From assembly GCA_964588955.1 (NCBI GenBank), contig CAZPQJ010000002.1:58078-122077 (forward strand): DNA of 64,000 nucleotides. Direction: 5' to 3'. The position numbers and the translations under genes were made by a program. This document shows positions 1 to 64,000 of the stretch, piece after piece. Under the pieces are notes generated by a model that saw nothing but the letters and a program-made list of their open reading frames with translations, ran no database searches and was not told the origin of the DNA. Positions within the stretch are counted from its first letter, which is position 1; the number at the start of each line of letters is the position of its first letter. The DNA comes from an uncultured Gammaproteobacteria bacterium (GTDB lineage: Bacteria > Patescibacteriota > Patescibacteriia > UBA9934 > CAMTUG01).

Positions 1-30
1 TGAAAGGCACACCAAAGAACACCAATTAAC

Positions 31-56
31 AACCCTTCGCGGGGTTATTTTGATTG
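31..56 (+). terminator. Hairpin plus T-rich tract (aaccc-ttcgcg-gggtt then attttgattgtg). Member of a recurring terminator family.
   Basis: Stem-loop read directly. The same shape recurs at 2193, 4047, 5509 and 7510. Confidence 0.45.
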
Positions 57-98
57 TGATACTGTCTATTTACGCGACCAGTCTTAATCGTTTTTTGT

Positions 99-347
99 AT
101 GAACAAAAACTATCTCCTTTGGATCATTGCTGGCTTGGTTGTGGCAGCGGCTGTTGTCTATGCCGTGATGATGAATGCGCCTGCTGAACCCGTAGAAAAT
201 ACACAGGATCCTGAGCAAGTCTTTTGCACCATGGAGGCCAAGCTGTGTCCGGATGGTTCCTACGTTGGGCGCTCCGGCCCGAACTGTGAATTTGACCCTT
301 GCCCTGGAACGTACCCAACACCCGCGCCGCTTCCGTCTGGCAGCTAA
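99..347 (+). CDS. Small secreted or membrane hypothetical protein (82 aa) with an N-terminal hydrophobic helix.
   Basis: ORF with N-terminal TM/signal segment LLWIIAGLVVAAAVVYAV and a Cys/Pro-rich tail. No recognisable family. Confidence 0.35.
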   Translation: MNKNYLLWIIAGLVVAAAVVYAVMMNAPAEPVENTQDPEQVFCTMEAKLCPDGSYVGRSGPNCEFDPCPGTYPTPAPLPSGS

Positions 348-652
348 TGCCTTAGCTGCATAACCACCGCCAAACAAACGAGCGCGAGCCCAAGGACAAA
401 AAGCGTTTTTTGTATAACAACGATTTTCCGCAACGCGAGCGTACGCAAGGACAAGGGTTTCATTTGTCTATTTGGTCTTGTTCTCACAAGCACTGCTGTT
501 CCAACACAAAGGCTGGCACCGAGCGCTCCGATCTCCCAGGCATCCCAAACACCTGGCGTGGAAAGTTCCCAAAACGTAAATGGCAATAAAAATCCACAAA
601 CAAATAACAGGAGCAAAGAAAGAGAAACGTGCAAAAAGTTTTTGTTAAACAT
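344..652 (-). CDS. Small membrane protein (~102 aa, start MFNKNFLHVSLSLLLLF), hypothetical.
   Basis: Two to three hydrophobic helices. The ATG overlaps the stop of the upstream minus-strand ORF (ttATGTTTAA), suggesting translational coupling. Confidence 0.3.
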   Translation of the reverse strand: MFNKNFLHVSLSLLLLFVCGFLLPFTFWELSTPGVWDAWEIGALGASLCVGTAVLVRTRPNRQMKPLSLRTLALRKIVVIQKTLFVLGLALVCLAVVMQLRH

Positions 653-1127
653 AATCGAAGAAACGTGACCAGGCCGATTTTTGTTCGCCATGGTAGTCAG
701 TCCATTTTTCGTAAAGCTGCTCTTCCCCAAGAAGGAGGTAGCCCGCCTGCGCACAGGCCGCACGAATAGAGGAAAGAACCTCTGGCGTTGGCTCCGTCTC
801 ATCCAGCGCCGATACGGCAGCGAGGTTACCGAAATTGCTAAAGCGCAAAGAGAGGCGCTCGTTTGGTGATGTCACATCCCAATGCCGCAAAACAATTTCC
901 GTGTGAAATGTGGCGTCTTGAATAGCACCCCACTGAATGAGCAGACACCCCCAATCTTGCGGCGCATCCTGTTCGGTGCCAACGGGACCGAAATCACGGG
1001 CGAGCATATCGAGAATACCGCAATTCCGGATATGCGCCGTTGCTTCCTCAAGAGAAAAATTGTTTGGACGTTCTCGACCAAGCCGATCAAGAACTTGCAA
1101 ATCCGTGAAGGTAGGTTGCGTAGACAT
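645..1127 (-). CDS. Hypothetical protein (160 aa).
   Basis: Clean ORF with balanced composition and no recognisable motif. Confidence 0.4.
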   Translation of the reverse strand: MSTQPTFTDLQVLDRLGRERPNNFSLEEATAHIRNCGILDMLARDFGPVGTEQDAPQDWGCLLIQWGAIQDATFHTEIVLRHWDVTSPNERLSLRFSNFGNLAAVSALDETEPTPEVLSSIRAACAQAGYLLLGEEQLYEKWTDYHGEQKSAWSRFFDYV

Positions 1128-1291
1128 AAAACGTTATTGTGCTCTTCGGGATTATTTTATTCCACAGAGTAGACGCCCCTTATCGTGGACAAGATACACA
1201 AGAGACTCTACAGGTGAATCAAGACTCAATCAAGGTGCACACAAAACCAGCTTTGCCTTTTTCCGCACCGTACTGCATTATACTTTCACCT

Positions 1292-2188
1292 ATGCATATC
1301 CTCATTATTACCGGCGGATCTTCTTCCGAACGAGAAATCTCCCTCATCTCCGCAGAGCATGTTCAACGAACGCTCAAGGCCAATGGCCACAGCGTAACCA
1401 TGTTTGATTTTCAAGAAGGCTATGACGCCCTTGGCAACATCCTTGAAACGTTCGATGTGGTCTTCCCGGTCATGCACGGCAAAGAAGGTGAAGATGGAAG
1501 GCTCTATCAATTTCTCGCTTCGGCCAATAAACCGTTTGTAGGGTCTGACCCCGCCGGCGCCAAGATTGCTTTCGACAAAGTTCTCTTCAAACGCTATTGT
1601 GACGAACATCGTATTCCCACAGCACCGTGGTCGCTTGTCACGAACGAGGAGGACATAGTGAAATTCGGATTTCCGTGTGTGCTTAAAGCTGCCAACGGCG
1701 GATCGTCGCACGAAGTTGCTCCCGTGATTACAAAAGAAGATCTGCAGACGGAGACGATTCAACGCATTTTGCATCTTCCGGACTCACACTTTGTGGAAAG
1801 CTACTTGCACGGAATTGAGATCACCGTTGGGGTGTTGTTGAACGAAGCACTTCCGGTGATTGAGATCACTCCTCCGGCTGGTGGTTGGTTTGACTATCAC
1901 CATAAATATTCTGGCAAAAGCCAAGAAACACCGTTCGCGCCATCGGTGCCGGCGGACGTGCAGCAACAAGCGCAGAAGCTTGCTTTACAGATTCATCAAC
2001 AACTTCACCTGCGCAGCTTTTCTCGTACGGATCTTATTGTGGTTGATGGCCTACCCTATGTGCTTGAAGTCAACACTCCCGGCGGCGTCGGATTGACTCC
2101 GGAAAGCCTTTTTCCAAAAGCGGCAAAAGCGGCCGGAACTTCTTTTGAGGCGTTCATCGAACAAATCATCACAGCAGCACTGTCGTGA
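1292..2188 (+). CDS. ddl: D-alanine--D-alanine ligase.
   Basis: MHILIITGGSSSEREISLIS... then HGKEGEDG, an ATP-grasp core and the C-terminal LEVNTPGG(V)GLT motif typical of Ddl. A TATACT box lies 7 nt upstream of the ATG. Confidence 0.9.
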   Translation: MHILIITGGSSSEREISLISAEHVQRTLKANGHSVTMFDFQEGYDALGNILETFDVVFPVMHGKEGEDGRLYQFLASANKPFVGSDPAGAKIAFDKVLFKRYCDEHRIPTAPWSLVTNEEDIVKFGFPCVLKAANGGSSHEVAPVITKEDLQTETIQRILHLPDSHFVESYLHGIEITVGVLLNEALPVIEITPPAGGWFDYHHKYSGKSQETPFAPSVPADVQQQAQKLALQIHQQLHLRSFSRTDLIVVDGLPYVLEVNTPGGVGLTPESLFPKAAKAAGTSFEAFIEQIITAALS

Positions 2189-2252
2189 CAAACCAACCCT
2201 TGGCGGGATTGTTTTGTTTCTGTCGACACGGTTATAGGCTATACTAAAAACA

Positions 2253-2939
2253 ATGAAAATACTTATGAAATACTTCTTGTCCCTCTTGCTCACTGCATCG
2301 ATCCTCACGCCGTTTGCCGCGAAAGCCGATATTGCTCCAGACGTAGGGTTCCATCGGGTCACCCAATGTGCCTTTATTGATAACCTCGCCGATTACCCGG
2401 ACTATGACGTCTACGCGACCCACAATTGGCGGTTCGGTCCTTCACTAATTTTGTCACAAAATCTACAGACACTTTCTGACGGTTGCGAAGACAGTGGCAC
2501 ACCTTTTTTTGCCGTCAAAAAATCAGACCAGGCAAAAATTCAGCATCAAAATGATCCAGGCCAGGAACGCGGAGATATTTGGAACGAACTTGCGATCAAC
2601 AAACCTTATCTCCTTGAAGCCACGACCACGGGAGCGCGGACAGACATTTCCAAAGAGACAGTTAATGGTGATCTGCCGGACACGAATCCAGCCGTGTGGT
2701 TTGTGGCGGTTTACCACATTGATACGCTAACAGACGCAAATTTCAACGTGCGACTTGTACGTGAAACCCGTTATGATGCGGACGGACAGCTGGTAAGTAG
2801 CACGACAGTTTCAGGCGACGATGATGTTAACGAAAAGACTGCGGCTTCTTGGTTTGAAGATGAACGACTCCCCTGGATTGTCCTAATCGGCGTCGGCATT
2901 ATTCTTCTTGCCGTCGCGGTAAGATCGAAAAAGAAGTAA
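2253..2939 (+). CDS. Secreted protein with an N-terminal signal peptide and a C-terminal TM anchor plus KKK tail. Hypothetical.
   Basis: Signal peptide MKILMKYFLSLLLTASILTPFAAKA. C-terminal LPWIVLIGVGIILLAVAVRSKKK. Confidence 0.55.
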   Translation: MKILMKYFLSLLLTASILTPFAAKADIAPDVGFHRVTQCAFIDNLADYPDYDVYATHNWRFGPSLILSQNLQTLSDGCEDSGTPFFAVKKSDQAKIQHQNDPGQERGDIWNELAINKPYLLEATTTGARTDISKETVNGDLPDTNPAVWFVAVYHIDTLTDANFNVRLVRETRYDADGQLVSSTTVSGDDDVNEKTAASWFEDERLPWIVLIGVGIILLAVAVRSKKK

Positions 2940-2942
2940 TTT

Positions 2943-3671
2943 ATGAAACGCGCCATCCTTGCGAGCCTTGCTGTCGCTATCATCGCCACCGGAGTTGCCG
3001 GATTGTTGCTTATGCGTTCGCGACGTTCCAACGACATACCACCTGTTACAACAACTACCCAAGCAACGGAAGAAACCACGGGTATCATGGACTTGGTGTT
3101 GCGCTCACCCGTCATTATCCCGTCGTCAATCGAGGGCATGACGTTCGACATGAACGCAGACGGAGAGGACGACGTCCAAGTAGCCTTCTACAACCTCGAC
3201 GTTGACGGGAAAACCAGAAGCGGATTCCGCATCTACGATGTTGATGGGGGGCTACTTTACGAAAACCAATCCTCTGTTTGGAACGTTTTCCACACCCGAT
3301 GGTCAAATGCTTATCTCGTTGACCTCGGTCAAGATAGCAACCAGGAGCTGGTGCTCACAGGAACACAAGATGGGACAGGTGCCTATTATGACCAGGAAAT
3401 CTTTGCCTTTCTGAGTCATGTCGGTTTCCAAAAAATAGAAGCGGTGGCATCAAAAACAAACGAGGAACTCACTCAAACGTTTCTTGAACCCAACGAACGA
3501 TTAGGCAACGGCTGGATTGGGTCGGATGGACTAGGACATCGAGCCGTTTGCGCGGACGCATACTGCGCAGCTCGTCAATCGGCCCCAAACGCGGTCGGCG
3601 AAATCATCAACACGTACACCTTTGAAGGAATGCAGTATGTGGAAACGGGCTATCAGCGTGTAGACGATTAG
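2943..3671 (+). CDS. N-terminally membrane-anchored hypothetical protein (242 aa).
   Basis: TM helix ILASLAVAIIATGVAGLLL followed by a Thr-rich linker and a globular domain. Confidence 0.5.
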   Translation: MKRAILASLAVAIIATGVAGLLLMRSRRSNDIPPVTTTTQATEETTGIMDLVLRSPVIIPSSIEGMTFDMNADGEDDVQVAFYNLDVDGKTRSGFRIYDVDGGLLYENQSSVWNVFHTRWSNAYLVDLGQDSNQELVLTGTQDGTGAYYDQEIFAFLSHVGFQKIEAVASKTNEELTQTFLEPNERLGNGWIGSDGLGHRAVCADAYCAARQSAPNAVGEIINTYTFEGMQYVETGYQRVDD

Positions 3672-3686
3672 CCCAAGAGCCCTCTT

Positions 3687-3998
3687 ATGGTTTCAGAAGA
3701 GTTTGCTCTCCTCGCTCTCACCGTCGTTTTTGAGTTCTCGATCGCCCTTCTCATTCTTCGCAAAGAGCGCTGGCAAAAAATTGCACTGGTCGTTGTGGGA
3801 ATCAACATGATTACGCATCCAATTGTTTGGTGGCTACTCTACTATCATCAAACGAACTGGTTTCTAACCGAAGGAAGCGTGGCGCTTCTCGAAGGAACTA
3901 TTTTGGCAATTCTCTTTAAAAAACGAAGATGGCCGGCGCTTTGCGCAGGCATCCTCATGAACCTCGTGACGGCTACCATTGGCTACGTCTTTTTTTAA
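3687..3998 (+). CDS. Small integral membrane protein (103 aa).
   Basis: Three predicted TM helices. Confidence 0.5.
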   Translation: MVSEEFALLALTVVFEFSIALLILRKERWQKIALVVVGINMITHPIVWWLLYYHQTNWFLTEGSVALLEGTILAILFKKRRWPALCAGILMNLVTATIGYVFF

Positions 3999-4046
3999 CT
4001 GCAAAAAATTTGAAAACGCGGTCAGGGGGGATGTATCACTGTGACC

Positions 4047-4078
4047 ACAACCCTCCGCGGGGTTGTTTTGTTTTTGCA
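4047..4078 (+). terminator. Intrinsic terminator (caaccc-tccgcg-gggttg followed by ttttgttttt).
   Basis: Perfect 6-bp GC-rich stem plus T-run. Member of the same family as 31-56. Confidence 0.5.
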
Positions 4079-4126
4079 TTGTGTGGCGTTTCCGAAGATG
4101 CTATTCTCAGAATAGAAGAGGTGCTC

Positions 4127-4393
4127 ATGCTCACGTGGGAACAAATTCGTAGGATCGAAGCGCGGAAACGCGACCTCGAGGCATATGATGGCTGTATTCT
4201 GTGCCCGAGCGGTGTCCGTCGGTACGGTGGTCCGCCTCTCAAGATCGCGCCGATGTATCCGTCGCGTGATGCAGACGGCCACGCCTTCGCCAACTCCGAA
4301 CCCCCTGGTACGGTCGTCCTCGACACCACAGACCCCGACAACCCGCGGGTCTCCCTCCGCCACGACGACGACCCCAAGCGCGACCCGTTCTAG
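4127..4393 (+). CDS. Hypothetical protein (88 aa) in a short GC-rich patch.
   Basis: ORF beginning MLTWEQIRRIEARKRDLEAY. Local GC is raised. An antisense ORF (4022-4432) competes with it. Confidence 0.25.
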   Translation: MLTWEQIRRIEARKRDLEAYDGCILCPSGVRRYGGPPLKIAPMYPSRDADGHAFANSEPPGTVVLDTTDPDNPRVSLRHDDDPKRDPF

Positions 4394-4506
4394 AGCCAAC
4401 CGGCTCGCAACCTCTCCCCCTAGAGCCTTCACGCCACGCGTGCGGGCTCGCTACTTTTTTGAGAAGGCTTCTCTTTTCGCCACAGATCGCTTAAGATCCA
4501 GAGCGT

Positions 4507-5505
4507 ATGGACACCCTACGCAATACACTTAATGAAACGCAAGCTCGAGCGAAACTTGCTCAAGAAACCGCGCCGCGAAGGACGCTGTCGTTTTATCGCT
4601 ATGTGCCCTTGGAGGATCCGCGCGGTTTGCGAGATGAACTCTTCAAAGCCTGGAGCGAACTTGGGGTGCTCGGACGAGTTTATGTAGCGCATGAAGGAAT
4701 CAATGCGCAGATCAATCTTCCAGAACCAAACGTAGAAGCGTTCAAGAAACACCTTGATGGCATTGCCGCCTTTGCCAGCGTGCCATTCAAATTTGCCATT
4801 GAAGAACCAACACTTTCTTTTTGGAAGTTAATCATAAAAGTGCGCAAGCAAATCGTTGCCGACAACCTCCCTGCCGGCACGTATGATATTAGCAACGTTG
4901 GCAATCACCTGGACGCCAAGGCGTTTAACGAAGAGGTGGCCAACGGCGCCGTCGTCGTCGACATGCGTAACAAATACGAGAGCGACATTGGTAAATTTGA
5001 AACGGCGATCACACCACGTTCACAAACCTTCGGCAACGAACTCAAAGAAGTGGTCGAACTGTTAAAAGATAAAAAAGAAGAAAAGATCTTACTCTACTGC
5101 ACCGGTGGCATTCGTTGCGAAAAAGCCAGCGCCTTTTTGAAACACGAAGGGTTTTCTGACGTCAATCAACTCTACGGCGGAGTCATTCAGTACAAGCATG
5201 ATGTTGAGCGGGAAGGCTTAGAAAGCAAATTCAAAGGAAAGAACTTTGTCTTTGATGCCCGCATGGCCGAAGCGGTCACGAAAGACGTTCTTGGCAAATG
5301 CTACACCTGCAAAGCTCCAGCCGACGCGTACGACAACTGCAAAAGCGACTTGTGCCACGCCTTGTTCATTCAGTGCGACACCTGCCGCGAACAGACGCTT
5401 GGCACCTGTTCAGCCGCCTGCCGAAAGATCGCCGCACTCCCCGAAGAGGAGCGGCGCATCATCCGCAAGAATCGTAAAGCAACATTCAACGTCCTGACCT
5501 CCTAA
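4507..5505 (+). CDS. trhO: Rhodanese-domain tRNA uridine(34) hydroxylase (TrhO/YceA, UPF0176).
   Basis: N-terminal SFYRYVPLEDP, a rhodanese active-site loop LLYCTGGIRCEKAS, and a C-terminal Cys cluster. Confidence 0.8.
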   Translation: MDTLRNTLNETQARAKLAQETAPRRTLSFYRYVPLEDPRGLRDELFKAWSELGVLGRVYVAHEGINAQINLPEPNVEAFKKHLDGIAAFASVPFKFAIEEPTLSFWKLIIKVRKQIVADNLPAGTYDISNVGNHLDAKAFNEEVANGAVVVDMRNKYESDIGKFETAITPRSQTFGNELKEVVELLKDKKEEKILLYCTGGIRCEKASAFLKHEGFSDVNQLYGGVIQYKHDVEREGLESKFKGKNFVFDARMAEAVTKDVLGKCYTCKAPADAYDNCKSDLCHALFIQCDTCREQTLGTCSAACRKIAALPEEERRIIRKNRKATFNVLTS

Positions 5506-5508
5506 GCA

Positions 5509-5540
5509 AAACCTCCCCTTCGCGGGGTTGTTTTGTTTGT
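5509..5540 (+). terminator. Intrinsic terminator (cccc-ttcgc-gggg then ttgttttgtttgtg).
   Basis: Same family. It shares the downstream gtgctaggat motif with the copy at 7510. Confidence 0.5.
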
Positions 5541-5585
5541 GCTAGGATTATTTCGTATGATTTTACGTGGAACAACTATCGAACA

Positions 5586-6008
5586 ATGGTTACGGGCGGT
5601 GAAATAGGCATTGTCCCCTTTCAGGCAACAAACATTCGGCCAGCAAGCTACGTGTTTACGCTCGGGACAAAACTTCGCATCCCTAAAACAGTCTCCGTGG
5701 TGTCCGTCGAGACAGGGATTGCCTACGATGAAGTCGAGATACCAGCCGACGGATATATTTTACAACCTAATCAATTTGTCCTCGGCTTTACGCGTGAAGC
5801 GCTAACGCTCAACGGCAAGTTCGCTTGCTTGCTCAACGCCCGCGCCTCCTGCGCCCAAGTCGGACTCGATACGTTGCTAAGTTCAACCTTGGCCGAACCA
5901 GACACTGACGGCATCATGATCATCGAAATGCACAACGCGAGCGCGAGTCCCATCCTACTCACCCCCGGCATGGGCATTGCCAAAGGTGTTTTTTATCGCT
6001 TGGAATAA
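5586..6008 (+). CDS. dCTP deaminase/dUTPase-fold protein (short Dcd-like).
   Basis: 140 aa with a beta-rich dUTPase-like sequence (…GIAYDEVEIPADGYILQPNQFVLGFT… GIMIIEMHNAS…). Confidence 0.6.
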   Translation: MVTGGEIGIVPFQATNIRPASYVFTLGTKLRIPKTVSVVSVETGIAYDEVEIPADGYILQPNQFVLGFTREALTLNGKFACLLNARASCAQVGLDTLLSSTLAEPDTDGIMIIEMHNASASPILLTPGMGIAKGVFYRLE

Positions 6009-6012
6009 ACGT

Positions 6013-6252
6013 ATGTCCGCCTGGTCAATTTACATGGTTCGCTGTGCCGACGGGAGTTTGTATACCGGCATCTCGACAAATGTCGAAGAACGGATCAAAC
6101 GCCACAATGCCGGCAAAGGTTCGGCCTATACCCGCAGCCATCGTCCGGTGGAACTTGTTTGGACCAAGCGTGCCGCCTCGGAATCCGCCGCCCGCAAACA
6201 GGAAGCAAAAATCAAACGCCTCCGCAAAGCAGAAAAAGAAGATCTCCTATGA
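6013..6252 (+). CDS. GIY-YIG nuclease-domain protein (UPF0213, YhbQ-like).
   Basis: WSIYMVRCADGSLYTGISTNVEERIKRHN matches the GIY-YIG signature. Confidence 0.75.
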   Translation: MSAWSIYMVRCADGSLYTGISTNVEERIKRHNAGKGSAYTRSHRPVELVWTKRAASESAARKQEAKIKRLRKAEKEDLL

Positions 6253-7100
6253 AAATTATCTCTCTGAATTGTTACTTCGGCAACGTTTTTGAGCCACTCA
6301 TGGACTTTCTCACCCACGAAGCTCCTACCACCGACGTTTTTTGTTTGCAGGAAATTGTTAGCAACCCCAAAGAAGACGCGCACTTTTCCGGCCGCCAAGG
6401 CCGAGCTAATTTGCTCCAAGAATTGGTGCGTCGCCTTCCTGGCTTCGACTATCATTTTGCTCCCATGCAATACGACTTCGATACCACCCCCGACTACCCT
6501 CAACAAACTACGCTCGGTGTCGTCATCTTTTTCAAAAAGACTCTACCTGTTTCTGAACGCGGAGATTTCATGATTTACAACAGTCTTAATAGTTATCACG
6601 GACAAAAAGACTGGGAGACGCTTGGCCACACCGCCGTCTATGTATGTGTCGATGGTACGACCCCGTTGACGATTGTCACCCTACACGGTAACTCCCAACC
6701 AGCAGATAAACGCGATAGCCCCAAACGCCTGGAACAATCACAAAAGATTCTCAACTTTTTGGCTCCGCGAGACGGAGAAAAAATCGTCATCGGCGACTTT
6801 AATCTGTACCCAGACACCGAAAGTATTCGTCTGTTCGAAAAGGCAGGATTCCGCAACCTCGTAACGGAACACGGCATTACCTCGACGCGCGGTTCTCACA
6901 TGCACGTCCTTTTTCCGGAATACGAGAATGGTCCATACGGCTTTCAAGAATTCGCCGACTACGCCTTCACTTCCCCAGGTATCAACGTGGACGCTTTCAC
7001 AGTACCCGATGTCCCTGTGAGCGATCATCTCCCAATAATCCTCGATTGTACATACGAAAAAACAAGAAAAGTCGATGACAACGTCGGTCCTTTTTGTTAA
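6249..7100 (+). CDS. Endonuclease/exonuclease/phosphatase (EEP) family protein.
   Basis: MKIISLNCYFG…CLQEI…IGDFNLYPDT…VSDHLPI are the conserved EEP motifs. There is a 4-nt overlap (ATGA) with the upstream gene. Confidence 0.75.
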   Translation: MKIISLNCYFGNVFEPLMDFLTHEAPTTDVFCLQEIVSNPKEDAHFSGRQGRANLLQELVRRLPGFDYHFAPMQYDFDTTPDYPQQTTLGVVIFFKKTLPVSERGDFMIYNSLNSYHGQKDWETLGHTAVYVCVDGTTPLTIVTLHGNSQPADKRDSPKRLEQSQKILNFLAPRDGEKIVIGDFNLYPDTESIRLFEKAGFRNLVTEHGITSTRGSHMHVLFPEYENGPYGFQEFADYAFTSPGINVDAFTVPDVPVSDHLPIILDCTYEKTRKVDDNVGPFC

Positions 7101-7132
7101 ACTGTAAACAATTATTCTTTGTCCCCCTTTTT

Positions 7133-7408
7133 ATGAACCGCATCAACGCACACGAAGTGGGTATGGTGTTCGGTGGACTAATGGCCATTTGGCACGCTAT
7201 GTGGGCCGTGCTGGTGGCGCTTGGAATTGCCCAGGCATTTATGACCTGGATCTTTGGACTGCACTTTATTAATATGCAGTTCAGTATTAATCCTTTTTCG
7301 TTAGGAAATGCTGTCTTGCTTGTGATCGTTACCGGAGTGATTGGATACGTAATGGGATTCATCCTCGGCTGGTTGTGGAACATGGCACACCGCCGCGCTC
7401 ATCAATAA
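7133..7408 (+). CDS. Small membrane protein (two TM helices), hypothetical. The start could be 7094.
   Basis: Hydrophobic helices MVFGGLMAIWHAMWAVLVALGIA and AVLLVIVTGVIGYVMGFILGWLW. Confidence 0.45.
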   Translation: MNRINAHEVGMVFGGLMAIWHAMWAVLVALGIAQAFMTWIFGLHFINMQFSINPFSLGNAVLLVIVTGVIGYVMGFILGWLWNMAHRRAHQ

Positions 7409-7509
7409 AAATTAGAAAAAATTAGTAACTTTTTTATGGCCAAAGGAAACAACGCTCAACAGAAAAACAAGAAAAAGCCGAAGCAGAATAAAAAGAAATA
7501 GCTTCTGCG

Positions 7510-7540
7510 GCGCCCCCATCGCGGGGGCGTTTTGGTTGTG
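7510..7540 (+). terminator. Strong intrinsic terminator (cgccccc-atcgc-gggggcg then ttttggttgtg).
   Basis: 7-bp GC stem plus T tract. Confidence 0.6.
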
Positions 7541-7567
7541 CTAGGATGTGCGCAAACACAAAACCTT

Positions 7568-8119
7568 ATGCAACTCATTTTCCTTTATGGACCCCCGGCG
7601 GTGGGCAAACTCACCGTAGCCACGGCACTGGCACAGGCAACCGGATTCCCCCTGGCTGATCTTCACACAATTGTTAATCCAATCGCCCGAGTGTTTGGTT
7701 GGGATCATCCAGAACGGGTGCGCCTGGGTTCACAATTTCGTCTAGAGCTATTTCATGCCGCGGCAAAGGAGGGTATTAGTCTCATCACCACGTTCGGCGG
7801 CGGCGGAGAATACTACGACGAATTTATTCAAAAAGCCAAAGCCGTAGTGGAAGCGGAGGGTGGTACGGTCATTTTTGTACGCCTGATGGCTCCCGTAGCC
7901 GTTCTGCTCACACGCGTGCAAGGAATGTCGCGGGCGGCGCATGAAAAAATGACCGCTCCGGAGGCAATCGAAACACTATTAGAAAAACGCCCAGACATTC
8001 TTGCCCGCGCCCGCATTGACGAACATCTCGAAATCGACAGCTCCACGCATACGCCTGAAGAGATGGTCAAAATGATCATGACGTACTACCATCTGCCTAC
8101 CGCTACTCATTCACCGTAA
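7568..8119 (+). CDS. P-loop NTPase, putative small-molecule or nucleotide kinase (AAA_33 / chloramphenicol-phosphotransferase-like).
   Basis: Walker A LIFLYGPPAVGKLT at the N-terminus. Size is ~180 aa. Confidence 0.55.
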   Translation: MQLIFLYGPPAVGKLTVATALAQATGFPLADLHTIVNPIARVFGWDHPERVRLGSQFRLELFHAAAKEGISLITTFGGGGEYYDEFIQKAKAVVEAEGGTVIFVRLMAPVAVLLTRVQGMSRAAHEKMTAPEAIETLLEKRPDILARARIDEHLEIDSSTHTPEEMVKMIMTYYHLPTATHSP

Positions 8120-8128
8120 TACACATCT

Positions 8129-8764
8129 ATGATGAACTCCATCCACGACGCTTTATACTGGCGCTATGCCGTGAAAGAATTCGATTCCACTGCCAAACTC
8201 ACCAATGAAGAACGCGACACCATCCTTGAAGCTATTCGTTTGGCACCCACATCCTACGGTTTGCAACCATTTCGCGTAGTTGTTGTCACCAACCCAGATG
8301 TACGCACCAAACTGCGCGCCGTTTCTTTTGATCAATCAAAAGTAACCGACGCGGACACCTTCCTTGTGTTCTGCGCCCGCACCAACGTATCACCGGCAGA
8401 TACCCAGGAATACATCGACCGCACGATGGCCGTACGCGGCGTTGATGCGGCTTCGCTCGAGGGATTCAAAGGAATGATCAATGGAACAATTGCGAGCATG
8501 AATCAAGAACAATCAGAAGCTTGGGCCGCGCGACAAGCCTATATTGCCCTGGGATTTGGCCTTGAAACGGCAGCGATCATTGGCGTGGACGCCTGCCCGA
8601 TGGAAGGATTTGATGCCGCGCAATACAACGAGATTCTTGGACTCTCGGTACAAGGACTTTCCGCCAAGGCCGCCATGGCCATTGGTCGCCGCAACCCCAC
8701 AGACGCTTATGCAACGTACAAAAAAGTTCGCTTAAGTGACGAGGCTATGTTCCTGCGCGCGTAA
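8129..8764 (+). CDS. NAD(P)H nitroreductase family protein.
   Basis: DALYWRYAVKEFD…LAPTSYGLQPFRVVVV…FGLETAAIIGVDACPMEGFD is a typical NfsB/NfnB-type signature. Confidence 0.85.
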   Translation: MMNSIHDALYWRYAVKEFDSTAKLTNEERDTILEAIRLAPTSYGLQPFRVVVVTNPDVRTKLRAVSFDQSKVTDADTFLVFCARTNVSPADTQEYIDRTMAVRGVDAASLEGFKGMINGTIASMNQEQSEAWAARQAYIALGFGLETAAIIGVDACPMEGFDAAQYNEILGLSVQGLSAKAAMAIGRRNPTDAYATYKKVRLSDEAMFLRA

Positions 8765-8787
8765 CTTACCTGACGGCACAGGACGCT

Positions 8788-9972
8788 ATGGCAAAAAGTT
8801 TCTGCTTAGAATGCTCACCAACGCACCAGTTAAACCACGCGAGCGCGCGTTTTTCCAGCATGGTTGCGGACTATTTGGAACGCGCAAGCGATGCCATTAT
8901 TCCCAAACGCCTGAGCCGCTTGGCCGAACGAATCGTGATCGGATCTCTCCTCAAGGGAATGATCGCGAGTGGGATCATGCGACCAAAACCGATCAACGCG
9001 CAGACCCACATTCATCAGCGATCCAAAGTGGTGGCCGAAGAAGCGGCACGGCGAGGTTGGACGATGCACGTGCTGCAGCTTGGTCAAATGCCGACCAACT
9101 TTTTTACCTTAGCGCATCCAGGCGGAAAGATGCTTTTCGAAGGGCTGCCTGGTGTTGATCCCATCAACAGTCAGTCGATGGTTGACGACAAGGAGTGGAC
9201 GCGCGCGCTCATGGATCGCCTCCACGTGCCCACGCCCCAAGGAAACAGTTTTACCAAAACGGAAGAGGCGGTTGCCTACGGCATGTCGATCGGGTTTCCT
9301 TTGGTCGTGAAGCCGCGTTTTGGGTCGCTGTCCGCTCACACCACCGTCAGCATCCAATCCGAAAAGGAACTGCGGCGGGCAATTGCCGTGGCTCAGGAAA
9401 TTTGTTTGCCGTTTATTGTGGAACGCTATGTGCCAGGTGCGCTGTATCGTGCCACCATGGTTGGCAACAACGTCATCGCCATCGGCCGGCGCGACCCGCC
9501 ATCTATTGTCGGTGACGGTATCTCCACGGTTGCCGAACTGGTTGCCAAACGAGAACAAGAGCAGCAAACATTGATGATTTCACTCGGTTATAAGCCGGAA
9601 GAAATCCCTTCACTCCCCACCCACCACATGAAAGCCAAGCCCACTGACGTTCTGCCGGCGGGTGAACGCATGGCCGTCACCTGGAAAATTAACTTGTCCT
9701 ATGGGGCAACGGTAGAAGATGTCACAGATACAGCGCATCCAGACAACATCGCCCTGTTTGAAACCATCGCCCGGGAAACACAGCGTGCCGTACTTGGCAT
9801 CGACTTTCTCGCTCCGTCTATCGCCACGAGCTATCGGGAACAAACCTGCGCAGTGATCGAATTGAACTCCCTCCCCTCCATCGACTTACACCATCCACCC
9901 ATCGTCATCGGCACCCCCCGCAACGTTGCCGGTGCTTTACTCGACTTTGTTACAAAGACTGTTTCTACGTGA
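8788..9972 (+). CDS. ATP-grasp domain enzyme (RimK/cyanophycin-synthetase-like carboxylate-amine ligase). The real start may be the internal Met near 8857.
   Basis: GFPLVVKPRFGSLSAHTTV…ERYVPGALYRATMVGNNVIAIGRR…IELNSLPS is an ATP-grasp fold signature. Confidence 0.6.
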   Translation: MAKSFCLECSPTHQLNHASARFSSMVADYLERASDAIIPKRLSRLAERIVIGSLLKGMIASGIMRPKPINAQTHIHQRSKVVAEEAARRGWTMHVLQLGQMPTNFFTLAHPGGKMLFEGLPGVDPINSQSMVDDKEWTRALMDRLHVPTPQGNSFTKTEEAVAYGMSIGFPLVVKPRFGSLSAHTTVSIQSEKELRRAIAVAQEICLPFIVERYVPGALYRATMVGNNVIAIGRRDPPSIVGDGISTVAELVAKREQEQQTLMISLGYKPEEIPSLPTHHMKAKPTDVLPAGERMAVTWKINLSYGATVEDVTDTAHPDNIALFETIARETQRAVLGIDFLAPSIATSYREQTCAVIELNSLPSIDLHHPPIVIGTPRNVAGALLDFVTKTVST

Positions 9973-10245
9973 AGATACAGATAGGACCTTTTAAGAGATG
10001 CGGCGGGATGCAGTGGGTGGTAGGTCTTTGGAAGTGCTGTTTTATGACCCACCGTAAACCCTACGTCTTTTCAACGTATAGCCAACGTACTAACGACGTA
10101 GACTTTACACATCTACGCAAAACTGACTATTTCAATACCCTACTCTGAAAGCAAGATGCGACGTTTAAAACACACCACCCAAACCTACCCCTTCCCTCCT
10201 TCTACCAGGTTCCCCAACGCAATAGCAATCTAGCTTCCCGCTAGA

Positions 10246-10259
10246 CTTTTTGCTATACT
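10246..10259 (+). promoter_or_regulatory. Extended -10 promoter element (tttgctatact) ahead of galU.
   Basis: TGnTATAcT match ~35 nt upstream of the galU ATG. No Shine-Dalgarno sequence. Confidence 0.3.
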
Positions 10260-10293
10260 GAGCCCATTAGAAGCCTGTGAAAAAGAAACGCGT

Positions 10294-11157
10294 ATGAAGA
10301 TTCGCAAGGTTGTGATCCCGGTCGCCGGCTACGGAACCCGCTTTTTACCCGCCACTAAAGCGATGCCAAAAGAGATGATGCCGATTCTCGACAAGCCCGT
10401 CATTCAATTCGTTGTTGAAGAGGCTGTGGCAGCCGGCATTACCGATATTATTTTAGTAACTGGTGCTTCCAAACGCTCAGTGGAAGATCATTTTGACTAC
10501 AACTACGAATTACAAAATTGGCTCAAAAAACAAGGCAAGGAAGAGTTGCGCGAACGCATGAAACGTATCGCCGACATGGCCAATTTCACCTATATTCGCC
10601 AAAAAGGCCCCTATGGCAACGGTACGCCGGTGCTCAACTGTGAACATGTAATAGGCGACGAACCGTTTGCTGTGGTTTTTGGCGACGAATTCTTTACGAG
10701 CAAAGTCCCGCGCTTAAAACAGCTCACTGACGTTTGGGACAAGTATCACGATCCGGTATTAACAGGCATCCCTACAGACAAAGCCGGCTTGTCCCGCTTC
10801 GGGATCGTCAAAACCGAGGCAAAAGTAGAGAACGATTTATATCAAGCAAGCGGGGTGGTGGAAAAACCAGGACCCGACGCCGCACCATCAAACATCGCCG
10901 CGGTGAGCGGATACATTTTGCCACCGGAAATCTTTGCCGCGCTCAAAAAAACCAAACGTGGAAAGGGAGGAGAAATTTGGCTCGTCGATGCTATCTCCAA
11001 GATCGCCAAAACGCGTCCGCTGTACTGCAAAATCGTTGAAGGTATCTATCGCGACACAGGAACCAAAGAGGCTTGGCTGAAAACGAACATCGCCCTTGCT
11101 CTCGAGGACAAAACGCTCGGACCGGAGATCAAGAAATACATTAAATCGCTGATGTAG
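10294..11157 (+). CDS. galU: UTP--glucose-1-phosphate uridylyltransferase.
   Basis: KVVIPVAGYGTRFLPATKAMPKEMMPILDKP…VFGDEFF is the GalU signature. Confidence 0.9.
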   Translation: MKIRKVVIPVAGYGTRFLPATKAMPKEMMPILDKPVIQFVVEEAVAAGITDIILVTGASKRSVEDHFDYNYELQNWLKKQGKEELRERMKRIADMANFTYIRQKGPYGNGTPVLNCEHVIGDEPFAVVFGDEFFTSKVPRLKQLTDVWDKYHDPVLTGIPTDKAGLSRFGIVKTEAKVENDLYQASGVVEKPGPDAAPSNIAAVSGYILPPEIFAALKKTKRGKGGEIWLVDAISKIAKTRPLYCKIVEGIYRDTGTKEAWLKTNIALALEDKTLGPEIKKYIKSLM

Positions 11158-11159
11158 AT

Positions 11160-12533
11160 ATGAAAAAGTTCTTTGCTCTTTCGTTGCTGGCGCTCCTACT
11201 CACCGGGCTCGGCTGTTCCAACAACTCCCAACAAGCCGCCGCACCTGTTTCGCTTACCATTTGGGGAGTCTTCGACAACGCCAGCAATTATTCGGCAGTG
11301 ATCGACGACTATCGCGTCCAACACCCAAACGTTTCCGTGAGCTTTCGCGAATTTCGCTACGAAGAGTACCAAGACGCGCTCATCCGTGCCTTTGCCGAAG
11401 GGAACGGACCAGACATCTTTTTGGTCCACAACGATTGGATGCGCCAGTACAAAAGTTTAATGACCCCGCTTCCGGCAAGCGTGACCATTGGCTATCAAGA
11501 AGTGAAGGGAACGATCAAAAAACAGATCGTCAACGTTCTGCGCACGGAAAATACCTTATCTATGCGTTCCTTTCGCGATAAGTTCGTTGACGCCGTAGAA
11601 GACGACGCTATTCTCCCCTACCAACCAGACAGCAAACAAGCCGCCGTAGATAAAATCTACGCCTTACCTCTCGCTCTCGACACCCTGGGGCTCTATTGGA
11701 ACAAGGATTTACTCAACGCTGCCGGCATCGCCGCCGCACCAACCACCTGGACAGAGTTTCAAACCGACGTCGCCAAACTCACCAAAATCGATGCCACCGG
11801 AACAATCACCCAATCCGGCGCGGCACTTGGTACTTCCGGCAACGTAGAACGTGGCGCGGATTTACTCGCTCTTTTAATGTTGCAAAACGGCACCACCATG
11901 ACCGACACAAACGGTAACGCGGTATTCGACAAAACCTCTGGCACGCAATCCGCCGGCGATTTGCCCGGCCTCGACGCCGCACGGTTCTACACCGACTTTG
12001 CCAACCCTACCAAAGCGGTTTACACCTGGAATGCGGAGCAACCAAACTCCTTTGATGCCTTCACGAGCGGAACCGCGGCAATGTTCTTTGGCTATGCCTA
12101 CCACATGCCACTCATCAAAACTGCCGCACCCAAACTCAACTTCGCTGTTTCCGGCGTGCCACAAATTGAAGGTGGGCGCGAGGTCAACTTTGGCAACGAG
12201 TGGATGGCCGCCGTTTCCAAAGACACAGACGAGGTGAATTACGCATGGGACTTCATCCAGTTTCTCACCACCAACCCAGATGAAAACGCCAAGTACTTAG
12301 AAGCAGCCGGCAAACCGCCAGCACTGCGCTCGCTCATTGCCAGCCAGCTGGAAGATGAAGAGCTGGCTCCCTTTGCCGAGCAAGTCTTAACCGCGCAAAC
12401 GTGGTACCGCGGCAAAGACATTGCCGCCGCCGAAGAAGCCCTCTACGGGCTTGTCGACGCTATTCTCTCCGGCACCATCGAACCTACCAACGCCATAAAA
12501 ACAGCGGCCAACAAAATCAACCAAACGTTATGA
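11160..12533 (+). CDS. ABC transporter extracellular solute-binding lipoprotein (family 1, sugar/oligosaccharide type).
   Basis: Lipobox LLTGLGCS. Length and composition fit SBP family 1. Confidence 0.75.
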   Translation: MKKFFALSLLALLLTGLGCSNNSQQAAAPVSLTIWGVFDNASNYSAVIDDYRVQHPNVSVSFREFRYEEYQDALIRAFAEGNGPDIFLVHNDWMRQYKSLMTPLPASVTIGYQEVKGTIKKQIVNVLRTENTLSMRSFRDKFVDAVEDDAILPYQPDSKQAAVDKIYALPLALDTLGLYWNKDLLNAAGIAAAPTTWTEFQTDVAKLTKIDATGTITQSGAALGTSGNVERGADLLALLMLQNGTTMTDTNGNAVFDKTSGTQSAGDLPGLDAARFYTDFANPTKAVYTWNAEQPNSFDAFTSGTAAMFFGYAYHMPLIKTAAPKLNFAVSGVPQIEGGREVNFGNEWMAAVSKDTDEVNYAWDFIQFLTTNPDENAKYLEAAGKPPALRSLIASQLEDEELAPFAEQVLTAQTWYRGKDIAAAEEALYGLVDAILSGTIEPTNAIKTAANKINQTL

Positions 12534-13318
12534 GATTCTTTCGATTAACACTGTTGTTGCTTGTTGTCGGTGGTGCCTTGCTAACAACGCAATTTGTTTA
12601 CGCCAGTGACTGTACGGATACCTGTGGCACGGATTACCAAGACTGTATCGAAGCAAATCCTTATACAGACAGCGGCTCCACGCAGTATGGCGATTACGAT
12701 TTAGCTTGCTTCAACACCTCCATCGCCTGCCAAGATGAGTGTTTAGCTGCTTTGGAAACATCCTCTTCAACAAACACGACAACAACTACCGCAACCTCCG
12801 ACACCGTTTCCTACACAACCGCTGACCAAACAACCTATTTCAGAGAGCTGCAAGCCAACGGCATCACCTTTGCCTACGTGAGCCCTGACTGTAAAGACCA
12901 CGGCGAGTGCACGCTTGAAGACATCATGCAGGTGTTCACCAACATTGCCAATTTTATTTTGGGGATTGTGGGGTCACTCACCTTGATCATTTTCGTCTAC
13001 GGCGGTTTTCTCTGGCTCGTCTCCCAAGGCAGCTCCGAAAAGATTGAACAAGGCAAAACGGCCATGACAGGATCGGTCATTGGCTTAGTGATTGTCTTCG
13101 TAGCCTTTTCCGCGATCAACTTACTTACTGGCGCCTTACGCGGCGGCTCGGCCGACCAAACCAACAAGTGCGAACTTGTTTCCCCTGCCGAGGGAGGGAT
13201 GGCTGGCACGGGGTACGCCTGTATCAACACGGAAGGGCTCGACACGACAACCGACTACACCTGCGAAGACAATCTCTGCCCAGGCGGAGAAACGATCAAG
13301 TGCTGCATCAAAAATTAA
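12530..13318 (+). CDS. TrbC/VirB2-like (T4SS-pilin-like) protein with Cys-rich N- and C-terminal extensions. First member of the tandem array.
   Basis: Signal peptide, then a conserved block ILGIVGSLTLIIFVYGGFLWLVSQGSSEKIEQGKTAMTGSVIGLVIVFVAFSA homologous to the five downstream paralogs. ATGA overlap with the upstream SBP gene. Confidence 0.65.
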   Translation: MRFFRLTLLLLVVGGALLTTQFVYASDCTDTCGTDYQDCIEANPYTDSGSTQYGDYDLACFNTSIACQDECLAALETSSSTNTTTTTATSDTVSYTTADQTTYFRELQANGITFAYVSPDCKDHGECTLEDIMQVFTNIANFILGIVGSLTLIIFVYGGFLWLVSQGSSEKIEQGKTAMTGSVIGLVIVFVAFSAINLLTGALRGGSADQTNKCELVSPAEGGMAGTGYACINTEGLDTTTDYTCEDNLCPGGETIKCCIKN

Positions 13319-13323
13319 TCTCT

Positions 13324-13665
13324 ATGAAAAAAATTGCCTTCGGTATTTTAAGCTCAGCACTGTTGCTGCCACTCGCCGCGTTGGCGCAAGATGACTCTTA
13401 CGTCGCGCTCACCAATCCGCTTGCCAGCGACGATATTCGCGTCATTATCGGTTACATCATTAAGGCCGCGCTTGGCTTTTCTGGCACGCTTGCACTCGTC
13501 ATGGTGATCTGGGGAGGATTTCTGTGGTTGACTTCTCAAGGGAATGCTGAGAAAATTGAGAAAGGCAAAGCAATCCTCCTGTGGGCAACGATTGGACTCA
13601 TCGTTATTTTCTTCGCCTACACCATTGTGAGCGCCGTCATTACGACTCTCACATCCGCCGCTTAA
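13324..13665 (+). CDS. TrbC/VirB2-like pilin paralog 2.
   Basis: Signal peptide plus ALGFSGTLALVMVIWGGFLWLTSQGNAEKIEKGKA… The two-helix C-terminal domain is conserved across the array. Confidence 0.7.
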   Translation: MKKIAFGILSSALLLPLAALAQDDSYVALTNPLASDDIRVIIGYIIKAALGFSGTLALVMVIWGGFLWLTSQGNAEKIEKGKAILLWATIGLIVIFFAYTIVSAVITTLTSAA

Positions 13666-13698
13666 ACAATCGAAACGTAAATCATTTTTAACTCCTGT

Positions 13699-14133
13699 AT
13701 GACGACATCACGTCTCAAACAATTGGCCGTCGCCGCCGCGCTTACGACCATGACCCTCGGGTTCGGATCAATCAGTGCCTTAACCGCCCATGCTGCCGAC
13801 GATAGCGGCGGATCAGACTCCACCACCTATTCCCCCATTACCGCCAATGATTTGTTGAACAGTAACTTTGGCAACGCCACCGGTCTCGGTTCCGGCGATT
13901 TGAACGACACCATTGGAGCCATTATCCGCGCCGCCCTTGGATTCTTGGGTGTCATCGCCGTGGTGATTATCTTGTTCGGAGGCTTCAAGTGGATGACGGC
14001 TGGAGGTAACGAAGAGAAGACCGGCGAAGCGCGCAAATTGATCATCGCCGGTATCATTGGTTTGGCGATTATCTTGTCCGCCTACGCCATCGCCACCTTC
14101 GTGATCACCCGCTTGGTTTCAGCGACAACCTAA
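13699..14133 (+). CDS. TrbC/VirB2-like pilin paralog 3.
   Basis: ALGFLGVIAVVIILFGGFKWMTAGGNEEKTGEARKL…. Confidence 0.7.
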   Translation: MTTSRLKQLAVAAALTTMTLGFGSISALTAHAADDSGGSDSTTYSPITANDLLNSNFGNATGLGSGDLNDTIGAIIRAALGFLGVIAVVIILFGGFKWMTAGGNEEKTGEARKLIIAGIIGLAIILSAYAIATFVITRLVSATT

Positions 14134-14204
14134 ACGATTCCCTTCCCCGAAGGTTTCTTCGGGGATGACGCGAGCGGAGTTTCCCTAAAATCCCTTCGCG
14201 CCAT

Positions 14205-14534
14205 ATGACCAACTTTCCTTCTAAGCTTCTCGCCCAAGGTATTAGTGTTGACGATACAGGTCTTGGCACCACCGCCAACGCCGCAAGCTACGGATCAGCC
14301 GGCAGCGTACCTGAACTGGTCGGAAGATTAATCGAAACCGCATTAGGATTTGTGGGTTTGGTGATGTTCCTGATTGTTCTCTACGCCGGTTATTTGTGGA
14401 TGACCGCTCAAGGAAACGAGGAACAGATCGTTAAAGCCAAAGGTATGATCGTCAACGCAGTGATTGGATTCATCATTATCACAGCTGCGTATGCCGTTAC
14501 CTTCTACGTGGTGGACACGATTTCCAAGTTATGA
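14205..14534 (+). CDS. TrbC/VirB2-like pilin paralog 4.
   Basis: ALGFVGLVMFLIVLYAGYLWMTAQGNEEQIVKAKGM… The gene ends in an ATGA overlap with paralog 5. Confidence 0.7.
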   Translation: MTNFPSKLLAQGISVDDTGLGTTANAASYGSAGSVPELVGRLIETALGFVGLVMFLIVLYAGYLWMTAQGNEEQIVKAKGMIVNAVIGFIIITAAYAVTFYVVDTISKL

Positions 14535-14944
14535 AAAAAACGTTCACTATCTTTTTGGCCGGATTTCTGCTTCTCGCGCCTATTACCACCTTTGCGGCTC
14601 CAGCTTATGGTAATGCCTTAAACTCCGCCGGCAACAGTGCGGGGCTGGCTGGCACAGATGGCGCTCCCACAACCCCTGTTTTAGATCTCGTGGGGAAGAT
14701 TCTCAACACAGCTCTTGGTCTACTCGGTGTCGTCCTTTTTGCCTTAACTGTTTACGCTGGATTCCTTTGGATGACCGCCCAGGGCAACGAAGAACAGGTG
14801 GTCAAAGCCAAAGGCATGTTGCGTAATGCCATTGTTGGCCTTATCATTGTTCTCGCGGCGTACTCCATTGCCAGCTTTGTTACCACACAAGTAAGCAAAT
14901 CTGCCGGACTCACAACCACCGTGCCGACAACCACCGCCCCCTAA
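14531..14944 (+). CDS. TrbC/VirB2-like pilin paralog 5.
   Basis: ALGLLGVVLFALTVYAGFLWMTAQGNEEQVVKAKGM… ~39 nt are near-identical to paralog 6. Confidence 0.7.
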   Translation: MKKTFTIFLAGFLLLAPITTFAAPAYGNALNSAGNSAGLAGTDGAPTTPVLDLVGKILNTALGLLGVVLFALTVYAGFLWMTAQGNEEQVVKAKGMLRNAIVGLIIVLAAYSIASFVTTQVSKSAGLTTTVPTTTAP

Positions 14945-14974
14945 TCTTACATTCAATAAAGAAACGTAATCACT

Positions 14975-15337
14975 ATGATGAAATATCTCATCGTCCCCGT
15001 CCTTCTGCTCATGCCGTACGCTGCCGGAGCCGCCACGCTCGATTTGAATAACGCCCTTACCAACGTTGGTGGTAACGCCTACGGAACCTCTACCCCAACC
15101 GATCTGCTCACGATCATCGGAACGATCATCAACGTCGCCCTCGGATTCCTCGGTGTTATTTTCTTGCTTCTCACCATTTACGCCGGATTCCTTTGGATGA
15201 CTGCCCAGGGCAACGAAGAACAAACTGCCAAAGCTAAAGGCATTTTGACCACCGCCATTGTTGGTTTGGTCATCACCCTCGCCGCCTACTCCATCGCCGC
15301 GTTTGTGGTGAACCAAGTGACCACCGCCACGCGCTAG
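14975..15337 (+). CDS. TrbC/VirB2-like pilin paralog 6.
   Basis: ALGFLGVIFLLLTIYAGFLWMTAQGNEEQTAKAKGI…. Confidence 0.7.
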   Translation: MMKYLIVPVLLLMPYAAGAATLDLNNALTNVGGNAYGTSTPTDLLTIIGTIINVALGFLGVIFLLLTIYAGFLWMTAQGNEEQTAKAKGILTTAIVGLVITLAAYSIAAFVVNQVTTATR

Positions 15338-15477
15338 TATACGTGGATCTTTGAAAAACTGATGGATTTTCGTTGAATGGGCTGTTGAGCTCGCGAGACG
15401 TATGGAAAGATACGTCGAGCGAGTCAACGGGTGCCCATGAGACGAAAAGACGCAGTTTTACAGAGATCCAAAAAGCA

Positions 15478-15517
15478 GAAGACCCCCGGACGCCGTACGC
15501 GTCTGGGGGTTTTCTTG
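15478..15517. terminator. Bidirectional hairpin terminator (acccccggacgccgtacgcgtctgggggtt).
   Basis: GC stem flanked by T and A runs. It lies between the pilin array and the convergent GC-rich gene. Confidence 0.45.
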
Positions 15518-15553
15518 AGTGAGCGTGGATGAGTGATCCGCGCTCTGGGGTCG

Positions 15554-16534
15554 TCAACGGAAGTCGCTGTCCATCAGCCAGGCTTCCACCCGGCCGTTGT
15601 AGGCGTTGTATCCGTAGACGTGGCTGCCCACGAACCGCCAAGTGCTCGCGCCGTCCATGCGGACGAACTTGAGCACCGTGAAGCTTCCGATCGCCTCAGG
15701 GACGACGAACTTGGCGTCACGAGTGCCGATGAGCGCGGAGACGTGGGCGCGGCCACCCGTGTCCGGGTGACGGATCCACACCCCCTTGAACTTGCCGCGG
15801 ATGCGGGCGTTCGTCGGGAGTCGATCTAGTCCAGCCGACACCTGGATGATCTCCGGCTGGAGATCATCCCCTGCGCCCGGTGAGGAGCACATGGGGAGGG
15901 ACTCTCCACCCACCATCACCGCGTAGGCGGTGAAAGGGGCTGCCGCCATCTCCTCCCGCCTCGCGCTCGGTGCGCCGTTGTGCGGCGACGGCTGGTCGTT
16001 GTGCAGGACGGCAATCAAGCTATCCCGCATCACGAACATGCCGTCGTAGCTCCCAACCTCGGCGTTGCCACCCTGCGCGAACTGCCCGCACGGATCGAAA
16101 TCCGTCTGGAACGTGGGCAACTCCTTCTTCGCCGTCGGCTGGGTGTCCGGCTCCGGGGCGGGGCGGTTGACCACCACCTTGGACTGAACCACCGGCGGGG
16201 ACGCAATGGCCACCGACCGGGGATCCGGCGGCGGGGGCAACCGCTCTGCCTGTGCCACCACGCTGGGCGGCACGGGCGACCAGCCGACCTCCTCCACCAC
16301 CGGCTCCGGCGGAGGTTGCTCAGCAACCGCGGCGACCGGTTCCGAAGGCGTCCCCTGCCCAAGGCACTTGATCCGCCGCTCTTCCGCGGCCTGACAGGCC
16401 GCGGGGTCGGTCGACCCGGGCTCTTCTTCACAGATCGACAGAGCCGATCCGATTGCGAGCCAGTCGCACTCCGTCTCAGTCGAGACGGGAGTGGACGCGA
16501 AGGCGAGGGACACCAGCGTGATGAACAGAAACAT
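15554..16534 (-). CDS. Secreted Pro-rich protein with an unknown C-terminal domain (GC-rich island gene 1). Start taken at MFLFITLVSLAFA.
   Basis: Signal peptide, a PPPEP linker and a globular C-terminal domain. Local GC ~65%. Third-position GC bias in this frame. Confidence 0.5.
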   Translation of the reverse strand: MFLFITLVSLAFASTPVSTETECDWLAIGSALSICEEEPGSTDPAACQAAEERRIKCLGQGTPSEPVAAVAEQPPPEPVVEEVGWSPVPPSVVAQAERLPPPPDPRSVAIASPPVVQSKVVVNRPAPEPDTQPTAKKELPTFQTDFDPCGQFAQGGNAEVGSYDGMFVMRDSLIAVLHNDQPSPHNGAPSARREEMAAAPFTAYAVMVGGESLPMCSSPGAGDDLQPEIIQVSAGLDRLPTNARIRGKFKGVWIRHPDTGGRAHVSALIGTRDAKFVVPEAIGSFTVLKFVRMDGASTWRFVGSHVYGYNAYNGRVEAWLMDSDFR

Positions 16535-16774
16535 CGAAGACTCCGGTGGCGCAATGCGCCGGTGAAATGAACTCTTTTGCCGCTTTTCTAGCCTTTCCAG
16601 GCCTTTAGCGGACCAATAAAAATAGCACATTTTGGCGATTTTGTCAATGGTATTGGATGGGAGAGAAAGCAGGAGAAAACAGGATAAAGTTGGATAAAAT
16701 GGGAGAAGAATGCCATGAAGTTTTCTTTTTCTCCTATTTTCTCCAACTTTTTCTCTTCTCTCCCGAAACCGGTT

Positions 16775-16810
16775 GACAAAAAGCCATTTTTCTGCTATAT
16801 TTCTCAGTTC
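16775..16810 (+). promoter_or_regulatory. Sigma70-like promoter: TTGACA, a 17-nt spacer (aaaagccatttttctgc), then TATATT.
   Basis: Consensus -35 and near-consensus -10 read directly. Located upstream of the 16955 gene. Confidence 0.4.
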
Positions 16811-16954
16811 CTCATCTTGCGCAATCCTGCGTCAGGTGAGGCCACATTGCTGTTTCACAACTGAAAAAGCTTGCCTCAAACGCAAGCCACTCTCGTGGAA
16901 CAAAAAAGAAACCAAACTCAAACACCGCGCGCAAGCGCGGATGGAGATGCCGAC

Positions 16955-18112
16955 ATGGCAATCCTCAACTTCGCCAAAAAAACGGCGATCAAGACCATTC
17001 AACAGAAGATCATCAACGGGGTGATCGTTCTCGTGGCTGGGAGTGGTGTGGCCGTGAGCCGTACCGAGCTCGGTACGAGAGTCCTCGTGGTAATGGCCGA
17101 ATTCCTGCGCGATAATCCGCTGGTTCTCGCGATCCTGCGGGAAGTGGTGGAGAGCGAGGGTCCGCAGGCCATCGACGTGATGGTCGATGAACTGCTGAGT
17201 CAGCGCAACATCACGGGAGAAGCCCGCGATGCCTTCATCGACGCTGCCGACGACATCGGCGAAGCACTAGGGAAGCGGGGCGCAGACGCCCTCGCCCCCG
17301 AGAATCTCGACGCCTACATCCTGGCCGCGCGGGCACGTCTGGCAGCGGACACCCGCCGCCGGACAGCCATCGTCGCCCAATCCACCCTCATCCAGCCGGC
17401 GGCCATCGCCGGCATCACGGGAGCTCCCATGCCCACTGGACTAGCCGGCGAAGCGCATGCGCTCGCCGTGTTCTCGACCACGCTCAGCGACAGCGGTCGC
17501 CGCCTGCTCGAGGCGTGGTTCACACCGATCGACACCGCCATCACCACGGACACCCGCGGAGAAGTCCCCGGTGCCCGAGTGAAGCTCCGTCGCATGTACC
17601 TCGCGGTGCAAGCCGACGAGGCAGGCATGCGGACGGAGTTCGAAAACGCAGTCCGCTTGTGGGGCCTCACCACGCAGGCGATCAACTACCTGCACGCGCA
17701 AGCCAAGCTGCGGGTACCCGAAGACCGGGCGGGAGACATCGCCGCAGATGCCACCGACGCCGCCCTGCCGACCAACACGATCATCACGATCGCCGAGGTG
17801 GGTGGAGCGGTGCTGAGCGGTGGGTTCCTGCTCTGGGTGTGTGGCTGGACGATCATCATGATCGGCCTGTTCGGCACCGGCGGAATCCTGTTCGTGATCG
17901 GGGTCGTTCGCTTCATCCAGAAGCAGACGGTCTACACCCCGGTTCTCCTCGTCGCCGGCGTGGCGATGATCCTCGCGGGACTCGTTCCCATGGGGTTCGT
18001 CGGAGCTGCCCTGGAGACGGTGGAGGAGCCGTTCGTGCTGGCGAAGAACGCCATCATCGCCCGCATCAAGCAGATCCAGACCCGTGTCGCTCCCCCGAGC
18101 GGCACTCCCTGA
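16955..18112 (+). CDS. Membrane protein with a large soluble N-terminal domain and C-terminal TM helices (GC-rich island gene 2).
   Basis: Start MAILNFAKK. C-terminal helices GGFLLWVCGWTIIMIGLFGTGGILFVIGVV and VLLVAGVAMILAGLV. Confidence 0.5.
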   Translation: MAILNFAKKTAIKTIQQKIINGVIVLVAGSGVAVSRTELGTRVLVVMAEFLRDNPLVLAILREVVESEGPQAIDVMVDELLSQRNITGEARDAFIDAADDIGEALGKRGADALAPENLDAYILAARARLAADTRRRTAIVAQSTLIQPAAIAGITGAPMPTGLAGEAHALAVFSTTLSDSGRRLLEAWFTPIDTAITTDTRGEVPGARVKLRRMYLAVQADEAGMRTEFENAVRLWGLTTQAINYLHAQAKLRVPEDRAGDIAADATDAALPTNTIITIAEVGGAVLSGGFLLWVCGWTIIMIGLFGTGGILFVIGVVRFIQKQTVYTPVLLVAGVAMILAGLVPMGFVGAALETVEEPFVLAKNAIIARIKQIQTRVAPPSGTP

Positions 18113-18156
18113 AAAACCTACGGGGGGTTGCGCAAGCGACCCCCAAGGAGAATTCG

Positions 18157-19308
18157 ATGTTCAAGTTCTTCGCAACCATGACCAACGGGAAGCGGGCGCT
18201 GATCGCCGGGAGTCTGTTGACTCTCGGCGCACTCCTCCTCGCCTTCGCCCTTGGCGTGCTCGGGGCGGCCCCGGTGGCCGCCATCTACGCGGTGATCGCC
18301 TTCGCCATCAGCGCCTTCCTGTTCGCAACCATCGGCAACTGGAACGCCGAGTGGGGGGCACGGGCGAGCGCCACGGCCTGCATCTTCGGGGTGGTGTTCT
18401 CCATCGCCGCCTTCGGGATCGTCCTCTTCCACGGGGTCAACGAAGCCCAGCGGGAGGCGGATCTGAAGGTGGTCGACGACGCCACCCGCGCGGAGGTGTC
18501 CGAGAACGACGTCGGGGCGGCGCGCAAGCGTCTCCTCGGCGGCGACAACGCTGAAGTCACCCTCAAGACCGCGACCGACATCGCCCGAGCCGACAAGGCG
18601 CTCGCCCTGGCCACGGAGATCAACAACTCCGAGACCATGGACGAGAACGCCAAGAAGGTCCAGGAAGCCATCGACGCCCGCAACCTCGCCGACGCCGAAG
18701 CCGCGGCCAAGGGGTGGACCGGGATGGTGAAGGACTACTTCGCCACCAAGGGGCGGGAATACCAGCACCTCGGATGGCGAAGCAGCCACGCAGACACCGT
18801 CACCAAGGTGATCTACTGGTTCCCCACCCTCGTCTTCGTGGGTGTCGCCGGTCTGATGACCCTCTACGCCGCGGCCCAGTTCGGCATCAAGGGGGTCATC
18901 AAGGAGCCGCCGGTCGGAGCCCACTGGCTGCACTGGGTGAAGTTCTACACCGACAAGGTGCTCTTCGCCCCGTCCACCAAGGTGGCCTTGGGAGCGTTCG
19001 CGCTCCTGTGGTTCCCTCTCTGGTGGGCGGACATGCTCCTCGAGCCCTACGATCCGACCCCGCCGCACAGCGAGCAGGACGAACGGCACGAGACCTCGGC
19101 CGAGAAGGCGAGGGCGGCGCGGGAGAAGATTGCCGAGCGTCGTCAGACGACGCGTAGCAACAAGGACGCTGGCCAGCGCAAGCAGGCCAACGCCCACGAC
19201 AAGAAGATCGAGGGATCGGTCGAGTCCGCGACCATCCCCGCCGGGCGCTACGCGTTCGGCCGTGACGAGGACGGCAACGCCCACACCCTGGTCGTCGCCG
19301 ACAACTAG
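18157..19308 (+). CDS. Membrane protein with coiled-coil segments (GC-rich island gene 3).
   Basis: AAGGAG lies 6 nt upstream of the ATG, the only clear SD in the window. Two N-terminal TM helices. Charged C-terminal tail. Confidence 0.55.
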   Translation: MFKFFATMTNGKRALIAGSLLTLGALLLAFALGVLGAAPVAAIYAVIAFAISAFLFATIGNWNAEWGARASATACIFGVVFSIAAFGIVLFHGVNEAQREADLKVVDDATRAEVSENDVGAARKRLLGGDNAEVTLKTATDIARADKALALATEINNSETMDENAKKVQEAIDARNLADAEAAAKGWTGMVKDYFATKGREYQHLGWRSSHADTVTKVIYWFPTLVFVGVAGLMTLYAAAQFGIKGVIKEPPVGAHWLHWVKFYTDKVLFAPSTKVALGAFALLWFPLWWADMLLEPYDPTPPHSEQDERHETSAEKARAAREKIAERRQTTRSNKDAGQRKQANAHDKKIEGSVESATIPAGRYAFGRDEDGNAHTLVVADN

Positions 19309-19373
19309 AGGCCCGCGCGGAACTCGCGAGCCTCCCTTCCGGAAGTGTGGTACTCCCACACCTCCGCTCACCA

Positions 19374-19410
19374 AGAAGCCCCCGGCGCAATCTGCACCGG
19401 GGGCTTTTCC
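19374..19410 (+). terminator. Intrinsic terminator (aagcccccggcgcaatctgcaccgggggctttt).
   Basis: GC stem plus T-run immediately after island gene 3. Confidence 0.5.
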
Positions 19411-19445
19411 ATTTTCTCCTTCTTTCTCTTTTCTCCTATTTTTTC

Positions 19446-20462
19446 TTACTTCATCTCCTTCTTAAACCAATCCACCCAATGAATATCTTTTGGGTCCACG
19501 CCGCCGAGCTCAGCCATTTTGGTAGTGATCAGGGCTCCGCGTTGCACCAGTTCAAATGCTTGTTGCAACGGCGTCTTTCCTGAAATAGTTAGCCGCAACG
19601 TTTTAGCCCCATTTTTCTTTACAACTGTTTCTGTCAGCCCATAGCGTTTTTGTACGCGGGGGTGATACAAATCCGACTCGATAAAAATAAACGTTAGTCC
19701 GTTGACTATCGCTTTGGGAAACGTCAATCCTTCCATCAAATGATGATTCATTTCTGGAATGGCAAATCGCACAGCGAAATGCTTAGCACTCTCGTTGAGT
19801 TGATTGGTAAAGACGTGCGCCGCGCCTTCCAGGTGTTCGCTGGAGATCATCACGCACCCACGTTGAAAAAGTTTTTTGGCAATACTTCCCGCCTCACGCT
19901 TCCAGGCAGACACACCACTTTGCAAATGTTTGGCGACCTCGGCAACTTCTTTGTCGCCTACCCTTACCGCGCCTATTGCCGCCAAAACCGCCAGCGGAGC
20001 CATAGCCATAAATCCTGTTCCGTACCGCGGTTGTGGAGCCAAATCTCCTGGATCAAACACGTAGGCCGGTCCCTTGTCGCGTCGCGCCCACTCGGCGAGC
20101 GGTCCGCCGTGCGTCAACACAAACATCTTCAATCCTTTTGCTTTGGCTTGTTTGTAGGCACCAAGCACTTCTTCCGTAGTTCCAGAAAAGCTGGAGAGGA
20201 TCACGAGCGACGATTTGGTCGCCGAAGCGGGCAAATGATACCCATTCACCACTTCAATCGGCACAGTCAAACGATCCGCTAAGGCCGATTGAATCACATG
20301 TACTCCCAGCGCCGAGCCCCCCATGGCCATCATCACTACACGATCAATCGACCGATAGCTTGCCGGTAACTTCATCCGCTTGGCCTCTCGATAGGCCAAC
20401 ACAAGTTGTTCATCCAATCTGCTCAACGTGTCAAAAAGCGTCTGCATAAGGTATTTGATCAT
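19446..20462 (-). CDS. Bifunctional phosphoglucose/phosphomannose isomerase (SIS-domain, archaeal-type PGI/PMI).
   Basis: Two SIS-like segments (…VVMMAMGGSALG…ILSSFSGTTEE…) and ~330 aa length. Confidence 0.75.
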   Translation of the reverse strand: MIKYLMQTLFDTLSRLDEQLVLAYREAKRMKLPASYRSIDRVVMMAMGGSALGVHVIQSALADRLTVPIEVVNGYHLPASATKSSLVILSSFSGTTEEVLGAYKQAKAKGLKMFVLTHGGPLAEWARRDKGPAYVFDPGDLAPQPRYGTGFMAMAPLAVLAAIGAVRVGDKEVAEVAKHLQSGVSAWKREAGSIAKKLFQRGCVMISSEHLEGAAHVFTNQLNESAKHFAVRFAIPEMNHHLMEGLTFPKAIVNGLTFIFIESDLYHPRVQKRYGLTETVVKKNGAKTLRLTISGKTPLQQAFELVQRGALITTKMAELGGVDPKDIHWVDWFKKEMK

Positions 20463-21546
20463 TAATCGCTTTGGTCACTTGAGCTCGGTCGGCGTTGCGG
20501 CCAACAAGCGTCGCTCCTACCAGTTTACCACCGCGCAAGAAATGCTGGGCAACACCGCCTTCTTTTTTCGATCCCACCACCCTCACCTCCTCTGCCGCCA
20601 AGCGGTTCGTATCCCCAACAAAAATAACTTCCAACCCGCGGCAGTTGGTGGCGTACGAACTCACCAAACGAAACGGTTCACGTGTTCCGCTCATTACTTT
20701 AGCCGCGTGACGTCCTTGCATTTGCGCGTTCATCCAGTTACCGCTCATTAAGTGCCGCCCGGCAATCACATCAAAGTACTCGGCCACATCTCCGGCCGCG
20801 TAGACATCGACTACGTTTGTTTCTAAATACTCGTTCGTTTTGATTCCTCCGTCGACGTCGATTCCTGCCGCTTTCGTGAATCCAACCTCCGGGGCAATCC
20901 CAATTCCTACCCCCACCAATCCTTCAAACACCTCCGGCTTGGCGTGCTTATGGACCTTAATGTGATCCGCTTGTGCTTTCTCAGCAATCAGATCTGAAGA
21001 GTCCGCGTCGAGTACGGCACTAAAAAAGTGTTCGCCGTGTAAATGCAGGTCGGCTTTGATCTTGCGGTCGGCAAAGATGTTAATGTACTCAAGCGCAATA
21101 AATCCTCCACCGATAATATCAGCGTGTTTAACCCCTTCACCAAGCAACTGTAGCAAGTGATCAGCATCGTCGAGAGTGCGGAAATAGGAGACGTTACGAT
21201 CATGCGCCTCTAGGGTTTTGACTTCCCCGCCGGTAGTAATTAGGAGCTTATCGTATTCGTATTCGCGACCATCAGACGCGGCGACAAACCGATTTTGCGT
21301 ATCAATCGATTCGGCCACCACCCCCGGTAACCAATCAATCTTCTGATCCGCGTACCACTCCGGCTTTTTCAAAAAACAGCGCTCACGTTCAATCTTTCCT
21401 TTTACGTAGTGCGGCAACAACACCCGGGAATACACCCGATGCTGTTCCTCGGAAAGCAATATAATCGACGCCTCGGCATCGATCTTGCGCAATTCTTCCG
21501 CCGCCGTGGTGCCGGCAATACCTCCTCCAATAATCAGGTAACGCAT
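20431..21546 (-). CDS. FAD-dependent pyridine nucleotide-disulfide oxidoreductase (NAD(P)H oxidase / ferredoxin-reductase-like).
   Basis: MRYLIIGGGIAGTTAAEEL (FAD GxGxxG) and a second Rossmann motif DIIGGGFIALE. Confidence 0.8.
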   Translation of the reverse strand: MRYLIIGGGIAGTTAAEELRKIDAEASIILLSEEQHRVYSRVLLPHYVKGKIERERCFLKKPEWYADQKIDWLPGVVAESIDTQNRFVAASDGREYEYDKLLITTGGEVKTLEAHDRNVSYFRTLDDADHLLQLLGEGVKHADIIGGGFIALEYINIFADRKIKADLHLHGEHFFSAVLDADSSDLIAEKAQADHIKVHKHAKPEVFEGLVGVGIGIAPEVGFTKAAGIDVDGGIKTNEYLETNVVDVYAAGDVAEYFDVIAGRHLMSGNWMNAQMQGRHAAKVMSGTREPFRLVSSYATNCRGLEVIFVGDTNRLAAEEVRVVGSKKEGGVAQHFLRGGKLVGATLVGRNADRAQVTKAINDQIPYADAF

Positions 21547-21560
21547 AGAATGAAGAAAAT

Positions 21561-21673
21561 CGAAATACTAAATCCGAAGTACCAAACACATTCAAAATCT
21601 CAAAGAAAAATTCACAAACTGTTTTTACCTTTTCCGATTAGGATTTTCCGATTGTTTCGGATTTAGTATTTCG
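21561..21673. repeat. Inverted-repeat intergenic element, copy A. An 18-bp perfect inverted repeat cgaaatactaaatccgaa / ttcggatttagtatttcg flanks ~75 bp.
   Basis: Read directly. A 21-nt core ctaaatccgaagtaccaaaca recurs reverse-complemented at 44118-44138. Confidence 0.6.
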
Positions 21674-21684
21674 TATTTCGTGTT

Positions 21685-21951
21685 TTATAAATCCGGAAAC
21701 AGTTGAACGCCTTTCTCGTCGGTAATAATAATAGCCAACGTTGGGCAAGACTGCGCCGCCATAATGATGTTCTCCTTTTCCTCTTCGCTTACCTCCACCA
21801 CCCGTTCATAGGTACGTTCGGTTGGCTCCGTACCATGATCGAACACAACAGCCTTGTTTTCGTCGTTCAACTGGAACGTTTCTGGAGCGATCGTTACGCA
21901 CGAAGCCGCCCCAATGCACAAGTCTGGATCCACTTTGATTGTCAATTTCAT
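21685..21951 (-). CDS. Ferredoxin (single [3Fe/4Fe-4S] cluster type).
   Basis: DPDLCIGAASCVTIAP…AAQSCPTLAI, with cysteine spacing of a small ferredoxin. Confidence 0.8.
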   Translation of the reverse strand: MKLTIKVDPDLCIGAASCVTIAPETFQLNDENKAVVFDHGTEPTERTYERVVEVSEEEKENIIMAAQSCPTLAIIITDEKGVQLFPDL

Positions 21952-21963
21952 ACTGGCGTCATT

Positions 21964-22602
21964 TTAGCCGAAATACTTCTCCCGGTAAAACTTAATTAAT
22001 TCCTCCACCGCCGGCAAAACACTCGGGTTACCAATCCCTACTTTTGTTTTATTTTGTACCGCTTCAAGCGTCAGCGCGCCGTCGAGCACCGCTTCTTCAA
22101 TGTCATGATCCGTGACTTTAGCTACGGGGTCAATCACGCGGAACGATTCGTTAACAATGCGATCAAACTTTTCAACGCGGCGATAATAATCATTAATTGC
22201 GTCGCGCAATGCTTTGTCGCAAAGTACGGAACAGTGAAACTTACGCGGCGGCAGTCCGCCCAGGCGTGCCATGATGTCTTGAGGTTTAAGCCCACGCGCC
22301 TCCTCAAGAGTCATTCCCTCCCCTTCCGTGACCATCACCGAGGCAATCGAAGTCGAGGCGATGGCTGAACCGCAACCAAAGGTCTTCCACCAAAACCCTT
22401 TAATGCGCTCCGTGGTCGGATCCACCCGCATCCACACTCTCAGCTCATCTCCGCAGGCTGGTGAACCCACCTTGCCCATGGCATTGAACTCGTCGTCCGT
22501 AGGATCATGGTCAAGAAAATTCTTGGGATGGAAAAAATGCTCCTTAACTACGTCGGAGTAAAACCAATTCTGTTTTTTGTCGTGGGAAACAACGTCAGCC
22601 AT
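21964..22602 (-). CDS. nifU: NifU/IscU-like Fe-S cluster assembly scaffold protein.
   Basis: GSPACGDELRVW…FGCGSAIASTS…HCSVL are the IscU/NifU N-domain cysteine motifs. Confidence 0.85.
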   Translation of the reverse strand: MADVVSHDKKQNWFYSDVVKEHFFHPKNFLDHDPTDDEFNAMGKVGSPACGDELRVWMRVDPTTERIKGFWWKTFGCGSAIASTSIASVMVTEGEGMTLEEARGLKPQDIMARLGGLPPRKFHCSVLCDKALRDAINDYYRRVEKFDRIVNESFRVIDPVAKVTDHDIEEAVLDGALTLEAVQNKTKVGIGNPSVLPAVEELIKFYREKYFG

Positions 22603-22607
22603 AGCGT

Positions 22608-23807
22608 TCAGGCAAAATACTTTTCGTCCACATGGACCGGACTCATTGAGCGCAGTTTCACGACGAGCGGCGGCAAGACTTCTAGCACGTAGTCGATGTC
22701 ATCCTCGGTCGTCGTGCGACCCAGGGTAAACCGCATACTACCGTGCGCCACCTCGTAGGGCATTCCAAGCGCCAAAATCACGTGACTCGGATCAAGCGAA
22801 GCGCTGGTGCAGGCTGAGCCTGTGGAAGCGTAAACGCCCTTGGCGTCGAGGTAGAGAATCATCGCCTCACCTTCAATGTCCATAATAGAAATGTTCACAT
22901 TGTTCGGCAGGCGCATGGTTGGGTGACCATTCAACCGAGTCTTTGGGATCGTCGACAAAATACCCTTAATCAGTTTATCGCGCAGGGGAATAAGACGCAC
23001 GGACTCAGCTTTAGCTTCGGCCTGAGAGAGTTCGAACGCCTTGGCGAGTCCAACAATTCCGGCCACGTTCTCCGTGCCTGGACGGATGCCTTTTTCTTGA
23101 GCGCCGCCGAAGGTGAGTGGAGTCACCTTGATACCACGCTTCACGTAGAGCGCCCCAATCCCTTTTGGTCCGTAGATTTTGCTGCCATTGAAGGTCATTA
23201 AATCGACGTGGAGTTTTTCTGTGTTCAAATCAAGCGCCCCAGCGGCTTGGCAGGCATCGGTATGGAACAAGGGAAAAGCAGACGCCTGTTGCTGACGAAA
23301 CTTTTGGATGCGGTTGCCGATCTCGGCGACCGGTTGGATGGTGCCAATTTCATTGTTGGCATACATGACGCTCACAAGTACGGTGTCCGGACGTAGTGCC
23401 TGCTCGATCGCTTGCGGGGCAACAATCCCTTGCGCGTCAACAGGAACATAACTCACTTCAAATCCTTCCTTCTTTTCCAAATGATGGATCGCTTCTAAAA
23501 CCGCCTGGTGTTCAATGGTGGTTGTCACAATATGACCTTTGCCAACAGCGCGACAGACCCCGAGAATGGCTAGGTTATCCGACTCCGTACCGCCGGAAGT
23601 GAAAAGAATCTCGTCCGGCCGAGCCGCCATCCCTTGCGCGATCGACGCGCGCGCCGCGTCGATCGCATCTTTAGCCACCTTACCCGCCGAATGAAAACTC
23701 GACGGGTTGCCGTACACTTCTGCCAAAAAAGGCCGCATCGCTTCAAAAACGCGCGGATCTAAGGGGGTTGTGGCAGCGTGATCGAGGTAAACCTCTTGTG
23801 TGGCCAT
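22608..23807 (-). CDS. nifS: Cysteine desulfurase (NifS/IscS class).
   Basis: FTSGGTESDNLAI…FNGSKIYGPKGIGALYV…STGSACTS is the PLP-dependent class V signature. Confidence 0.9.
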   Translation of the reverse strand: MATQEVYLDHAATTPLDPRVFEAMRPFLAEVYGNPSSFHSAGKVAKDAIDAARASIAQGMAARPDEILFTSGGTESDNLAILGVCRAVGKGHIVTTTIEHQAVLEAIHHLEKKEGFEVSYVPVDAQGIVAPQAIEQALRPDTVLVSVMYANNEIGTIQPVAEIGNRIQKFRQQQASAFPLFHTDACQAAGALDLNTEKLHVDLMTFNGSKIYGPKGIGALYVKRGIKVTPLTFGGAQEKGIRPGTENVAGIVGLAKAFELSQAEAKAESVRLIPLRDKLIKGILSTIPKTRLNGHPTMRLPNNVNISIMDIEGEAMILYLDAKGVYASTGSACTSASLDPSHVILALGMPYEVAHGSMRFTLGRTTTEDDIDYVLEVLPPLVVKLRSMSPVHVDEKYFA

Positions 23808-23819
23808 AAGGCCTCTATC

Positions 23820-24338
23820 CTAACCCGTAATTCTGACTCCGGCAATATGGGAAATAAAGGCACCGATGCCGTAACCAATCGCCGCCGCGGCAATGGAAAT
23901 CGACATCATCTGTAGTCCGCTCTTCCACAACGACTGCTTAGCCAATTTTCCTTTCCATGCTCCAACCAAAAATAGCGTGATGACAGTCGCGATGATTGAA
24001 GGCGCGTAAGCAAAACGCACCGGTAATAAAAGATAAAAGACAAGCGGCACCATTCCTCCAAGGGCGTACGCCACAAGCATTACAACCGCGCCTCGCAACG
24101 GCCGATCGTTGGTGCGATCCACGTCACGCGCCGCCTCTGAGGACAAGTAGCTTCCCGCCGCCATAGAAACGGACTCCACCGCGATCAATACCAGGCCAGA
24201 CAATACCACCACGTAGGTGCTGTCCGTTCCGGCGGCGATACCGGTAACCGCGCCGAGAGTGGAAACAAGACTATCTTCCAAACCAAAAATAATTTCGCGA
24301 ATGGATCCTGGGGCTGTTAATTCTTTGCGTCGAACCAT
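23820..24338 (-). CDS. VIT1/CCC1-family Fe/Mn transporter (short form).
   Basis: GLEDSLVSTLGAVTGIAAG…ESVSMAAGSYLSSE is the VIT-family signature. Confidence 0.7.
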   Translation of the reverse strand: MVRRKELTAPGSIREIIFGLEDSLVSTLGAVTGIAAGTDSTYVVVLSGLVLIAVESVSMAAGSYLSSEAARDVDRTNDRPLRGAVVMLVAYALGGMVPLVFYLLLPVRFAYAPSIIATVITLFLVGAWKGKLAKQSLWKSGLQMMSISIAAAAIGYGIGAFISHIAGVRITG

Positions 24339-24435
24339 ACGATAAGCACTTTACTCTGATGTGGGTCATCGGAAAAGTATTTTTGTTGTCTCTTAAAAAG
24401 ACGAAGGACAGCCGCGGGGCTGTCCGATGTAGAGA

Positions 24436-25530
24436 TCAGTTGGTCGAAACCGGGGCAGGCCTTCCTGTGAAGCGGACAATCGAGCCGTCATCCTTCAAGA
24501 GGATCGCGGAGCCGAAGACGGGGACGAGCTGATTGTGTTCGATCGATCCGTGCGGTTCGATCCGCACGCTGGCTCGCCAGGTGAGACGATTCTGATCCGA
24601 GACCTCGCGAAGAAGACGTGCCTCGTCCACTCCGACGCAGATCTGCGCGGTGGTGATCCGGAAGACCGGAGGGGAAGCCGCCTCCATCTCGATGACGACG
24701 TCCTTGGGGGCGACAGGCGGAGCGAGAACTTCGTTCCAGAGCGTCTCGTCCTCGAAAAGACGCGTGAAGACGTGCACCTCTTCCTCGCGGGGAGTGAGGA
24801 TGCGTTCCTCGTGCGTTCCGCCGAGATTCTCGCAACGAGGTTCGGGAAACCGGTCTCGTTCCTCCTCGCACTTTTCCCGTTCGTCGAAGGACTTTCCACG
24901 ACACTCGGACTGATATTGATCTCGATCACTGCAGTCCCACGGACCATTTTCGACCGTCTGCGTTCGTCCGTAGCCTTGGTCGCGCTGGAGTGCCAGCTGG
25001 CATGCGAGCGGAGGATTGGTCACCGGGATGCGCATCTGCACAGAAGGAAAACACCCCGTATCGGCCGAGTACAGGGGCAGTTTGACCCCCTGCACCGCGA
25101 AGGTACTCGAACGCGAGAGATCCTGCCCGTCCCTGGCACTCATCATCTGGAGCCAGAGGTTGTGGTAGTCGTGCCGACTGGCCTCGACTGCGCGCTCGCG
25201 GTCGGCGAGATAGGCGGCGCGGCGTGCTTTGTACGCATGGGTGGTCTCGAACTCGCTCTTGGGGTACTCGCCCGTCGTGCCTTCCTTGGCAGTGGCCAAG
25301 TTTTTTTCAGCGATTTCAACCGCCACCTTGGCGGCCTGGACACCCGGATCCGCGAGAACAGAAATCTCGGCCTCCCCGAGCCGGTGCAACACCGCCTCGA
25401 AGTCGTCTTCCGCGTACGGCTGACGACAGGGATCGGCGTCCGTTCCGAGATCCTCCGGAACCACAGGGTGGGCGCAGGCGAGAACGAGCAGACCAATAAG
25501 CCCGGAAAGAAGAACCGTACACTTGGACAT
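24436..25530 (-). CDS. Secreted or lipoprotein-like hypothetical protein in a GC-rich islet. Start taken at MSKCTVLLSGLIGLLVLACAHP.
   Basis: Signal peptide with a LAC lipobox-like motif. Local GC ~63%. A hairpin terminator sits at 24398-24417. Confidence 0.5.
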   Translation of the reverse strand: MSKCTVLLSGLIGLLVLACAHPVVPEDLGTDADPCRQPYAEDDFEAVLHRLGEAEISVLADPGVQAAKVAVEIAEKNLATAKEGTTGEYPKSEFETTHAYKARRAAYLADRERAVEASRHDYHNLWLQMMSARDGQDLSRSSTFAVQGVKLPLYSADTGCFPSVQMRIPVTNPPLACQLALQRDQGYGRTQTVENGPWDCSDRDQYQSECRGKSFDEREKCEEERDRFPEPRCENLGGTHEERILTPREEEVHVFTRLFEDETLWNEVLAPPVAPKDVVIEMEAASPPVFRITTAQICVGVDEARLLREVSDQNRLTWRASVRIEPHGSIEHNQLVPVFGSAILLKDDGSIVRFTGRPAPVSTN

Positions 25531-25599
25531 GGGCACCTCGCACCTACATCCGTGTGGAGACACAGAAATAAAAGAGAGGTGACCATTCGCTAAAAGAGC

Positions 25600-25674
<75 letters not shown>

Positions 25675-25687
25675 GTGATGGGCACAA

Positions 25688-25724
25688 TAACAAAACAGCC
25701 GTGATTTTTCAACGGCTGTTTTGT
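25688..25724. terminator. Bidirectional terminator (aacaaaacagccgt-gatttttca-acggctgttttgtt).
   Basis: 14-bp perfect stem flanked by A and T runs. Confidence 0.6.
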
Positions 25725-25732
25725 TATTGTTA

Positions 25733-26266
25733 TTATTCGTAGACTTCTATGGCCAAACGGCGGACACCGAACTGCTTAGCCTGTTCGCGCGTTTCCATCC
25801 ATATGTCCAGACGATTGCTATAGCGAGCATTCATACGATCTTCCACCGTAAAGACTTCGTCGCCGTACAATGAAGGGATTTTCACTTTGGTACCAATCGG
25901 AAGAAAGTTGGCGGCCACGACACCCCGACGCACGGTAGTCCCCGATGCAGTGATAAACGGGGTCGCGTCAGTTTGTGCCGCTTCTGAGGAATAAGCAGTG
26001 GAAACCACGGTAAAAAGGCGCGGCGCGCCTTCGCGATGCCCAGACGCCGGCAAGGAACCAAACTCCCTGTGCGTATTAGCCATCGCCGCGATCATCAAAT
26101 CCGTGGCACGCTGTTCAGCCATCGTTGGGCGCAGAACATCTTCAGCCAAAACACTCCTTCCGCCAAATGCGGCACTTAGTAAAACTACCCCGGTGAGAAC
26201 GGAGATGTTGAACCAATTTTTTTTGAGGAACGGTTTCCAGGACGTTTTCTTTCTAGACTGTTTCAT
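25733..26266 (-). CDS. 3D-domain (RlpA-like double-psi beta-barrel) cell-wall associated protein.
   Basis: Start MKQSRKKTSW plus a TM/signal segment. C-terminal TVVSTAYSSEA…GTTVRRGVVAAN…IPSLYGDEVFTVEDR is a 3D-domain pattern. Confidence 0.65.
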   Translation of the reverse strand: MKQSRKKTSWKPFLKKNWFNISVLTGVVLLSAAFGGRSVLAEDVLRPTMAEQRATDLMIAAMANTHREFGSLPASGHREGAPRLFTVVSTAYSSEAAQTDATPFITASGTTVRRGVVAANFLPIGTKVKIPSLYGDEVFTVEDRMNARYSNRLDIWMETREQAKQFGVRRLAIEVYE

Positions 26267-26503
26267 ACGACGCCATGCAATCTCCTCCTGGGACTTGCCT
26301 GACGTCGTCGGAAACGAGTAACAAAGAAACCTCCTAAAAACAAAGATCCCTGCGCTAGGGACGGCAAGATCATACCATCTTTTTAACTCCCTGTCACCCC
26401 GAGGTCGCCATTTTATCTCTTGGCGACTGCTAATATTAGCTAAAAAATCTGGCAAACTGTCCACAACCCCCAAAAAAAGCTACACTACGAGCAGATCAAA
26501 AAT

Positions 26504-29443
26504 ATGTCTTACGACTACATCAAACCTACATCCCACTGGAAACAGAGCAAGCGTCGTTTCCGTCTGCGTTTACCATTCAAACTCCGTAAAGGTTTTTGGA
26601 AAACAGCTCTCCTTGCCTGTCTGGTTCTTATTGGCGCCGGTTCCCTCTTTGCCCTTGCCGCGTTCGCCTGGGTTAGCCGTGATTTGCCAAATCCGGACGC
26701 TCTTCTCTCCCGCGACGTCGCTCAATCCACCAAAATCTACGACCGCACCGGCGAGCATCTGCTCTACGAAATCCACGGCAACAAAAATCGTACGCTCGTG
26801 AAACTCGAGGAAATTCCAGACATCGTCAAGCAAGCGACTATTTCTGTTGAAGACCAACAATTCTACAAACACAAGGGGTTTAACCCGGTGCGTGTGGTAG
26901 AAGGAATTGTTTGGGGAATGATCACCAAAGGCCGTCCACAGGGAGGATCCACCATTACCCAACAGCTGGTAAAAAACGCCATTTTAACCAACGAACGTTC
27001 GATTACGCGCAAAATTAAAGAGCTTATTCTCTCCATCGCCATTGAACAGCATTTCACCAAAGACCAAATCCTGCAGCTTTATTTGAATGAAATTCCTTAC
27101 GGTTCTACCAACTACGGCGTGGAGGCAGCATCCGAAGCCTACTTCGGCAAATCAGTAAAAGACATTACCCTCGCCGAGGCAGCAACGCTCGCCGCTCTAC
27201 CGAAAGCGCCGAGCACGTATTTAAATAACCCAGACAAACTCGACGCCCGTCGTGACGTGGTGCTTAAACTGATGTTCGACGAAGGATACATAACCGAGGA
27301 ACAAAAAAACGCCGCCCAGGCGGAAACGATCACCTTGCGCCAAGACGCCCTCGCCGAAGGCGCGACCGATCTTGCGTCTCCGCTGCATTTTGTATTCTAT
27401 GTCAAACAACTGTTGGAAGAACAATACGGCTTTGACGAACGCCAAGTGGAAGAAGGCGGCTTAAGCGTTATCACCACGCTCGATTACGACAAACAGCTGG
27501 CGGCGGAACAAGCTGTGAAAGATGGCGTTACGAATAAAGGCGACGCCTACAACTTCCACGACGGCGCTTTGGTGGCGCTTGATCCCAAAACCGGTCAGGT
27601 GCTCTCTATGGTCGGCTCACCAGACTATTTTAACGAAGAAATAGACGGCGCCATCAACATGGCCATCCAGCCGATCCAGCCAGGGTCGTCGTTCAAGCCG
27701 TTTGTATATGCTGCCGGATTCCTGAATGGTTACACCCCCAACTCCATTTTGTACGACGTGATCACTACCTTTAAAACCGAAGTTAGCGACTACACTCCCC
27801 ACAACTATCACTACGACCAAGAGCTCGGTCCCATGACCATTCGCAAGGCGTTGCAAGGCTCGCTCAACATTCCGGCTGTGAAGATGATCATGTTGGTTGG
27901 ACTCGATAAGGTGTTGGACTTTGCTGAGTCGCTGGGGTACACCACCTTCACGGATCGTAGCCAATTTGGTCCGTCGATTGTGCTTGGCGGCGGCGAAGTA
28001 AAACTGATTGAACACACCGCTGCGTATGGGGCGTTGGCAAACGAAGGCGTGCTCATGCCGACCGTCACTGTCCTTAACGTAAAAGATGCCGATGGCAATT
28101 CTTTGTACGAATGGAAGCAAGACGCAGGCAAACAAGTGATCGATCAAAATGTCACGCGAGAAGTGAGTAACGTGCTGAGTGACAACGACTCCCGCGCCTA
28201 TATTTTCGGCGCCAGCAATCATCTCACCTTGTCTGACCGCGCCGTGGCAGCAAAAACAGGCACCACCAACGACAACCACGCGGCCCTCACCATGGGCTAT
28301 ACTCCGTCGCTTGTGACAGGAGTCTGGGTTGGTAACGCCGACTACTCCGCTATGGTGGCCGGAGCTGATGGATCTGTCGTCGCCGCCCCCATTTGGCAAC
28401 AGTTCATGCAAAAGGCTTTGGAAGGCACCCCAGCCGAATCTTTCACCGCTCCAGAGATTCCCGTCACGGGCAAAGCCATTTTGGACGGCACCATTCCAAG
28501 CGAAACAGTCATCATCGACAAATCTACGGGGAAGTTGGCAACAGACCAAACACCAGAATCGATGAAAGAATCTCTCTCTTGCGGAGAGTATCACTCCGAG
28601 TTGTACTACATTAACCCCAGCGATCCACTTGGTGCTGAGCCGGGGGATCAACCAGACAACGCCCAGTTTGTAAGCTGGGAGGCGGCGGTCAAAGGCTGGG
28701 CCGAACGCTTGCAAACCACCGATCCCACCAAGCTCCCGTTCGAGCCGTGTTCGGTTCCAACCGAAGAAGATGATGTTCACGTCAAAGCCAATCGCCCCGG
28801 CGTCGACATCACTTCTCCCAACAACAAAGCCACCATCGACAGCCGTTCGTTCATGGTAGAAGTCAGTGCCACGGCTAAGCGCGGCATCTCCCGCATCGAA
28901 TACGCTATTGACGACAAGCTCGTCAAATCTTCCACTTCAGACACCGGCACAACCCTCAATCTTCCTAACTGGGTGGGGCTTGGCAAACACACCCTCACTG
29001 CCACCGCCTTCGACGACGTCGACAACAACGCTTCTGACGACATCACGATCACCATTACCGCTGAGCCCACAGGAGCGTCGGTCGAAGTGATTGATCCGGT
29101 CAACAACCAGACAATTGAAAAGGCCGCGCCAACCTACCAAGTGGTGGTGCAGTCTTCCGACCCATCCGCCGTGGGCAAGCTCGAGCTCTACGTCCAGCCC
29201 CTGCGTGGCGGCTCGGCCGAACTGGTGGGCTCTGTCGACGACGTTTCTACCACCTTCACCACCTTCACCTGGACACTCCCTGCCGAAGCGGACTATCTCC
29301 TCTTCGCCAAAGCCCTCGACGAAAACAGTAACGAAATTGACTCCAGTCAAGTCGAAGTATCGGTTAAAGATCCCGCCAGTGCCAACACGAATTTGAATCT
29401 CACAACAGGCCAAACAACGACCGACGTTGTCGTAACGCCCTAG
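26504..29443 (+). CDS. Penicillin-binding protein 1A (bifunctional GT51 transglycosylase / transpeptidase) with a C-terminal Ig-like extension.
   Basis: N-terminal TM. GT51 motifs EDQQFYKHKGF…RPQGGSTITQQLVKN. Transpeptidase SSFKPFVYAAG (SXXK), SLN and KTGTT. ~250-aa Thr-rich C-terminal tail. Confidence 0.9.
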   Translation: MSYDYIKPTSHWKQSKRRFRLRLPFKLRKGFWKTALLACLVLIGAGSLFALAAFAWVSRDLPNPDALLSRDVAQSTKIYDRTGEHLLYEIHGNKNRTLVKLEEIPDIVKQATISVEDQQFYKHKGFNPVRVVEGIVWGMITKGRPQGGSTITQQLVKNAILTNERSITRKIKELILSIAIEQHFTKDQILQLYLNEIPYGSTNYGVEAASEAYFGKSVKDITLAEAATLAALPKAPSTYLNNPDKLDARRDVVLKLMFDEGYITEEQKNAAQAETITLRQDALAEGATDLASPLHFVFYVKQLLEEQYGFDERQVEEGGLSVITTLDYDKQLAAEQAVKDGVTNKGDAYNFHDGALVALDPKTGQVLSMVGSPDYFNEEIDGAINMAIQPIQPGSSFKPFVYAAGFLNGYTPNSILYDVITTFKTEVSDYTPHNYHYDQELGPMTIRKALQGSLNIPAVKMIMLVGLDKVLDFAESLGYTTFTDRSQFGPSIVLGGGEVKLIEHTAAYGALANEGVLMPTVTVLNVKDADGNSLYEWKQDAGKQVIDQNVTREVSNVLSDNDSRAYIFGASNHLTLSDRAVAAKTGTTNDNHAALTMGYTPSLVTGVWVGNADYSAMVAGADGSVVAAPIWQQFMQKALEGTPAESFTAPEIPVTGKAILDGTIPSETVIIDKSTGKLATDQTPESMKESLSCGEYHSELYYINPSDPLGAEPGDQPDNAQFVSWEAAVKGWAERLQTTDPTKLPFEPCSVPTEEDDVHVKANRPGVDITSPNNKATIDSRSFMVEVSATAKRGISRIEYAIDDKLVKSSTSDTGTTLNLPNWVGLGKHTLTATAFDDVDNNASDDITITITAEPTGASVEVIDPVNNQTIEKAAPTYQVVVQSSDPSAVGKLELYVQPLRGGSAELVGSVDDVSTTFTTFTWTLPAEADYLLFAKALDENSNEIDSSQVEVSVKDPASANTNLNLTTGQTTTDVVVTP

Positions 29444-29454
29444 GTGATCGCGAT

Positions 29455-29495
29455 CTTGGATAATAAACCCGTCTCTTCTGGCGGGTTTATTATCG
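29455..29495. terminator. Bidirectional terminator (ataataaacccg-tctcttctgg-cgggtttattat).
   Basis: 12-bp perfect stem between convergent PBP1A and livF. Confidence 0.6.
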
Positions 29496-30197
29496 TAAAT
29501 AAGCCCGCTCCATCACCTCTGGTCGGCCAAGTTCTTCGGAGGAAGCACTGAGGCGGATTTGGCCGTTGGCCAATAGGTACCCGCGGTCGGCGTAGCGCAG
29601 GACAAGGCGGACATTTTGTTCCACGCACAGAATGGTGATACCAGAGGCTTGTAGTTCTTTGAGTTTTTGAAAGACTTCGGTTTGGAGGATTGGAGAAAGT
29701 CCCAACGAAGGCTCGTCGAGCATAATCATACGTGGGGACATCATGAGCGCGCGACCGATGGCCAACTGTTGTTGCTGGCCACCAGACAAGTCCCCCGCTT
29801 TGGCTTTTTGTTTCTCACGCAGCATAGGAAAACGATCGAAGACTGATTGCAAATTTGCAGCGATGACCTGTTTATCTTTCAGCAAATAAGCACCCATCAA
29901 TAAGTTCTCTTTTACGTTGAGTGACGGAAAAACGACGCGTCCTTGCGGCACATAGGCGATCCCCTCTTCGAGCAAGGCGTGCGTCGGAAATTTGGTCACA
30001 TCGCGCCCATCAAACGTGATGGCACCATCAAACACCCGTGCCAGACCGTAGACAGCTTTAAGCACAGTAGACTTTCCCGCGCCGTTTGGACCAATCAAAG
30101 CGACAAACTCTCCCGGTTCAACCGCAAGGGAGACGTTGTGCAAAATATGCGCGTCTTTGTACCCAGCGTTGACGTTAGTGATTTCCAAAATTGGCAT
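29490..30197 (-). CDS. livF: Branched-chain amino-acid ABC transporter ATP-binding protein LivF.
   Basis: Walker A GPNGAGKST, signature LSGGQQQ, ~235 aa. Confidence 0.85.
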   Translation of the reverse strand: MPILEITNVNAGYKDAHILHNVSLAVEPGEFVALIGPNGAGKSTVLKAVYGLARVFDGAITFDGRDVTKFPTHALLEEGIAYVPQGRVVFPSLNVKENLLMGAYLLKDKQVIAANLQSVFDRFPMLREKQKAKAGDLSGGQQQQLAIGRALMMSPRMIMLDEPSLGLSPILQTEVFQKLKELQASGITILCVEQNVRLVLRYADRGYLLANGQIRLSASSEELGRPEVMERAYLR

Positions 30198-30247
30198 ATG
30201 ATTCTATCGTAGGGGCAGGCCCGCGTGCCTGCCTTCATATTGTCGCG

Positions 30248-31006
30248 TTATGTTCCCAAATACGCTTCAAGAACCCGTTTGTCTAAAAGCACCGCTTCTG
30301 GTTGTCCTTGGGCCAACACAGCGCCTTGGTCCATTACAATCACCGCATCAGCCACCGAACGCACAAAGTCCATATCGTGTTCAATTACCAAAATGGTTTC
30401 TCCGCGCGCCTTCAATTCTTTGAGCAACGTTTTGAATTGATCGCGCAGCACCGGGTTCACTCCAGCCACGGGCTCGTCGAGCATCAACAGCTGGTGAGGC
30501 TTAGCCAGCGCCCGAGCAAGATCTAACAACTTTTGCTGACCATATGACAATTCGCTCGCGAGCGTCAACGGGGGCTTGTCGAGCCCGACTAGCTCAAGTA
30601 TCTCCATCATTCTCCCTTCCGCGTTTGGCGCGTCGACGGCAAATCCCGCTTTCAAAAACCGGTCGTCATTTTCGTGCATAGCCAAATAAAGATGGTCACG
30701 AACGGTCATATTCTTGAATAGTCGAACCTGCTGAAACGTGCGCGAAAGTCCTGCTCGAGCCCGACGATGGGCCGCCAAGTGTGTCAGATCGATACTAGCA
30801 AGAATAACCGACCCTTCGTCCGCCTCAACAAGACCGGAAATAAGATGAAAGACCGTGGTCTTGCCTGCACCATTCGGACCAATCAGGGCGGTGATTTGAT
30901 TGGCCACCACATCAAAAGAACATCCTTGGACAGCATGAACGCCCCCAAAGGCCTTAGACAAATTGTTTACCGAAAGAAGATGCATATTTCGCGGGGACGG
31001 GCCCAT
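30248..31006 (-). CDS. livG: Branched-chain amino-acid ABC transporter ATP-binding protein LivG. Alternative start at 30985.
   Basis: GPNGAGKTTVF…LSYGQQKLLDLARAL…LDEPVAGV. Confidence 0.85.
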   Translation of the reverse strand: MGPSPRNMHLLSVNNLSKAFGGVHAVQGCSFDVVANQITALIGPNGAGKTTVFHLISGLVEADEGSVILASIDLTHLAAHRRARAGLSRTFQQVRLFKNMTVRDHLYLAMHENDDRFLKAGFAVDAPNAEGRMMEILELVGLDKPPLTLASELSYGQQKLLDLARALAKPHQLLMLDEPVAGVNPVLRDQFKTLLKELKARGETILVIEHDMDFVRSVADAVIVMDQGAVLAQGQPEAVLLDKRVLEAYLGT

Positions 31007-31019
31007 GTGCCCACCCAAA

Positions 31020-31880
31020 TCATTCCAATTCAACCTTACCGACCAATCCTTTGGGACGATACAAAATAACCAAACCGAGGATGGAAGCAAAAATCACCTC
31101 GCGCAAAGCACCCACCAGTTCTGGTCGCAGCGGTACAAAACGAATACCCTCACGAACAGACAGCATCAACAATACACCGAGAACACTTCCTTCCAAACTC
31201 CCTAATCCACCAATCACCACATAACCAATGAATTGCACAAGTAGCGCGGCGTCGAACAGGGTGGGGTTGATATAACCCAAAAACATCGCCAAAAGCGCTC
31301 CTGCCAGACCAGAAAATAGTCCCGTAATTACGGCACTCGAAATGCGCAAACGCACAACATCCTTTCCCATTGCTACGGCAACCACTTCGTCGTCACGCAC
31401 AGCACCAAGCGCGCGGCCGAACGGGGACGAGACGATACGACGTAAGACGATATACGACGCGGCTGCAAGTAGACACGCAACGAGCAAAAATAAAAATTTG
31501 TCGTCTAACACCTCTGGACGTGGAATGTTGTTGAGCCCGAGCGCTCCCTGCGTTGCTGAGCGCCAATTCAGCAACACCGTCACAGCTACAAATCCGAACC
31601 ACAAAGTAAGAATAGCAAAAGCATCTCCACGAATCTTTTTTGAAGCATAGGCAAGAACTCCGTTCAAAATCGCTGGTACAATGAGTGCCCCGGCGATGCC
31701 GATCAAAAACGCACAGCGCGCATTGATCGTCAAAAGCGCGTAGGTATAAGCTCCGATACCCAGCAAACCCGCATGAGCAAGGGTGAATAAGCCGGTATAG
31801 CCAACCGAGATGTTATACGCTATGGTGGCGATGGAAAAAATCGCCCCAAGGGTTAAAAAGTAGATGAGATACGCGGCCAT
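31020..31880 (-). CDS. livM: Branched-chain amino-acid ABC transporter permease LivM.
   Basis: Polytopic membrane protein with LivM-type sequence (…GYTGLFTLAHAGLLGIGAYTYA…). Confidence 0.8.
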   Translation of the reverse strand: MAAYLIYFLTLGAIFSIATIAYNISVGYTGLFTLAHAGLLGIGAYTYALLTINARCAFLIGIAGALIVPAILNGVLAYASKKIRGDAFAILTLWFGFVAVTVLLNWRSATQGALGLNNIPRPEVLDDKFLFLLVACLLAAASYIVLRRIVSSPFGRALGAVRDDEVVAVAMGKDVVRLRISSAVITGLFSGLAGALLAMFLGYINPTLFDAALLVQFIGYVVIGGLGSLEGSVLGVLLMLSVREGIRFVPLRPELVGALREVIFASILGLVILYRPKGLVGKVELE

Positions 31881-31883
31881 ACA

Positions 31884-32756
31884 TTAGTGCTGTTTCTTAC
31901 CAAAGATTCCCCGTGGTCGTAAAAGAAGAAAGCCAAAAACAGCTGAAAAAATAAACAGTGTTTTGATCCCCGCCGTCCACCAAAATCCTCCAAGGTTGGC
32001 AAGGAGCGTATAAATAAGCGCCGCCGGCACAACTCCCGCCACGTTACCAAGCCCTCCCAAAATAGAGACCGAAAACGCATCAACAGCATAGCCCACCGCG
32101 AGCGGCGGATACAAATTAAACGTCAGCGCCAAAAGGATACCAGCGATAGCCGTGACGACAGAAAAAACAGCCACTACAAGCATGCGTGTACGTTTAGTAT
32201 TCACACCGACCACTTCCGCCATCTCTTCTTGATCGGAAACGGCACGAGCGGCGCGGCCAAATTTACTAAAACGCAAAAAAAGAAGGATGCCGACCACCAC
32301 AACGGCCGCTATCAAAAGCGTGGCCACAGCAACAGGAGTCGCGATAATCGGTCCGAACGCAAATGCGTGGCCGTCAAGAACCCCGTGTACAACCAGTGTT
32401 TTCGATGACCAAATCGCCAACAACACATTTTGTAAAACAACCAGAACAACCAGCGAAGCCAGCATCCCTGCTGTGCCGGTCAACGGCCGGCGACGGCGCA
32501 GACTTTCGTAAACCAAGGCATTTATGGCAACAGCAAGCAACACAGAGGCTCCAACCGCAAACAATGTGGCGCCGAACCAACCAAACCCCAGCGACAATCC
32601 AAAATAAAATAAATACCCCGCGGCCAATACCATCGCCCCCTGGGCAACGTAAAGCACCCGCGTAGTGGAATAAATAATGGTAAAAGGAATAGACAACAAC
32701 ACAAGCAATGCTCCCATGACCATCGAATTCCAAGTCAGCTGCAAATAAATATCCAT
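31884..32756 (-). CDS. livH: Branched-chain amino-acid ABC transporter permease LivH.
   Basis: Polytopic permease. Adjacent and co-oriented with livM/G/F. Confidence 0.8.
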   Translation of the reverse strand: MDIYLQLTWNSMVMGALLVLLSIPFTIIYSTTRVLYVAQGAMVLAAGYLFYFGLSLGFGWFGATLFAVGASVLLAVAINALVYESLRRRRPLTGTAGMLASLVVLVVLQNVLLAIWSSKTLVVHGVLDGHAFAFGPIIATPVAVATLLIAAVVVVGILLFLRFSKFGRAARAVSDQEEMAEVVGVNTKRTRMLVVAVFSVVTAIAGILLALTFNLYPPLAVGYAVDAFSVSILGGLGNVAGVVPAALIYTLLANLGGFWWTAGIKTLFIFSAVFGFLLLRPRGIFGKKQH

Positions 32757-32821
32757 GACCGTATTTTAGCGCAAAAGGCGAGGTGTGGCACCTCGCCTTT
32801 TATCTGTTGTAGACTCTAGAA

Positions 32822-34030
32822 CTACGGAGTGACAACTTTAACTTGGGAGAACTTGCTTCCTGATGCTTTCTTGACCACATAGGAAGTCATGACGTCGCCG
32901 TTGGCGTCGAAACTAATAGTTCCGAGAGCGCCATTCCAGTTTTTGAGATTGGAGAGATAGTTGGCCACTTTAGTAGTGTCGTAACCCACGGCCTTAATCG
33001 CCTCGACAATTAAGTAGACGCTTGAATAACCACCAGCACTAAAGAATGGGAACTCCGGTGCTTTGCCCGCCTTGGCTTCGTAGGCAGCGAGGAAGGCGGC
33101 GGCTTTTGCAGACGTTTGATCGTAATACGCTTCGATGGCAGTTAGACCCTCCAAGTCCACAGGGTTTTCCGCAAGGACACTGTCGCTCGCCAACACCTCG
33201 GCGGTCAAAATAGGTGTTTTGAGACTAGCCGCGGTCAGTTGTTTAATGACCAGAATTCCCGAAGATGGGCTTTGTGGAATAACGTAAATGACATCCGGAG
33301 CTTTATTCTTGGTTTTCAACACCTGCGCAGTAAAGTCTTTGTCGCCGGTAGCAAACCCTTCGTCGGCCACGACTTCTCCACCGAGTGAAGTAAATGTTTC
33401 TTTAAAGGTTTTTTCCAAGCCCTGGGCGTAATCAGTGGTTTCGTAGATAACAGCCGCGGTCTTGGCGCCCATGTCGTTAAAGGCGTACTTGGCGGCGACA
33501 GCCCCAGCAAGCGCATCCGAAGGGGCGGTGCGGAACACATACGCTCCCGCATCGGTGATAGACGGGCTTGTTGCTGAAGGAGAAATGCTCAAGACCTGTT
33601 TTTCTTGCGCTAACGGGGTAAATCCAAGCGTTTCCCCAGAACAGGAGCCGCCAATAATATATTTCACCGCGTCCACGTTAATGAGTTTATTTCCGGCAGA
33701 AGCTCCCCCTTCTGGAGTACACTTTCCATCTTCAATGTCGAGTTGAATTTTGGCTCCATCAACCCCTCCCGCAGCGTTGATTTCATCAACCGCCAGCTGC
33801 ACACCAACGAGCTCGTTGTCGCCATACACTGAAGCGTCGCCGGAAAACGGCATGATTACCCCGAGTTTCAGCACGCCTCCCGGAATCTCTTCCTTCGTAA
33901 CCACAGGGGTTCCGGTGTCATCGTTAACAACCTCTTCCTTTTCCCCCTTCTGTATCCAATACAACACCCCGACCACAACAAGAACAAGAACAACGGCCCA
34001 AACGAATCCTTTTCCTTTTTGGTTCTCCAT
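32822..34030 (-). CDS. livK: Branched-chain amino-acid ABC transporter substrate-binding protein (LivK/LivJ family).
   Basis: N-terminal TM/signal. Type-I periplasmic-binding fold sequence (…LGVIMPFSGDASVYG…AVKYIIGGSCSGETL…). Confidence 0.8.
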   Translation of the reverse strand: MENQKGKGFVWAVVLVLVVVGVLYWIQKGEKEEVVNDDTGTPVVTKEEIPGGVLKLGVIMPFSGDASVYGDNELVGVQLAVDEINAAGGVDGAKIQLDIEDGKCTPEGGASAGNKLINVDAVKYIIGGSCSGETLGFTPLAQEKQVLSISPSATSPSITDAGAYVFRTAPSDALAGAVAAKYAFNDMGAKTAAVIYETTDYAQGLEKTFKETFTSLGGEVVADEGFATGDKDFTAQVLKTKNKAPDVIYVIPQSPSSGILVIKQLTAASLKTPILTAEVLASDSVLAENPVDLEGLTAIEAYYDQTSAKAAAFLAAYEAKAGKAPEFPFFSAGGYSSVYLIVEAIKAVGYDTTKVANYLSNLKNWNGALGTISFDANGDVMTSYVVKKASGSKFSQVKVVTP

Positions 34031-34215
34031 AGCAGGTCATGCTAGTGAATTAGTCCCGCGGATGTGGCGCTTTGCCGCAGGGAATGATGAGAAAATAGTA
34101 AGCCCGTAACGCTTTGCCGTCAAACCGATCTTTCGCCAAGTTTTGGGTCTATCCCCTTTCTCCTAGTGAAGCCGGCAACCGTCAACACCCCTTGTCACAA
34201 ACAAGATGCCGGGGC

Positions 34216-35358
34216 CTATTGTTTAATCGGCATGACAATATAAAGGTAGCCAGACTTTCCTGCCTCAGTTTTAGGAGTAACAAGACACGGATTCATCGCG
34301 TCGATCATTTGGACGTTCACCTCGGGTGAGCCGCAGGCAGAGAGCCCATCAAGCAAGTAACGATAATTGACGGTTACGGCGTTGTCGTCTCCGGAAATGT
34401 CTGCCGGACAAACGACGACGTTTTCCCCGCGTGCCGTATCTGCGCCCTTAACCGTAATCGATTTGTCTTTGGCCGAAAGCTCCAGCTTCACATCAAACAA
34501 GCCTGTGCGCGAAAACAAACTGGCGGTTTTGACAGCCTTCGAAAGTGCGTTTGCTTCCACCACCGCTTCGGTTTTGAACGCGGTAGGGACAATTTGGCGG
34601 TAGTCTGGATAACGCCCGTCAATCGTACGACTCATGAGTTCCACAGAACCGATGCGCACCAGCATTTGATTGTCTGCCAAAACAAACTCCACCACTTCTG
34701 GCGAATCTACATCGTCTTTAGAAACAGAAATGATTCGACCAACCTCAGAAAGGGTACGCGCTGGGATAATGACCGTGCGCGGATCGCTGGGGCCTGTTGC
34801 GTCCACGAGACGCTCGGCCAAACGATAGCTGTCTGTGGCTGCCAACGTTGCCTTTCCGGCTCCGGCCGAAGGGTCGTTAAACTTCACACAGACGCCGGAA
34901 AGCTCTGGGCGCGCCTCGTTAGCGGCTACAGCGAATAAAACCTGCCCAATCGCCTGGCGTAGACCTTCCGCGGGGAGTTTGAAAGAGACCCCCTCGGCAA
35001 CGGGCGGCACCAAAGGAAACTCAGAGGCCGGCAAGCCATTCATTTTGGTGGAGTGTCCGCCACAACGCACATGAAGGATTCGGTCCACAACATGCAGGTC
35101 CACCTGTTCGCTTGGCAGTAAAGAAACGTAATCAAAAAACAGCTTGGCGGGAACAGTGAATTCACCGTCCTCATCAACCTTCCCCCGCACCAAACAGGAG
35201 CTAGCAATCTCAAGATTGGTCGCTGTTAATTTCAACGATCCGTCGGATGCCTTTAATAAGACATTTCCCAGAATAGGAAGATCGACGTTTTTTCCTCCTG
35301 AGTGGCTGGTGATGGACAGACCTCGATAGAGGTTATCCCTCGTGCAAGACAGCTTCAC
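34216..35358 (-). CDS. dnaN: DNA polymerase III beta sliding clamp.
   Basis: MKLSCTRDNLYRGLSITSHS…, ~380 aa with three-domain repeat architecture. Immediately downstream of dnaA. Confidence 0.9.
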   Translation of the reverse strand: MKLSCTRDNLYRGLSITSHSGGKNVDLPILGNVLLKASDGSLKLTATNLEIASSCLVRGKVDEDGEFTVPAKLFFDYVSLLPSEQVDLHVVDRILHVRCGGHSTKMNGLPASEFPLVPPVAEGVSFKLPAEGLRQAIGQVLFAVAANEARPELSGVCVKFNDPSAGAGKATLAATDSYRLAERLVDATGPSDPRTVIIPARTLSEVGRIISVSKDDVDSPEVVEFVLADNQMLVRIGSVELMSRTIDGRYPDYRQIVPTAFKTEAVVEANALSKAVKTASLFSRTGLFDVKLELSAKDKSITVKGADTARGENVVVCPADISGDDNAVTVNYRYLLDGLSACGSPEVNVQMIDAMNPCLVTPKTEAGKSGYLYIVMPIKQ

Positions 35359-35621
35359 AGGTTGTTATGTTTAGAAGTAAAAGGGAACCGTAACCGGTAT
35401 TAGTGATGTGGATAGCGGGGACAACTTTTTTTCTTGGCTCTAGATAGCGACGAATGAAGGTGTAGCGCTGTGGGGATCCCGTGCGGATGAAGGGGGAAGA
35501 AGCGTGGGTAAGTCGAAGGGGTTATTACGGTACGGAATTTGTAGGCGGTTCACCCACGATTTTTACACAGGCTTTTCCACGGCGATCGCGGGGTGTGTAT
35601 GGCGTGTGGAGAAGGGTGTGA

Positions 35622-37034
35622 TTAAAGAGCAAAGAGGCGTTGTTTGATGAGTTCAATATCGCGTTGTAATTTCTCGTCGACCGAGAGGACGCCGCGAATT
35701 TTGTCATGGGCGTGCATCGCTGTTGTGTGGTCTCTCCCGCCAAGTTCGGCGCCGATGGAGGGGAAGGAGGACTTCATCTCGTCGCGCATGAGGAACATAA
35801 TGATCTGGCGAGGGAAAGCCAGGCGCTTTTCTCGGCTTTTACCCAGCAAATCTTCCACGGCCAAATCATAGTAGGAAGCCACCGTAGTAATCAGTTGGCG
35901 GGGGGTGATGGACTTTTTCATCTGCGCCGGCTGATAGCTCACCAAAATAGGGGTAATGCTTTCTTCGCTCGGTTCCACGTTTTTGAACTGGTGATAGGCG
36001 ATGACTTTGGTCAAAGCTCCTTCGAGTTCGCGCACGTTCGATTGAATGGCGTTAGCGATAAAGTACAGCAAATCGCGGTTGAGCGGGTAGGATTTTTCAT
36101 TGCACTTTGATTCAAGAATGGCCATGCGCGTTTCCACGTCTGGGGCGCCAACATCGGCCATCATCCCCGACTCAAAGCGGGAAAGGAGACGGTTTTCCAG
36201 GGCGGGAATAGCTTTTGGGGGGCGGTCAGAGGAGATAACAATCTGTTTGTCGCGTTCTCGAAGCGCATTAAAGGTGTGAAAAAATTCCTCTTGCGTGCGT
36301 TCTTTACTAGTGATGAATTGGATATCGTCAATCAACAGGACATCGATGTTGCGATAGCGATCTTTGAATTCGTGGGCTAAACCGTTACGCACCGAACTAA
36401 TAAATTCATTTGTAAATCGCTCGCAGGAGACGTAACGGATGCGCGCCCCTGGGTTTTTGCTCAAAACGTGGTTGCCAATGGCGTGTAAAAGGTGGGTTTT
36501 TCCAAGCCCTACCCCCCCGTAAACAAACAAGGGGTTGTAGGCTGTGCCCGGTTGGGCGGCCACGGCCTGGCTCGCCGCGTGAGCAAGCTCATTATGTTTT
36601 CCTACAACGAAGGTAGAGAAAGTGTGGCGTGGGTTGAGAGGAGAGTCTGCCTGGTTGAAATCTTGCGAAACACTATTACTCTGAGCAAAGACAGGCTCGT
36701 TAACGAATTCTTGGACAGAAGGTTCCTCGACGCTAGTTTGAGGTGCTCCAAATTGAACAGGTGTTGCCTCTGGCGCACGCGTTTCGACCCGGTAAACGAT
36801 CGATTTCATACCGTTTCCGGTAATGTTTTGCAAAGAAGCAAAGATTTCTTTGTGGTATTTTTTCTCGAGCCAGGTTTTCGTAAAAGCGTTGGGAACGGCT
36901 ACCACAAGGTCTCCCCCGTCGAAGGAAGCGATAAAAGTACTCTTAAACCACGTGGTGAAGTTGGCTTTTGAAAGCTTCAACTCCATTTCTCCGAGCGCGG
37001 CCTGCCAAAGTTCATTGGTGTTCATAACCAGCAT
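35622..37034 (-). CDS. dnaA: Chromosomal replication initiator protein DnaA.
   Basis: AAA+ Walker A GGVGLGKTHLLHAIG, sensor motifs and a C-terminal DNA-binding domain (…MFLMRDEM…). Confidence 0.95.
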   Translation of the reverse strand: MLVMNTNELWQAALGEMELKLSKANFTTWFKSTFIASFDGGDLVVAVPNAFTKTWLEKKYHKEIFASLQNITGNGMKSIVYRVETRAPEATPVQFGAPQTSVEEPSVQEFVNEPVFAQSNSVSQDFNQADSPLNPRHTFSTFVVGKHNELAHAASQAVAAQPGTAYNPLFVYGGVGLGKTHLLHAIGNHVLSKNPGARIRYVSCERFTNEFISSVRNGLAHEFKDRYRNIDVLLIDDIQFITSKERTQEEFFHTFNALRERDKQIVISSDRPPKAIPALENRLLSRFESGMMADVGAPDVETRMAILESKCNEKSYPLNRDLLYFIANAIQSNVRELEGALTKVIAYHQFKNVEPSEESITPILVSYQPAQMKKSITPRQLITTVASYYDLAVEDLLGKSREKRLAFPRQIIMFLMRDEMKSSFPSIGAELGGRDHTTAMHAHDKIRGVLSVDEKLQRDIELIKQRLFAL

Positions 37035-37189
37035 GGAAAGTTAGGAACGTTGTGCCGGGCATCATAACCTATTTATCCACAACCCCGCAAGAGTTGGAAC
37101 GGTGCATGCACAGCCCAGTAGGGTGTTGATTTAATGTGGATAGTTGGTGTATAATGCTTCTACCTCTGATTTATAAGACATGAACCGAT
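37035..37189. promoter_or_regulatory. dnaA-rpmH divergent intergenic region with DnaA boxes (candidate oriC or dnaA promoter region).
   Basis: Perfect TTATCCACA at 37073-37081 and tgtggatag (1 mismatch, opposite strand) at 37135-37142. TATAAT at ~37149 serves rpmH. A further box tgtggatag lies at 35407-35415 between dnaA and dnaN. Confidence 0.5.
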
Positions 37190-37342
37190 ATGCCAAAGCG
37201 AACGTATCAGCCAAAAAAGCGCCGCGTGGTTAAAGTACACGGCTTTCGTTCTCGTATGTCGACCAAAAATGGTCGCAATGTTTTGAAGTCCCGTAAAGCC
37301 AAAGGACGCAAACGTTTGGTTGTCAAACTCAAGAAAAAATAG
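37190..37342 (+). CDS. rpmH: 50S ribosomal protein L34 (not in the ORF track because it is under 60 aa).
   Basis: [50 protein letters not shown] is canonical L34. Confidence 0.9.
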
Positions 37343-37682
37343 ACATTTTGTGAGCCTGAAGAATGATCAGGACATTAAAAAGGTCTTTGCCAAAGGAAAA
37401 GGGGTTTACGACGACTTGTGCGGAATCAAATTCATTCGCAATGGGCTGGAAGAAACACGATTTGCCATTGTCGTTGGAGTGAAAGTGGCAAAGAAAGCAG
37501 TGGCGCGAAACAGGCTCAAACGCCAAATTCGCGCCATTTTAGCTAATAATAGCAAAAATATTATCACTGGCTTTGATGTGGTGATTTTGACGCGCACACC
37601 AGCAATTGGCAAAAAGGCGTCCGAAATACGCACCCACCTGTTGCGTGCGTTGGAAAAGGGAAAGTTATTAAAAAATGACTAA
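37320..37682 (+). CDS. rnpA: RNase P protein component. An alternative GTG start at 37350 avoids overlap with rpmH.
   Basis: Basic protein with the RNR-motif region [13 protein letters not shown]. Classic position after rpmH. Confidence 0.8.
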
Positions 37683-37935
37683 CTTTAGTACAATAATTTC
37701 TTTTCCGTTGCTAAAAGCGATTCGGTTCTATCAAAAGACGCTTTCGCCGGATCACGGTCCCCTTCGGATGCTCCACCCAGGAGGTTTTTGCCGATTTTAC
37801 CCGACCTGTTCTGAGTACGGGCACCAGGCAATCCAGACACACGGGGTAATAAAAGGCCTCGCCCTTAGTATTTGGAGGGTCTTGCGGTGCCACCCCTGGG
37901 CAAAAGGCGGTCTCGACCCTATCCCCAACAAATAA
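37675..37935 (+). CDS. yidD: Membrane protein insertion efficiency factor YidD.
   Basis: [15 protein letters not shown]…[15 protein letters not shown]…[15 protein letters not shown]. Confidence 0.85.
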
Positions 37936-37985
37936 CAAAACCGCCCTTGGTCTTCGGTGGCTCGGGCGGTTTTGGTTTGTTTTGG
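37934..37985. terminator. Bidirectional terminator (aaaaccgccc-ttggtcttcggtggctc-gggcggtttt).
   Basis: 9-bp GC stem with flanking A and T runs. No yidC follows yidD. Confidence 0.55.
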
Positions 37986-37988
37986 TTC

Positions 37989-38087
37989 TTAAGCGCAGGA
38001 GCAGTTCTCCATCGCTTCCTGGCACGTTTCACATTTGGCTTCGCACTGGCACTCGGCGTTGAGGCAGATACCGCAGGTCTCTTCCAT
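37989..38087 (-). CDS. Candidate 32-aa cysteine-rich peptide (MEETCGICLNAECQCEAKCETCQEAMENCSCA).
   Basis: Uninterrupted small ORF with 7 Cys in 32 aa, 61 nt downstream of recA on the same strand. No SD. Not in the ORF track. Confidence 0.25.
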   Translation of the reverse strand: MEETCGICLNAECQCEAKCETCQEAMENCSCA

Positions 38088-38148
38088 AAAGAGGAAAGAT
38101 TAATTGTACGCAAGAGTATAGCAGATTATTCTTGTTTTGTCAATGATT

Positions 38149-39195
38149 CTAGTCTTTTTCCTCGGGTTCTGAAGTAATCTCTGCTTCGCCCGCCTCGATT
38201 TTTTTAAGGATTTCTTTGCGAATTGACGCCATCATCTTTGGATTCAAGCGCAGAGCCATGCGAGAATTTTCGCGCCCAAGACCAATACGTTCTTCTCCAA
38301 ACGAATAGGTGTTGCCGTTTTTATTTACGACTCCAAAGCGTACGCCGACGTCCAGCAAGTCGCTGGCGGTAGAAATGCCTTCGTTGTACATAATGTCGAA
38401 TTCGCAGGTGCGGAACGGCGGAGCGACCTTGTTTTTGACCACTTTCACCTTCACACGGTTGCCAATAATCGCATCGCCTTGTTTGATTTGCGCGGCACGG
38501 CGGATTTCAATGCGAATAGAACAGTAAAATTTGAGAGCATTGCCTCCAGGGGTCGTTTCTGGGTTGCCAAACATAACCCCGATTTTGTGGCGGATTTGGT
38601 TGATAAAAATTACTGTGGTGTTGGATTTGGAGATGATGCCAGCCAGTTTGCGCAACGCTTGCGACATAAGGCGAGCCTGCAAGCCCATATGAGAATCTCC
38701 CATTTCCCCCTCAATTTCTGCCTTAGGCGTAAGAGCCGCCACGGAGTCTACAACCACAACGTCCACGGCATTTGAACGCACGAGGGTCTCCACAATTTCC
38801 AGTGCTTGTTCACCAGTATCCGGTTGGCTAATAAACAACTCGTCGATTTTTACTCCAATCTTTTCCGCGTAGTCTGGATCCAAGGCGTGCTCGGCATCAA
38901 CATAAGCCGCAATCCCCCCTGTTTTTTGCACTTCGGCAACAATGTGCTGGGCCAATGTGGTTTTACCAGAAGACTCAGGACCAAAAATCTCAATAATGCG
39001 CCCACGCGGCACTCCACCGACCCCCAAGGCTAAGTCGATCGACAAACAGCCAGTAGAGATGGCGTCGATTTCCATGGTTTTGGCTTCCCCAAGGCGCATG
39101 ATCGATCCTTCCCCAAATCGCTGCTTAATCTGGCTAATCGCCTCCATCGCCGCCTTTCCTTTCCCGGTCTCTTCTTTCGCGTCTACTTTTGCCAT
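38149..39195 (-). CDS. recA: Recombinase RecA.
   Basis: Walker [16 protein letters not shown]1/L2 loop regions and ~348 aa. Confidence 0.95.
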
Positions 39196-39292
39196 AAAGT
39201 TTCAGATTACAAAACCCCGCGTCTTGCGAGGCCTCCTTGATAGGAGGATTATAACATAGAACGTTTCGGTGGTGATACCTTTTAGAATAGTG

Positions 39293-39466
39293 TTACGTTG
39301 GTGAGTGTTTCAAGAAGGACTGGGTGAGGGTCTTTTCTCTATTTTCTAAGTATTGCTGGATGGCGTGGCGGAAAAACTCAGACTTGCTGGCGTATCCCCA
39401 AGCCACTTTGGCCTTTTCAATATTGTCGAACAGAGCGTCCGGTACGTTGACGATCAGTTTTCTCAT
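39293..39466 (-). CDS. Ribbon-helix-helix (CopG/Arc/MetJ-like) small DNA-binding protein, 57 aa.
   Basis: MRKLIVNVPDALFDNIEKAKVAWGYASKSEFFRHAIQQYLENRE: a beta-strand followed by two helices. Not in the ORF track. Lies between recA and a GC-rich membrane-protein gene. Confidence 0.45.
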   Translation of the reverse strand: MRKLIVNVPDALFDNIEKAKVAWGYASKSEFFRHAIQQYLENREKTLTQSFLKHSPT

Positions 39467-39619
39467 GTGGTTTGGTTTAGGTATGTTTTATGACTGTTTT
39501 GTATATGCATGGCGCTATCTAACGCGCACCTAAGTGAAAATCGACCTTTCTGTTTGTGTCGTCGTAGCGTTGACACCTCGGCTGTTTCATGAGAGGATCA
39601 GACGTCCCCGAGGTCAATC

Positions 39620-40228
39620 ATGGAATCGTTGCTGTACCGCGCCATGCACTTCTTCAACCACGACCGCTGTGCCGATATCGGTCGCATGCTCATCGGTGTA
39701 AAGTTCATCGCGGTCATGGGTCCTGCATCGATCGTGGTCGTGTGTTCGCTTCTTTCTCTGTTCCACATCGTCTTTTTTGGGAGCTTCGACGAGTACGGGG
39801 CGGAGAGTGTCGGACTGCTTTGTTTGGGGGCCACGCTCTTGTATGCGGCGCACTACGACCTTGAGGCCAGCTACCGCTACCACGGGCTCCTCACCAACGG
39901 TCTCTATTACCTGTTCGCCCCCTATCACTGGGTGGCGCTCAAGGTCTACGTCGCTTACACGCGGTGTGCCCACCGGACGAAGGAAGTGCATCGCGAGGTC
40001 CGCTACGCCTGGCAGGACTACGTCGTGACCACTTGGCGGCATCGGTTTTGGCTCAAGCGGGTCGATGGGGCGACCTGGATCCTTCCGTTGGGGCCGTTGC
40101 TCGCCACCCCGTTCGTGTGGCAGGCGACCAACCCGCTCCTTCTCGTCGGCATGATCTTGCTCGGCTGTGCTGCAGTCGTCTCCGATGCATTCTGGCACTA
40201 CAACAGGCTCGTGCGCTCGATCGACTGA
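39620..40228 (+). CDS. Integral membrane protein (~5 TM helices) in a GC-rich islet. Hypothetical.
   Basis: Five hydrophobic helices. The competing antisense ORF (39614-40237) is low-complexity Arg/Pro/Glu-rich, typical of a GC-rich antisense frame. Confidence 0.5.
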   Translation: MESLLYRAMHFFNHDRCADIGRMLIGVKFIAVMGPASIVVVCSLLSLFHIVFFGSFDEYGAESVGLLCLGATLLYAAHYDLEASYRYHGLLTNGLYYLFAPYHWVALKVYVAYTRCAHRTKEVHREVRYAWQDYVVTTWRHRFWLKRVDGATWILPLGPLLATPFVWQATNPLLLVGMILLGCAAVVSDAFWHYNRLVRSID

Positions 40229-40317
40229 GCGTCTCACTCATTTCTCACCGCGTCGGTCTAGCTGGATCGACGCGGTGCTACGTTTAAAAGTTAAGAATAA
40301 AAGTCAAACTTGTGTAA

Positions 40318-40357
40318 ACGCAAAGCTCCAGCACTTTTTTAGAGTACTGGAGCTTAT
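40318..40357. terminator. Bidirectional terminator (aagctccagcactttttt agagtactggagctt).
   Basis: Hairpin with flanking T/A runs between the membrane-protein gene and convergent rodZ-like gene. Confidence 0.5.
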
Positions 40358-40392
40358 TGTTGAATTTAGTTAATCACGAAAAACGCCTTTTG

Positions 40393-41109
40393 TCAAGGGA
40401 TGACTGTGGGTAACGGACCAGAAATACCGATTGTTTGAGCGTTATTTTCCAAAACCACGCGTCGATACACGGTTGATGTTTGCGAATAACGTTTTTTGGC
40501 AGAAACGGTGATGAGATTTAATCCGCGATCAAGATCCACATCGGCGACAAAACTGCCGTCTTTGTTCAAAAGAATTCTTTGGCCATTAACCTCCACTTCT
40601 GCTTGCTCAAAAACTTTACCGGTTACGCTGACCATAGCTGAATTGGTGGTGAGTCCGTCGATCGGCGCGGCGATTTCGATGGTCGGTGGAATTAAAATGC
40701 GGCGTACTTCAACACCCAAGTACACCAGAACCAAAGAGGCTACTAGTCCTAAAGCGGCGAAGCGGAAAATACGCGGGGTGACTAAAAAGCGTGCACGGCG
40801 GACTTTTTGGCGCGGTAAAAGTAGTGGGTCAACAAGATCACAGGTGCCGCGGGCGTCTTCAAACCCTTGCAAAAAGTAGCGCTCGTCTCCGCCCAAGTAG
40901 CGCACGTAACTGCGCAAAAAGTTGCGAGTATAAATTGGCTCGGGTAATTGGTGAAAGGCATCAGCTTCAAGTGCTAGAATAATTTTTTCTTGCACATGAG
41001 TCGCTTCCGCAATCTGAGCAACATTAAGTCCGCGATCGTGACGAAGCGCCTTCAGCTTTTTTCCAAAGCTTGCTCCGGTTTGTTCAACTTTGCGTACGGA
41101 AAAACCCAT
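40393..41109 (-). CDS. rodZ: RodZ-like cytoskeleton-associated protein (HTH_XRE, then a TM segment, then a C-terminal domain).
   Basis: N-terminal HTH (LKALRHDRGLNVAQIAEATHVQEKIILALE), central TM (FAALGLVASLVLVYLGV) and a C-terminal beta-rich domain. Confidence 0.65.
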   Translation of the reverse strand: MGFSVRKVEQTGASFGKKLKALRHDRGLNVAQIAEATHVQEKIILALEADAFHQLPEPIYTRNFLRSYVRYLGGDERYFLQGFEDARGTCDLVDPLLLPRQKVRRARFLVTPRIFRFAALGLVASLVLVYLGVEVRRILIPPTIEIAAPIDGLTTNSAMVSVTGKVFEQAEVEVNGQRILLNKDGSFVADVDLDRGLNLITVSAKKRYSQTSTVYRRVVLENNAQTIGISGPLPTVIP

Positions 41110-41112
41110 AAG

Positions 41113-43434
41113 CTAGTGCTTGGTTTCATCAATAAACCAATCTTGGTCTTCGTCCCCCTGCTCCTCTTTTTTCTCATTGGCCTCCGGAACTGTGATTTCC
41201 GGCGAGGGTATTTCTGGCTCGACCGGCTCATCCACCGCATCGGTCGCGTCGTCGAGCATCGAAGCATTTTCGCTCTCAAATGTTTCCTCGTCTTCTTCCG
41301 CTTGTCCAGCCGGTGGCCATTCCTTGATTAAGATTTCTCGCGGTTTGGCTCCTTCGCCAGGACCCACAATACCATTTTGTTCGAGTAAGTCGACAATGCG
41401 TGCCGCGCGGGCATAGCCGAGCTTTAGGCGTCGCTGCAATAGCGAAGTGGAGCACTTTCCGGCCTCGAGCACGACTTGGATAGCCTCTTCCAGCATTGGA
41501 TCGGAGTCCTCGTCATTCATCATATCGAGAACAGTGCCGGTTTTTTGTTTTTCGGTGATGGTGTAATTGTAGTCCGGTTCACCCACCCGGCGCAGGAACT
41601 TCACCACCTTTTCAATTTCTCCATCAGAAACATATGGTCCTTGCAAGCGCTTGGGTTTGCCGAGTTCGGCCGAGGAATAGAGCATGTCGCCACGCCCTAG
41701 CAGTTTTTCCGCACCAGAGGTATCTAAAATCGTACGAGAATCGATTTGGCTAGCCACCGCAAAGGCGATGCGGGTAGGCACGTTGGCTTTAATGATACCG
41801 GTGATAACGTCTACACTCGGACGTTGCGTGGCTAACACTAAGTGAATACCGACCGCGCGAGCCATTTGAGCGATGCGCACGATCGATCCTTCCACTTCGT
41901 TACGGCAAGTGGTCATGAGGTCGGCCAACTCGTCGATGATAATCACGAGCTTAGGGATTTTGGCCTCGGCTTTAGCGTTGTAACTGTCGAGTTCGCGTGC
42001 TCCGAACTTGGATAAAATGTCTAAGCGCCGTTCCATTTCACGCACTGCCCACTTGAGAGCGTTCACCGTGTCGTCGACTTTGGTAATCGGCGGGATCAGC
42101 AAGTGTGGAATACCCGCGTAAACGGTCATCTCCACCCGCTTTGGATCGACCATGATGAACTTCAAATCATCAGGCCCGTTTTGGTAGAGCAAACTCAAAA
42201 TAATTGAATGTAAACAGACACTTTTTCCAGAGCCCGTCGCTCCGGCCACCAGCATATGGGGCATCTTTTCCAATCGCACAACCCACGGCGTGCCAGAAAC
42301 GTCTTTTCCAAGGGCGATGGAAGTATTTGAGAGGCGGCTCTTAAACTGCTTAGATTCCAAAATATCTTTGAGACAGACGATTGCCGCTGACTGGTTTGGG
42401 ACTTCGACTCCCACAAGCGATTTGCCTGGGATCGGTGCCTCAATACGAATGGGGTGCGCGGCGAGTGCTAAAGCGAGGTCGTTTTGTAATCCCAAAATGC
42501 GAGCCAGCTTGACTCCTTCGGCTGGCCGGAAGGAGTACTGGGTAACGGTTGGGCCAATTTGTGACTCCCCCATCTCGACATCAATACCGAATTGCGAAAG
42601 GGTTTTCTGAATAATCTCGCGGTTTTTTACTAAGTCTCCAGAGTTGGCTTTGGAACTGCGGGATTCCAGCAAATCGAAAGGAATTTCCACTTTGCGGTGA
42701 GTTTTACTGGAAAGCACCTGCTCTTCAGGTTCTTTGGTTCCGCCAGAAACGGGAGATTTACGAAAGGCCGGGGCGATGGCAGGCTCCTCTGCTTCGTCTT
42801 CTGCAGGGTCCTCGTCCTCCTCGCTTACAGAATCCTCGTCGTCTACGGGCTGGACGTCGTCCTGCGCGCCACGGCGGTGCAACAGTTCTCCAAAGCGTCC
42901 GGTAACGTGGGTGTGCACGGTTAAGACAGAGCGCAATGAGGTGTTAAAAAGCAACATTAAGGCGACGAGTAGGAGAGAGGCGCTTATGACGAGTGAGCCC
43001 CACAGACCCGTTAAGGCAAAAAAGATTTGATAGAGCATGGCACCCACGTATCCGCCGGCACTGCCGAGTTCGGTAAGCGAACTTGGAATTTCGTTTCTGA
43101 AAGCGACGAGGTTTACGATGGCGTTAAATGAAAGGAAAAATAGTACGAGCCCAATGTAGTTCCAGGCGGAAAGCCGTACACGCTCAAACATGAGCGAAGC
43201 ACCGACCAAAACGAGCGAAGCGGGCACGAGCAAGCGATCCCAGCCAAACAGAAGGGAGGCAAAACGATCGATCGCATCACCTCCGCTGCCGGCCAGCCCC
43301 ACATACGACAAAAATAAAATGGCTGCCAGCGCAAAAAACAGAACAACGAGGATCCCGCGCTTGGTCTCGGGATTGAGATGCAGCTTGGGGGCCTCGTGTT
43401 CCTCTTCTTTTTTATGTCTGCGTCTTCGTGCCAT
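41113..43434 (-). CDS. ftsK: DNA translocase FtsK/SpoIIIE.
   Basis: N-terminal TM helices. Motor domain with Walker A VAGATGSGKSVCL and Walker B LVIIIDELADL. C-terminal gamma winged-helix. Start taken at MARRRRHKK. Confidence 0.9.
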   Translation of the reverse strand: MARRRRHKKEEEHEAPKLHLNPETKRGILVVLFFALAAILFLSYVGLAGSGGDAIDRFASLLFGWDRLLVPASLVLVGASLMFERVRLSAWNYIGLVLFFLSFNAIVNLVAFRNEIPSSLTELGSAGGYVGAMLYQIFFALTGLWGSLVISASLLLVALMLLFNTSLRSVLTVHTHVTGRFGELLHRRGAQDDVQPVDDEDSVSEEDEDPAEDEAEEPAIAPAFRKSPVSGGTKEPEEQVLSSKTHRKVEIPFDLLESRSSKANSGDLVKNREIIQKTLSQFGIDVEMGESQIGPTVTQYSFRPAEGVKLARILGLQNDLALALAAHPIRIEAPIPGKSLVGVEVPNQSAAIVCLKDILESKQFKSRLSNTSIALGKDVSGTPWVVRLEKMPHMLVAGATGSGKSVCLHSIILSLLYQNGPDDLKFIMVDPKRVEMTVYAGIPHLLIPPITKVDDTVNALKWAVREMERRLDILSKFGARELDSYNAKAEAKIPKLVIIIDELADLMTTCRNEVEGSIVRIAQMARAVGIHLVLATQRPSVDVITGIIKANVPTRIAFAVASQIDSRTILDTSGAEKLLGRGDMLYSSAELGKPKRLQGPYVSDGEIEKVVKFLRRVGEPDYNYTITEKQKTGTVLDMMNDEDSDPMLEEAIQVVLEAGKCSTSLLQRRLKLGYARAARIVDLLEQNGIVGPGEGAKPREILIKEWPPAGQAEEDEETFESENASMLDDATDAVDEPVEPEIPSPEITVPEANEKKEEQGDEDQDWFIDETKH

Positions 43435-43454
43435 AGGCACGGCAGATTTTACCA

Positions 43455-44021
43455 CTAATTCTGAATCCGCTCCACGTATTCGCCCGTTTCGGTGTTTACG
43501 GCGATGGTTTCCCCTTCTTTTATGAAGATCGGCACGTGTACGGTAAGACCGTTGTCGACCACCACTTCTTTAGTGACGTTGCCGCCGGCAGTGTCTCCTT
43601 TAATGGCCATCGGCGAGGAAACGACTTTATATTGGATCTTTTTTGGCACTTCAATGGCAATGGGGTTTTCTCCATGAGTCATGATCATTACCGGCAACCC
43701 CTCTTTCAAGTATTTGACGTCGTCGCCGATCATCTCTGGCTGCAAGGTCATTTGTTCGTAGGAAACGTTGTCCATGAAGGTGTGGCCTGTTTGGTCGCCG
43801 TACAAATACTGCATGTTTTTGTAGGAGACTTCCTCGAAAGTGAGGGTTTCGGCAGATTTGAACGAGTTTTCTTGAATCTTACCGGTGCGGATGTTGCGGA
43901 TGCGCGTGCGCACGAACGAACTCCCCTTTCCTGGGGAGACACGTTGAAACTCAACCACAATCCAGAGATCGTTGTTGAGGTTAATGACGGTGCCCTTTTT
44001 GATGTCGTTTGGTGATGGCAT
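43455..44021 (-). CDS. efp: Translation elongation factor P.
   Basis: …FQRVSPGKGSSFVRTRIRNIRTGK…, three OB-domain architecture, 188 aa. Contains the conserved modifiable Lys in the PGKG loop. Confidence 0.95.
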   Translation of the reverse strand: MPSPNDIKKGTVINLNNDLWIVVEFQRVSPGKGSSFVRTRIRNIRTGKIQENSFKSAETLTFEEVSYKNMQYLYGDQTGHTFMDNVSYEQMTLQPEMIGDDVKYLKEGLPVMIMTHGENPIAIEVPKKIQYKVVSSPMAIKGDTAGGNVTKEVVVDNGLTVHVPIFIKEGETIAVNTETGEYVERIQN

Positions 44022-44030
44022 AGGTTGAAT

Positions 44031-44150
44031 AAATACGAAATTCGAATGTCGAAATCCGAAATAAGCGGAAAATTCGAATGGAAAATGTTTAAAGATTTTC
44101 TTTTTCCTTTTCGAATTTGTTTGGTACTTCGGATTTAGGGTTTCGGATTT
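44031..44150. repeat. Inverted-repeat intergenic element, copy B (related to 21561-21673).
   Basis: Contains tgtttggtacttcggatttag (44118-44138), the exact reverse complement of the 21-nt core at 21568-21588. Also aaatccgaa / ttcggattt arms. Overlaps the epmA stop. Confidence 0.55.
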
Positions 44151-45124
44151 TTAAATAGTAGTCTTGCCGGGAATGCGAGGACGTCTTCAATCGACTTCGC
44201 TCCCGTGAGAAGCATGAGCAAGCGATCGACCCCCAGGGCGTTTCCGAAGGTCGGTTGGCGCAGGGATGGTAGCCCGGCAAGGAGGTCTTCGTCAATGGGG
44301 AACCGGGTTTTGCCCAGGCGAGACCGTTCGGCTGTTTCTTCCTCGAACCTGCGGCGCTGTTCGGCTGCGTCCGTAAGTTCGGTAAAGGCATTACAGAGCT
44401 CTGTACCTTGGATATAAAGCTCAAAACGCTCCGCGTACTTTCCATCAGGGGTGAGGCACGACAAGGCGGCTTGTTCACGAGGAAAGTCGTAAACAAAGGC
44501 TCCTGTGGTTGGGAGTTTGGTTTCAATTTGGGTCAAAAAGATCCGATGAAAGAGGTCAGACCATGTGTCTGTTGGGTCTGTTGTTAGGCCTAAGCGTTCA
44601 CATCTGGCACGGAGTTCCTCGGCTGTGGCCCCGTCGAGTTCGACGCCGGAGGCAGCTTTGAAAGCAGTAGGAATGTGGACGCGCGCAAAGGGAAATGTCA
44701 GCTTTGACTCTGGAAATTGCTTGGCACAATGTTTGATCAAGGCCTCAGTTTCATCCATCCCAAGGTTGTAATCAGCCCCCTGTTGGTACCACTCGATCAT
44801 GGTGAACTCTGGGTTGTGTTGCTTTGGGGCGTCGTCGACGAAGAAGTCACTATTACGAAAGACCTTCGTGAGGGTGAAGATCTTTTGTAATCCTGCACCA
44901 AGGAGCTTTTTCATGGAGAACTCGGGACTAGTAATGAGTCCGCCCGGATAGGTCGAACCATCCGCTCCGACGAGTGTTGTTTCGAATGGTGTGAGTGCCG
45001 GCGACATGTCTGGTGAAGCAACGAGGATAGGAGTTTCCACTTCCAGGTATCCGCGCGAGACGAAAAAGCCACGGATTGCCGCGTTTAGGGTGTTGCGATC
45101 TTCAAACAGTTTTTGTAAGTCCAT
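44135..45124 (-). CDS. epmA: EF-P--(R)-beta-lysine ligase EpmA (PoxA/GenX, truncated class II LysRS paralog).
   Basis: Class II aaRS catalytic core without an anticodon-binding domain, ~329 aa. Immediately upstream of efp. Confidence 0.8.
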   Translation of the reverse strand: MDLQKLFEDRNTLNAAIRGFFVSRGYLEVETPILVASPDMSPALTPFETTLVGADGSTYPGGLITSPEFSMKKLLGAGLQKIFTLTKVFRNSDFFVDDAPKQHNPEFTMIEWYQQGADYNLGMDETEALIKHCAKQFPESKLTFPFARVHIPTAFKAASGVELDGATAEELRARCERLGLTTDPTDTWSDLFHRIFLTQIETKLPTTGAFVYDFPREQAALSCLTPDGKYAERFELYIQGTELCNAFTELTDAAEQRRRFEEETAERSRLGKTRFPIDEDLLAGLPSLRQPTFGNALGVDRLLMLLTGAKSIEDVLAFPARLLFKNPKP

Positions 45125-45205
45125 AGAAACAGCGAAGGCGGGGCACAGTGGCCCCGCCTATCGGTTATCTCCCCTCCTTACCGATAAGGAGGGGTTGGGG
45201 GTGGT

Positions 45206-45439
45206 CTATTTTTGGACGAAGGGCAGCAAGGCCATGATGCGCGCGCGTTTAATAGCGCCGGAAAGGTCGCGTTGGTGCCAGTTGCAGACGCCCGATCGCT
45301 TGCGTGGGACGATCTTTCCGAAGGAAGAAACGAAACGGCGCAGAACGGTCGTGTCTTTGTAGTCCACGTCGTGGAGTTTGTTGACGCAGAACCAGCAGTG
45401 GCGCTGGGTGGAATTGGAATTTTTCTTATTGAAGGCCAT
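45206..45439 (-). CDS. rpsR: 30S ribosomal protein S18.
   Basis: …CWFCVNKLHDVDYKDTTVLRRFVSSFGKIVPRKRSGVC… is the canonical S18 sequence. Confidence 0.9.
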   Translation of the reverse strand: MAFNKKNSNSTQRHCWFCVNKLHDVDYKDTTVLRRFVSSFGKIVPRKRSGVCNWHQRDLSGAIKRARIMALLPFVQK

Positions 45440-45445
45440 AGGAGA

Positions 45446-45913
45446 TTAAAAAGGAATGTCTTCGACTTTGATTTCGTCGTCCGGAGAAACGCTTGGTTCG
45501 TCTTGGCTCATGGGAGGAGTCATGGAAGGCTTGCCGGCGCCGGCTTGGGTGAAAGCTCCGGTTGATCCCGGTATGCCGCCCGGCGCGCCGAGCATGATCA
45601 TGTTTTCCAAAACGATTTCCGTGCGATAGCGTTTGACGCCGTCTTGTCCCTCCCAGTCGCGGGTCTGCAAACGGCCGTCGACGTAGATTTTCTTACCCTT
45701 GGTGAGGTACTGGCCGCAGATTTCGGCGAGTTTGCCCCAAGCTACAAGGTTGTGGAATTCTGTTTGTTCTTGTTTGGCTCCAGCAGTGTCTTTCCAGGTA
45801 CGGCTCGTGGCTAGTCCGAAGGAACAGACCGATTGGCCGCTCGGAATCTGTTTCAATTCCGGGTCGCGGGTCAGGTTGCCGATCAACATGACTTTATTGA
45901 GAGAACCTGCCAT
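45446..45913 (-). CDS. ssb: Single-stranded DNA-binding protein.
   Basis: OB-fold N-terminus (LNKVMLIGNLTRDPEL), Gly/Pro-rich linker and an acidic tail ending DIPF. Confidence 0.9.
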   Translation of the reverse strand: MAGSLNKVMLIGNLTRDPELKQIPSGQSVCSFGLATSRTWKDTAGAKQEQTEFHNLVAWGKLAEICGQYLTKGKKIYVDGRLQTRDWEGQDGVKRYRTEIVLENMIMLGAPGGIPGSTGAFTQAGAGKPSMTPPMSQDEPSVSPDDEIKVEDIPF

Positions 45914-45916
45914 AGA

Positions 45917-46417
45917 TTAAACGTTTTCGTTTGTGCCTTCCAAAATAGCGTCAAGCTTTTTGTCGAGCTCTTCCACGGTCATGTCCGGACCTTTCTTCAT
46001 GGGAGCCGAAGAGGTTGGCGCAGTTGGGCCTTTGCGTTTCAAATCACGTTCGCCGCGACGCATGGCAAAGCCTTCTTCGTTGATTGGCGATTGATAGGCC
46101 TCGAGTTTGTAAACGCGTTTCTCCGCGCCTTCTGGGCGAGAGGTGAGCTGATGACGGAGAACGTTTTCGTTCAAGCGCAAGTCGTTTTCCAACTTGGCAA
46201 TCACCGCACCCTCAGCATCAAATTGCACCAGCATGTAAAAGCCGTGCTTTTGGTGTTTGATCGGGTAGGCGAGCTTGAGCTTACCCAAGTTCTCGTCGCG
46301 GATGACGGTGGCCCCGGTGGCCTTAATAAGATCGGTCACTTTGGTGGCGGCAGTCTCGGCTTCGGCGTCGGTCATCACCGCCGGGATGATGTACAACAGT
46401 TCGTACTGTTTGATCAT
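45917..46417 (-). CDS. rpsF: 30S ribosomal protein S6 with an extended C-terminal tail.
   Basis: MIKQYELLYIIPAVMTDAEAE… is the S6 fold. The long charged C-terminus is common in this operon position. Confidence 0.9.
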   Translation of the reverse strand: MIKQYELLYIIPAVMTDAEAETAATKVTDLIKATGATVIRDENLGKLKLAYPIKHQKHGFYMLVQFDAEGAVIAKLENDLRLNENVLRHQLTSRPEGAEKRVYKLEAYQSPINEEGFAMRRGERDLKRKGPTAPTSSAPMKKGPDMTVEELDKKLDAILEGTNENV

Positions 46418-46656
46418 AGCTGGAGAACGTTCACATTTGGTCTATTTTCGACTCACGGAGCCTCGGCGTCTTCGTCGACGTATGGCGTATACGTCTCCTT
46501 GTCGCCACTCCGTTCATCGAAACTAGCCTCAAATCTGAACGTTCTATTATTCCGCCCCGAGTTGCTCGGGGAACCCTTAAGGGCTATGGACGAATTAGTA
46601 GCCGAACTCTAGCGAAGTTAGCCAAAAAGGTCAAGTCCCCCTATAATGCCCCTACT

Positions 46657-47766
46657 ATGATTTTCTTTGTTTTAGGGTCACACCCAGAACTCTCCATTGC
46701 TGAGATTAAAGCTGTCCTTGGAAAAAAGGACGATAAGGGCCTCGTTCACGCGGGCGATGTTCTACTTGTTGATGAAGTAAAAACGTCGTTGCCTAATCTT
46801 CAGGCTCGTCTGGCTGGAACGATTAAGATCGGATCGATTATTGGGTCGCTCCCAAAGTGGAATAAAGAAGATGCCGCTGACTTAATCCGCTCGATGATGC
46901 CTTATGTGGAGGGACGCATTGAGTTTGGTGTCAGCGCCTATGGCAATCATATTTCTCGCAATGTAGAACCGCTCGGGCTTGAGATTAAAAAGAAGTTGAA
47001 GGAAGATGGATTCTCGTGTCGCCTCGTCACTAGCCGAGAGCCGGCATTATCGAGTGTTGTTATTGCAAAGAATCATCTGCTCACTTCTGGTGGTGAATAT
47101 GTATTGATTGAAGCGAATGGGGAGATTTTGATCGGGCAGACAGAAACCATCCAAGACTTTGAAGCATGGAGTACGCGTGACTTTGGTCGTCCGGCGCGCG
47201 ATGCGAAGAGCGGGATGCTTCCCCCAAAGCTTGCCCGCATGATGATCAACCTTACCGGTATTGAACCGGACGGCGCGTCGTTGCTGGATCCGTTTTGTGG
47301 ATCCGGAACCATTTTAATGGAGGCGGGATTGCTCGGATTTTCTGAAATCGTCGGCGGCGACATTAGCGAAAAAGCGTTTAAAGATACGGACAAAAATTTA
47401 CGCTGGGCTTTTGGCGAAAACCACGATGTGCGGTTGTATTTGTCCCCTGCGCAGGATTTACGTCTTGACGGTCGCGTGGACTGCGTGGTGACAGAACCCT
47501 TTTTAGGACGCCCGCAGCGCGGCGAGGAAACAAAAGCAGAACTAGAAACGATGAAGAACGAATTGACCGAACTGTATCTGAAGGTGTTTAAAAACATCCA
47601 CGACTTCATGAAACCGAACGCTATGCTTGTTGTGGCGTTTCCTTTGTTTCGTACAGGATCAGCTATGACAAAACCGCTCCCCGGTTTTACCCTTGAGAAG
47701 CGGTTTGTCTATGAGCGAGAAGGCCAACGTGTGGCGCGCGAAATTCTCGTGCTCAAACGCGTGTAG
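46657..47766 (+). CDS. THUMP-domain class I SAM-dependent RNA methyltransferase (UPF0020 / Trm14/RlmL-like).
   Basis: SAM motif LLDPFCGSGTILMEAGL, a downstream acidic motif and an N-terminal THUMP-like region. TATAAT lies 9 nt upstream of the ATG with no SD. Confidence 0.7.
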   Translation: MIFFVLGSHPELSIAEIKAVLGKKDDKGLVHAGDVLLVDEVKTSLPNLQARLAGTIKIGSIIGSLPKWNKEDAADLIRSMMPYVEGRIEFGVSAYGNHISRNVEPLGLEIKKKLKEDGFSCRLVTSREPALSSVVIAKNHLLTSGGEYVLIEANGEILIGQTETIQDFEAWSTRDFGRPARDAKSGMLPPKLARMMINLTGIEPDGASLLDPFCGSGTILMEAGLLGFSEIVGGDISEKAFKDTDKNLRWAFGENHDVRLYLSPAQDLRLDGRVDCVVTEPFLGRPQRGEETKAELETMKNELTELYLKVFKNIHDFMKPNAMLVVAFPLFRTGSAMTKPLPGFTLEKRFVYEREGQRVAREILVLKRV

Positions 47767-47910
47767 TTACATGTCGTCCTCTTCATCTTCTTCATCCGCC
47801 TCGTCTTCGTCCTCGCCTTCCTCACCCATACCCTCCATCTCATCCTCGGTATCATCGTCGCTGACGAGTCCGGAGTTAAAGTCGTCGTCATCACCCATGA
47901 ACATGTTCAT
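47767..47910 (-). CDS. Candidate 47-aa hyper-acidic peptide (MNMFMGDDDDFNSGLVSDDDTEDEMEGMGEEGEDEDEADEEDEEDDM).
   Basis: Small ORF 100 nt downstream of ychF on the same strand. Its antisense is a Ser-rich ORF (47693-47926), so the coding strand is ambiguous. Confidence 0.2.
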   Translation of the reverse strand: MNMFMGDDDDFNSGLVSDDDTEDEMEGMGEEGEDEDEADEEDEEDDM

Positions 47911-48010
47911 AGATTTTTTCCGTTAGTTTTTAGCGCTGGTAACTATAATAAACTGAGAAAAAAATCGCAACTCGTGTCAAGCCCTCGGAAGACGCGGTGG
48001 TCAAAAATTC

Positions 48011-49084
48011 CTAAACCCCCACTTTAAAGTGACAGGTGTCGCCGTCACGCATCACGTACTCTTTTCCCTCTGTGCGTAGTTTGCCAGCAGCTTTGGCTCC
48101 AGACTCTCCCAGCTCTACAAAATCTTTCCAATTGATAATTTCCGCGCAAATAAAGGCTTTTTCAAAGTCTGTGTGAATGACCCCGGCAGCTTGTGGGGCT
48201 TTGGTGCCTTTTTCGATTGTCCAGGCGCGGGATTCTTTTTCGCCGCTCGTGAAGTAGGTGATTAGATTTAGAAGCTCGTAGCCTTTTTTGATCACCCGAT
48301 CAAGGCCGGATTCGTTAAGTCCAAGCTCGGCCATAAACGCCGCCGCTTCTTCTTTGGGTAAGTCGACAAGTTCGGATTCGATTTTGACCGAGAGCGGAAT
48401 CGCCAAACGACCAGATCCGAGTGGAGAAGTCCAGTTAGGATCAGCTGCCGAGGTTTCATCAACGTTGACGATATACAAAATCGGTTTGGCGGTCAGAAGG
48501 GACAAGCTTTTGATCATCTTTTTTTCCTCTTCATCCATCTCCACCGTGATCGCCATCTTTCCCGCGGCTAACACGGGCTGGATACGCTCAAGCAAGGCTA
48601 ACTCTTTTTCTAAGTCCTTCGTTTTCCCTGCTTTCATTTTCGACTGCACCGTGCCAATGTATTTTTCTAAGGTATTCAAGTCGGCCGTAGCCAGTTCAAT
48701 TTCAATTACCTCCACGTCGCGGATTGGATCCACGGAGCCATCGACGTGGGTGACGTTAGGATCAGCAAAGGCGCGCACCACATGGGCGATCGCGTCGACT
48801 TCGCGAATGTGCGAAAGAAATTTGTTGCCAAGCCCCTCCCCTTTGCTGGCGCCTCTGACGATTCCGGCAATGTCTACAAACTCAATCGCCGTGGCTACGG
48901 TTTTTTCTGATTTGGATTTAGCGGAAAGTTGATGCAAGCGATCGTCTGGTACCTCTACAATTCCTACGTTTGGTTCGATGGTACAAAACGGAAAATTCTC
49001 GCAAGGCACCTGTTTTTTGGTGAGCGTTTTGAAAAGGGTAGATTTTCCGACGTTGGGCAGGCCAACGATGCCGATTTGTAACAT
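48011..49084 (-). CDS. ychF: Ribosome-binding ATPase YchF (Obg-family GTPase).
   Basis: MLQIGIVGLPNVGKSTLFKTLT (G1), the G4 region and a C-terminal TGS domain (…RDGDTCHFKVG). Confidence 0.9.
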   Translation of the reverse strand: MLQIGIVGLPNVGKSTLFKTLTKKQVPCENFPFCTIEPNVGIVEVPDDRLHQLSAKSKSEKTVATAIEFVDIAGIVRGASKGEGLGNKFLSHIREVDAIAHVVRAFADPNVTHVDGSVDPIRDVEVIEIELATADLNTLEKYIGTVQSKMKAGKTKDLEKELALLERIQPVLAAGKMAITVEMDEEEKKMIKSLSLLTAKPILYIVNVDETSAADPNWTSPLGSGRLAIPLSVKIESELVDLPKEEAAAFMAELGLNESGLDRVIKKGYELLNLITYFTSGEKESRAWTIEKGTKAPQAAGVIHTDFEKAFICAEIINWKDFVELGESGAKAAGKLRTEGKEYVMRDGDTCHFKVGV

Positions 49085-49234
49085 AGAATATGTATAGACG
49101 AGAGCGTTCGCTTTGATGTTTGGCGAGTATAACGATACGTCGGCGAAAAAGCAATTTTAAGACTGATTTATCCACTTGATTTTTGTCTGAAAACTTGCTA
49201 AGCTTGTCGGTACCAGTACGCTACATGCTCCAAC

Positions 49235-49534
49235 ATGTGGATATTTTTTTCTCAACCTATGGTTACGCGGCAGGAAGTACACGAAATTGTCGAGTCCAGC
49301 GCGAGCGAACAAGCGGACTTGTTCAAAGAATCGTTTAATCAACTCACGGATAGAATGGACGGGTTTGAACTAGGGTTATCAGATTTACGCACAGAAATGC
49401 GGCAAGGGTTTGCTTCACTCAATAAAACAATGAATCGCGTTTTAGATCTTCTCGGTGATCAAATGAGTGAAACGAAAAGTTTGAAAGGAAGAATGGATCG
49501 TTTTGAACAAGCCTATCCGCTGTCTGCGACCTAG
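49235..49534 (+). CDS. Hypothetical small coiled-coil protein (99 aa).
   Basis: ORF with heptad-like charged/hydrophobic pattern. No family recognised. Confidence 0.4.
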   Translation: MWIFFSQPMVTRQEVHEIVESSASEQADLFKESFNQLTDRMDGFELGLSDLRTEMRQGFASLNKTMNRVLDLLGDQMSETKSLKGRMDRFEQAYPLSAT

Positions 49535-49581
49535 ACATCTTGACGTCTTTGCTGAGAAAGCGTATCTTTTCGGCACGTCAT

Positions 49582-49657
49582 GGGCCGTTAGCTCAGTTGG
49601 TAGAGCGCTTCCATGGCATGGAAGAGGTCAAGAGTTCGAATCTCTTACGGTCCACCA
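49582..49657 (+). tRNA. tRNA-Ala (anticodon GGC).
   Basis: Cloverleaf with acceptor GGGCCGU…ACGGUCC including the G3:U70 alanine identity pair. Anticodon loop AUGGCAU. T-loop UUCGAAU. Encoded CCA. Followed by a terminator hairpin. Confidence 0.9.
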
Positions 49658-49704
49658 AAAACACCCCGGCATTATGCCGAGGCGTTTTTGTTTTTTCTCG
49701 TAGG

Positions 49705-52119
49705 TTACGGGGTTGGTTGCTGGTCGTCCGGATTGGTAGCTGACGTTTCTCCAGATTCGATTGGCTCAGGAATTCCTTCTGTGGTTTGACCGGACTGTAG
49801 GCGTTCCAATTTAGTTTTGACAAGGGCGTTGTCTGGATTGACCTCTGCCACTTTACTTACTTGCTCAATCGCTTTGTCGATCATCCCCTTTTGTTCGTAA
49901 ATGGCTGCCAGGAACCAACGGGCGTTGGCATAGGTTGGCTCGAGTTGTATGGCACGTTCAAGTTCAGCCTGAGCGAGATCGGTTTTTCCTTGGCGCAAAT
50001 AGAGCAGGCCAAGCTGGAAGGCAACGCCCACGTCGAGGGGATTATATTGTTTGACCGCTTCCATTTTGGTGATGGCGTCTGCCAAGCGTCCTTGCAATTG
50101 GTAGACAACGGCCAATTGATAATGTGCTGGCGCGTAGTCGGATTTAAGAGTGATGGCTTGGGTAAAGGCCCCTTCGGCTTTTGTCAGATCATCGGTAATG
50201 GTTTGTTGATCTTCCGCGCTGACAGCCGTTTTGGCAGTAGTGGCTTTTGATTGGATGATTTGGGCGAAGGTGAGATAGCTTTGACCAAGGTTGGTTGGGT
50301 GTGTGGGGTTGGTGGGTTCCAACACACTGGCTCGCGTGAAAGCTTCCACGGCAAACGGTTCGGCGCTTTGGTCGAGCGAAGAGACCTCACGGTATAAGGA
50401 TCCGAGTACGGTCCAATTGGCAACATTGTTTGGATTCAAGACCGTTGCTTGTTTGGCAGCATTGATGCTGAGTGCAGTCAGCTGGAGTAGCTGTTGCGAC
50501 GTTTCTGAAGAAACATTTTCCTCCGACAATCCTTTTTGTACACGCAGCAAAAGTGCTTGAGAAAGATTGCGATAGTAGACGTCGGAAAGTCGATTGAAGG
50601 TTGCTGCCGTGTTAAGTCTCTGAATAATTTGGTCTAAATCTCCTGCAGAACGATCAAGAGCGACGGCTTGGGCAAAGGCTATTTCGGCCGCATAGCGCTG
50701 GCTGGTTATAAACAGCCCCGTTACGATACCAACGGCCAAGAGTACAAAGAGAAAAGACGACAGTAATCCCGCCCGTGGTGATTGGGTAAAGGAAAGCGAT
50801 GACGACTTTTGCGCTAGATGGCGCACGAGTAACGCAGACAGCATCCAGAAAAAGAACAGGAGAGTCATGGTTGTGGAATACAATGCCATGGCCACAACAA
50901 GCGAACTCCAGGCGGCGAAGACGGCGAAGAGCACGCCGTCGTTATCGCTCTTGCGTCGGACAATATGATGCAGCGTCTTGGTGGCCAAAACGAAAATGAA
51001 CAGCAAGAACAATCCTGTACCGACAAGGCCGATTGTTGGCAAGAGGGTAAGAATATGTGAGGAGGCGCGATCGAACGGTGTCGACCAAAAAGTCGTGGCG
51101 TTCAAGTTCGTCGGGCGAAAGCTGTTGAAGTCTTGCTGGTAGCTTCCCGGACCAGATCCAAAGAGAAGTGTGTTTCCACTAAGGGTTTGTTTGCCAATCT
51201 CCCAGCTCGTCTTTTGGCTCAGTGTAACCTCTGGAATAGCTCCAAGGTGAAAGGGGGAAGGAAGAAAAAGAAACAGCAAGGCAACGACAAATAGTCCCAT
51301 TGGTAAAACAACGTGGCCGTGCGTTTGTGCTTGTTCCGTGCGTGAAAGCGCGAAGACAAATAACAAGGCGACGCCGACCAAGAGAATCACCCATAGCACC
51401 CAATAATCTAAAGCGATGAAAACGACGAGGGAGAGGGCGGTGAGAACGAAAGTGAGAATACGGGCGAAACGATGGAGAGAAATGGAATCACCAAGCCACG
51501 GCTTGTCTTGTAGAAGGAGTCCGTTTCCAAGAATGACCGCCCCAATAAGGAAAATAGCTGCCGCGTTTAATGTACCAATGGTGTTGGCGGCGGTGCCCGA
51601 TTGCCCAAGTAGACCGAGTACAGGAACCCCGCATAGTTGTAGGGTAAGCTGGATGGCGACGAGGGTGGCGGAAGCAAGTACGGCGAGTAGGAGTCGGCGG
51701 GTGTCGTGTTGCTGTTCGTTATTGTTGCTTATGAGTAAGAAGAAAATGAAGAAAAATGCCGTCGTGAGAACGCTGGCGTACTGCTGTCCTGCTTGTCCAA
51801 TCCAGGTATTGAAATAGCCGCCGGATAATTCCGCTGAAAGAATACTAGCGAGCAGAAACAGTGCCGGCACAATCACCACCAGGCCGCGTTTGATGGTGAG
51901 CTCTCGACGTGTGATGACACTGCCAAGCCAGGCCAGAGCAGACAAGCAGACAAAAAATGTCAGCAGTGTTTGTTTGTTAACTTCCAGCGGGTCGACGGTA
52001 AGCGGAAGGATGCACAGGGGGAGGAGAAACACGAGAGCAATCAGCAACCAACGCACTACAGGTTCGTAAGCACGCGCGAGGTTGCGAAAACGTGAAGCGG
52101 ACGTTTCCATAATGAACAA
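49705..52119 (-). CDS. O-antigen ligase/polymerase-like (Wzy_C) polytopic membrane protein with a C-terminal TPR-repeat domain.
   Basis: ~12 TM helices across ~450 aa, then TPR-like repeats (…AHYQLAVVYQLQGRLADAITKMEAV…AFQLGLLYLRQGKTDLAQAELERAIQL…). Confidence 0.7.
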   Translation of the reverse strand: MFIMETSASRFRNLARAYEPVVRWLLIALVFLLPLCILPLTVDPLEVNKQTLLTFFVCLSALAWLGSVITRRELTIKRGLVVIVPALFLLASILSAELSGGYFNTWIGQAGQQYASVLTTAFFFIFFLLISNNNEQQHDTRRLLLAVLASATLVAIQLTLQLCGVPVLGLLGQSGTAANTIGTLNAAAIFLIGAVILGNGLLLQDKPWLGDSISLHRFARILTFVLTALSLVVFIALDYWVLWVILLVGVALLFVFALSRTEQAQTHGHVVLPMGLFVVALLFLFLPSPFHLGAIPEVTLSQKTSWEIGKQTLSGNTLLFGSGPGSYQQDFNSFRPTNLNATTFWSTPFDRASSHILTLLPTIGLVGTGLFLLFIFVLATKTLHHIVRRKSDNDGVLFAVFAAWSSLVVAMALYSTTMTLLFFFWMLSALLVRHLAQKSSSLSFTQSPRAGLLSSFLFVLLAVGIVTGLFITSQRYAAEIAFAQAVALDRSAGDLDQIIQRLNTAATFNRLSDVYYRNLSQALLLRVQKGLSEENVSSETSQQLLQLTALSINAAKQATVLNPNNVANWTVLGSLYREVSSLDQSAEPFAVEAFTRASVLEPTNPTHPTNLGQSYLTFAQIIQSKATTAKTAVSAEDQQTITDDLTKAEGAFTQAITLKSDYAPAHYQLAVVYQLQGRLADAITKMEAVKQYNPLDVGVAFQLGLLYLRQGKTDLAQAELERAIQLEPTYANARWFLAAIYEQKGMIDKAIEQVSKVAEVNPDNALVKTKLERLQSGQTTEGIPEPIESGETSATNPDDQQPTP

Positions 52120-52243
52120 GACGAATTATGAACGTTAATGCGATTAGTATAACACAACGCGGCTGACTTTGGCGGCGTTTCCGTGTTTTATGGATTGACA
52201 AAGATGAAAAAAGTGTTCTATAGTTTAATAGGAGGAGTCGCAC

Positions 52244-53221
52244 ATGCGTAAACTCATGGCTGCTGTCGCGGCACTCTGCGCGACGCTACTGGGCGATCAA
52301 GTTCCCTCTCACAGTGGGACTGCGACGAACGTGTCGCAGTGTCCGGTAGGGATGGTTCTTGTGCGCGACACGGAAGACACGTTCTGTATTCACGCGCACG
52401 AACCGTCTGTTCGTGGAAACTTCGGAAGCGATTTGCAGGGAGTGGCGGGTGCGATTCCTCCGAAGGGGGTCGTGATCACGTCTTCGCCTGGGGTCGTGCC
52501 CACCGTTGGCTATTCCTTCAGTCAGGCGCGAGCGTTCTGCACCATGCAGGGGGAGGGCTGGCACCTGGCCACGCTAAAGGAGTGGTTGAAAGCAGCCGGA
52601 CAGATTGATGAAACGGCAGCGACAGCCAACTGCAACATCAGCAACAAGTCCCGTTCGCTGATGCCGACAGGCAGCTTCCCTCTGTGCAAGAGTTCTTGGG
52701 GGGCAGTCGACATGGTCGGCAATGCGTGGGAGTGGGCAGATCCTCGAGCGAACGTCAGTACGCAAGCTTTCATGAAGATGGCCGAAGGGTCACACTTCGT
52801 GATTCGCACGGCCGCTACTGGCGTGGTTCAGATGGACACCTTCACCTTCGCGCATCTGAAGCGTGATATCGTCGGTTTCGCCAACGTCCATGCTGGACTC
52901 GATCCGGACGGGACTTACGTCTTGTCTACGGAAGGTGCGGAGTGGGATTGGCGCAACCGTCCGATTGGATACCTCGCCTACCGCGACGGAATCGGTTCAG
53001 AGGGGAATCCGGCAAATGACCTGCCGGTCGAAGTCGTCCGCGATCCGAACATTCCTCGACGTGCCTATCTGCGAATCGCGGGTGATCTGGATGGGCAACC
53101 CATCACCGCCAAAGTCGGTGGTGCCCACTACCTGGGCATGCCGAAAGCCGTGTCTTACGGACATACGGCGAATTTCAAGGGTACGATCCTTGGTCGCTGT
53201 GTAGCCCCGCCCATCAACTAG
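52244..53221 (+). CDS. Secreted FGE-sulfatase (SUMF1/formylglycine-generating enzyme) domain protein.
   Basis: YSFSQARAFC…GWHLATLKEW…GAVDMVGNAWEWA matches FGE-domain motifs. Signal peptide. GC-rich (~60%). Confidence 0.65.
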   Translation: MRKLMAAVAALCATLLGDQVPSHSGTATNVSQCPVGMVLVRDTEDTFCIHAHEPSVRGNFGSDLQGVAGAIPPKGVVITSSPGVVPTVGYSFSQARAFCTMQGEGWHLATLKEWLKAAGQIDETAATANCNISNKSRSLMPTGSFPLCKSSWGAVDMVGNAWEWADPRANVSTQAFMKMAEGSHFVIRTAATGVVQMDTFTFAHLKRDIVGFANVHAGLDPDGTYVLSTEGAEWDWRNRPIGYLAYRDGIGSEGNPANDLPVEVVRDPNIPRRAYLRIAGDLDGQPITAKVGGAHYLGMPKAVSYGHTANFKGTILGRCVAPPIN

Positions 53222-53285
53222 CGCAACTTCATGCGCCGAAAAGACCGCCATCCCTCTCGGGACGGCGGTCGAACTTTTTTATGTT

Positions 53286-56200
53286 TTACGGGGTTGGGGC
53301 TGTGTCCGCGCTTGTGTCTGGCGCGGGTGGAACTGAATCGGTCGGTGCGGCATCCGTCGGAGTGTCAGAGGAAGAACTGACGGGGTCCGCTGATTCTGTT
53401 GGTTCAGTTGATGTCGTTGTGTCCGCTGTGTCTGTTGTTGGCTCAGTGGTGGGTGTGTCAGAAGGGGGTGCTGTGTCCGCCGACGTCTCTGACAGTGCCG
53501 GTTCTTCCGTCGACGTCTCTGACGGTGTGACTTCCGGAGTCGTGGTCGGCACCAATGCTTCGGACGGCTCGTAGCCGTTACGGTAAGCAATCACCAACCA
53601 ATCAAAGCTAACGTCTGAAGATCCACCAGATTCCTGCACCGAGAATCCATTATTATCTTTTTCACTCACGTACAACGGATCCGTCGGACCGTTGGCAGTA
53701 ACGAGTACGCGGATTTCTGCCACCGGCGAAATGATGTCGTTGAAGTTGGGATCGATATCTTCAAAGTCGATCTGTGCTTCGCCATTGTTGAGCTCGCTCG
53801 TTCCAGAAAGGGTGATGGTTGTTTGTGGAGACATGGTGGCAGTAACTGTTGCCGTGCCGCCTTGAAGGGTGTCGACTTCGGCAGTGTAAGTCTTTGTTGT
53901 AATAAATGTACCATCTTCCTCCACGCTCCAGTTGTCGGCAATACCAACCAATCGGCCAATGTTAATGATTTGATGACCGTTCAAGTAGAGGTCGCCGTCG
54001 AGGCTCAGTGAAGAAAGACTTCCACTGTGCGTGTCGGAAGCTGTGTTGACTGAGGCGGAGTCATTCACAATTTGGCCGGCACCATAGCGCACAAAGACTT
54101 GGATGGTTCCTTGGCCAGACGTAAGACTGCTGAGGGCTGTAGCGACGATCGCTTCCCCGCTGTTTGCTTTGCGGGCAAATCCAGGAGTGCTCGATGGGGT
54201 GAGGGCATCCCCAGGAGCGATTGGGCCGTTTTCATCGTTCACATGCAAAGGAACACGTCCATTCAAGGCCACAGGCTGTGGATGCTCGGCTTGCTCCTTA
54301 AGATCAGATCCAATCACCTGGATTGGCGAGGTGGAGATGATGCCGAAGGTTTTGCTTCCAGAAGCAGAGCTTGCCAAGGTAAGGATAGGTAGTGTTTTTT
54401 GGGAAGTGGCTCGCAAGATTTCTCCCGTAAACGCGTTACTTTCATTGGCTGTGTAGGTGATCGTTTGGTCGGAAAGGGCTACCACATCTCCAGCCGCAAC
54501 GGAGCCGTCTGTTTCATACCACTCGGCAAAGTCAGCGGGGGCACCGCTACAAGCTACAATGTCGCGTGTTGCATCTGTGGCGGCGTCGACGTTGGCACCG
54601 GAGTGACACAAACCGTTGGTGGTTGCCGTACCGTTTAAGTTAACGGATGTGATACCTGTTGATGCGACGGCGAACTTTCCACTGTTAACCGTAATGGCCG
54701 TGTCCCATCCGTTGCCAATAACAATACCCTGTTCTGTTCCAGCGCCAGGGGTGGTGATTGTACCGATGTTTAGTCCGATCATTGTGCCAGCGGCCGGACC
54801 AGTTGTTGGCGCTGTGATATTAATTCCGGTTTCTTGTCCACCAGTAGTAATTGCGCCAGTGTCTGGGAAAGCAATGTTTACCCCGTTTGCCTGTACACTG
54901 CCGGTTGTTTGAGTGATGGCGGGAATTGTAGCAAGATAGCCGTTCCAGGTAATCGCTCCAGCAGCGGTGTTCTGCGTGATTGCTGCACCGCTGAGCGCGC
55001 TGTATGCCGTAAGTCCTTCTGTGCCGCCGCCTGAACGTGTTCCGCCTAGCGTGGTAACGACTGCTCCCTTGATGAATTGGTTATTGGCCCCTGTCAGGTT
55101 CGTCGACATGTCTAAGTTAAGACCAGTGAGGCCGCCGGTTTGCGTGGTTGCCCCTCCAAAGGCCGTATTCAGAAGAGTGCCGCTCGTTGTTCTGGCGGCA
55201 AGGCTGAGGAGCGTGTTAGACGTGACGTTAGTGCCCGTGAGTGTGAGTGCTGTGGCGTTTGTTGATGGGGTAATGTTGAGGGCGCCGTTGCCGTCGAAAT
55301 AGAAGCCATTACCGGAAATGCCAATGTCCCAACCTGTACCGAGCGAGATCCCCGTAGAGTTAATGGTTCCTCCACCGGCGTCGGTAAGGGCGCCGATAGA
55401 AATGCCGTTTACAAAATCCGTTCCGCTTGTCGTGGCCGTAAAGGCGTCCACGGCCAGAACGGAATAGGTGTCACTACCGTTACCTGTATACGATGGCACA
55501 AGATGCAAAAGATTATTCGTACTATTGGTTGCACCAAAGGTGAGAGAAAGGCCGTCAACGTTTGCCGTGGTCGTGGCTTGACCAGTGTTGGTGATAGAGA
55601 GCATGTCGACAGTTGGAGCATCGGCGGCAGCGATATTGACGCTGTCAGAATAATCACCAACAACGGAGAAAAGATTGTCCCAGCGTGTTCCCGTTGCGCC
55701 AATATCGGCCGATCCCGCGCCAAGCTGCGGCAAGAAGTCATCATCGGTGCCAAGCTGAACCGTGCCAGAGGAATCGAGGGTGAAGGTGCCTGTGGAGACA
55801 ATGGAGTTATCTAAAAAGTTGGTCGTCCCTGAAGCACCGGCGCTAAACCCAATATCGCTGAAGACTTCGCCGTCACCTTCAACGCGGAAGATGTCGTTAT
55901 TTGCTCCTCCAAAGTCGTCTTGAAGGAGGATGAGATCAGCCGCAGCGGCTGTCTCGCCGGTGTCGATAAATAAGGCACGACCAGAGTCGTCAGTAAAGTT
56001 GCCGGTAGTAATTTTAAGCGCTTGGCCAGTGGTAAGCGAAGGCGCGGCGATATCGACGGTATTCGCCGTTGTTGCAAAACTGGCAGTTCCACTGATGAGG
56101 GATCCATTACCAGCGTGTGTTATAAGTAACACGTTGTCTGTGTTTGTTGCGCTGGTATTTCTGGCAAAAATTGCATCACCAAGACCGGCTTGAGTTACTC

Positions 56201-58253
56201 CCAACCCCCAACCAGAAATATCAACCGCGCCGGCCCCAATTGTCGACACGTTATCTGTAATGTTTACAACGCCTGTTTCTATCTCTAAGTTCGTTCCTGT
56301 ATCAACAACAACAGTGCGATTAAACCCACCCACGGATCCAGAAATGTTTGTGTCGGGAAGTCCGGTGAGTGTTGCGTTTTGTGTTGCTGTAAGAAGTGAT
56401 CCTGAGGAAAGCGCGGTAGACGTCGTGGAGAGGGCTAAGCCTGTGCCGGTGGTTAAACTGTTGGCGTTGTAGGTGAGACCGGTGGTGCCGGCACCAGTAA
56501 AGTTTTGTGTCCAGGTGTTGGTTGATTGGTTGAGGGTGAGGGCGGCGTCCAAAGCGAGGGTGTCAGACAGTTCCGTGAAGTCTAAACAATCCGTACAAGC
56601 AAAGTCTGCCGCCGTCACCGTGCCGGAGAAGTCACCGGCTGCGGCGAAAAGATTGTCCCAGCGTGTTCCCGTTGCGCCAATATCGGCCGATCCAGCACCA
56701 AGCTGCGGCAAGAAATCATCATCAGCGCCAAGTTGGACCGTGCCAGAGGAATCGATAGTTAATGTGCCATCGCTTGTGATGTCGTCGCCGTTCACGGCCA
56801 GATCACCGGCGGTGGTGATACTGCCCGTACCAACCGTGACGGCAAAGTTCGCTCCACCTACGGTCAAGTTGGCAGTTGTAACGTCGAGACCGTTGGTGGC
56901 ATCCACGTTTCCTCCAAAAGTTACTTGCCCGGTAGAACCAAAGTTGAGCGCTCCAATGCCGGAGGTCGACAACGTAAATCCTGCAGTAGCAATGCTGGTG
57001 GCCGCGTCGAGAGTCAACGCGTCGCTCAGTTCGGCAAAGTCCAGACAGTCGGTGCATGCAAAGTCTGCGCCAGTTACTGTGCCGGAGAAGTCGCCAGCGA
57101 CGGCAAAGAGATTATCCCATCGCGTTCCTGTGGCACCGACGTCTGCTGATCCCGCGCCAAGCTGCGGCAAGAAATCATCATCAGTGCCAAGTTGAACCGT
57201 ACCAGAGGAATCGATAGTTAATGTGCCATCGCTTGTGATGTCGTCGCCGTTCACAGCGAGATCGCCAGCCGTGGTGATGGATCCTGTGCCGACAGTAACC
57301 GCAAAGTTGGCGCCGCCGACAGTCAAGTTAGCTGTTGTTACATCAAGTCCATTTGTTGCATCGACGTTTCCGCCAAAGGTGACTTGTCCCGTTGAACCAA
57401 AGTTTAACGCGCCGATGCCGGAGGTCGACAACGTAAATCCTGCCGTGGCAATGTCCGTAGCTGCGTCGAGAGTCAATGCGTCGCTCAGTTCGGCAAAGTC
57501 CAGACAGTCGGTGCATGTCAGATCACTGACACTTACCGAGCCGGCAATGGTAGTGTCGCCTTCGGCGTCGACACGGAAAGCTGAGGTGCCGTTGTTTGCT
57601 ACACCAAAAAGCGTTTCGTTAGCAGCTGGTGCGGCCGGGTTTATATAGACAGACCCTTGATTAACCCCTGCACCTTGTGGATCTCCAGTTAAGACAAGAT
57701 TGCCGTTGCTGGTGGCAACGGGAACAAAGGCGGAAGTGCCACCTGATTGTGAACTTGTGAAACCATCGAGCGCCCCGGCATTTAAGGCATAAGCTTGAGC
57801 CACAATCTTTTTTCGTGGCACCAAGGTTTCCCCGTTAATGGCCACTTCCAACCAGACGTTGGCGTTTTGGGTAAAGACCGTGCTAGCAATGGCGGCATAG
57901 CCATCGCCTGTGTCACCAAGATTTTCTGAAAAAAGTCCGTCAGTTAGCGTTACGGTTTGTTCCGTTACTGCCCCAGCCCCGCCGTTACAGGTGCTAGAGT
58001 CATTGGACCACAAACAGGTACCGGCAGCAGCGTCATCATAAAAAGCGAAGGTGATATCAGCGGTGGCGTCGGCAATCGGGTTACCAGCGTTATCAAGAAT
58101 ACGCCCCTGGTAGGCGAGAATAGCATTTGGTGAGGCGCTGAAACCATTTTGAATCAATTGCGAAAGCAATCCTACGATCGCCAGAACAACACCAAAGAAG
58201 ACGATGGTGTTGCGTCTTGTATTGGTTGTGTATTGGCGGTCGATGAAGGGCAT
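53286..58253 (-). CDS. Giant (1655 aa) secreted repeat protein or adhesin with tandem ~153-aa repeats and a Thr/Pro-rich C-terminal tail.
   Basis: N-terminal TM/signal. At least three copies of ADFACTDCLDFAELSDALTLDAAT…GATGTRWDNLFA. C-terminal PT-rich low-complexity region. Confidence 0.75.
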   Translation of the reverse strand: MPFIDRQYTTNTRRNTIVFFGVVLAIVGLLSQLIQNGFSASPNAILAYQGRILDNAGNPIADATADITFAFYDDAAAGTCLWSNDSSTCNGGAGAVTEQTVTLTDGLFSENLGDTGDGYAAIASTVFTQNANVWLEVAINGETLVPRKKIVAQAYALNAGALDGFTSSQSGGTSAFVPVATSNGNLVLTGDPQGAGVNQGSVYINPAAPAANETLFGVANNGTSAFRVDAEGDTTIAGSVSVSDLTCTDCLDFAELSDALTLDAATDIATAGFTLSTSGIGALNFGSTGQVTFGGNVDATNGLDVTTANLTVGGANFAVTVGTGSITTAGDLAVNGDDITSDGTLTIDSSGTVQLGTDDDFLPQLGAGSADVGATGTRWDNLFAVAGDFSGTVTGADFACTDCLDFAELSDALTLDAATSIATAGFTLSTSGIGALNFGSTGQVTFGGNVDATNGLDVTTANLTVGGANFAVTVGTGSITTAGDLAVNGDDITSDGTLTIDSSGTVQLGADDDFLPQLGAGSADIGATGTRWDNLFAAAGDFSGTVTAADFACTDCLDFTELSDTLALDAALTLNQSTNTWTQNFTGAGTTGLTYNANSLTTGTGLALSTTSTALSSGSLLTATQNATLTGLPDTNISGSVGGFNRTVVVDTGTNLEIETGVVNITDNVSTIGAGAVDISGWGLGVTQAGLGDAIFARNTSATNTDNVLLITHAGNGSLISGTASFATTANTVDIAAPSLTTGQALKITTGNFTDDSGRALFIDTGETAAAADLILLQDDFGGANNDIFRVEGDGEVFSDIGFSAGASGTTNFLDNSIVSTGTFTLDSSGTVQLGTDDDFLPQLGAGSADIGATGTRWDNLFSVVGDYSDSVNIAAADAPTVDMLSITNTGQATTTANVDGLSLTFGATNSTNNLLHLVPSYTGNGSDTYSVLAVDAFTATTSGTDFVNGISIGALTDAGGGTINSTGISLGTGWDIGISGNGFYFDGNGALNITPSTNATALTLTGTNVTSNTLLSLAARTTSGTLLNTAFGGATTQTGGLTGLNLDMSTNLTGANNQFIKGAVVTTLGGTRSGGGTEGLTAYSALSGAAITQNTAAGAITWNGYLATIPAITQTTGSVQANGVNIAFPDTGAITTGGQETGINITAPTTGPAAGTMIGLNIGTITTPGAGTEQGIVIGNGWDTAITVNSGKFAVASTGITSVNLNGTATTNGLCHSGANVDAATDATRDIVACSGAPADFAEWYETDGSVAAGDVVALSDQTITYTANESNAFTGEILRATSQKTLPILTLASSASGSKTFGIISTSPIQVIGSDLKEQAEHPQPVALNGRVPLHVNDENGPIAPGDALTPSSTPGFARKANSGEAIVATALSSLTSGQGTIQVFVRYGAGQIVNDSASVNTASDTHSGSLSSLSLDGDLYLNGHQIINIGRLVGIADNWSVEEDGTFITTKTYTAEVDTLQGGTATVTATMSPQTTITLSGTSELNNGEAQIDFEDIDPNFNDIISPVAEIRVLVTANGPTDPLYVSEKDNNGFSVQESGGSSDVSFDWLVIAYRNGYEPSEALVPTTTPEVTPSETSTEEPALSETSADTAPPSDTPTTEPTTDTADTTTSTEPTESADPVSSSSDTPTDAAPTDSVPPAPDTSADTAPTP
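55650..57540. repeat. Tandem near-identical nucleotide repeats (unit ~459 nt) inside the giant adhesin gene.
   Basis: Anchors such as gattgtcccagcgtgttcccgttgcgccaatatcggccgatcc recur at ~55673, 56651 and 57110 with >90% identity across >150 nt. Confidence 0.7.
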
Positions 58254-58258
58254 AGATG

Positions 58259-61200
58259 CTAGGAGTTTTGGTTTGTCTTTTTTTGCAGGGTCACGTCGAT
58301 GGCAACTTCGTCGGCTTGGTGTGGATGCTTACTCATCACCGGATGCAGTTCTTGTTTTTCATACCCCGGTTTTTCATAAGTGGCGTAGTAGACATCAGGA
58401 CCAATAAGGAGACTGTAGCGTCCTTTTTCATCGGTAATGGTGGACTCCAGTAACTTATTATACTTTGGTTCAAAGATGCGGACGATAGCATTTTTTATGG
58501 GGTGACCAGATTCATCAGCATAGACGATTCCCCAATCTTTCGGCTTTTTCAATCGTGATAAACGCCAAGAAAGTCCGAAGGCAAGACACTGGAAGACAAG
58601 TCCGGCAAAACTGAGCCACGAAGGCCGCACCGCGGCAATCATGAGTGCGAGCAGAACACCGATCGGTGCGATCGCTGCCATTAAGCGACGCAAGAAGCGC
58701 TTACGGCGCATGGCGGCGGGTTCGTGCTCTGGTCCGGTTCCGCTTGGATCGAGTGGAATGTTGGCGGCAACGCGCGCGCCGTCAGCTTTTACCAATACGT
58801 TTTCTCCATGATAGATGTCCAAACGATCACCATCAACGGTTTTATTTTCGGTCAACAAGCTTGGGAAGACAAATGATGGTTTTGAGACATCAAGACGGTA
58901 TTCTCCCGGTCGGGTCAGAAAGAAGTAGCGCCCTTCCTTGTCGGTTACACGACTGGCGATGAGTTGGTTGTCTGGCAGACGATAGAGACGAACAATCGCA
59001 AGGTCGATTGGCAGCTTTGTTGCTGCGTTGTAGACCACCCCCCACGTTTTTCGTCGTTTACGGGCGAAGAACAAGAACGGCGAAGTGAAGATGTACTGCA
59101 GAAAGGGGAGTGCATTGAATGACGTGACCAATACTCCGGCGGAGAGGGCACCGAGCGTGATGGTGGTAGGAATGATTACCTCTGTGCCTGCTTGCACCTG
59201 TGGAATGTCTCGCAGGGTTTGCAGAGCTCCAGTTACGTTTTGAACAAGCGATCCAACAGCCCCAACCACTTGTTCCGGTAGCGGTGTTTCTTCTGCACCG
59301 ACAATGGGCGGCACAATGTGTTTCGTAAGTAAGACATTAACCGTAGCAATATTTTTGCTGACGATGAACGCCCCGCTCGCCCCGTTTTCATAGCCTGCTT
59401 TGCTAGCCTCCACTTTGTACAAACCGTTTTTTGTATACCAGGCGAAGGTACCCACCGACCCACTAGTAGTGGGGTTCGTTTGCTTGCCAAAGGCGAAGAG
59501 GTTTGCAAGTGACCAGCTTCCGTTGCTGCTCTGTACGAGTGAAACAACAGCTTGCGCGACGCGATTCACTCGGTTGTCGATGACTTCGTACGTGTAGCCC
59601 AGGTCAATAACCTGGAGCACGAAGGCAAAGTCTTGAACGCTGCCATCGGCAAAAACCAGTCGTAGTGCAAGAGGAGTATTGCCGCTTGCCCCTGGTGTCG
59701 TAATCGTGGCCGCGTAAAAGGCCGCGAGATCTGTGGCGGTAACGGTATTGAGTAGATAGGCCGATGTGCCAATCGTCAAATAGATCTCGGAGACCGTTTG
59801 GTCAACAATGGCGGTCGTGGGGATGCGAATCGTCAGAGCCGAATCGGGAATGACAGCAATGGATCCATCGCTTTCCGCAAGGGTAATTGTTTCTTCGGCG
59901 ACCAGAAACGAAATGTCCTCACGGGCAATGCCGGTTCCGGGTTCGGTTTCCGGGCCTTGGGGAATTTCCGGTTCTTCGGCGCATACGTCACCTTCGTCTA
60001 TAGAACCGTCGCAGTTGTCGTCGACAAGATTACATGTTTCCGTGGCGCCTGGGTGGATGCTGGTGTTGTTGTCATTGCAATCAACATCCGCGTTGTAACC
60101 ATCGTTGTCGACGTCTGTATCTGCACTTTCTGCGCACATATCGCCTTCGTCTACGACGCTGTCGCAATTGTTGTCGACGCTGTCGCAGATTTCGGTGGCT
60201 CCTGGATGAACCGCCGCGTCGGCGTCGTTGCAGTCAGGACCAACATCGTAACCATCATTATCGGCGTCGTTGTCTACGGGCTCTTCGGTACAGACGTCAC
60301 CTTCGTCTATAGAACCGTCGCAGTTGTCGTCGACAAGATTACATGTTTCCGTGGCGCCTGGGTGGATGCTGGCGTCTGTATCGTTGCAATCGAGATCGGC
60401 GGTATAGCCGTCGGCGTCAGTGTCAATTGGCGTCTCTTCCTCTGCGCGAGGTGTGCAAGAGACAATCGCTCCCGACGCTTCGTTTCCAGCTGTGTCGTAG
60501 GAAAATCCGCCACAATAGTAGGTGGTGTCGTTAGAAAGCCCGCCCGCTGTTGTTGAAGTGTCGCTTGGTTCGCCGGTAAAGACACGCGAACCAATGCTCG
60601 AACTGGCGGGGTATCCGCTGGTTGAACAGTTGATTTTTACGCCGGCCAAGTCGTCATCAGACGGCATGGACCAGGCAAAGTCAATTGTGGTATCGCCAGC
60701 AGAACAGATAAAGCCGGAAATGTTGGCTGGTGCGGTGTCGTGTTCAGTTGTAAAGGACAATGGACCTTCGTCAGACGCGTTAAGACTTGCATCCTCACAG
60801 TGAATAAGGAAGAAGTATTCCGTATCTGGAGTAAGACCAGAAAGCCCCACACTATGGGAAGTTCCTGAACTGCCTTCAGATGCTGAACTGCCGTAACCGG
60901 CCGTCTCTCCATAAGAAACAGAACAGCTTGCCAATTCGTCGGTGTCCCAAACGATCGTAGCTGACGTTTCGGCTATGTCGATGACGTCGATGTTGCTGAT
61001 AACTGGGGCGGTCGTGTCATCATCTCCCCCGCCTCCATCACAGTCGCTGCAACCGCCTCCGCTATGATTTAGGTTGACGACCAGTCCAACGTCGACGGTT
61101 CCGTCGGTCATGGTGGTAAAGGTGACAGTACTGGTGTCGCCGAATGTTCCCCCAATCGATAGAGAATAGGCAGAGACAGATGATGGATTGACGATTTGGT

Positions 61201-61663
61201 GTGACCCCGTGCCGGAACTGGTGGCATTAGTGCCGAGGCGTACCTCGACGGCGCTTGCGGGAGCAATCGCTCCACCATCGCCCGCACATAGGGTAATGGT
61301 GACCACGTCGCCGGCGACTACTACGGAAGCTTGCTCGGCTCCGGAACAATCGGCGGCGGTGGTCAGTTGGACGGCATCGTCAAGAATATCGACGTCGTCT
61401 TCAACAATCGTGGAACTATCAAAATCTGTTGGGAAGGTAATGGTGATCGTTTCGCCTTCGTTAGCCCCGCTTGGGGTGGTGAAGGCAAAGTCGTGGTTCG
61501 ATGCTTGGCCTTGCGTCTGGTTGCTCATGGTGTCGGTGACGCCCGTAAGCGCCGCCGCCTCGGCTTCTGGAATAGCGTGAAATACTCCCAGGTTGACGAA
61601 CAGCATCACCGAAAGACAGATGGCAGATAGGCGTTTGAGCAAAGATTGTTTCACACGTCTCAA
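58259..61663 (-). CDS. Large (1134 aa) secreted surface protein with FN3-like domains, three MopE-like Cys-rich metal-binding repeats, carboxypeptidase-regulatory-like domains and TM segments near the C-terminus.
   Basis: Signal peptide. FN3-like (…TPDTEYFFLIHCED…). Repeats DxDxDGYxxDxDCNDxDxxxHPGAxExCNxVDDNCDGxxDEG. CarbopepD_reg-like segments (…VTDKEGRYFFLTRPGEY…, …ITDEKGRYSLLIGPDVY…). Confidence 0.75.
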   Translation of the reverse strand: MRRVKQSLLKRLSAICLSVMLFVNLGVFHAIPEAEAAALTGVTDTMSNQTQGQASNHDFAFTTPSGANEGETITITFPTDFDSSTIVEDDVDILDDAVQLTTAADCSGAEQASVVVAGDVVTITLCAGDGGAIAPASAVEVRLGTNATSSGTGSHQIVNPSSVSAYSLSIGGTFGDTSTVTFTTMTDGTVDVGLVVNLNHSGGGCSDCDGGGGDDDTTAPVISNIDVIDIAETSATIVWDTDELASCSVSYGETAGYGSSASEGSSGTSHSVGLSGLTPDTEYFFLIHCEDASLNASDEGPLSFTTEHDTAPANISGFICSAGDTTIDFAWSMPSDDDLAGVKINCSTSGYPASSSIGSRVFTGEPSDTSTTAGGLSNDTTYYCGGFSYDTAGNEASGAIVSCTPRAEEETPIDTDADGYTADLDCNDTDASIHPGATETCNLVDDNCDGSIDEGDVCTEEPVDNDADNDGYDVGPDCNDADAAVHPGATEICDSVDNNCDSVVDEGDMCAESADTDVDNDGYNADVDCNDNNTSIHPGATETCNLVDDNCDGSIDEGDVCAEEPEIPQGPETEPGTGIAREDISFLVAEETITLAESDGSIAVIPDSALTIRIPTTAIVDQTVSEIYLTIGTSAYLLNTVTATDLAAFYAATITTPGASGNTPLALRLVFADGSVQDFAFVLQVIDLGYTYEVIDNRVNRVAQAVVSLVQSSNGSWSLANLFAFGKQTNPTTSGSVGTFAWYTKNGLYKVEASKAGYENGASGAFIVSKNIATVNVLLTKHIVPPIVGAEETPLPEQVVGAVGSLVQNVTGALQTLRDIPQVQAGTEVIIPTTITLGALSAGVLVTSFNALPFLQYIFTSPFLFFARKRRKTWGVVYNAATKLPIDLAIVRLYRLPDNQLIASRVTDKEGRYFFLTRPGEYRLDVSKPSFVFPSLLTENKTVDGDRLDIYHGENVLVKADGARVAANIPLDPSGTGPEHEPAAMRRKRFLRRLMAAIAPIGVLLALMIAAVRPSWLSFAGLVFQCLAFGLSWRLSRLKKPKDWGIVYADESGHPIKNAIVRIFEPKYNKLLESTITDEKGRYSLLIGPDVYYATYEKPGYEKQELHPVMSKHPHQADEVAIDVTLQKKTNQNS
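59960..60430. repeat. Nucleotide-level duplicated MopE-like repeat units (copies 1 and 3 near-identical, ~318 nt apart).
   Basis: acgtcaccttcgtctatagaaccgtcgcagttgtcgtcgacaagattacatgtttccgtggcgcctgggtggatgctgg occurs at ~59975 and ~60294. Confidence 0.7.
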
Positions 61664-62589
61664 GGCATCTTCTTAAAGCGCACATGTTTGGCGGTAAGGA
61701 CGATAAAGAAAACGAGCGCTGCGGCGATGGTGATCAGTTGATAGGGGATGATCCAGAAGATCGTTTTTGCGGTAAATGGTTGCTCAGTTCCCGGTACGCT
61801 TGCAGTAAGGATTGCCTGATACGGTCCAAGACCAAAGTTTTTCCACTCTCTGACGATTTCCGGGGTACCGTCAGGGACTTCCGCTTTTTGCCAGGTCGTT
61901 ACAAAGTTTCTTACAGAGCTTTGCAAGACACGTCCGTTGTCTGGATTCAGATTAATCTGTGTGCGTTCTTGTCCGAGCACGTTTACGATAGTGATCGATC
62001 CTGTTGGCGCGAAGACCGTGTCTCCGCTATTGCCGAAGCGGGTGGAAAAGACTTCTGGCAAATGGGTGGCAAAGTGAGGGGCAGAAAAAGAAAGGAGCGT
62101 GCCCTCTGTTTTGGCTTCGCCGGTGACGTTAAGAAAAACGAGCGAACCAATCTCGGTATTAATCGAGACGTCTTCATTCGGCGCGGTGGCGCCAAACAAT
62201 AATGCCGCGCGATAGTCTCCGGGGTGTGCATCTAATGGTACCTGGACGGTGAAATGAACTTCGCGACTTTCACCTGCGCTTAAGACAACCCCTCCGTTGT
62301 TTAAGCGAATCCATGTTGCCATCGATCGGGTGTCGTTGGCCGGTTCAGTACGGGAGAAAACGGGGGTACCGCTTTCATCTGTACTAGCTGAAAAGTCACG
62401 GACAGAAAGGACGTAAGCTGACTCCGTCGCGCTCTCGTTATGGAGACGGATACTTCCCGTGGTCTCTGTTCCTGGAGCTGCAGAGAGTTCCAGTAACAGT
62501 GGCCACACACTTGTGGCACTTGCTGTTCCTGATGGCTTCAGGAGGGCAAGTACAAGTAGACTAAGGATTAAAACGTATTTCCTCCGCAT
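61660..62589 (-). CDS. Cell-surface protein with a signal peptide and a C-terminal TM anchor. Architecture reminiscent of DUF916/DUF3324 (CscA-like).
   Basis: N-terminal signal (LILSLLVLALLKPSGTASA), ~250-aa beta-rich ectodomain and a C-terminal TM plus KHVRFKK. 4-nt overlap with the downstream giant gene. Confidence 0.5.
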   Translation of the reverse strand: MRRKYVLILSLLVLALLKPSGTASATSVWPLLLELSAAPGTETTGSIRLHNESATESAYVLSVRDFSASTDESGTPVFSRTEPANDTRSMATWIRLNNGGVVLSAGESREVHFTVQVPLDAHPGDYRAALLFGATAPNEDVSINTEIGSLVFLNVTGEAKTEGTLLSFSAPHFATHLPEVFSTRFGNSGDTVFAPTGSITIVNVLGQERTQINLNPDNGRVLQSSVRNFVTTWQKAEVPDGTPEIVREWKNFGLGPYQAILTASVPGTEQPFTAKTIFWIIPYQLITIAAALVFFIVLTAKHVRFKKMP

Positions 62590-62645
62590 AATCTTTCCCG
62601 CCGTACACTGTCGACGTGATGGTCGACAGCACGCGGCGGGGCAGG

Positions 62646-63581
62646 TTAATAGTTTCCGGTTGCTATGAAGGTAAGAGTCTGGCCGTAGGTGCCGTCGGCG
62701 GTAGCGGCATCATCGACGGATACTTTCAAGGTGACAAATCCTCTGTCAGCAAGGGCAGTCGTAGGAGATGTACCAATGGCCTGGGGTGTGGTGGTGATCG
62801 CCGTATCTTGTGAATCGAAGGTTGAGGTGGCGATTGTTGTGTCAGACGATCGCGCGCCATACTCTTCGGCACCAGCGGTAACTGCCGCATCGGCGACGTC
62901 GTCAATGTCGTTTGATCCCGTTCGCAGATTTCCGTCGTCAAAGAGCTGGACAGAATACCCATTTTCTGTGGCTGCGGTGATTTCCCAGCTCACTAAGGAG
63001 GTTCTCAGTTCCGCAGTGCTTAATGTGCCGAATGATGTTGTCGCTCCTTCGAGCAAGTACACGCTGTCACTGCTTCCGTCGATGACGGGAGATGTGCCCC
63101 CATCGGTTAGGCTGTCAAAAACGATCGTGGTCGCTGTGGTGCTAGTAATCTTTCCGAAAGCACTCACTTGGCTTGCGCCAACGTCTTGGATAACGGCCGC
63201 ATACGCCCCTACACTAAATCCGACAGATGACGTGACTGTTGCGGTTAGTCCGCTTAGATCAGAAGTATCTGTTCGTGTACCAATTTGTTCAGCGTTCACC
63301 TGGAAGGAGAGAAGCTGATCTTCAACTCCGCCACGGTAACCCGCGCTCAACTGGTAGGACGCACTGTCCGATGGTCCGATGGCCGGATTGCCAACGGTGT
63401 CTCGAAGACCGTACGAGGCAGAGGAGCTGGAGTCTGAACCTCCGCTGGAAACTGTATCCCAATCGATTCGGTAATCAATTGAGCTCATGCTTGCTTGCAC
63501 ATTCGGCGCAAACGAAATAGCGAATATGAAAAAGGCTATGAAAGGCACGGAAACCTTTGATGAACACATTTTTTGTTTCAT
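62646..63581 (-). CDS. Secreted Ser/Thr/Asp-rich protein (possible WxL-like surface-complex component). Hypothetical.
   Basis: Signal peptide (VPFIAFFIFAISFAPNVQA). Low-complexity S/T/D-rich mature region with two Trp-containing motifs (IDWDTV, VSWEIT). First gene of the minus-strand surface operon. Confidence 0.45.
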   Translation of the reverse strand: MKQKMCSSKVSVPFIAFFIFAISFAPNVQASMSSIDYRIDWDTVSSGGSDSSSSASYGLRDTVGNPAIGPSDSASYQLSAGYRGGVEDQLLSFQVNAEQIGTRTDTSDLSGLTATVTSSVGFSVGAYAAVIQDVGASQVSAFGKITSTTATTIVFDSLTDGGTSPVIDGSSDSVYLLEGATTSFGTLSTAELRTSLVSWEITAATENGYSVQLFDDGNLRTGSNDIDDVADAAVTAGAEEYGARSSDTTIATSTFDSQDTAITTTPQAIGTSPTTALADRGFVTLKVSVDDAATADGTYGQTLTFIATGNY

Positions 63582-63589
63582 ACTTCAGC

Positions 63590-63840
63590 TCATAGAGTAT
63601 TTTATCAAAAAAAAGCCCTCGGGTCAAGTATTTTTATAGCTAATATTAGCAAATAAAATAATTTTTTGTTCACACAACTGTGGACAAATAGAAATTCTAA
63701 TTAAATTAATGTTAATAACATAGATATCCACAGCATATTCTTATTTGTCAAGACCAGTCTTGCCAAGTTGGAATTATATATGTGAATAAGTTTGATAATA
63801 ATGTTAATAACACAAATTGTTTCACGTGAAACATCCTTGC
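63590..63840. promoter_or_regulatory. AT-rich upstream regulatory region of the surface-protein operon, with repeated boxes and a 16-bp perfect palindrome.
   Basis: Direct repeat aatgttaataaca at ~63706 and ~63798. Palindrome tgtttcacgtgaaaca at ~63817-63832. Inverted ctgtgga…tccacag. Confidence 0.35.
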
Positions 63841-64000
63841 TTTAGTACCCATCCCACGTCCGGGGCAGACGTTGTCCTTGAGCAGAAGGCCTAAAGAAAC
63901 AACCCAACGGATCGAGCTCAGAATTGCAGATATCTATCCTGTCTGTGTTCATTTGTTATGTTTGTCCGACTTTCAGCCCGTCGCTCGAACCGTTGGTCGG

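Follow-up and report, generated by a model that had tools for sequence, protein, structure and literature searches.

The 64-kb window, by which we mean the whole stretch of DNA analysed here, carries a trio of genes (A, B and C) between a T4SS-type pilin array and pgi. Six neighbouring genes match PF18895, in agreement with the preliminary description of this DNA, which had placed the segment beside a pilin array. The features of the locus are as follows:

~15476 to 15518, both strands: putative bidirectional terminator, a GC-rich hairpin with T-runs, between the pilin operon (plus) and gene A (minus)
15554 to 16534, minus strand: gene A, 326 aa, an orphan, GC3 0.83
16619 to 16647, minus strand: predicted A promoter, TTGACA, 17 nt, TG-extended TATTTT
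16648 to 16772, no strand assigned: 125-nt imperfect palindrome, AT-rich, one arm of purines and one of pyrimidines with ~10-nt periodicity
16773 to 16801, plus strand: predicted B-C operon promoter, TTGACA, 17 nt, TG-extended TATATT, 11/12 consensus positions
16802 to 16954, plus strand: 5' leader of B, ~150 nt, with two small hairpins
16955 to 18112, plus strand: gene B, 385 aa, GC3 0.81
18121 to 18150, plus strand: B/C intergenic hairpin, GGGGGGTTGCGCAAGCGACCCCC; C's AAGGAG ribosome-binding site comes next
18157 to 19308, plus strand: gene C, 383 aa, GC3 0.91
19378 to 19408, plus strand: predicted intrinsic terminator of B-C, GCCCCCGG...CCGGGGGC and then TTTT
19406 to 19445, no strand assigned: CT-rich tract that contains the second copy of a repeated 14-mer and ends at the pgi stop codon

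The product of gene A begins with a signal peptide (the hydrophobic residues 1-19 by hydropathy); a helical segment that contains Cys comes next, then a linker rich in Pro, and the C-terminal ~180 aa form a beta-rich domain. The minus strand carries GGAG at 16541-16544, near the start of A, and since the A promoter puts the transcription start downstream of the ATG at 16630, translation of A starts at 16534. As judged by hydropathy, B consists of a soluble, Ala-rich N-terminal region of ~270 aa followed by C-terminal transmembrane helices (residues 275-356), and C of an N-terminal three-helix transmembrane bundle, a helical middle, two more transmembrane helices and a charged tail; the transmembrane architecture of both is conserved between lineages. 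Both AlphaFold models (pLDDT 43.6 and 45.8) were too poor for use; the function of A, B and C is read from signal-peptide and transmembrane prediction. These predictions agree with the preliminary description, which had taken the minus-strand product for a secreted Pro-linker protein (it has a signal-peptide-like N-terminus and a Pro-rich linker) and all three products for secreted or membrane proteins. It had also assigned the only strong AAGGAG Shine-Dalgarno sequence of the window to the plus-strand operon, and C is indeed the only gene with AAGGAG 6 nt ahead of a real start codon.

None of the three proteins matched Pfam at E <= 1, the T4SS pilin family PF18895 / TrbC-VirB2 included, or any T4SS component, and no T4SS ATPase was found among the scanned ORFs of the window. 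The segment, which consists of the three ORFs only, yielded no integrase, transposase or relaxase and no Pfam, NCBIfam or PHROG match, and together with their counterparts in the related loci L030 and L002 the proteins gave no PADLOC or PHROG match beyond chance (two chance-level PHROG matches, E 0.02-0.05). Searches of 1.84 billion (1.84e9) representative proteins returned no relative of A, and homologues of B and C came from no more than two short contigs, which share the local gene frame. For the trio there was no homologue in phages, plasmids or Actinobacteria; the B and C families had no match in IMG/VR, nor the C family in JGI metagenomes. The tRNAs of the window lie at 25.6 and 49.6 kb, none adjoining the segment, and no second copy of any of its coding segments, as for the target of a diversity-generating retroelement, occurs within the 64-kb window.

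The promoter design found upstream of A also faces the corresponding gene (A') in L030, and the B-C promoter, spacer included, is conserved in L001, L002 and L030. Four lineages have TTGACAAAA-N11-TGCTAYWTT conserved ahead of B and two have it ahead of A, and the same promoter type recurs at 38115-38143 of the window; to judge from their sequences, the A and B-C promoters are of native type. The leader of B shares ATTGCTGTTTCACAA with L002 and matched no Rfam family. Both terminators were read from sequence, one 3' of C, which is conserved in L001 and L002, and one between A and the pilin operon, and they fit the claim that the segment carries terminators of its own.

The composition of the segment is strongly deviant, as had been claimed for a stretch of ~3.9 kb and is evident here from both windowed GC and GC3. 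GC amounts to 62-73% across bases 15520-19405 and to ~50% elsewhere in the window. In 1-kb windows over 15-19 kb it is 0.595, 0.574, 0.655 and 0.660 (rest of the window, 0.449-0.573), and in 200-nt windows 0.62-0.735 at 15500-16499 and 0.60-0.70 at 17000-19399. Between A and B lies an AT-rich trough (16500-16899, 0.385-0.46 in 200-nt windows), a level at or below that of the window's other non-ORF DNA (48% GC). The 54 ORFs of the window have a median GC3 of 0.55 (sd 0.07), and none besides A, B and C exceeds 0.72. GC1 and GC2 are likewise elevated in the trio, whose proteins are rich in Ala, Gly and Pro. Long ORFs were confirmed in several frames of the segment, and in the chosen frames of A, B and C the order is GC3>GC1>GC2.

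The GC steps are sharp, the first rise starting just past the hairpin at 15476-15518, and one Logan contig breaks inside C, as would be expected if a high-GC fragment had been misjoined into a CPR contig by chimeric assembly or contamination. We find such an artefact scarcely credible, given that L003, assembled independently, agrees with the window at 100% identity over 14001-18820, that is, across the pilins, A, B and part of C, that two other samples show the same gene order, the C-pgi junction included, and that the steps match gene boundaries, with native-type promoters inside the segment.

Codon choice in the trio runs opposite to that of its surroundings. Native genes and a high-expression set, the latter assumed rather than measured, favour AAA (0.67-0.72), GAA and CAA and avoid CGG; in the segment the fractions are AAG 0.95, GAG 0.69, CAG 0.85 and CGG 0.34 (natively 0.03). 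Thus the GC3 of the segment is not native codon preference (AAG 0.95 versus AAA 0.67-0.72). This bears on the idea that A, B and C are native genes expressed at a very high level, for instance as an abundant surface layer, with a GC3 that reflects extreme codon optimisation. Near-perfect promoters with an extended -10 box, the sole AAGGAG ribosome-binding site at C and the long 5' leader of B would suit that idea, as would the mildly raised use of C-ending codons in the assumed high-expression genes. Nonetheless, we deem it very improbable: the codon preferences are reversed, G as well as C is increased at third positions, and the dN/dS values of 0.65 for B and 0.73 for C are atypical of abundant proteins.

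The divergent promoter region had been described as holding an imperfect inverted repeat, which proved correct: the palindrome has 28-nt arms with 82-86% complementarity and folds over its 125 nt at -25.8 kcal/mol (z = -4.9). It fills the gap between the two back-to-back promoters in this strain only; in L001 and L030 the -35 boxes lie 23-24 nt apart in its place. An exact motif of 14-15 nt had also been reported to occur twice. We recovered the repeat, a 14-mer (TTTTCTCCTATTTT) at 16727-16740 and 19429-19442, although the coordinates given for it were 6-8 nt off. Chance would yield 0.04 such copies (P = 0.002 in shuffles confined to the two local CT-rich tracts), and similarity around the copies reaches 33/40 nt. 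Copy 1 lies within the right arm of the palindrome and copy 2 within the CT-rich tract at 19406-19445, which resembles the pyrimidine arm; at the equivalent site L001 has a different palindrome, of 137 nt (z = -7.3). Among 66 loci searched, the 14-mer was found only in L003, this strain's own contig, and L001, L002 and L030 carry the genes without it. Because these relatives have the trio without the 14-mer and copy 1 sits in a strain-specific palindrome, the repeats are not the attachment or target-site duplication that they had been taken for, and the 14-mer appears instead to belong to strain-specific, AT-rich palindromic intergenic elements.

The same comparison weighs on the proposal that the segment was recently acquired as a horizontal island from a donor of high GC, perhaps an actinobacterial host, with the 14-mers as its duplicated target or attachment site. 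The strong deviation in GC and GC3, the exact 14-mer that flanks B-C and is improbable by chance, and the orphan status of all three genes had made this proposal attractive. However, relatives in which pgi is 93% identical in nucleotides (L001/L068) hold the same trio in the same order from pilins to pgi, and L030, in which pgi is 66% identical in protein, holds it at the same position, so that every relative found has the same genes at the same locus without the motifs. The order in L030 is oxidoreductase, pgi, a membrane protein, a B-like protein and a secreted A-like protein, six pilins and SBP, the trio within it having 62-70% GC. Moreover, the segment has no integrase, its promoters are of native type, and the closest tRNA of the window lies at 25.6 kb. 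Searches of organisms, phages and plasmids yielded no homologue, which leaves the postulated donor without a counterpart in Actinobacteria, phages, plasmids or representative proteins. A recent insertion is, in our judgement, most improbable.

How old the trio is can be gauged from its flanks. Between the window and L030 the flanking genes have a dS of 0.9-1.9, and their four-fold sites are 41-59% identical. GC3 of the trio is 0.79-0.90 in L001/L068 and L030, and across 4/4 lineages that of the segment is 0.74-0.91, with 0.54-0.63 in flanking genes. Adjacency of pilin array and trio is kept in three lineages, and pgi-to-pilin linkage even in distant CPR. Both related lineages with readable flanks (L001/L068 and L030) carry the trio at this site, so that within this thin sampling its presence is not patchy. 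Vertical descent is thus deduced from few points, as only two or three related lineages were sampled, none between 66% and 93% pgi identity. In distant CPR other genes occupy the pgi-to-pilin gap: L006 has GT2 and PMT_2 enzymes there, and L005 two polytopic membrane proteins that are uncharacterised. This makes the trio lineage-specific, a set of genes that arrived or arose at some point.

That lineage-specific presence could stem from one ancient uptake of the genes from a GC-rich, unsampled source, before the split from L030, followed by partial amelioration with no active GC force, and the raised GC1 and GC2 and the Ala-, Gly- and Pro-rich proteins do recall high-GC organisms. We nevertheless regard this as unlikely. 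With flanks at a dS of 0.9-1.9, GC3 is still 0.83-0.91 in both lineages; by a rough estimate, an initial excess of at most 0.45 should have fallen to at most ~0.18, yet 0.28-0.36 is observed. The embedded non-coding DNA is host-like, and no donor-like homologue exists for A among the 1.84e9 representatives. Given that the GC excess is kept despite near-saturated synonymous divergence and in non-native codons, something at the locus probably maintains its GC. At four-fold sites, Ts:Tv is 39:39 in the segment versus 14:4 in pgi (p = 0.038), a weak sign of ongoing GC retention.

The proteins themselves have diverged unevenly. A and L030 A' are colinear (4223-5176 in L030; 24-30% identity, pairwise E = 0.027) and have in common the signal peptide, Cys residues, Pro linker and a DPC motif; compared with its L001 copy, A has a dN/dS of 0.16. 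B is matched by P0003 at 83% and by the L002 copy at 25-29%, and its family profile matched L030 B' (hhalign 88%, E = 3e-6). C is matched by P0005 at 56% and P0006 at 51%, and has no detectable similarity to L030 C'; this gene, at least, may owe its place to replacement and not to inheritance. As whole-gene values from a single pairwise comparison, dN/dS is 0.085 for pgi, far below that of B and C. Codons ~196-313 of C (18742-19094) are unalignable with L001, yet similar to the far more distant L002, and form a swapped cassette. B and C have evolved by exchange of segments between alleles and under selection that is either relaxed or diversifying.

These patterns might also arise if the locus were a cassette repeatedly refilled with coding parts from an external GC-rich pool (other strains, say, or a mobile element so far unsampled), its promoter and terminator flanks serving as recombination anchors. 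Consistent with such refilling are the L002-like stretch of C, the unrelated C' of L030, a promoter conserved while the proteins diverged to 25-30% identity, and the mosaic of dS along the locus. On the other hand, all known homologues, on three contigs, lie in the same chromosomal frame and none on a GC-rich contig, A and B keep colinear homology across lineages, and 5.8 billion protein clusters reveal no such pool. On balance, we think refilling from outside rather unlikely.

Taken together, we lean, by a modest degree, towards an old, vertically inherited and fast-evolving locus for cell-envelope proteins between the pilin array and pgi. At such a locus, the two back-to-back promoters, native in type and close to consensus, would drive A and the B-C operon in opposite directions. 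A would be exported by the Sec pathway via its predicted signal peptide, its Pro-rich linker probably holding the beta-rich domain away from the cell, and B and C would insert into the membrane. The change in B and C may be driven by exposure to a partner or enemy, that is, the host cell surface or phage. The GC richness, confined to coding sequences and persistent across lineages, is probably not the unerased mark of a recent transfer and would instead represent a locus-specific equilibrium set by a GC-favouring process, the likeliest being selection that acts on the coding sequence, or biased gene conversion that accompanies frequent recombination. As regards gene conversion, the embedded non-coding DNA counts against it, being AT-rich where GC enrichment is expected; promoter constraint could explain this.

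A broader conjecture, which we hold to be decidedly doubtful, is that a locus-specific GC-favouring process in CPR bacteria diversifies chosen genes and, over very long periods, keeps their composition at a separate equilibrium, perhaps as hyper-recombination with biased repair or as a targeted mutagenic or repair activity. Were it true, the trio and further candidates would together suggest that genomes evolve gene by gene in a way not described before. Candidate further instances are the 72%-GC secreted orphans in the Parcubacteria locus L006, a lipoprotein gene at 24436-25530 of the window, and, in seven CPR genomes that are AT-rich, a GC3-rich gene next to pgi.

Several known systems invite comparison. 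CPR arrays of TrbC/VirB2-like T4SS pilins (PF18895) are the immediate neighbours of the trio, but A, B and C fall outside that family. Like a classical genomic island, the segment combines deviant GC and codon usage, orphan cargo and sharp compositional borders with a short repeat on both sides of part of it; unlike one, it is without integrase, relaxase or tRNA, its repeat is not conserved, its promoters are of native type, no donor homologue is found, and it occupies the same site in relatives with flanks near synonymous saturation. REP/BIME, ERIC, Correia and MITE-like elements are imperfect intergenic palindromes of 100-150 nt whose presence varies between strains, and the 125-nt palindrome resembles them in size, intergenic place and strain variability. 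It differs in that each copy has another sequence, with no repeated family, and in that its arms are made of short periodic motifs; no terminal repeats or target-site duplication were recognised in it. With respect to base composition, Lassalle et al. (PLoS Genetics, 2015) reportedly linked recombination to higher GC3 through GC-biased gene conversion in bacteria, independent of expression, the effects being said to amount to a few GC3 points genome-wide. The gap here, in contrast, is ~30 points and concerns three coding sequences only, sparing the embedded non-coding DNA, and we know of no gap in GC3 from bacterial gene conversion as large as 0.55 versus 0.85. To our knowledge, a persistent GC3 excess of ~30 points is likewise without precedent in diversifying surface-protein loci, and unlike the products of those loci the trio proteins fit no family. 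Recombination-hot surface loci of this kind include the Borrelia loci for host-interacting lipoproteins (PMC11389397), and a further comparison case is offered by the regions of pathogen genomes that are 'hot' for realised recombination (PMC4866539). With such diversifying loci the trio has in common conserved flanks, products that are secreted or lie in the membrane, an elevated dN/dS, mosaic alleles and the swapping of segments.

Over 1-kb windows, GC content between 15 and 19 kb reached 0.595, 0.574, 0.655 and 0.660, against 0.449-0.573 in the remainder of the window. Over 200-nt windows, two GC-rich blocks were resolved, at 15500-16499 (0.62-0.735) and 17000-19399 (0.60-0.70), with an AT-rich trough between them (16500-16899, 0.385-0.46), and by 19400 GC was down to about 0.46. 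As the preliminary description had claimed, several frames of the segment carry long ORFs (at least 80 residues); the coding signature GC3>GC1>GC2 appears in three frames, which correspond to the following genes:

Genes of the GC-rich island
15554-16534, minus strand: gene A, GC3 0.83
16955-18112, plus strand: gene B, GC3 0.81
18157-19308, plus strand: gene C, GC3 0.91

The 54 ORFs that cover the window have a median GC3 of 0.55 (sd 0.07), and values above 0.72 occurred in the island genes only, making the GC-rich segment originally described a real outlier from the rest of the window in both GC and GC3. After the trio, the strongest GC outlier of the window is an orphan lipoprotein-like gene at 24436-25530 (minus strand; 61-64% GC, GC3 0.71), whose signal peptide ends in LVLAC, which directly adjoins tRNA-Cys (25600-25674) and which has no Pfam match.

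The three proteins are true orphans. None matched Pfam, NCBIfam, PHROGs or PADLOC, and their counterparts on two related contigs (L030 and L002) had no match in Pfam, PHROGs or PADLOC. A word-indexed search of 5.8 billion protein clusters returned only A itself for A, one relative for B (83% identity) and two for C (56% and 51%), all of them from this strain and two short contigs. When A was run exhaustively with phmmer through 1.84 billion representatives, its sole match was itself. Phage and plasmid sequences contained no tblastn match to A, B or C, and a further 0.85 Mb of fetched CPR loci contained none to the trio or its relatives. Profile-derived scanning brought up no relative of the B and C families in IMG/VR, or of the C family in JGI metagenomes; no PDB hit, by sequence or by profile, had E below 0.04, and a literature search found no description of such a locus. 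These nearly empty searches give no sign of an actinobacterial or other donor, and no homologue from the high-GC donor proposed earlier turned up in the clusters, phages, plasmids, IMG/VR or JGI data as searched.

The few known relatives occupy the same genomic frame, and this synteny is the decisive evidence. In the window the trio lies among six PF18895 pilin genes and housekeeping genes, with no T4SS ATPase among the ORFs scanned. On L001, a 5-kb contig from another sample, the order is A' (cut), B', C', pgi, and on L068, from the same sample as L001, the pilin array runs into the tail of A'. Nucleotide identity between L001 and the window is 93.5% in A, 87% in B and the first half of C, 79% in the tail of C and 93% in pgi, with no alignment over 18742-19094, within C. 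The groundwater contig L030, with 66% identity to the window in the pgi protein, has in order an oxidoreductase, pgi, a membrane protein, a B-like protein, a secreted A-like protein, six pilins and an SBP; its trio segment spans 3.6 kb at 62-70% GC and has an AT-rich promoter gap. The B family profile matched the L030 copy with an hhalign probability of 88% (E = 3e-6), and A aligned colinearly with its L030 counterpart at 24-30% identity, sharing a signal peptide, Cys positions, a Pro linker and a DPC motif, while similarity between C and its L030 counterpart was not detectable. L002, a 2.9-kb contig, has GC-rich copies of B (B'', 25-29% identity in BLASTP and in global alignment) and C (C'', 48-51%), with AT-rich DNA in front. 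That the segment is an assembly chimera or artefact, a reading to which we give practically no credence, is ruled out by independent assemblies, namely that of the window's own strain (100% identical over 14001-18820) and the gene order of L030. With the trio at the same site in L001/L068 and L030, the recent, att-flanked actinobacterial import proposed at first is unsupported, and we consider recent import highly improbable.

All pgi relatives found belong to Patescibacteria/CPR. L005 and L006, two CPR genomes that are only distantly related, likewise have a pilin array ~3.3 kb from pgi. Instead of the trio, the interval there contains genes with ordinary GC, which encode GT2 and PMT_2 enzymes in L006 and two polytopic membrane proteins, both uncharacterised, in L005. 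It follows that the trio is specific to its lineage and must have arisen or arrived before the split between the window and L030 lineages. The pgi-pilin linkage itself is kept even where pgi is only ~40% identical (L005 1-7800; L006 9953-18437).

The control DNA of the island is native. The AT-rich trough holds two back-to-back promoters, both TG-extended, and hairpins close the transcription units:

Control signals of the island
16647-16619, minus strand: leftward promoter of A, TTGACA-17-TATTTT
16773-16801, plus strand: rightward promoter of B-C, TTGACA-17-TATATT
about 15476-15518: hairpin serving both A and the convergent pilin operon
19378-19408: clean intrinsic terminator after C

The B promoter and its spacer (TTGACAAAA..CATTTTT.TGCTAYATT) are conserved in four of four lineages, and a third promoter of the same type lies at 38143-38115, ahead of an unrelated small gene; it is from this conservation and recurrence that we conclude native control. 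L030 also has a mirror-image promoter facing its A copy. At the third site (37925-38143, minus strand), the promoter TTGACAAAA-N11-TGCTATACT is followed by a gene for a 32-residue peptide with 8 cysteines (37989-38087, MEETCGICLNAECQCEAKCETCQEAMENCSCA) and then a terminator, adjoining recA and near rnpA and dnaA.

Transcription from the leftward promoter would begin downstream of the ATG at 16630, so gene A starts at 16534, a start that exposes a hydrophobic, signal-peptide-like N-terminus. Next come a short helical part containing Cys, a linker rich in Pro and a ~180-residue beta-rich domain (secondary structure from a low-confidence model only). B is predicted to have a soluble region of ~270 residues and then C-terminal transmembrane helices, and C three N-terminal transmembrane helices, a helical middle, two further transmembrane helices and a charged tail. 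AlphaFold2 models (pLDDT 43.6 for A from a single sequence, 45.8 for C from a three-sequence alignment) were too poor for a fold search. Between B and C lie a hairpin and an AAGGAG site; as first reported, only before C does this motif have ribosome-binding spacing to a real start codon. The window's only other strong ribosome-binding site is the AGGAGG of a gene at 52244-53221 (plus strand) for a secreted protein with an FGE-sulfatase-like domain and raised GC3 (0.66). Further along are two adjoining minus-strand genes for very large exported proteins, one of 1655 residues (53286-58253) with no Pfam match and one of 1134 residues (58259-61663) with MopE-type metal-binding motifs, an fn3 domain and a CarboxypepD_reg-like domain.

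An exact repeat had been reported on both sides of the plus-strand B-C module and read as a likely attachment or target duplication. An exact 14-mer, TTTTCTCCTATTTT, does occur twice, at 16727-16740 and 19429-19442, 6-8 nt from the positions first assigned to it; 0.04 copies were expected, P was 0.002 even with shuffling confined to the two local CT-rich tracts, and similarity around the copies extends over 33 of 40 nt. The inverted repeat described in the same region is likewise real: the 125 nt around copy 1 fold at -25.8 kcal/mol (z = -4.9). Of the 66 fetched loci searched, only the contig belonging to the window's own strain contained the 14-mer. Just 23-24 nt separate the two -35 boxes in L001 and L030, which identifies the 125-nt palindrome with copy 1 as a strain-specific insertion or replacement. 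At the site of copy 2, L001 has a different palindrome of 137 nt (z = -7.3) and L030 terminator hairpins only; L002 has two more palindromes, again of other sequence, and the window a further one (z = -4.5):

AT-rich imperfect palindromes, all intergenic
Window 16648-16772
Window 21547-21690
L001 3706-3842
L002 about 50-145
L002 about 255-350

These palindromes are 125-140 nt long with arms of short periodic motifs and folding z of -4.5 to -7.3; the sequence differs in each, and presence at one site varies between strains. Rfam returned no family; the 125-nt palindrome reached only sub-threshold scores, against miRNA-precursor hairpins. Mobile or self-expanding hairpin elements are one possibility for what these palindromes are, regulatory DNA another. 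Because the 14-mer is missing from trio-bearing relatives and the palindromes are variable, the repeat is part of these palindromic elements and no attachment site, and the island predates them.

The island proteins evolve fast. Against L001, dN/dS was 0.085 for pgi, 0.16 for A, 0.65 for B and 0.73 for C, and dN exceeded dS in some 40-codon blocks. The stretch of C from about codon 196 to 313 has been replaced in L001, although the much more distant L002 has a similar one, which indicates exchange of an allele or segment. Even along pgi, dS is a mosaic ranging from 0 to 0.58 (window 19446-20462 versus L001 3842-4858), with some 40-codon blocks at dS = 0 and others at 0.4-0.6, which points to frequent between-strain recombination across the whole region. 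Relative to L030, the trio proteins are 23-30% identical and the flanking proteins 67-75%. No DGR-type template repeat was found in the window. Exposed proteins that recombine and are under diversifying or relaxed selection behave in this way. Judged only from signal-peptide and transmembrane features and evolutionary rate, A, B and C, which have no relatives elsewhere, would be candidates for host contact or phage resistance.

Despite this turnover the composition persists: island GC3 is 0.79-0.88 in L001, 0.74-0.79 in L002 and 0.83-0.90 in L030, with flanking genes at 0.54-0.63. In flanking genes, dS between the window and L030 is 0.9-1.9 and four-fold-site identity only 41-59%, so synonymous sites have probably largely turned over since the split, and in a passive relic of transfer most of the GC3 excess should be gone. 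By a rough estimate such a relic would retain at most about 0.18, versus the 0.28-0.36 observed, and we therefore regard a single ancient import with amelioration still under way as rather unlikely. Codon optimisation for high expression, which we rate very unlikely, was rejected on the Lys, Glu, Gln and Arg codon choices: native genes and an assumed highly expressed set (EF-P, SSB, RecA and pilins, expression assumed) prefer AAA, GAA and CAA and shun CGG, whereas the island shares are AAG 0.95, GAG 0.69, CAG 0.85 and CGG 0.34, with G and C both raised at third positions.

Non-coding DNA inside the island is host-like or more AT-rich, meaning that the GC enrichment follows the coding sequences. 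Four-fold sites compared between the window and L001 gave a Ts:Tv of 39:39 in the island versus 14:4 in pgi (p = 0.038; small sample), and island C<->G changes were more frequent, not significantly; in this small sample the Ts:Tv pattern is what ongoing G/C retention would produce. Either a locus-specific force or repeated refilling thus appears to maintain the composition: three coding sequences are actively held at ~85-90% GC3 although the genome stands at 50% GC, or a GC-rich pool replenishes the site again and again. Such repeated cassette replacement strikes us as unlikely. We lean, with slightly better than even confidence, towards an inherited, hypervariable envelope-protein locus with native promoters and actively maintained coding GC.

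GC3-rich outliers were also observed in other CPR loci. L006 (Parcubacteria GW2011_GWA2_47_26) has two secreted orphan genes (2668-3726 and 4571-5542, both minus strand) at 72% GC and GC3 0.89-0.90 in a genome of 47% GC, the same kind of anomaly in a distant lineage; each is preceded by AT-rich DNA, their signal peptides are similar (KK(N/K)LFLFVAV), and one has MopE-type Cys motifs. In seven AT-rich CPR genomes the gene immediately upstream of pgi is small, with GC3 0.63-0.88 against genome medians of 0.32-0.43:

GC3-rich genes beside pgi
L010 9031-9774
L020 9196-9753
L022 9195-9809
L025 6243-6848
L039 3727-4197
L045 3931-4404
L058 9269-9820

Two of the seven copies match NUDIX or NDP-hexose 2,3-dehydratase, and a conserved, gene-specific GC3 excess is accordingly not confined to secreted orphans.

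Taken together, the trio marks a conserved, fast-evolving set of envelope proteins beside the CPR pilin array, and the composition of the trio, which does not ameliorate across the few lineages sampled, is unusual. Atypical GC is routinely taken as recent horizontal transfer, wrongly so at this locus: the anomaly is conserved in position and degree while its neighbours are near synonymous saturation, which calls for caution in composition-based island calling when CPR genomes are annotated.

Follow-up and report, generated by a model that had tools for sequence, protein, structure and literature searches.

The two intergenic gaps that share a 21-mer in the window (the whole stretch of DNA that was analysed, 64 kb in length) are occupied by copies of one interspersed palindromic repeat, 100 to 180 bases long, in whose arms 7-base units of the CGAAAT type follow one another in a set order. 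We are moderately inclined to regard this repeat as selfish DNA of a REPIN- or MITE-like kind rather than as a regulator shared by the two operons. The family spans at least eight phyla and also occurs in viral and phage contigs, and as far as the literature and Rfam were searched no name for it was found.

Two copies of one element in the window

Exactly two sites in the window match the 21-mer CTAAATCCGAAGTACCAAACA, one on each strand (Table 1). Allowing up to three mismatches adds no other site, and 100 shuffles produced none; the initial annotation, which had noted its reappearance as a reverse complement in the epmA-efp gap, was thus right on this point. The perfect 18-nt inverted repeat that it described at the ferredoxin-oxidoreductase junction (site 1) is also present, and extends to 24 nt at 92% (21555-21578 / 21656-21679) and to 44 nt at 70%. 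The two sites do resemble each other, and more than had been stated: positions 21556-21624 match 44082-44150, read as the reverse complement, over 69 nt at 74%, and the gaps are homologous throughout. They can be aligned end to end as a single element of about 125 to 137 nt in opposite orientation, in agreement with the proposed two inversely oriented copies. What had been taken for an AT-rich core of about 75 bp is not unrelated filler and consists of the decayed inner heptads of both arms. The short sequence AAATCCGAA was counted seven times in the window (1.05 expected), five times within the two gaps; the remaining two sites (1664 and 31590) are coding and likely due to chance. A third copy was not detected in the 64-kb window with the arm profile.

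At each site the element starts no later than the upstream stop codon, and 8 nt separate its end from the downstream ATG; neither ATG is preceded by a Shine-Dalgarno sequence. In transcript order, site 1 reads fdx, End B, End A, oxidoreductase within the operon VIT1-nifS-nifU-fdx-oxidoreductase-PGI, and site 2 reads epmA, End A, End B, efp within the gene string rpsF-ssb-rpsR-epmA-efp-ftsK. Because the epmA stop codon lies inside the End A arm of site 2, the last EpmA residues (KNPKP) are element-encoded. The relatives of EpmA and the oxidoreductase place the host among the Patescibacteria, near Candidatus Uhrbacteria/Parcubacteria. The DNA of the window has also been assembled from SRR16481186.

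Table 1. Coordinates of the two elements, their parts and the flanking genes in the window
Feature	Positions	Strand	Remarks
FAD/NAD(P)-dependent oxidoreductase gene (Pyr_redox_2)	20431..21546	-	downstream of site 1; start codon 21544-21546
Site-1 element	21547..21684	.	fills the whole gap from ferredoxin stop codon to oxidoreductase start codon
Site-1 End A arm (GCA/GTA-type)	21555..21605	+	nhmmer arm profile E=0.026; adjoins oxidoreductase start; holds 21-mer and left inverted-repeat half
Inverted repeat, left half	21561..21578		18 nt, perfect
21-mer, site 1	21568..21588	+
Site-1 End B arm	21629..21685	-	nhmmer E=3.4e-6; adjoins ferredoxin stop codon; holds right inverted-repeat half
Inverted repeat, right half	21656..21673		18 nt, perfect
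4Fe-4S ferredoxin gene (Fer4_15/13 in orthologue)	21685..21951	-	upstream of site 1; stop codon 21685-21687
efp (elongation factor P)	43455..44021	-	downstream of site 2; start codon 44019-44021
Site-2 element	44022..44158	.	inverted relative to site 1
Site-2 End B arm (TGT/TAT-type)	44030..44085	+	nhmmer E=2.4e-9; begins 8 nt from efp start codon
Site-2 End A arm	44095..44150	-	nhmmer E=2.5e-4; holds 21-mer and epmA stop codon
21-mer, site 2	44118..44138	-
epmA/genX (EF-P lysine aminoacylase)	44135..45124	-	upstream of site 2; stop codon 44135-44137

Anatomy of the element

The window elements measure about 121 to 138 nt, with arms of 44 to 69 nt at 70-92% complementarity, and match the arm profile of the family, in which arms of about 55 to 65 bp are inverted around a variable apex that follows the G+C content of the host. 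The arms are built by head-to-tail iteration of 7-nt units, with a period of 7 along their whole length, and each arm reads, in order, AAATyCG, AAATyCG, AA[GCA or TAT]CG, AAATyCG and AAACAAA, followed by decaying A-phased heptads. At site 2, for example, End A runs AAATCCG AAACCCT AAATCCG AAGTACC AAACAAA TTCGAAA and onwards, and End B runs AAATACG AAATTCG AATGTCG AAATCCG AAATAAG and onwards. The two ends of an element can be told apart by their GCA-type or TAT-type heptad, an asymmetry that is conserved. Across 56 elements the arm consensus is (A)AATyCGAAATyCGAA[GCA/TAT]CGAAATyCGAAACAAATyCrAA..ACCrAAA..CAAAwk.yCAAAAC, and the ordered series ...CGAAGCACGAAATyCGAAACAAATyC..ATGACCAAAAC recurs across phyla. 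Plain (AAATyCG)4-5 arrays exist besides the full elements. The full elements do not match a single-unit array of slippage-variable copy number, since what is conserved in them is a series of different heptads in set order, together with a second arm in inverted orientation.

This anatomy also accounts for the sequence shared by the two sites. The AAGTACC heptad, on which CTAAATCCGAAGTACCAAACA is based, is present in End A of both window copies, and the orthologues have AAATCCG or AAACTCG in its place. Both arms of site 1 carry a CTAAAT variant of the CGAAAT heptad, which explains why the 18-bp repeat is perfect there. The simplest reading of the shared 21-mer would be copying within the genome between copies and arms, whether through gene conversion or through renewal from a single subfamily, and not a function common to the Fe-S/redox and EF-P operons. 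The initial annotation had seen no obvious regulator shared by these operons, and it was correct in this: the sharing stems from the repeat family instead.

A family spread over at least eight phyla

When a degenerate pattern derived from the three known End B arms was compared with the GTDB representative genomes, at least 120 stretches matched; part of these matches is trivial, since the pattern is periodic and also fits plain (CGAAATy)4 arrays. Among the GTDB matches listed, 48 are complete palindromic elements, and several genomes have at least two to three loci each. Together with viral contigs and the Patescibacteria copies, the loci examined contain 56 complete elements, with a median length of about 150 nt. 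An arm profile built from other phyla recovered three of the four window arms at E values of 2.4e-9 to 2.5e-4 and the fourth at 0.026.

Elements of the family were found in Planctomycetota (Gemmataceae, Pirellulales, Planctomycetaceae, Phycisphaerales, Sedimentisphaerales, Tepidisphaerales, Thermoguttaceae), Verrucomicrobiota (Chthoniobacterales, Akkermansiaceae, Verrucomicrobiae), Desulfobacterota (Syntrophobacteria/Syntrophobacterales, Desulfobacterales), Acidobacteriota (with Aminicenantes and Terriglobia among the hosts), Omnitrophota, Fibrobacterota (Fibrobacteres), Patescibacteria (Parcubacteria, Staskawiczbacteria, Saccharibacteria, Peribacteraceae) and Pseudomonadota, where the hosts are an Alcaligenaceae MAG and the cultured isolate Wenzhouxiangella sp. 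15190. The element in this isolate rules out a MAG artefact. In addition, 14 IMG/VR contigs carry the family. The genes that flank the elements across phyla are unrelated and have no common function.

In Rfam 15 no family corresponds to the window copies or to six canonical loci, for which only sub-threshold matches to generic long hairpins (miRNA precursors) were obtained, and two tRNAs alone pass the gathering threshold in the window. Searches of the literature with DNA strings, the encoded peptide and keywords retrieved no description of the family, of which subscription journals or repeat databases may hold one. The canonical element had no blastn match among the PLSDB plasmids, a result to which low-complexity filtering may contribute.

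For plain arrays of the AAATCCG unit we claim no special status. Arrays of other heptamers are as common in viral contigs as (AAATCCG)4 (10, 0, 11 and 2 stretches for four units), a control heptamer array being equally frequent, and in two loci (L014 and L021) arrays drift between one heptamer and another.

Occupancy of orthologous gaps

The genome GCA_947084965.1, whose proteins are 69% (EpmA), 68% (oxidoreductase), 77% (EF-P) and 83% (ferredoxin) identical to those of the window at the amino acid level, has homologous elements in both orthologous gaps and in the same orientation. The element in its fdx-FAD gap is 123 nt long and has CGAAACAATCGGAAA in common with End B of site 1. Two more copies are located in its lemA-htpX and htpX-clpC gaps, which makes four in the 42 kb examined, compared with two in the 64-kb window of the source DNA.

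The closer relative in SRR32573209 (75-80% amino acid identity) shows a different picture: its fdx/FAD junction is empty and reads TAA-TCGT-ATG, and its epmA-efp, nifS-nifU and nifU-fdx junctions are occupied by a different family of palindromic hairpins, made of GGTAATT/AATTACC heptamers. The nifS-nifU and nifU-fdx gaps of the window are 5 and 12 nt long. In a fourth relative only 3 nt separate epmA from efp, without an element. Presence thus varies between relatives, and such differences in junction occupancy are what inserted DNA would be expected to show.

Six Patescibacteria copies can be aligned over their full length, at 63-80% identity overall and 71-94% in End B, and orthologous copies (71%) are no closer to each other than paralogous ones. 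The two insertions of the window would have been either inherited in this Patescibacteria lineage or repeatedly renewed. That both are found in the same orientation in a relative with 67-69% EpmA/oxidoreductase identity points to a very long residence or to site preference.

The arms are conserved as sequence, not as a stem

Between the window and GCA_947084965.1 the flanking genes are 65-73% identical at the DNA level, with only 42-51% at third codon positions, and the conservation of the arms is far above that of synonymous sites. A comparison of two related phage contigs gives about 77% identity for the flanks and 94-96% for the arms, with an unrelated apex. The higher conservation of the arms compared with flanks and third positions indicates that the arm sequence is constrained or continually homogenised.

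Long hairpins are predicted for both gaps of the window (-36.4 and -27.8 kcal/mol, z scores of -2.7 and -2.6 relative to shuffles), and the copies other than the epmA-efp copy of GCA_947084965.1 reach z scores of -2.4 to -6. That one copy has kept its arms, but its fold is no better than that of shuffles (z -0.4). Compensatory covariation between arms was not found among 56 elements. The identity of the left arm with the reverse complement of the right arm is 0.683 within an element and 0.694 between elements (z -1.6), and in the variable outer columns it is even below random within an element (0.33 versus 0.40, z -3.1), because one arm tends to CGAAGCACG and the other to CGAATATCG. Even when register shifts are allowed, the excess of complementarity is marginal (z 1.9; 16 of 300 shuffles). 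Pairing as such is not under selection.

Placement at gene junctions and search for signs of mobility

For 37 of the 56 elements an ORF of at least 120 aa ends no more than 40 nt outside or 45 nt inside the element boundary; seven elements have such an ORF end on both sides, and many stop codons are located 0 to 15 nt from the boundary. Copies at junctions begin 0 to 8 nt after a stop codon or contain it, and end 5 to 16 nt before a start codon. Relative to the upstream gene, GCA-type and TAT-type arms show no bias in orientation (13:8). Inside either window element we detected neither a sigma-70-like promoter on the transcribed strand nor an intrinsic terminator (a G+C-rich stem followed by a U run) on the minus strand; canonical terminators are present elsewhere in the window.

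The suggestion of a MITE-like repeat in the initial annotation holds in so far as the family is dispersed, multi-copy, palindromic and variably present among relatives, but two hallmarks of such repeats, a consistent target-site duplication and a transposase, could not be detected in the loci examined. A duplication of fixed length is seen neither in the flanks of 20 elements nor in the comparison of the filled with the empty site. A TA duplication of the IS630/mariner type had seemed conceivable, as many copies have the form TA|AAT...ATT|TA and abut TAA stop codons; it was rejected, since no more than about a third of the arms (30-39%) have a T in front of the terminal AAAT and the filled and empty sites do not reveal such a duplication. 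In the loci examined, no pair of arms 0.3 to 5 kb apart encloses a gene as an autonomous copy would, and in about 130 loci neither a transposase nor any other protein family is repeatedly present close to the elements. About 165 loci yielded no parent insertion sequence sharing the ends of the element.

Selfish repeat, operon hairpin or protein-binding platform

A scenario in which the repeat is selfish would combine these observations as follows. The family would be old and spread between lineages, and its copies would settle in small, insertion-tolerant spaces: they would directly follow or overlap a stop codon, with the next start codon only a few bases away. The conserved arm might be the recognition site of a putative mobilising or binding factor, comparable to transposon ends or the arms of REPINs, and the mRNA hairpin would then be a by-product, probably an incidental one. 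By folding back, the hairpin would keep the preceding stop codon near the following start codon, which may explain why the element is tolerated inside operons. Several observations speak against such an origin. There is no autonomous copy and no recurrent protein family in the roughly 130 loci, nor a consistent target-site duplication; the long residence or site preference seen at both junctions is unusual for purely selfish DNA; and the different hairpin of the closer relative at epmA-efp could mean that some hairpin is useful there.

A conserved regulatory or RNA structural element was the other option offered by the initial annotation. As a cis-acting hairpin it would be selected inside operons and set the relative expression of the flanking genes, possibly through RNase III cleavage, protection of the upstream mRNA from 3' exonucleases, stalling of terminating ribosomes at the stop codon, which has been reported for REPs of E. 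coli, or stop-start proximity that favours re-initiation. REP/BIME hairpins are known to stabilise upstream mRNA, and work by Liang, Rudd and Deutscher from 2015 reportedly found lower translation where a REP lies within 15 nt of a stop codon. Most copies, including both of the window, do fold well, they are tightly placed between a stop codon and a start codon without Shine-Dalgarno sequence, a distant relative has an element in the same orientation at both window sites, and the closer relative has another hairpin family at epmA-efp. We nevertheless consider a selected operon hairpin unlikely. The two arms of an element do not covary and are no more complementary to each other than to the arms of unrelated elements; the epmA-efp orthologue in GCA_947084965.1 has lost the fold and retained the arm sequence; orthologous junctions that are empty in relatives show that the hairpin is dispensable; the window elements contain no promoter or terminator on the transcribed strand; and the family, which has no Rfam match, occurs in both orientations beside genes that are unrelated across phyla. 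A structural role alone would also leave the near-identity of arms across phyla unexplained. The strict 7-nt periodicity, the fixed order of distinct heptads, sequence conservation without covariation, the conserved asymmetry of GCA and TAT arms and the retention of arms where the hairpin is lost would suit a platform of iterons on which a DNA- or single-strand-binding protein assembles cooperatively, one per 7 nt, in nucleoid organisation, regulation or defence. Ribbon-helix-helix repressors of the omega type on WATCACW heptads and cold-shock proteins on T-rich heptamers could serve as models, and CspB binds heptamer repeats with one protein per heptamer (summarised in PMC4679880). Such a platform seems improbable to us: no candidate protein and no gene recurring beside the elements was found, and a patchy distribution among close relatives, next to genes without a common function, does not fit a conserved host function. 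Least of all do we expect the elements to be heptanucleotide microsatellites that grew locally by polymerase slippage and inverted duplication and resemble each other through convergence or low complexity. Heptamer repeats are indeed over-represented in bacteria near stop codons, with about four units (PMC4692102, PMC4679880), other heptamer arrays are equally common in viral contigs, and drifting arrays do occur. The arms, however, are not simple repeats, the identical ordered series of heptads is found across phyla, the exact 21-mer has a chance expectation of 0, and the six Patescibacteria copies align end to end, so that the alignments have already largely refuted this origin.

Comparison with known repeat families

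In architecture and genomic habit the elements are closest to REPINs and REPs (PMC3116915, PMC3733652). They share with REPINs two inverted arms around a spacer, a non-coding sequence with predicted hairpins of about 100 to 150 nt, the lack of a transposase inside the unit, many dispersed copies located mostly downstream of genes between co-directional or convergent ORFs and occasionally inside genes, and long persistence by vertical inheritance. A REP unit is an imperfect palindrome of 20 to 40 bp with an unpaired GTAG or CGTC tag (PMC3733652). In contrast, the arms described here are ordered heptamer arrays of 55 to 65 bp which are not self-palindromes and do not have GTAG or CGTC at the arm ends in the window, and a RAYT was not seen in the loci examined (64 kb of source DNA and short stretches of relatives). 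Moreover, a REP family is as a rule confined to one lineage, but the arms of the present family are nearly identical in at least eight phyla and in phage contigs.

Bacterial MITEs, such as Correia, Nezha and the RPEs of Rickettsia, are likewise small, AT-rich, non-coding and multi-copy, with terminal inverted repeats, a variable interior and variable presence between relatives, and in both cases a host gene can acquire a stop codon or additional in-frame residues from the element. The family differs from them in that no target-site duplication and, in the loci examined, no parent insertion sequence was found, and in that its inverted repeats are exceptionally long and internally periodic.

Heptanucleotide repeats of heterocystous cyanobacteria are known as STRR. 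Other heptamers are TAACTGA in Beggiatoaceae, Cyanobacteria and Bacteroidetes, whose cross-phylum distribution is unexplained (PMC4679880), and GGGAATC or GGGGAyT in Xanthomonas and Nostoc (PMC4692102); bacterial heptamer simple repeats as a whole are over-represented, located near stop codons and preferably about four units long (PMC4692102, PMC4679880). The similarities include the 7-nt units, typically about four of them, the intergenic location between co-oriented ORFs a few bases from stop and start codons, the occasional occurrence in frame inside ORFs, and a patchy spread across phyla without a known mechanism of transfer. Those repeats, however, are direct arrays of one unit, in which inverted sets are exceptional (1 of 170 in BOGUAY), whereas here several different heptads, with CGAAATy as the unit, stand in fixed order and face each other as a palindrome. 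The operators of omega (RHH) repressors in pSM19035-type plasmids are likewise made of adjoining 7-bp units, some direct and some inverted. They differ in their WATCACW sequence and in being located in plasmid promoters instead of hundreds of chromosomal gene junctions, and an association with an RHH gene was not seen in our loci. We know of no parS, DnaA-box, IHF or H-NS consensus that fits the element in sequence or arrangement.

A bolder proposal, which we regard as doubtful, is that the family represents a class of horizontally spreading elements whose ordered-heptamer arms of about 60 bp are read by one putative factor across distant phyla (Patescibacteria, Planctomycetota, Desulfobacterota) and phages. 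Such elements would move without a classical transposase or target duplication, and their outer module, (AAATyCG)4-5, could land in frame in essential genes, such as those for IleRS and PheT, and add peptides of the KSEIRNP type.

Non-coding sequences that are near-identical across many phyla are, to our knowledge, rarely seen apart from rRNA, tRNA and a few riboswitches, and where they occur they usually point to a shared machine or to an unusually promiscuous mobile element. The family would offer a handle on how the streamlined genomes of Patescibacteria tolerate insertions of 100 to 140 nt in essential operons, on the origin and spread of heptanucleotide repeats, long over-represented yet unexplained, and on the exchange of genes between phyla and their phages in sediments and groundwater. 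In practical terms, the arm profile can be used to flag elements during MAG annotation, where they extend or truncate ORFs (here the C-terminus of EpmA) and may break assemblies.

Outside the window, the 21-mer has no match among the GTDB representative genomes, a collection that does not include the source genome, and two in the JGI metagenomes. One of these (L003) lies inside an ORF and is probably due to chance. The other (L002), on an unrelated contig, is intergenic, follows the stop codon of hemB and continues for two further matching bases; with about 0.2 chance matches expected by a rough guess of the collection size, it may be a real fragment of the family. It adjoins a hairpin made of GATGTGG heptamers.

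EpmA and in-frame heptamer arrays

At the downstream end of epmA in the window, the CGAAAT-type repeat itself encodes the C-terminus of the EF-P lysine aminoacylase EpmA (P0009; ...LLFKNPKP*, 44135-44155), and in the relative GCA_947084965.1 the EpmA C-terminus (...ELFVNPKS*) is likewise written by the repeat; other homologues stop 3-6 residues beyond the conserved LF.

Plain (AAATyCG)4-5 arrays of approximately 30-33 nt also lie in frame within conserved housekeeping genes of different phyla. They encode an insertion in IleRS (...PAWA[KSEIRNPKSEI]TKGSDIFDVWFESG...), another in PheT ([NPKSEIRNPK]) and the stretch [IRNSKFEIRNS] in a mutase-like protein; one further array lies in a putative glycogen-debranching-like protein, an assignment that is a guess from sequence. 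The arrays look like inserted copies of the outer arm module of the CGAAAT family.

Palindromes in relatives, metagenomes and viruses

SRR32573209, the closest relative found, carries its own palindromic family of GGTAATT/AATTACC heptamers. Its three copies (z -4.3 to -6.0) each take up all the space between the stop codon of one operon gene and the start codon of the next. Palindromes with heptamer arms therefore exist as lineage-specific flavours. On an unrelated metagenome contig (L002:1380-1475), the exact 21-mer common to both window copies, with two flanking matches, is found 18 nt past the hemB stop codon, joined to a hairpin of GATGTGG-type heptamers and followed by a cbiX-like gene.

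Two related viral contigs have a copy of the CGAAAT-family element in matching positions, after a stop codon and before the Shine-Dalgarno sequence of the following gene (L129:647-794, L132:11006-11196); the arms are 94-96% identical, whereas the apex of approximately 100 nt is wholly different. A group II intron domain match (L129:6733-6807; 53.6 bits, above the Rfam gathering threshold) was also recorded.

Long arrays at L014:5230-5560 and L021:3834-3980 show stepwise heptamer drift (AATTCCT, AATTCTG, ATTCCGT, ATTTCGT/ATTTCGC), which suggests that heptamer arrays evolve via slippage and mutation. The L021 hairpin contains a (CATCGGA)n array directly adjoining a (TTTCGGA)n array.

Apparent terminators and unrelated palindromes

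A repeated motif, CCCCTTCGCGGGG plus TTGTTTTGTTT, follows plus-strand genes in the window, and other G+C-rich stems with T runs occur. All look like ordinary intrinsic terminators, and the genome thus appears not to need the AT-rich palindromes for termination.

Coordinates of repeat arrays, palindromes and apparent terminators
Location	Feature	Context
L006:4795-4891	GGTAATT/AATTACC palindrome	SRR32573209
L143:1905-1991	same	SRR32573209
L143:2629-2741	same	SRR32573209
L116:4892-4923	(AAATyCG)4-5, in frame	GTDB locus
L117:3319-3350	same	GTDB locus
L107:6384-6412	same	GTDB locus
L115:2106-2136	same	GTDB locus
32-65	CCCCTTCGCGGGG + TTGTTTTGTTT	after plus-strand gene
2196-2229	same	after plus-strand gene
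4050-4083	same	after plus-strand gene
5515-5548	same	after plus-strand gene
7514-7547	same	after plus-strand gene
25684-25730	other G+C-rich stem, T run	window
37925-37985	same	window

A further long hairpin occupies a divergent intergenic region of the window (16661-16755); its arms (28 nt, 82-86% complementary) consist of GGAGAAAA / TTTTCTCC repeats of approximately 10 nt and are unrelated to the CGAAAT family. Direct repeats related to TTTTCTCC lie at 19419-19457 (within 19411-19460). Equally outside the family are two nested palindromes of approximately 130 nt each, with arms GGAAAATATCGAAAC... and TTTTCG..GGGC, in the rnpA-dnaA intergenic region of GCA_947084965.1, the presumed origin (L004:17827-17955 and 18117-18244).

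What the first reader, a model, noticed from the sequence alone, without database searches (positions are those of the whole stretch)
53286..63840. Four-gene surface-protein operon with giant repeat adhesins and possible Csc-like organisation
On the minus strand a secreted S/T/D-rich protein, a C-terminally TM-anchored DUF916-like protein, a 1134-aa FN3/MopE-like/CarbopepD_reg-like protein and a 1655-aa tandem-repeat protein are arranged head-to-tail. One junction is a 4-nt overlap. An AT-rich upstream region contains repeated boxes and a perfect 16-bp palindrome. The pairing of a DUF916-type anchored protein with secreted partner proteins resembles cell-surface-complex (Csc/WxL-type) clusters of monoderm bacteria. 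Here it is fused to unusually large adhesins with metal-binding-type Cys repeats. This may be a novel adhesion or host-attachment apparatus.
Basis: partly seen in the sequence, partly recalled or inferred. Interest (0 to 1): 0.6.

Follow-up and report, generated by a model that had tools for sequence, protein, structure and literature searches.

The report
Pam-type surface appendage operon, Uhrbacteria
This is a conserved five-gene operon of an ultrasmall (CPR/Patescibacteria, Uhrbacteria-like) bacterium that most likely builds a host-attachment appendage from a pilin-like subunit, a membrane-tethered chaperone, a membrane anchor and a phage-tail-fibre-like adhesin; it is a new variant of the recently described Pam pilus rather than a WxL/Csc complex.

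Summary
The four minus-strand genes, the TTGA junction, the AT-rich leader and the palindrome are all present. The order gene1-gene2-gene3-gene4 recurs in Uhrbacteria-type genomes (g3 68/68, g4 53/53 loci), and a fifth gene (804-aa TPR membrane protein) normally follows.

- **Gene1** is not a WxL protein. It is a distant homologue of the CPR Pam pilins (PamT-type N-terminal motif plus Pam pilin C-domain).
- **Gene2** is related to WxLIP/DUF916. Its model has a two-Ig fold with a C-terminal TM helix, matching E. faecium WxLIP and then chaperone-usher chaperones.
- **Gene3** is a membrane anchor. Its MopE repeats are a lineage-specific insert.
- **Gene4** is a tail-fibre/MAT-like fibre with an auto-chaperone-like C-terminus and a hypervariable middle.

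A natural variant fuses gene1's N-motif to gene3 and lacks gene1's C-domain, gene2 and gene3's N-domain, which ties these parts together.

The palindrome is the canonical parS centromere; dnaA lies 27 kb away. It is not an operon-specific regulator site. A different palindrome, GCTAAnnTTAGC beside the -35, is the conserved operator candidate.

Verdict: new variant of a known kind, with moderate interest.

The parts
63818..63833 (.). Canonical parS (ParB-binding centromere) sequence TGTTTCACGTGAAACA. It is a neighbour of the operon, not part of the apparatus.
   Evidence: It is unique in the window. All 8 papers listed of the 27 that hold the exact string concern ParB/parS, Noc or chromosome organisation. 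Exact copies occur in at least 120 unrelated metagenome contigs of GC 26-73%, none with g1-g4 homologues. dnaA and dnaN lie 27 kb away. One to three copies lie upstream of gene1 in relatives.
63679..63789 (.). Three DnaA-box-like 9-mers, each one mismatch from TTATCCACA, within 110 bp of the AT-rich leader.
   Evidence: Similar boxes, some perfect, are visible upstream of gene1 homologues in L008, L010 and L208. Their function was not tested.
63639..63650 (.). Palindrome GCTAATATTAGC, the candidate operator of the operon.
   Evidence: CTAAnnTTAG is found upstream of gene1 in 43 of 76 relatives. In 35 of them it sits exactly 13 nt before a TTGAC -35 hexamer. About 21 occurrences are expected by chance in all 1.36 Mb of loci; 69 were found.
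63599..63627 (-). Sigma-70-type promoter: TTGACC, 17 nt, TG-extended TAAAAT, ending 18 nt before gene1's ATG.
   Evidence: 10 of 12 matches, with TG. The same TTGAC...TG.TA.A.T architecture is visible in relatives. It is a consensus match only.
62646..63581 (-). Gene1: secreted PamT-like subunit. Signal peptide aa 1-30; conserved N-motif aa 31-86 with three S-x-Y-x-L/I-type strands; Pam pilin C-domain aa 87-311 carrying an inserted small beta-barrel at aa 113-177.
   Evidence: NCBIfam NF058579 PamT scores E 3e-15, and the N-motif alone 7e-8. NF058581 Pam_pilin_C scores 4e-5 for the window protein; 57 of 71 family members hit it, best 5e-12. The AF2 model has pLDDT 83, with the N-motif at low confidence although it is the most conserved region. 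There are 1663 relatives among cluster representatives, and PamT-sized ones lack the barrel.
61660..62589 (-). Gene2: membrane-tethered two-Ig-domain chaperone-like protein (WxLIP / PapD-like fold) with a signal peptide and a C-terminal TM helix at aa 283-306.
   Evidence: Pfam PF06030 at 27.8 bits. Profile against PDB EfmWxLIP1, E 5e-10. AF2 model pLDDT 78.5. Foldseek ranks WxLIP 9i25_C at 2e-13, then CsuC, CfaA, DraB, FimC, CupB2 and SafB at 1e-10 to 1e-7. The TM helix with a basic tail is seen in all 26 homologues printed.
58259..61663 (-). Gene3: membrane anchor. Signal peptide; highly conserved N-domain aa 37-215 of unknown family; FN3 x2; MopE Cys repeats aa 410-560 (window-lineage insert, nt 59984-60436); one CarboxypepD_reg-like domain before the TM segments (aa ~829-868 and 994-1035) and two after.
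   Evidence: The three CarboxypepD_reg-like copies are related by hhalign at E 2e-17 and 5e-8. The N-domain matches no PDB or Pfam family. It is present in 68 of 68 loci.
53286..58253 (-). Gene4: tail-fibre/MAT-like fibre. N-terminal TM or signal anchor aa 16-34; MAT-type N-domain aa ~37-165; variable shaft with a 153-aa unit x2 (nt 56578-57517); conserved C-terminal auto-chaperone-like region aa ~1200-1560; P/T/S-rich tail.
   Evidence: NF053851 Bdello_MAT_N is hit by 24 of 24 family N-termini, best 1e-11. The C-terminal profile matches the phi29 gp12 auto-chaperone 3gqh at E 0.0026 over the DFAE motif. Pfam Peptidase_G2 is hit by 5 of 26 and K1-lyase_C by 3 of 26. Only the two ends are conserved among 25 homologues. 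It is present in 53 of 53 loci.
49705..52119 (-). Gene5: 804-aa polytopic membrane protein with C-terminal TPR repeats. In relatives it is the fifth gene of the operon.
   Evidence: TPR families score 1e-15. A homologue on the same strand begins just after the gene4 hit region in the 19 relatives that matched (e.g. 23 nt after gene4's end in L022), and also in L208. The membrane domain gave no informative PDB match.
52244..53221 (+). Oppositely oriented FGE-sulfatase-domain gene lying between gene4 and gene5. It is not part of the conserved unit.
   Evidence: Pfam PF03781, E 3e-9. No homologue was found in any related locus.

Best explanation
This is a conserved operon for a cell-surface appendage in Uhrbacteria-type CPR bacteria. 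It works on the principle of the recently described Pam pilus.

- Gene1, a PamT-like subunit, is exported by Sec.
- Its incomplete Ig-like C-domain is folded and held by gene2, a PapD/WxLIP-fold chaperone tethered to the membrane by a C-terminal helix. No usher is needed because there is no outer membrane.
- Gene1 is then joined by beta-strand complementation to the conserved extracellular N-domain of gene3, a membrane-embedded anchor with an FN3/Ig stalk. This displays gene1's conserved N-terminal motif at the distal end. Gene1 may also polymerise with itself.
- Gene4 is a trimeric, phage-tail-fibre/MAT-like adhesin. Its C-terminal auto-chaperone drives trimerisation, and its hypervariable shaft and tip recognise the host cell.
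- Gene5, a polytopic TPR membrane protein, is an assembly or modification factor.

Shown here: the homologies and folds, the synteny, and the fusion variant. Inferred: strand complementation, who binds whom, trimerisation, and host attachment.
For: 1. Gene1 is homologous to Pam pilins in two independent parts: the N-motif against PamT at E 7e-8, and the C-domain against Pam_pilin_C. All 71 family members hit PamT and 57 of 71 hit the C-domain. PamT-sized relatives share both parts.
2. The N-motif is the most conserved segment, yet AF2 cannot place it in a monomer. This is expected for an intermolecular element.
3. The gene2 model is two beta-sandwiches plus a TM helix. Its best structural matches are WxLIP bound to WxL, then chaperone-usher chaperones. 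This is the architecture reported for PamC/PamD (bioRxiv 10.64898/2026.03.03.709456). AlphaFold2 predicted that WxLIP inserts a beta-hairpin strand into WxL (PMC10599100).
4. Order and adjacency are strict: g2 in 64 of 73 loci, g3 in 68 of 68, g4 in 53 of 53. Gene5 follows gene4 in all 19 relatives that matched.
5. A natural fusion exists. P0255 and P0252 carry gene1's N-motif fused to the gene3 body (E 4e-153). Their locus L208 keeps the same leader, gene4 and gene5, but lacks gene1's C-domain, gene2 and gene3's N-domain. These three parts are therefore dispensable together once the N-motif is covalently attached to gene3.
6. The operon PamT-like, then gene2-family chaperone (E 1e-54), then FN3-rich protein recurs in another lineage (L209).
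7. Gene4 carries a MAT-type N-domain and a gp12-type auto-chaperone motif. The Pam paper reports a tail-fibre-like protein consistently co-located with pam operons.
Against: - Gene1 scores far below NCBIfam's cutoffs (56 bits against 240; 22.7 against 55), so it is not an orthologue of any named Pam protein.
- There is only one pilin-like gene in the locus and no PamA/PamB-type major pilin in the window. The Pam authors model PamT as an acceptor-only tip subunit.
- Foldseek of the gene1 model finds no PDB match better than E 2e-3. Matches to chaperone-usher pilins are weak.
- The gene2 model rests on 8 sequences. TM-scores to chaperones are only 0.35-0.55 with rmsd 8-10 A.
- No sequence homology links gene3 or gene4 to gene1 or gene2.
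- No complex could be modelled.
- The fusion lineage has an N-motif but no acceptor domain in its locus, so the N-motif's partner is unknown.
- No expression or imaging data exist for Uhrbacteria.
Confidence: 0.55

Rival explanations
1. A true long Pam-type pilus. Gene1 homopolymerises, with its N-terminal motif donating strands to the C-domain of the next subunit. Gene2 acts as the elongation chaperone, gene3 as the terminator and anchor (PamR analogue), and gene4 as a separate or tip fibre.
For: The homology to Pam pilins and the chaperone-like gene2 apply equally here. The N-motif is conserved and unstructured in the monomer. A strong, conserved promoter suits an abundant structural subunit. 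Larger family members such as P0262 and P0267 have the N-motif, an inserted domain and the C-domain, like PamA/B.
Against: Gene1 resembles PamT, which is modelled as a tip subunit without a donor strand. The fusion lineage keeps the N-motif but has no acceptor C-domain in its locus. There is a single pilin gene.
Confidence: 0.25
2. A WxL/Csc-like cell-surface complex. Gene2 is a WxLIP scaffold that holds secreted partners on the cell wall, with no pilus-like assembly.
For: Gene2's closest sequence and structure relative is E. faecium WxLIP. It has the signal peptide plus C-terminal TM architecture. It is clustered with secreted proteins.
Against: No WxL domain, dual W-x-L motif or LPXTG protein is present. 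The WxL chains of 9i25 are not among the top 50 Foldseek matches of the gene1 model. The DUF3324/HBD domain is not detected by sequence. Gene1 is homologous to Pam pilins instead.
Confidence: 0.12
3. Co-transcribed but physically independent envelope proteins, for example wall or S-layer-like proteins and an unrelated fibre, kept together only by co-regulation near the replication origin.
For: There is no detectable homology between gene3/gene4 and gene1/gene2. The origin-proximal position gives high gene dosage.
Against: The order and adjacency hold across proteins only 20-57% identical. The in-frame fusion of the gene1 N-motif to gene3 comes with coordinated loss of three parts. The chaperone-type fold of gene2 implies a client.
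Confidence: 0.08

Closest known systems
Pam pilus of Candidatus Mycosynbacter amalyticus (Troman et al., bioRxiv 10.64898/2026.03.03.709456)
   Same: It is CPR-specific. The subunits are Sec-exported and have a truncated Ig-like C-domain; gene1 hits NCBIfam PamT and Pam_pilin_C. The chaperones have a PapD-like fold and a C-terminal TM helix. There is an FN3-containing membrane anchor and a co-located tail-fibre-like protein. No usher or secretin is present.
   Different: - The lineage is Uhrbacteria, whereas the paper reports mainly Saccharimonadia and Microgenomatia.
- There is one PamT-like subunit with an inserted beta-barrel, and no PamA/B/E major pilins.
- There is one chaperone instead of two.
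- The anchor is a 1134-aa protein with several TM segments and CarboxypepD_reg-like domains, rather than the RbmA-like PamR.
- There is an extra TPR membrane protein.
- No ATP synthase genes lie adjacent.
- All scores are far below NCBIfam cutoffs.
WxL / Csc cell-surface clusters of Lactobacillales and Listeria (WxLIP = DUF916+DUF3324+TM; PMC10599100, PMC1534035)
   Same: Gene2 is the closest sequence and structural relative of WxLIP (PDB 9i25/9i1y). It shares the signal peptide, two Ig domains and TM helix. It is encoded beside secreted surface proteins of a monoderm.
   Different: There are no WxL-domain proteins and no LPXTG CscD-like protein. The DUF3324 domain is not recognisable by sequence. 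The partner is a Pam-type pilin. The phylum is different.
Chaperone-usher pili of Gram-negative bacteria (PapD/FimC, CsuC, CfaA chaperones)
   Same: Gene2 has the two-domain Ig-like chaperone fold (Foldseek E 1e-10 to 1e-7). The subunit C-domain gives weak matches to CsuA/B, CfaB and FimG. The presumed mechanism is donor-strand complementation.
   Different: There is no usher and no outer membrane. The chaperone is membrane-anchored. The subunit has an additional conserved N-terminal motif.
MAT (mosaic adhesive trimer) fibres of Bdellovibrio bacteriovorus (PMC10769870) and phage tailspikes with C-terminal intramolecular chaperones (phi29 gp12, PDB 3gqh)
   Same: Gene4 has a MAT-type beta-rich N-domain directly after the signal or anchor sequence, a hypervariable shaft and tip, and a conserved C-terminal auto-chaperone-like module with a DFAE motif. 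Like the MAT-bearing predator, the organism depends on other cells.
   Different: The chaperone is of the Peptidase_G2/gp12 type, not S74. The N-terminus looks like a TM anchor. The gene is embedded in a chaperone/pilin operon. All matches are below curated cutoffs. Trimerisation and cleavage were not tested.

Membership tests
WxL/Csc cluster | A WxLIP protein: DUF916 (PGBD), DUF3324 (HBD) and a C-terminal TM helix | tested here: met
   PF06030 at 27.8 bits, cutoff 27.3. Family profile against PDB EfmWxLIP1, E 5e-10. The model aligns over 279 columns with 9i25_C, E 2e-13. TM helix at aa 283-306. Caveat: the second domain is recognised by fold only, not by the DUF3324 sequence model.
WxL/Csc cluster | At least two WxL-domain proteins (dual Trp-x-Leu motif) within a few genes of the WxLIP (definition in PMC10599100) | tested here: not met
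   No Pfam WxL hit at E<=1 in any of the four proteins. Gene1 has no W-x-L motif, and none of the others has a dual C-terminal motif.
WxL/Csc cluster | A small LPXTG-anchored CscD-type protein | tested here: not met
   No LPxTG-like motif in the four proteins.
Pam pilus system (CPR) | A secreted pilin with the Pam truncated-Ig C-terminal domain (NCBIfam NF058581) | tested here: inconclusive
   Gene1 scores 22.7-23.7 bits, E 4e-5 to 8e-5, below the 55-bit cutoff. However, 57 of 71 family members match, best E 5e-12. This shows homology but not curated membership.
Pam pilus system (CPR) | PamT equivalog (NF058579, cutoff 240 bits) | tested here: not met
   56 bits. All 71 relatives match, but at 1e-15 to 4e-18 only. 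Gene1 is PamT-like in architecture but carries an inserted barrel.
Pam pilus system (CPR) | A PapD/FimC-fold chaperone carrying a C-terminal TM helix (PamC/PamD) | tested here: met
   The fold and TM helix are met. Direct comparison with the PamC/PamD sequences was not possible, because those sequences are not held and no NCBIfam model hit.
Pam pilus system (CPR) | Major pilins PamA/PamB (N-domain, linker strand, C-domain) in the operon | tested here: not met
   There is only one family member in the 64-kb window and one per related locus.
Pam pilus system (CPR) | Filament assembly by donor-strand exchange | not testable with these tools
   No multimer prediction is available, and there is no experimental structure for this family.
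Chaperone-usher pili | An outer-membrane usher | tested here: not met
   No usher domain appears in the Pfam results for the operon or its neighbours.
MAT fibre / tail-fibre-like trimeric adhesin | A conserved ~130-aa beta-rich N-domain directly after the signal sequence (NF053851) | tested here: inconclusive
   24 of 24 family members match, best E 1e-11. The window protein scores 21.4 bits, E 1.7e-4, below the 60-bit cutoff.
MAT fibre / tail-fibre-like trimeric adhesin | A C-terminal intramolecular chaperone / autoproteolytic domain | tested here: inconclusive
   Profile against phi29 gp12 D4 (3gqh), E 0.0026. Peptidase_G2 is hit by 5 of 26 and K1-lyase_C by 3 of 26, but the window protein itself gets no Pfam hit. 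No S74 domain is present.

The most novel reading that the evidence does not exclude
Membrane-tethered PapD-fold chaperones (gene2 here, PamC/D in Saccharibacteria, WxLIP in Firmicutes) may be one ancient, usher-less system that monoderm bacteria use to assemble surface structures by beta-strand complementation. In Uhrbacteria it would not build a long pilus. Instead it would mount a conserved 'plug' (the Pam N-motif) on a membrane stalk, and this plug would serve as the docking site for a predator-type MAT/tail-fibre adhesin. That would identify the unknown surface receptor of the MAT-type N-domain.
Probability: 0.2. Interest if true: 0.75.

Novelty: new variant of a known kind. Interest (0 to 1): 0.55.

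Why it matters
CPR bacteria depend on attaching to other cells, and the machinery they use is largely unknown.

- **Reach of the Pam principle.** This locus shows that the Pam principle (an Ig-type subunit plus a membrane-anchored chaperone) extends to Uhrbacteria in a stripped-down form.
- **Link to Firmicutes.** Its chaperone is related to the WxLIP proteins of Firmicutes. It is also hard-wired to a phage-tail-fibre-like adhesin of the kind that predatory Bdellovibrio uses.
- **A natural experiment.** The fusion variant indicates which parts act together, and so gives direct targets for multimer modelling and cryo-ET.
- **A correction for annotators.** The conspicuous palindrome upstream is simply parS.

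Tried and rejected
- **Word-indexed homologue search for gene2.** It returned only 4-6 proteins even when queried with a 61-sequence profile. The gene2 model therefore uses 8 sequences.
- **PDB sequence searches.** Gene1 (profile), gene4 (whole and N-domain), the gene3 N-domain and the gene5 membrane domain gave nothing useful.
- **Other libraries.** PHROGs gave nothing. Pfam found no family for the gene3 N-domain.
- **hhalign.** Gene3 and gene4 domains compared with the gene1 and gene2 profiles showed no relation. I therefore dropped the idea that gene3 or gene4 contain hidden pilin domains.
- **The palindrome as operon regulator.** Rejected. It is parS.
- **The TGTTATTAACA boxes.** They are not conserved in relatives.
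- **Prophage or tail-like particle origin.** Rejected. The locus sits in conserved chromosomal synteny near oriC in many species, and no other phage genes are present.
- **Source organism.** Its name could not be recovered.
Full report
**Observation**

The gene2/gene3 junction reads ...CCT TGA with gene3's TTG start overlapping it as TTGA. A GTG 9 nt downstream, or the ATG that a gene caller chose on an identical contig, would remove the overlap. The TTG start gives the best signal peptide.

Tandem Repeats Finder reports a 459-nt unit x2.0 in gene4 and a 153-nt unit x2.7 in gene3. The palindrome TGTTTCACGTGAAACA is at 63818-63833 and is unique in the window. The upstream region is 72% A+T.

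**Organism and conservation**

Gene1 has 229 homologues of about 300 aa in the 90%-identity-clustered collection. Those that carry a name are called Candidatus Uhrbacteria or Patescibacteria. A scan of GTDB species genomes found 112 loci, again nearly all Uhrbacteria/Patescibacteria MAGs. Some MAG series carry titles such as 'uncultured Gammaproteobacteria', which I take to be mislabels.

tblastn finds gene1, gene2, gene3 and gene4 in the same order and on the same strand wherever enough DNA is held: g2 in 64 of 73 loci, g3 in 68 of 68, g4 in 53 of 53 (gene calls). Gene2 evolves fastest (20-39% identity). Where it is not detected, a gene-sized gap remains.

The 804-aa polytopic TPR protein (window 49705-52119, minus strand) has a same-strand homologue just downstream of gene4 in the 19 relatives that matched. 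The conserved unit therefore has five genes. In the window an oppositely oriented FGE-sulfatase-domain gene (52244-53221), absent from relatives, lies between gene4 and gene5.

**Gene1**

Pfam finds nothing. NCBIfam matches 'CPR-type pilus protein PamT' (NF058579, E 3e-15) and 'Pam pilus system pilin subunit' C-domain (NF058581, E 8e-5). These models derive from the Pam pilus of Ca. Mycosynbacter amalyticus. That pilus consists of donor-strand-exchanged filaments of PamA/PamB with a tip PamT, membrane-anchored PapD-like chaperones PamC/PamD and an FnIII anchor PamR (bioRxiv 10.64898/2026.03.03.709456).

The match does not come from the signal peptide. Residues 31-89 alone score E 7e-8 against PamT, and residues 90-311 alone score E 4e-5 against the C-domain. 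All 71 aligned relatives hit PamT and 57 hit the C-domain, best 5e-12. All scores are far below the curated cutoffs, so gene1 is a distant relative and not an orthologue.

The AF2 model (pLDDT 83) is confident for residues 86-311. It shows a long strand, a small beta-barrel at 113-177 and a beta-sandwich. It leaves residues 28-84 unplaced, although that N-motif (MSSxNYxIxWDT...SSSxSYxLRDT...SxSYxLxxGY) is the most conserved part of the protein.

An exhaustive profile search finds 1663 cluster representatives at E<=1e-3. Many are 213-241 aa, the size of PamT. They match as N-motif plus C-domain without the barrel. Larger ones have a big insert between the two parts.

Foldseek against PDB gives only weak partial matches, to CsuA/B, CfaB and FimG pilins and to phage tailspike N-domains.

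**Gene2**

It matches Pfam WxLIP_PGBD (DUF916) just above threshold. A 61-sequence profile built from syntenic homologues matches E. faecium WxLIP1 (PDB 9i25/9i1y) at E 5e-10. Ten of the 61 members hit PF06030 individually.

The AF2 model has pLDDT 78.5 and uses 8 sequences. It shows two beta-sandwiches and a C-terminal TM helix. Foldseek ranks WxLIP first (2e-13), followed by the chaperone-usher chaperones CsuC, CfaA, DraB, FimC, CupB2 and SafB. TM-scores are modest, at 0.35-0.55. The signal peptide and the TM helix with a basic tail are seen in all 26 homologues printed.

AlphaFold2 predicted that WxLIP inserts a beta-hairpin strand into WxL (PMC10599100). PamC/PamD are described as PapD-like with a C-terminal TM helix. 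Gene2 therefore fits both descriptions. The Pam preprint does not mention WxL.

**Gene3**

The N-domain (aa ~40-200, up to 63% column identity) and the C-terminal membrane region are conserved. The MopE repeats occupy only 16-42% of relatives and are therefore a lineage-specific insert.

There are three related CarboxypepD_reg-like domains, one before and two after the TM segments. The N-domain matches nothing in PDB or Pfam.

**Gene4**

Only the first ~250 and the last ~450 residues are conserved among 25 complete homologues. All 24 N-termini hit NCBIfam Bdello_MAT_N, best 1e-11. MAT fibres are trimeric prey-recognition fibres of Bdellovibrio. Each has a conserved ~130-aa N-domain after the signal peptide, and the surface partner of that domain is unknown (PMC10769870).

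The C-terminal profile matches the phi29 gp12 auto-chaperone at its DFAE start (E 0.0026). Some relatives hit Peptidase_G2 or K1-lyase_C. The Pam paper notes a tail-fibre-like protein consistently beside pam operons.

**Fusion variant**

Two representatives, P0255 (933 aa) and P0252 (a fragment), begin with gene1's signal peptide and N-motif. They then continue directly into the gene3 body, at 34% identity to gene3 aa 219-1129, E 4e-153.

Their locus L208 has the same leader (a parS-like site, DnaA boxes, CGCTAAAGTTAGCG and the promoter). The fusion gene is followed by a gene4 homologue and a gene5 homologue. The locus has no gene1 C-domain, no gene2 and no gene3 N-domain.

The joint loss of exactly these three parts, once the N-motif is covalently attached to gene3, is the strongest evidence here that they form one interaction module: client C-domain, chaperone and docking domain. 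It also indicates that the N-motif is what must be displayed on the gene3 stalk.

A further lineage (L209) has a PamT-like 216-aa protein, then a gene2-family chaperone (E 1e-54), then an FN3-rich gene3-like protein.

**Mechanism**

I conclude that this is a Pam-type, usher-less, chaperone-assisted surface assembly.

- *Shown:* the homologies, the folds, the synteny and the fusion.
- *Inferred:* gene2 complements gene1's C-domain and hands it to gene3's N-domain. Gene1 may also self-polymerise. Gene4 trimerises through its C-terminal auto-chaperone and binds host cells. Gene5 assists assembly or modification.

Whether gene1 forms a long filament or a single cap is unresolved. The PamT-like architecture and the fusion lineage favour a cap. 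The conserved, monomer-disordered N-motif and the strong promoter would suit a polymer.

**Upstream region**

The 16-bp palindrome is the canonical parS. All 8 papers listed of the 27 that contain the exact string concern ParB/parS, Noc or chromosome organisation. Exact copies occur in at least 120 unrelated metagenome contigs of GC 26-73%, none encoding g1-g4 homologues.

The window also carries dnaA (35622-37034) and dnaN (34216-35358), a perfect DnaA box at 37073 and the cumulative GC-skew minimum near 33 kb. The operon therefore lies about 27 kb from oriC. parS-like copies (80 hits at <=1 mismatch) recur only within about 2.3 kb upstream of gene1 in relatives, which reflects conserved origin-proximal synteny.

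The element that does look operon-specific is GCTAAnnTTAGC, placed exactly 13 nt before the -35 hexamer in 35 loci. It lies upstream of a conserved extended -10 promoter.

**Classification**

This is not a WxL/Csc cluster, because WxL partners and an LPXTG protein were tested for and are absent. [quoted passage not shown] It works like a Pam system, and its chaperone is related to WxLIP. I classify it as a new variant of a known kind.

Noticed in passing
window 63818-63833; also L002-L087 upstream of gene1 homologues: The 'regulator' palindrome is the canonical parS centromere sequence. One to three copies are conserved within about 2.3 kb upstream of gene1 across Uhrbacteria relatives. This marks an origin-proximal parS cluster.
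   Followed up: yes
window 34216-38150: dnaN (34216-35358, minus strand) and dnaA (35622-37034, minus strand) are here. DnaA boxes lie at 35407, 35605, 37073 (perfect) and 37135. The cumulative GC-skew minimum is near 33 kb. This is the likely oriC region of the chromosome.
   Followed up: partly
window 63679-63789: Three DnaA-box-like 9-mers (one mismatch each) lie within 110 bp, between parS and the gene1 promoter. Similar boxes, some perfect, occur at the same place in L008, L010 and L208. This could be a second DnaA-binding cluster or DnaA-dependent regulation.
   Followed up: partly
window 63639-63650, 26429-26440 and 37679-37688: The palindrome GCTAATATTAGC sits 13 nt before the -35 hexamer of the gene1 promoter. 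This spacing is conserved in 35 related loci. The identical 12-mer also sits about 65-75 nt upstream of the PBP1A-type gene (26504-29443, plus strand). A variant, CTAACTTTAG, lies near dnaA. It may be the operator of a small envelope regulon. A TrmB-family regulator is encoded upstream in relatives, and directly upstream in L209.
   Followed up: partly
window 52244-53221 (+): A secreted FGE-sulfatase-domain protein is encoded on the opposite strand between gene4 and gene5. No homologue exists in any related locus, so it looks like a recent insertion that splits the ancestral five-gene operon.
   Followed up: partly
window 49705-52119 (-): An 804-aa polytopic membrane protein with C-terminal TPRs is the conserved fifth gene of the operon in relatives. 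From memory, its invariant FGSGPG motif resembles O-antigen-ligase/PglL-type enzymes. That would fit glycosylation of the S/T-rich subunits, but Pfam reported only TPR and PDB searches gave nothing.
   Followed up: partly
L208 1641-4442 (P0255); P0252: This is a natural in-frame fusion of the gene1 signal peptide and N-motif to the gene3 body. Gene1's C-domain, gene2 and gene3's N-domain are lost, while gene4 and gene5 are kept.
   Followed up: yes
window 59984-60436 (gene3 aa 410-560): The three MopE-type Cys repeats are present in only 16-42% of gene3 homologues. Other lineages have different Cys-rich inserts at the same place, for example CGDxxCG repeats in P0252.
   Followed up: partly
L211 1-13078: A 633-aa Pam-family pilin (N-motif, large insert, C-domain) is encoded a few kb from a type IV pilus gene set: PilO, several N_methyl pilins and the prepilin peptidase. 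The two filament systems can therefore be neighbours in some CPR genomes.
   Followed up: no
window 16001-20000: This is a G+C-rich island (0.61, against about 0.50 for the rest of the window). It carries long overlapping ORFs on both strands (16871-19374). No rRNA was found in the window.
   Followed up: no
window 43455-45124: EF-P (43455-44021) lies next to a truncated class II lysyl-tRNA-synthetase-like gene (44135-45124). This pairing is typical of the EF-P lysylation enzyme EpmA (from memory).
   Followed up: no
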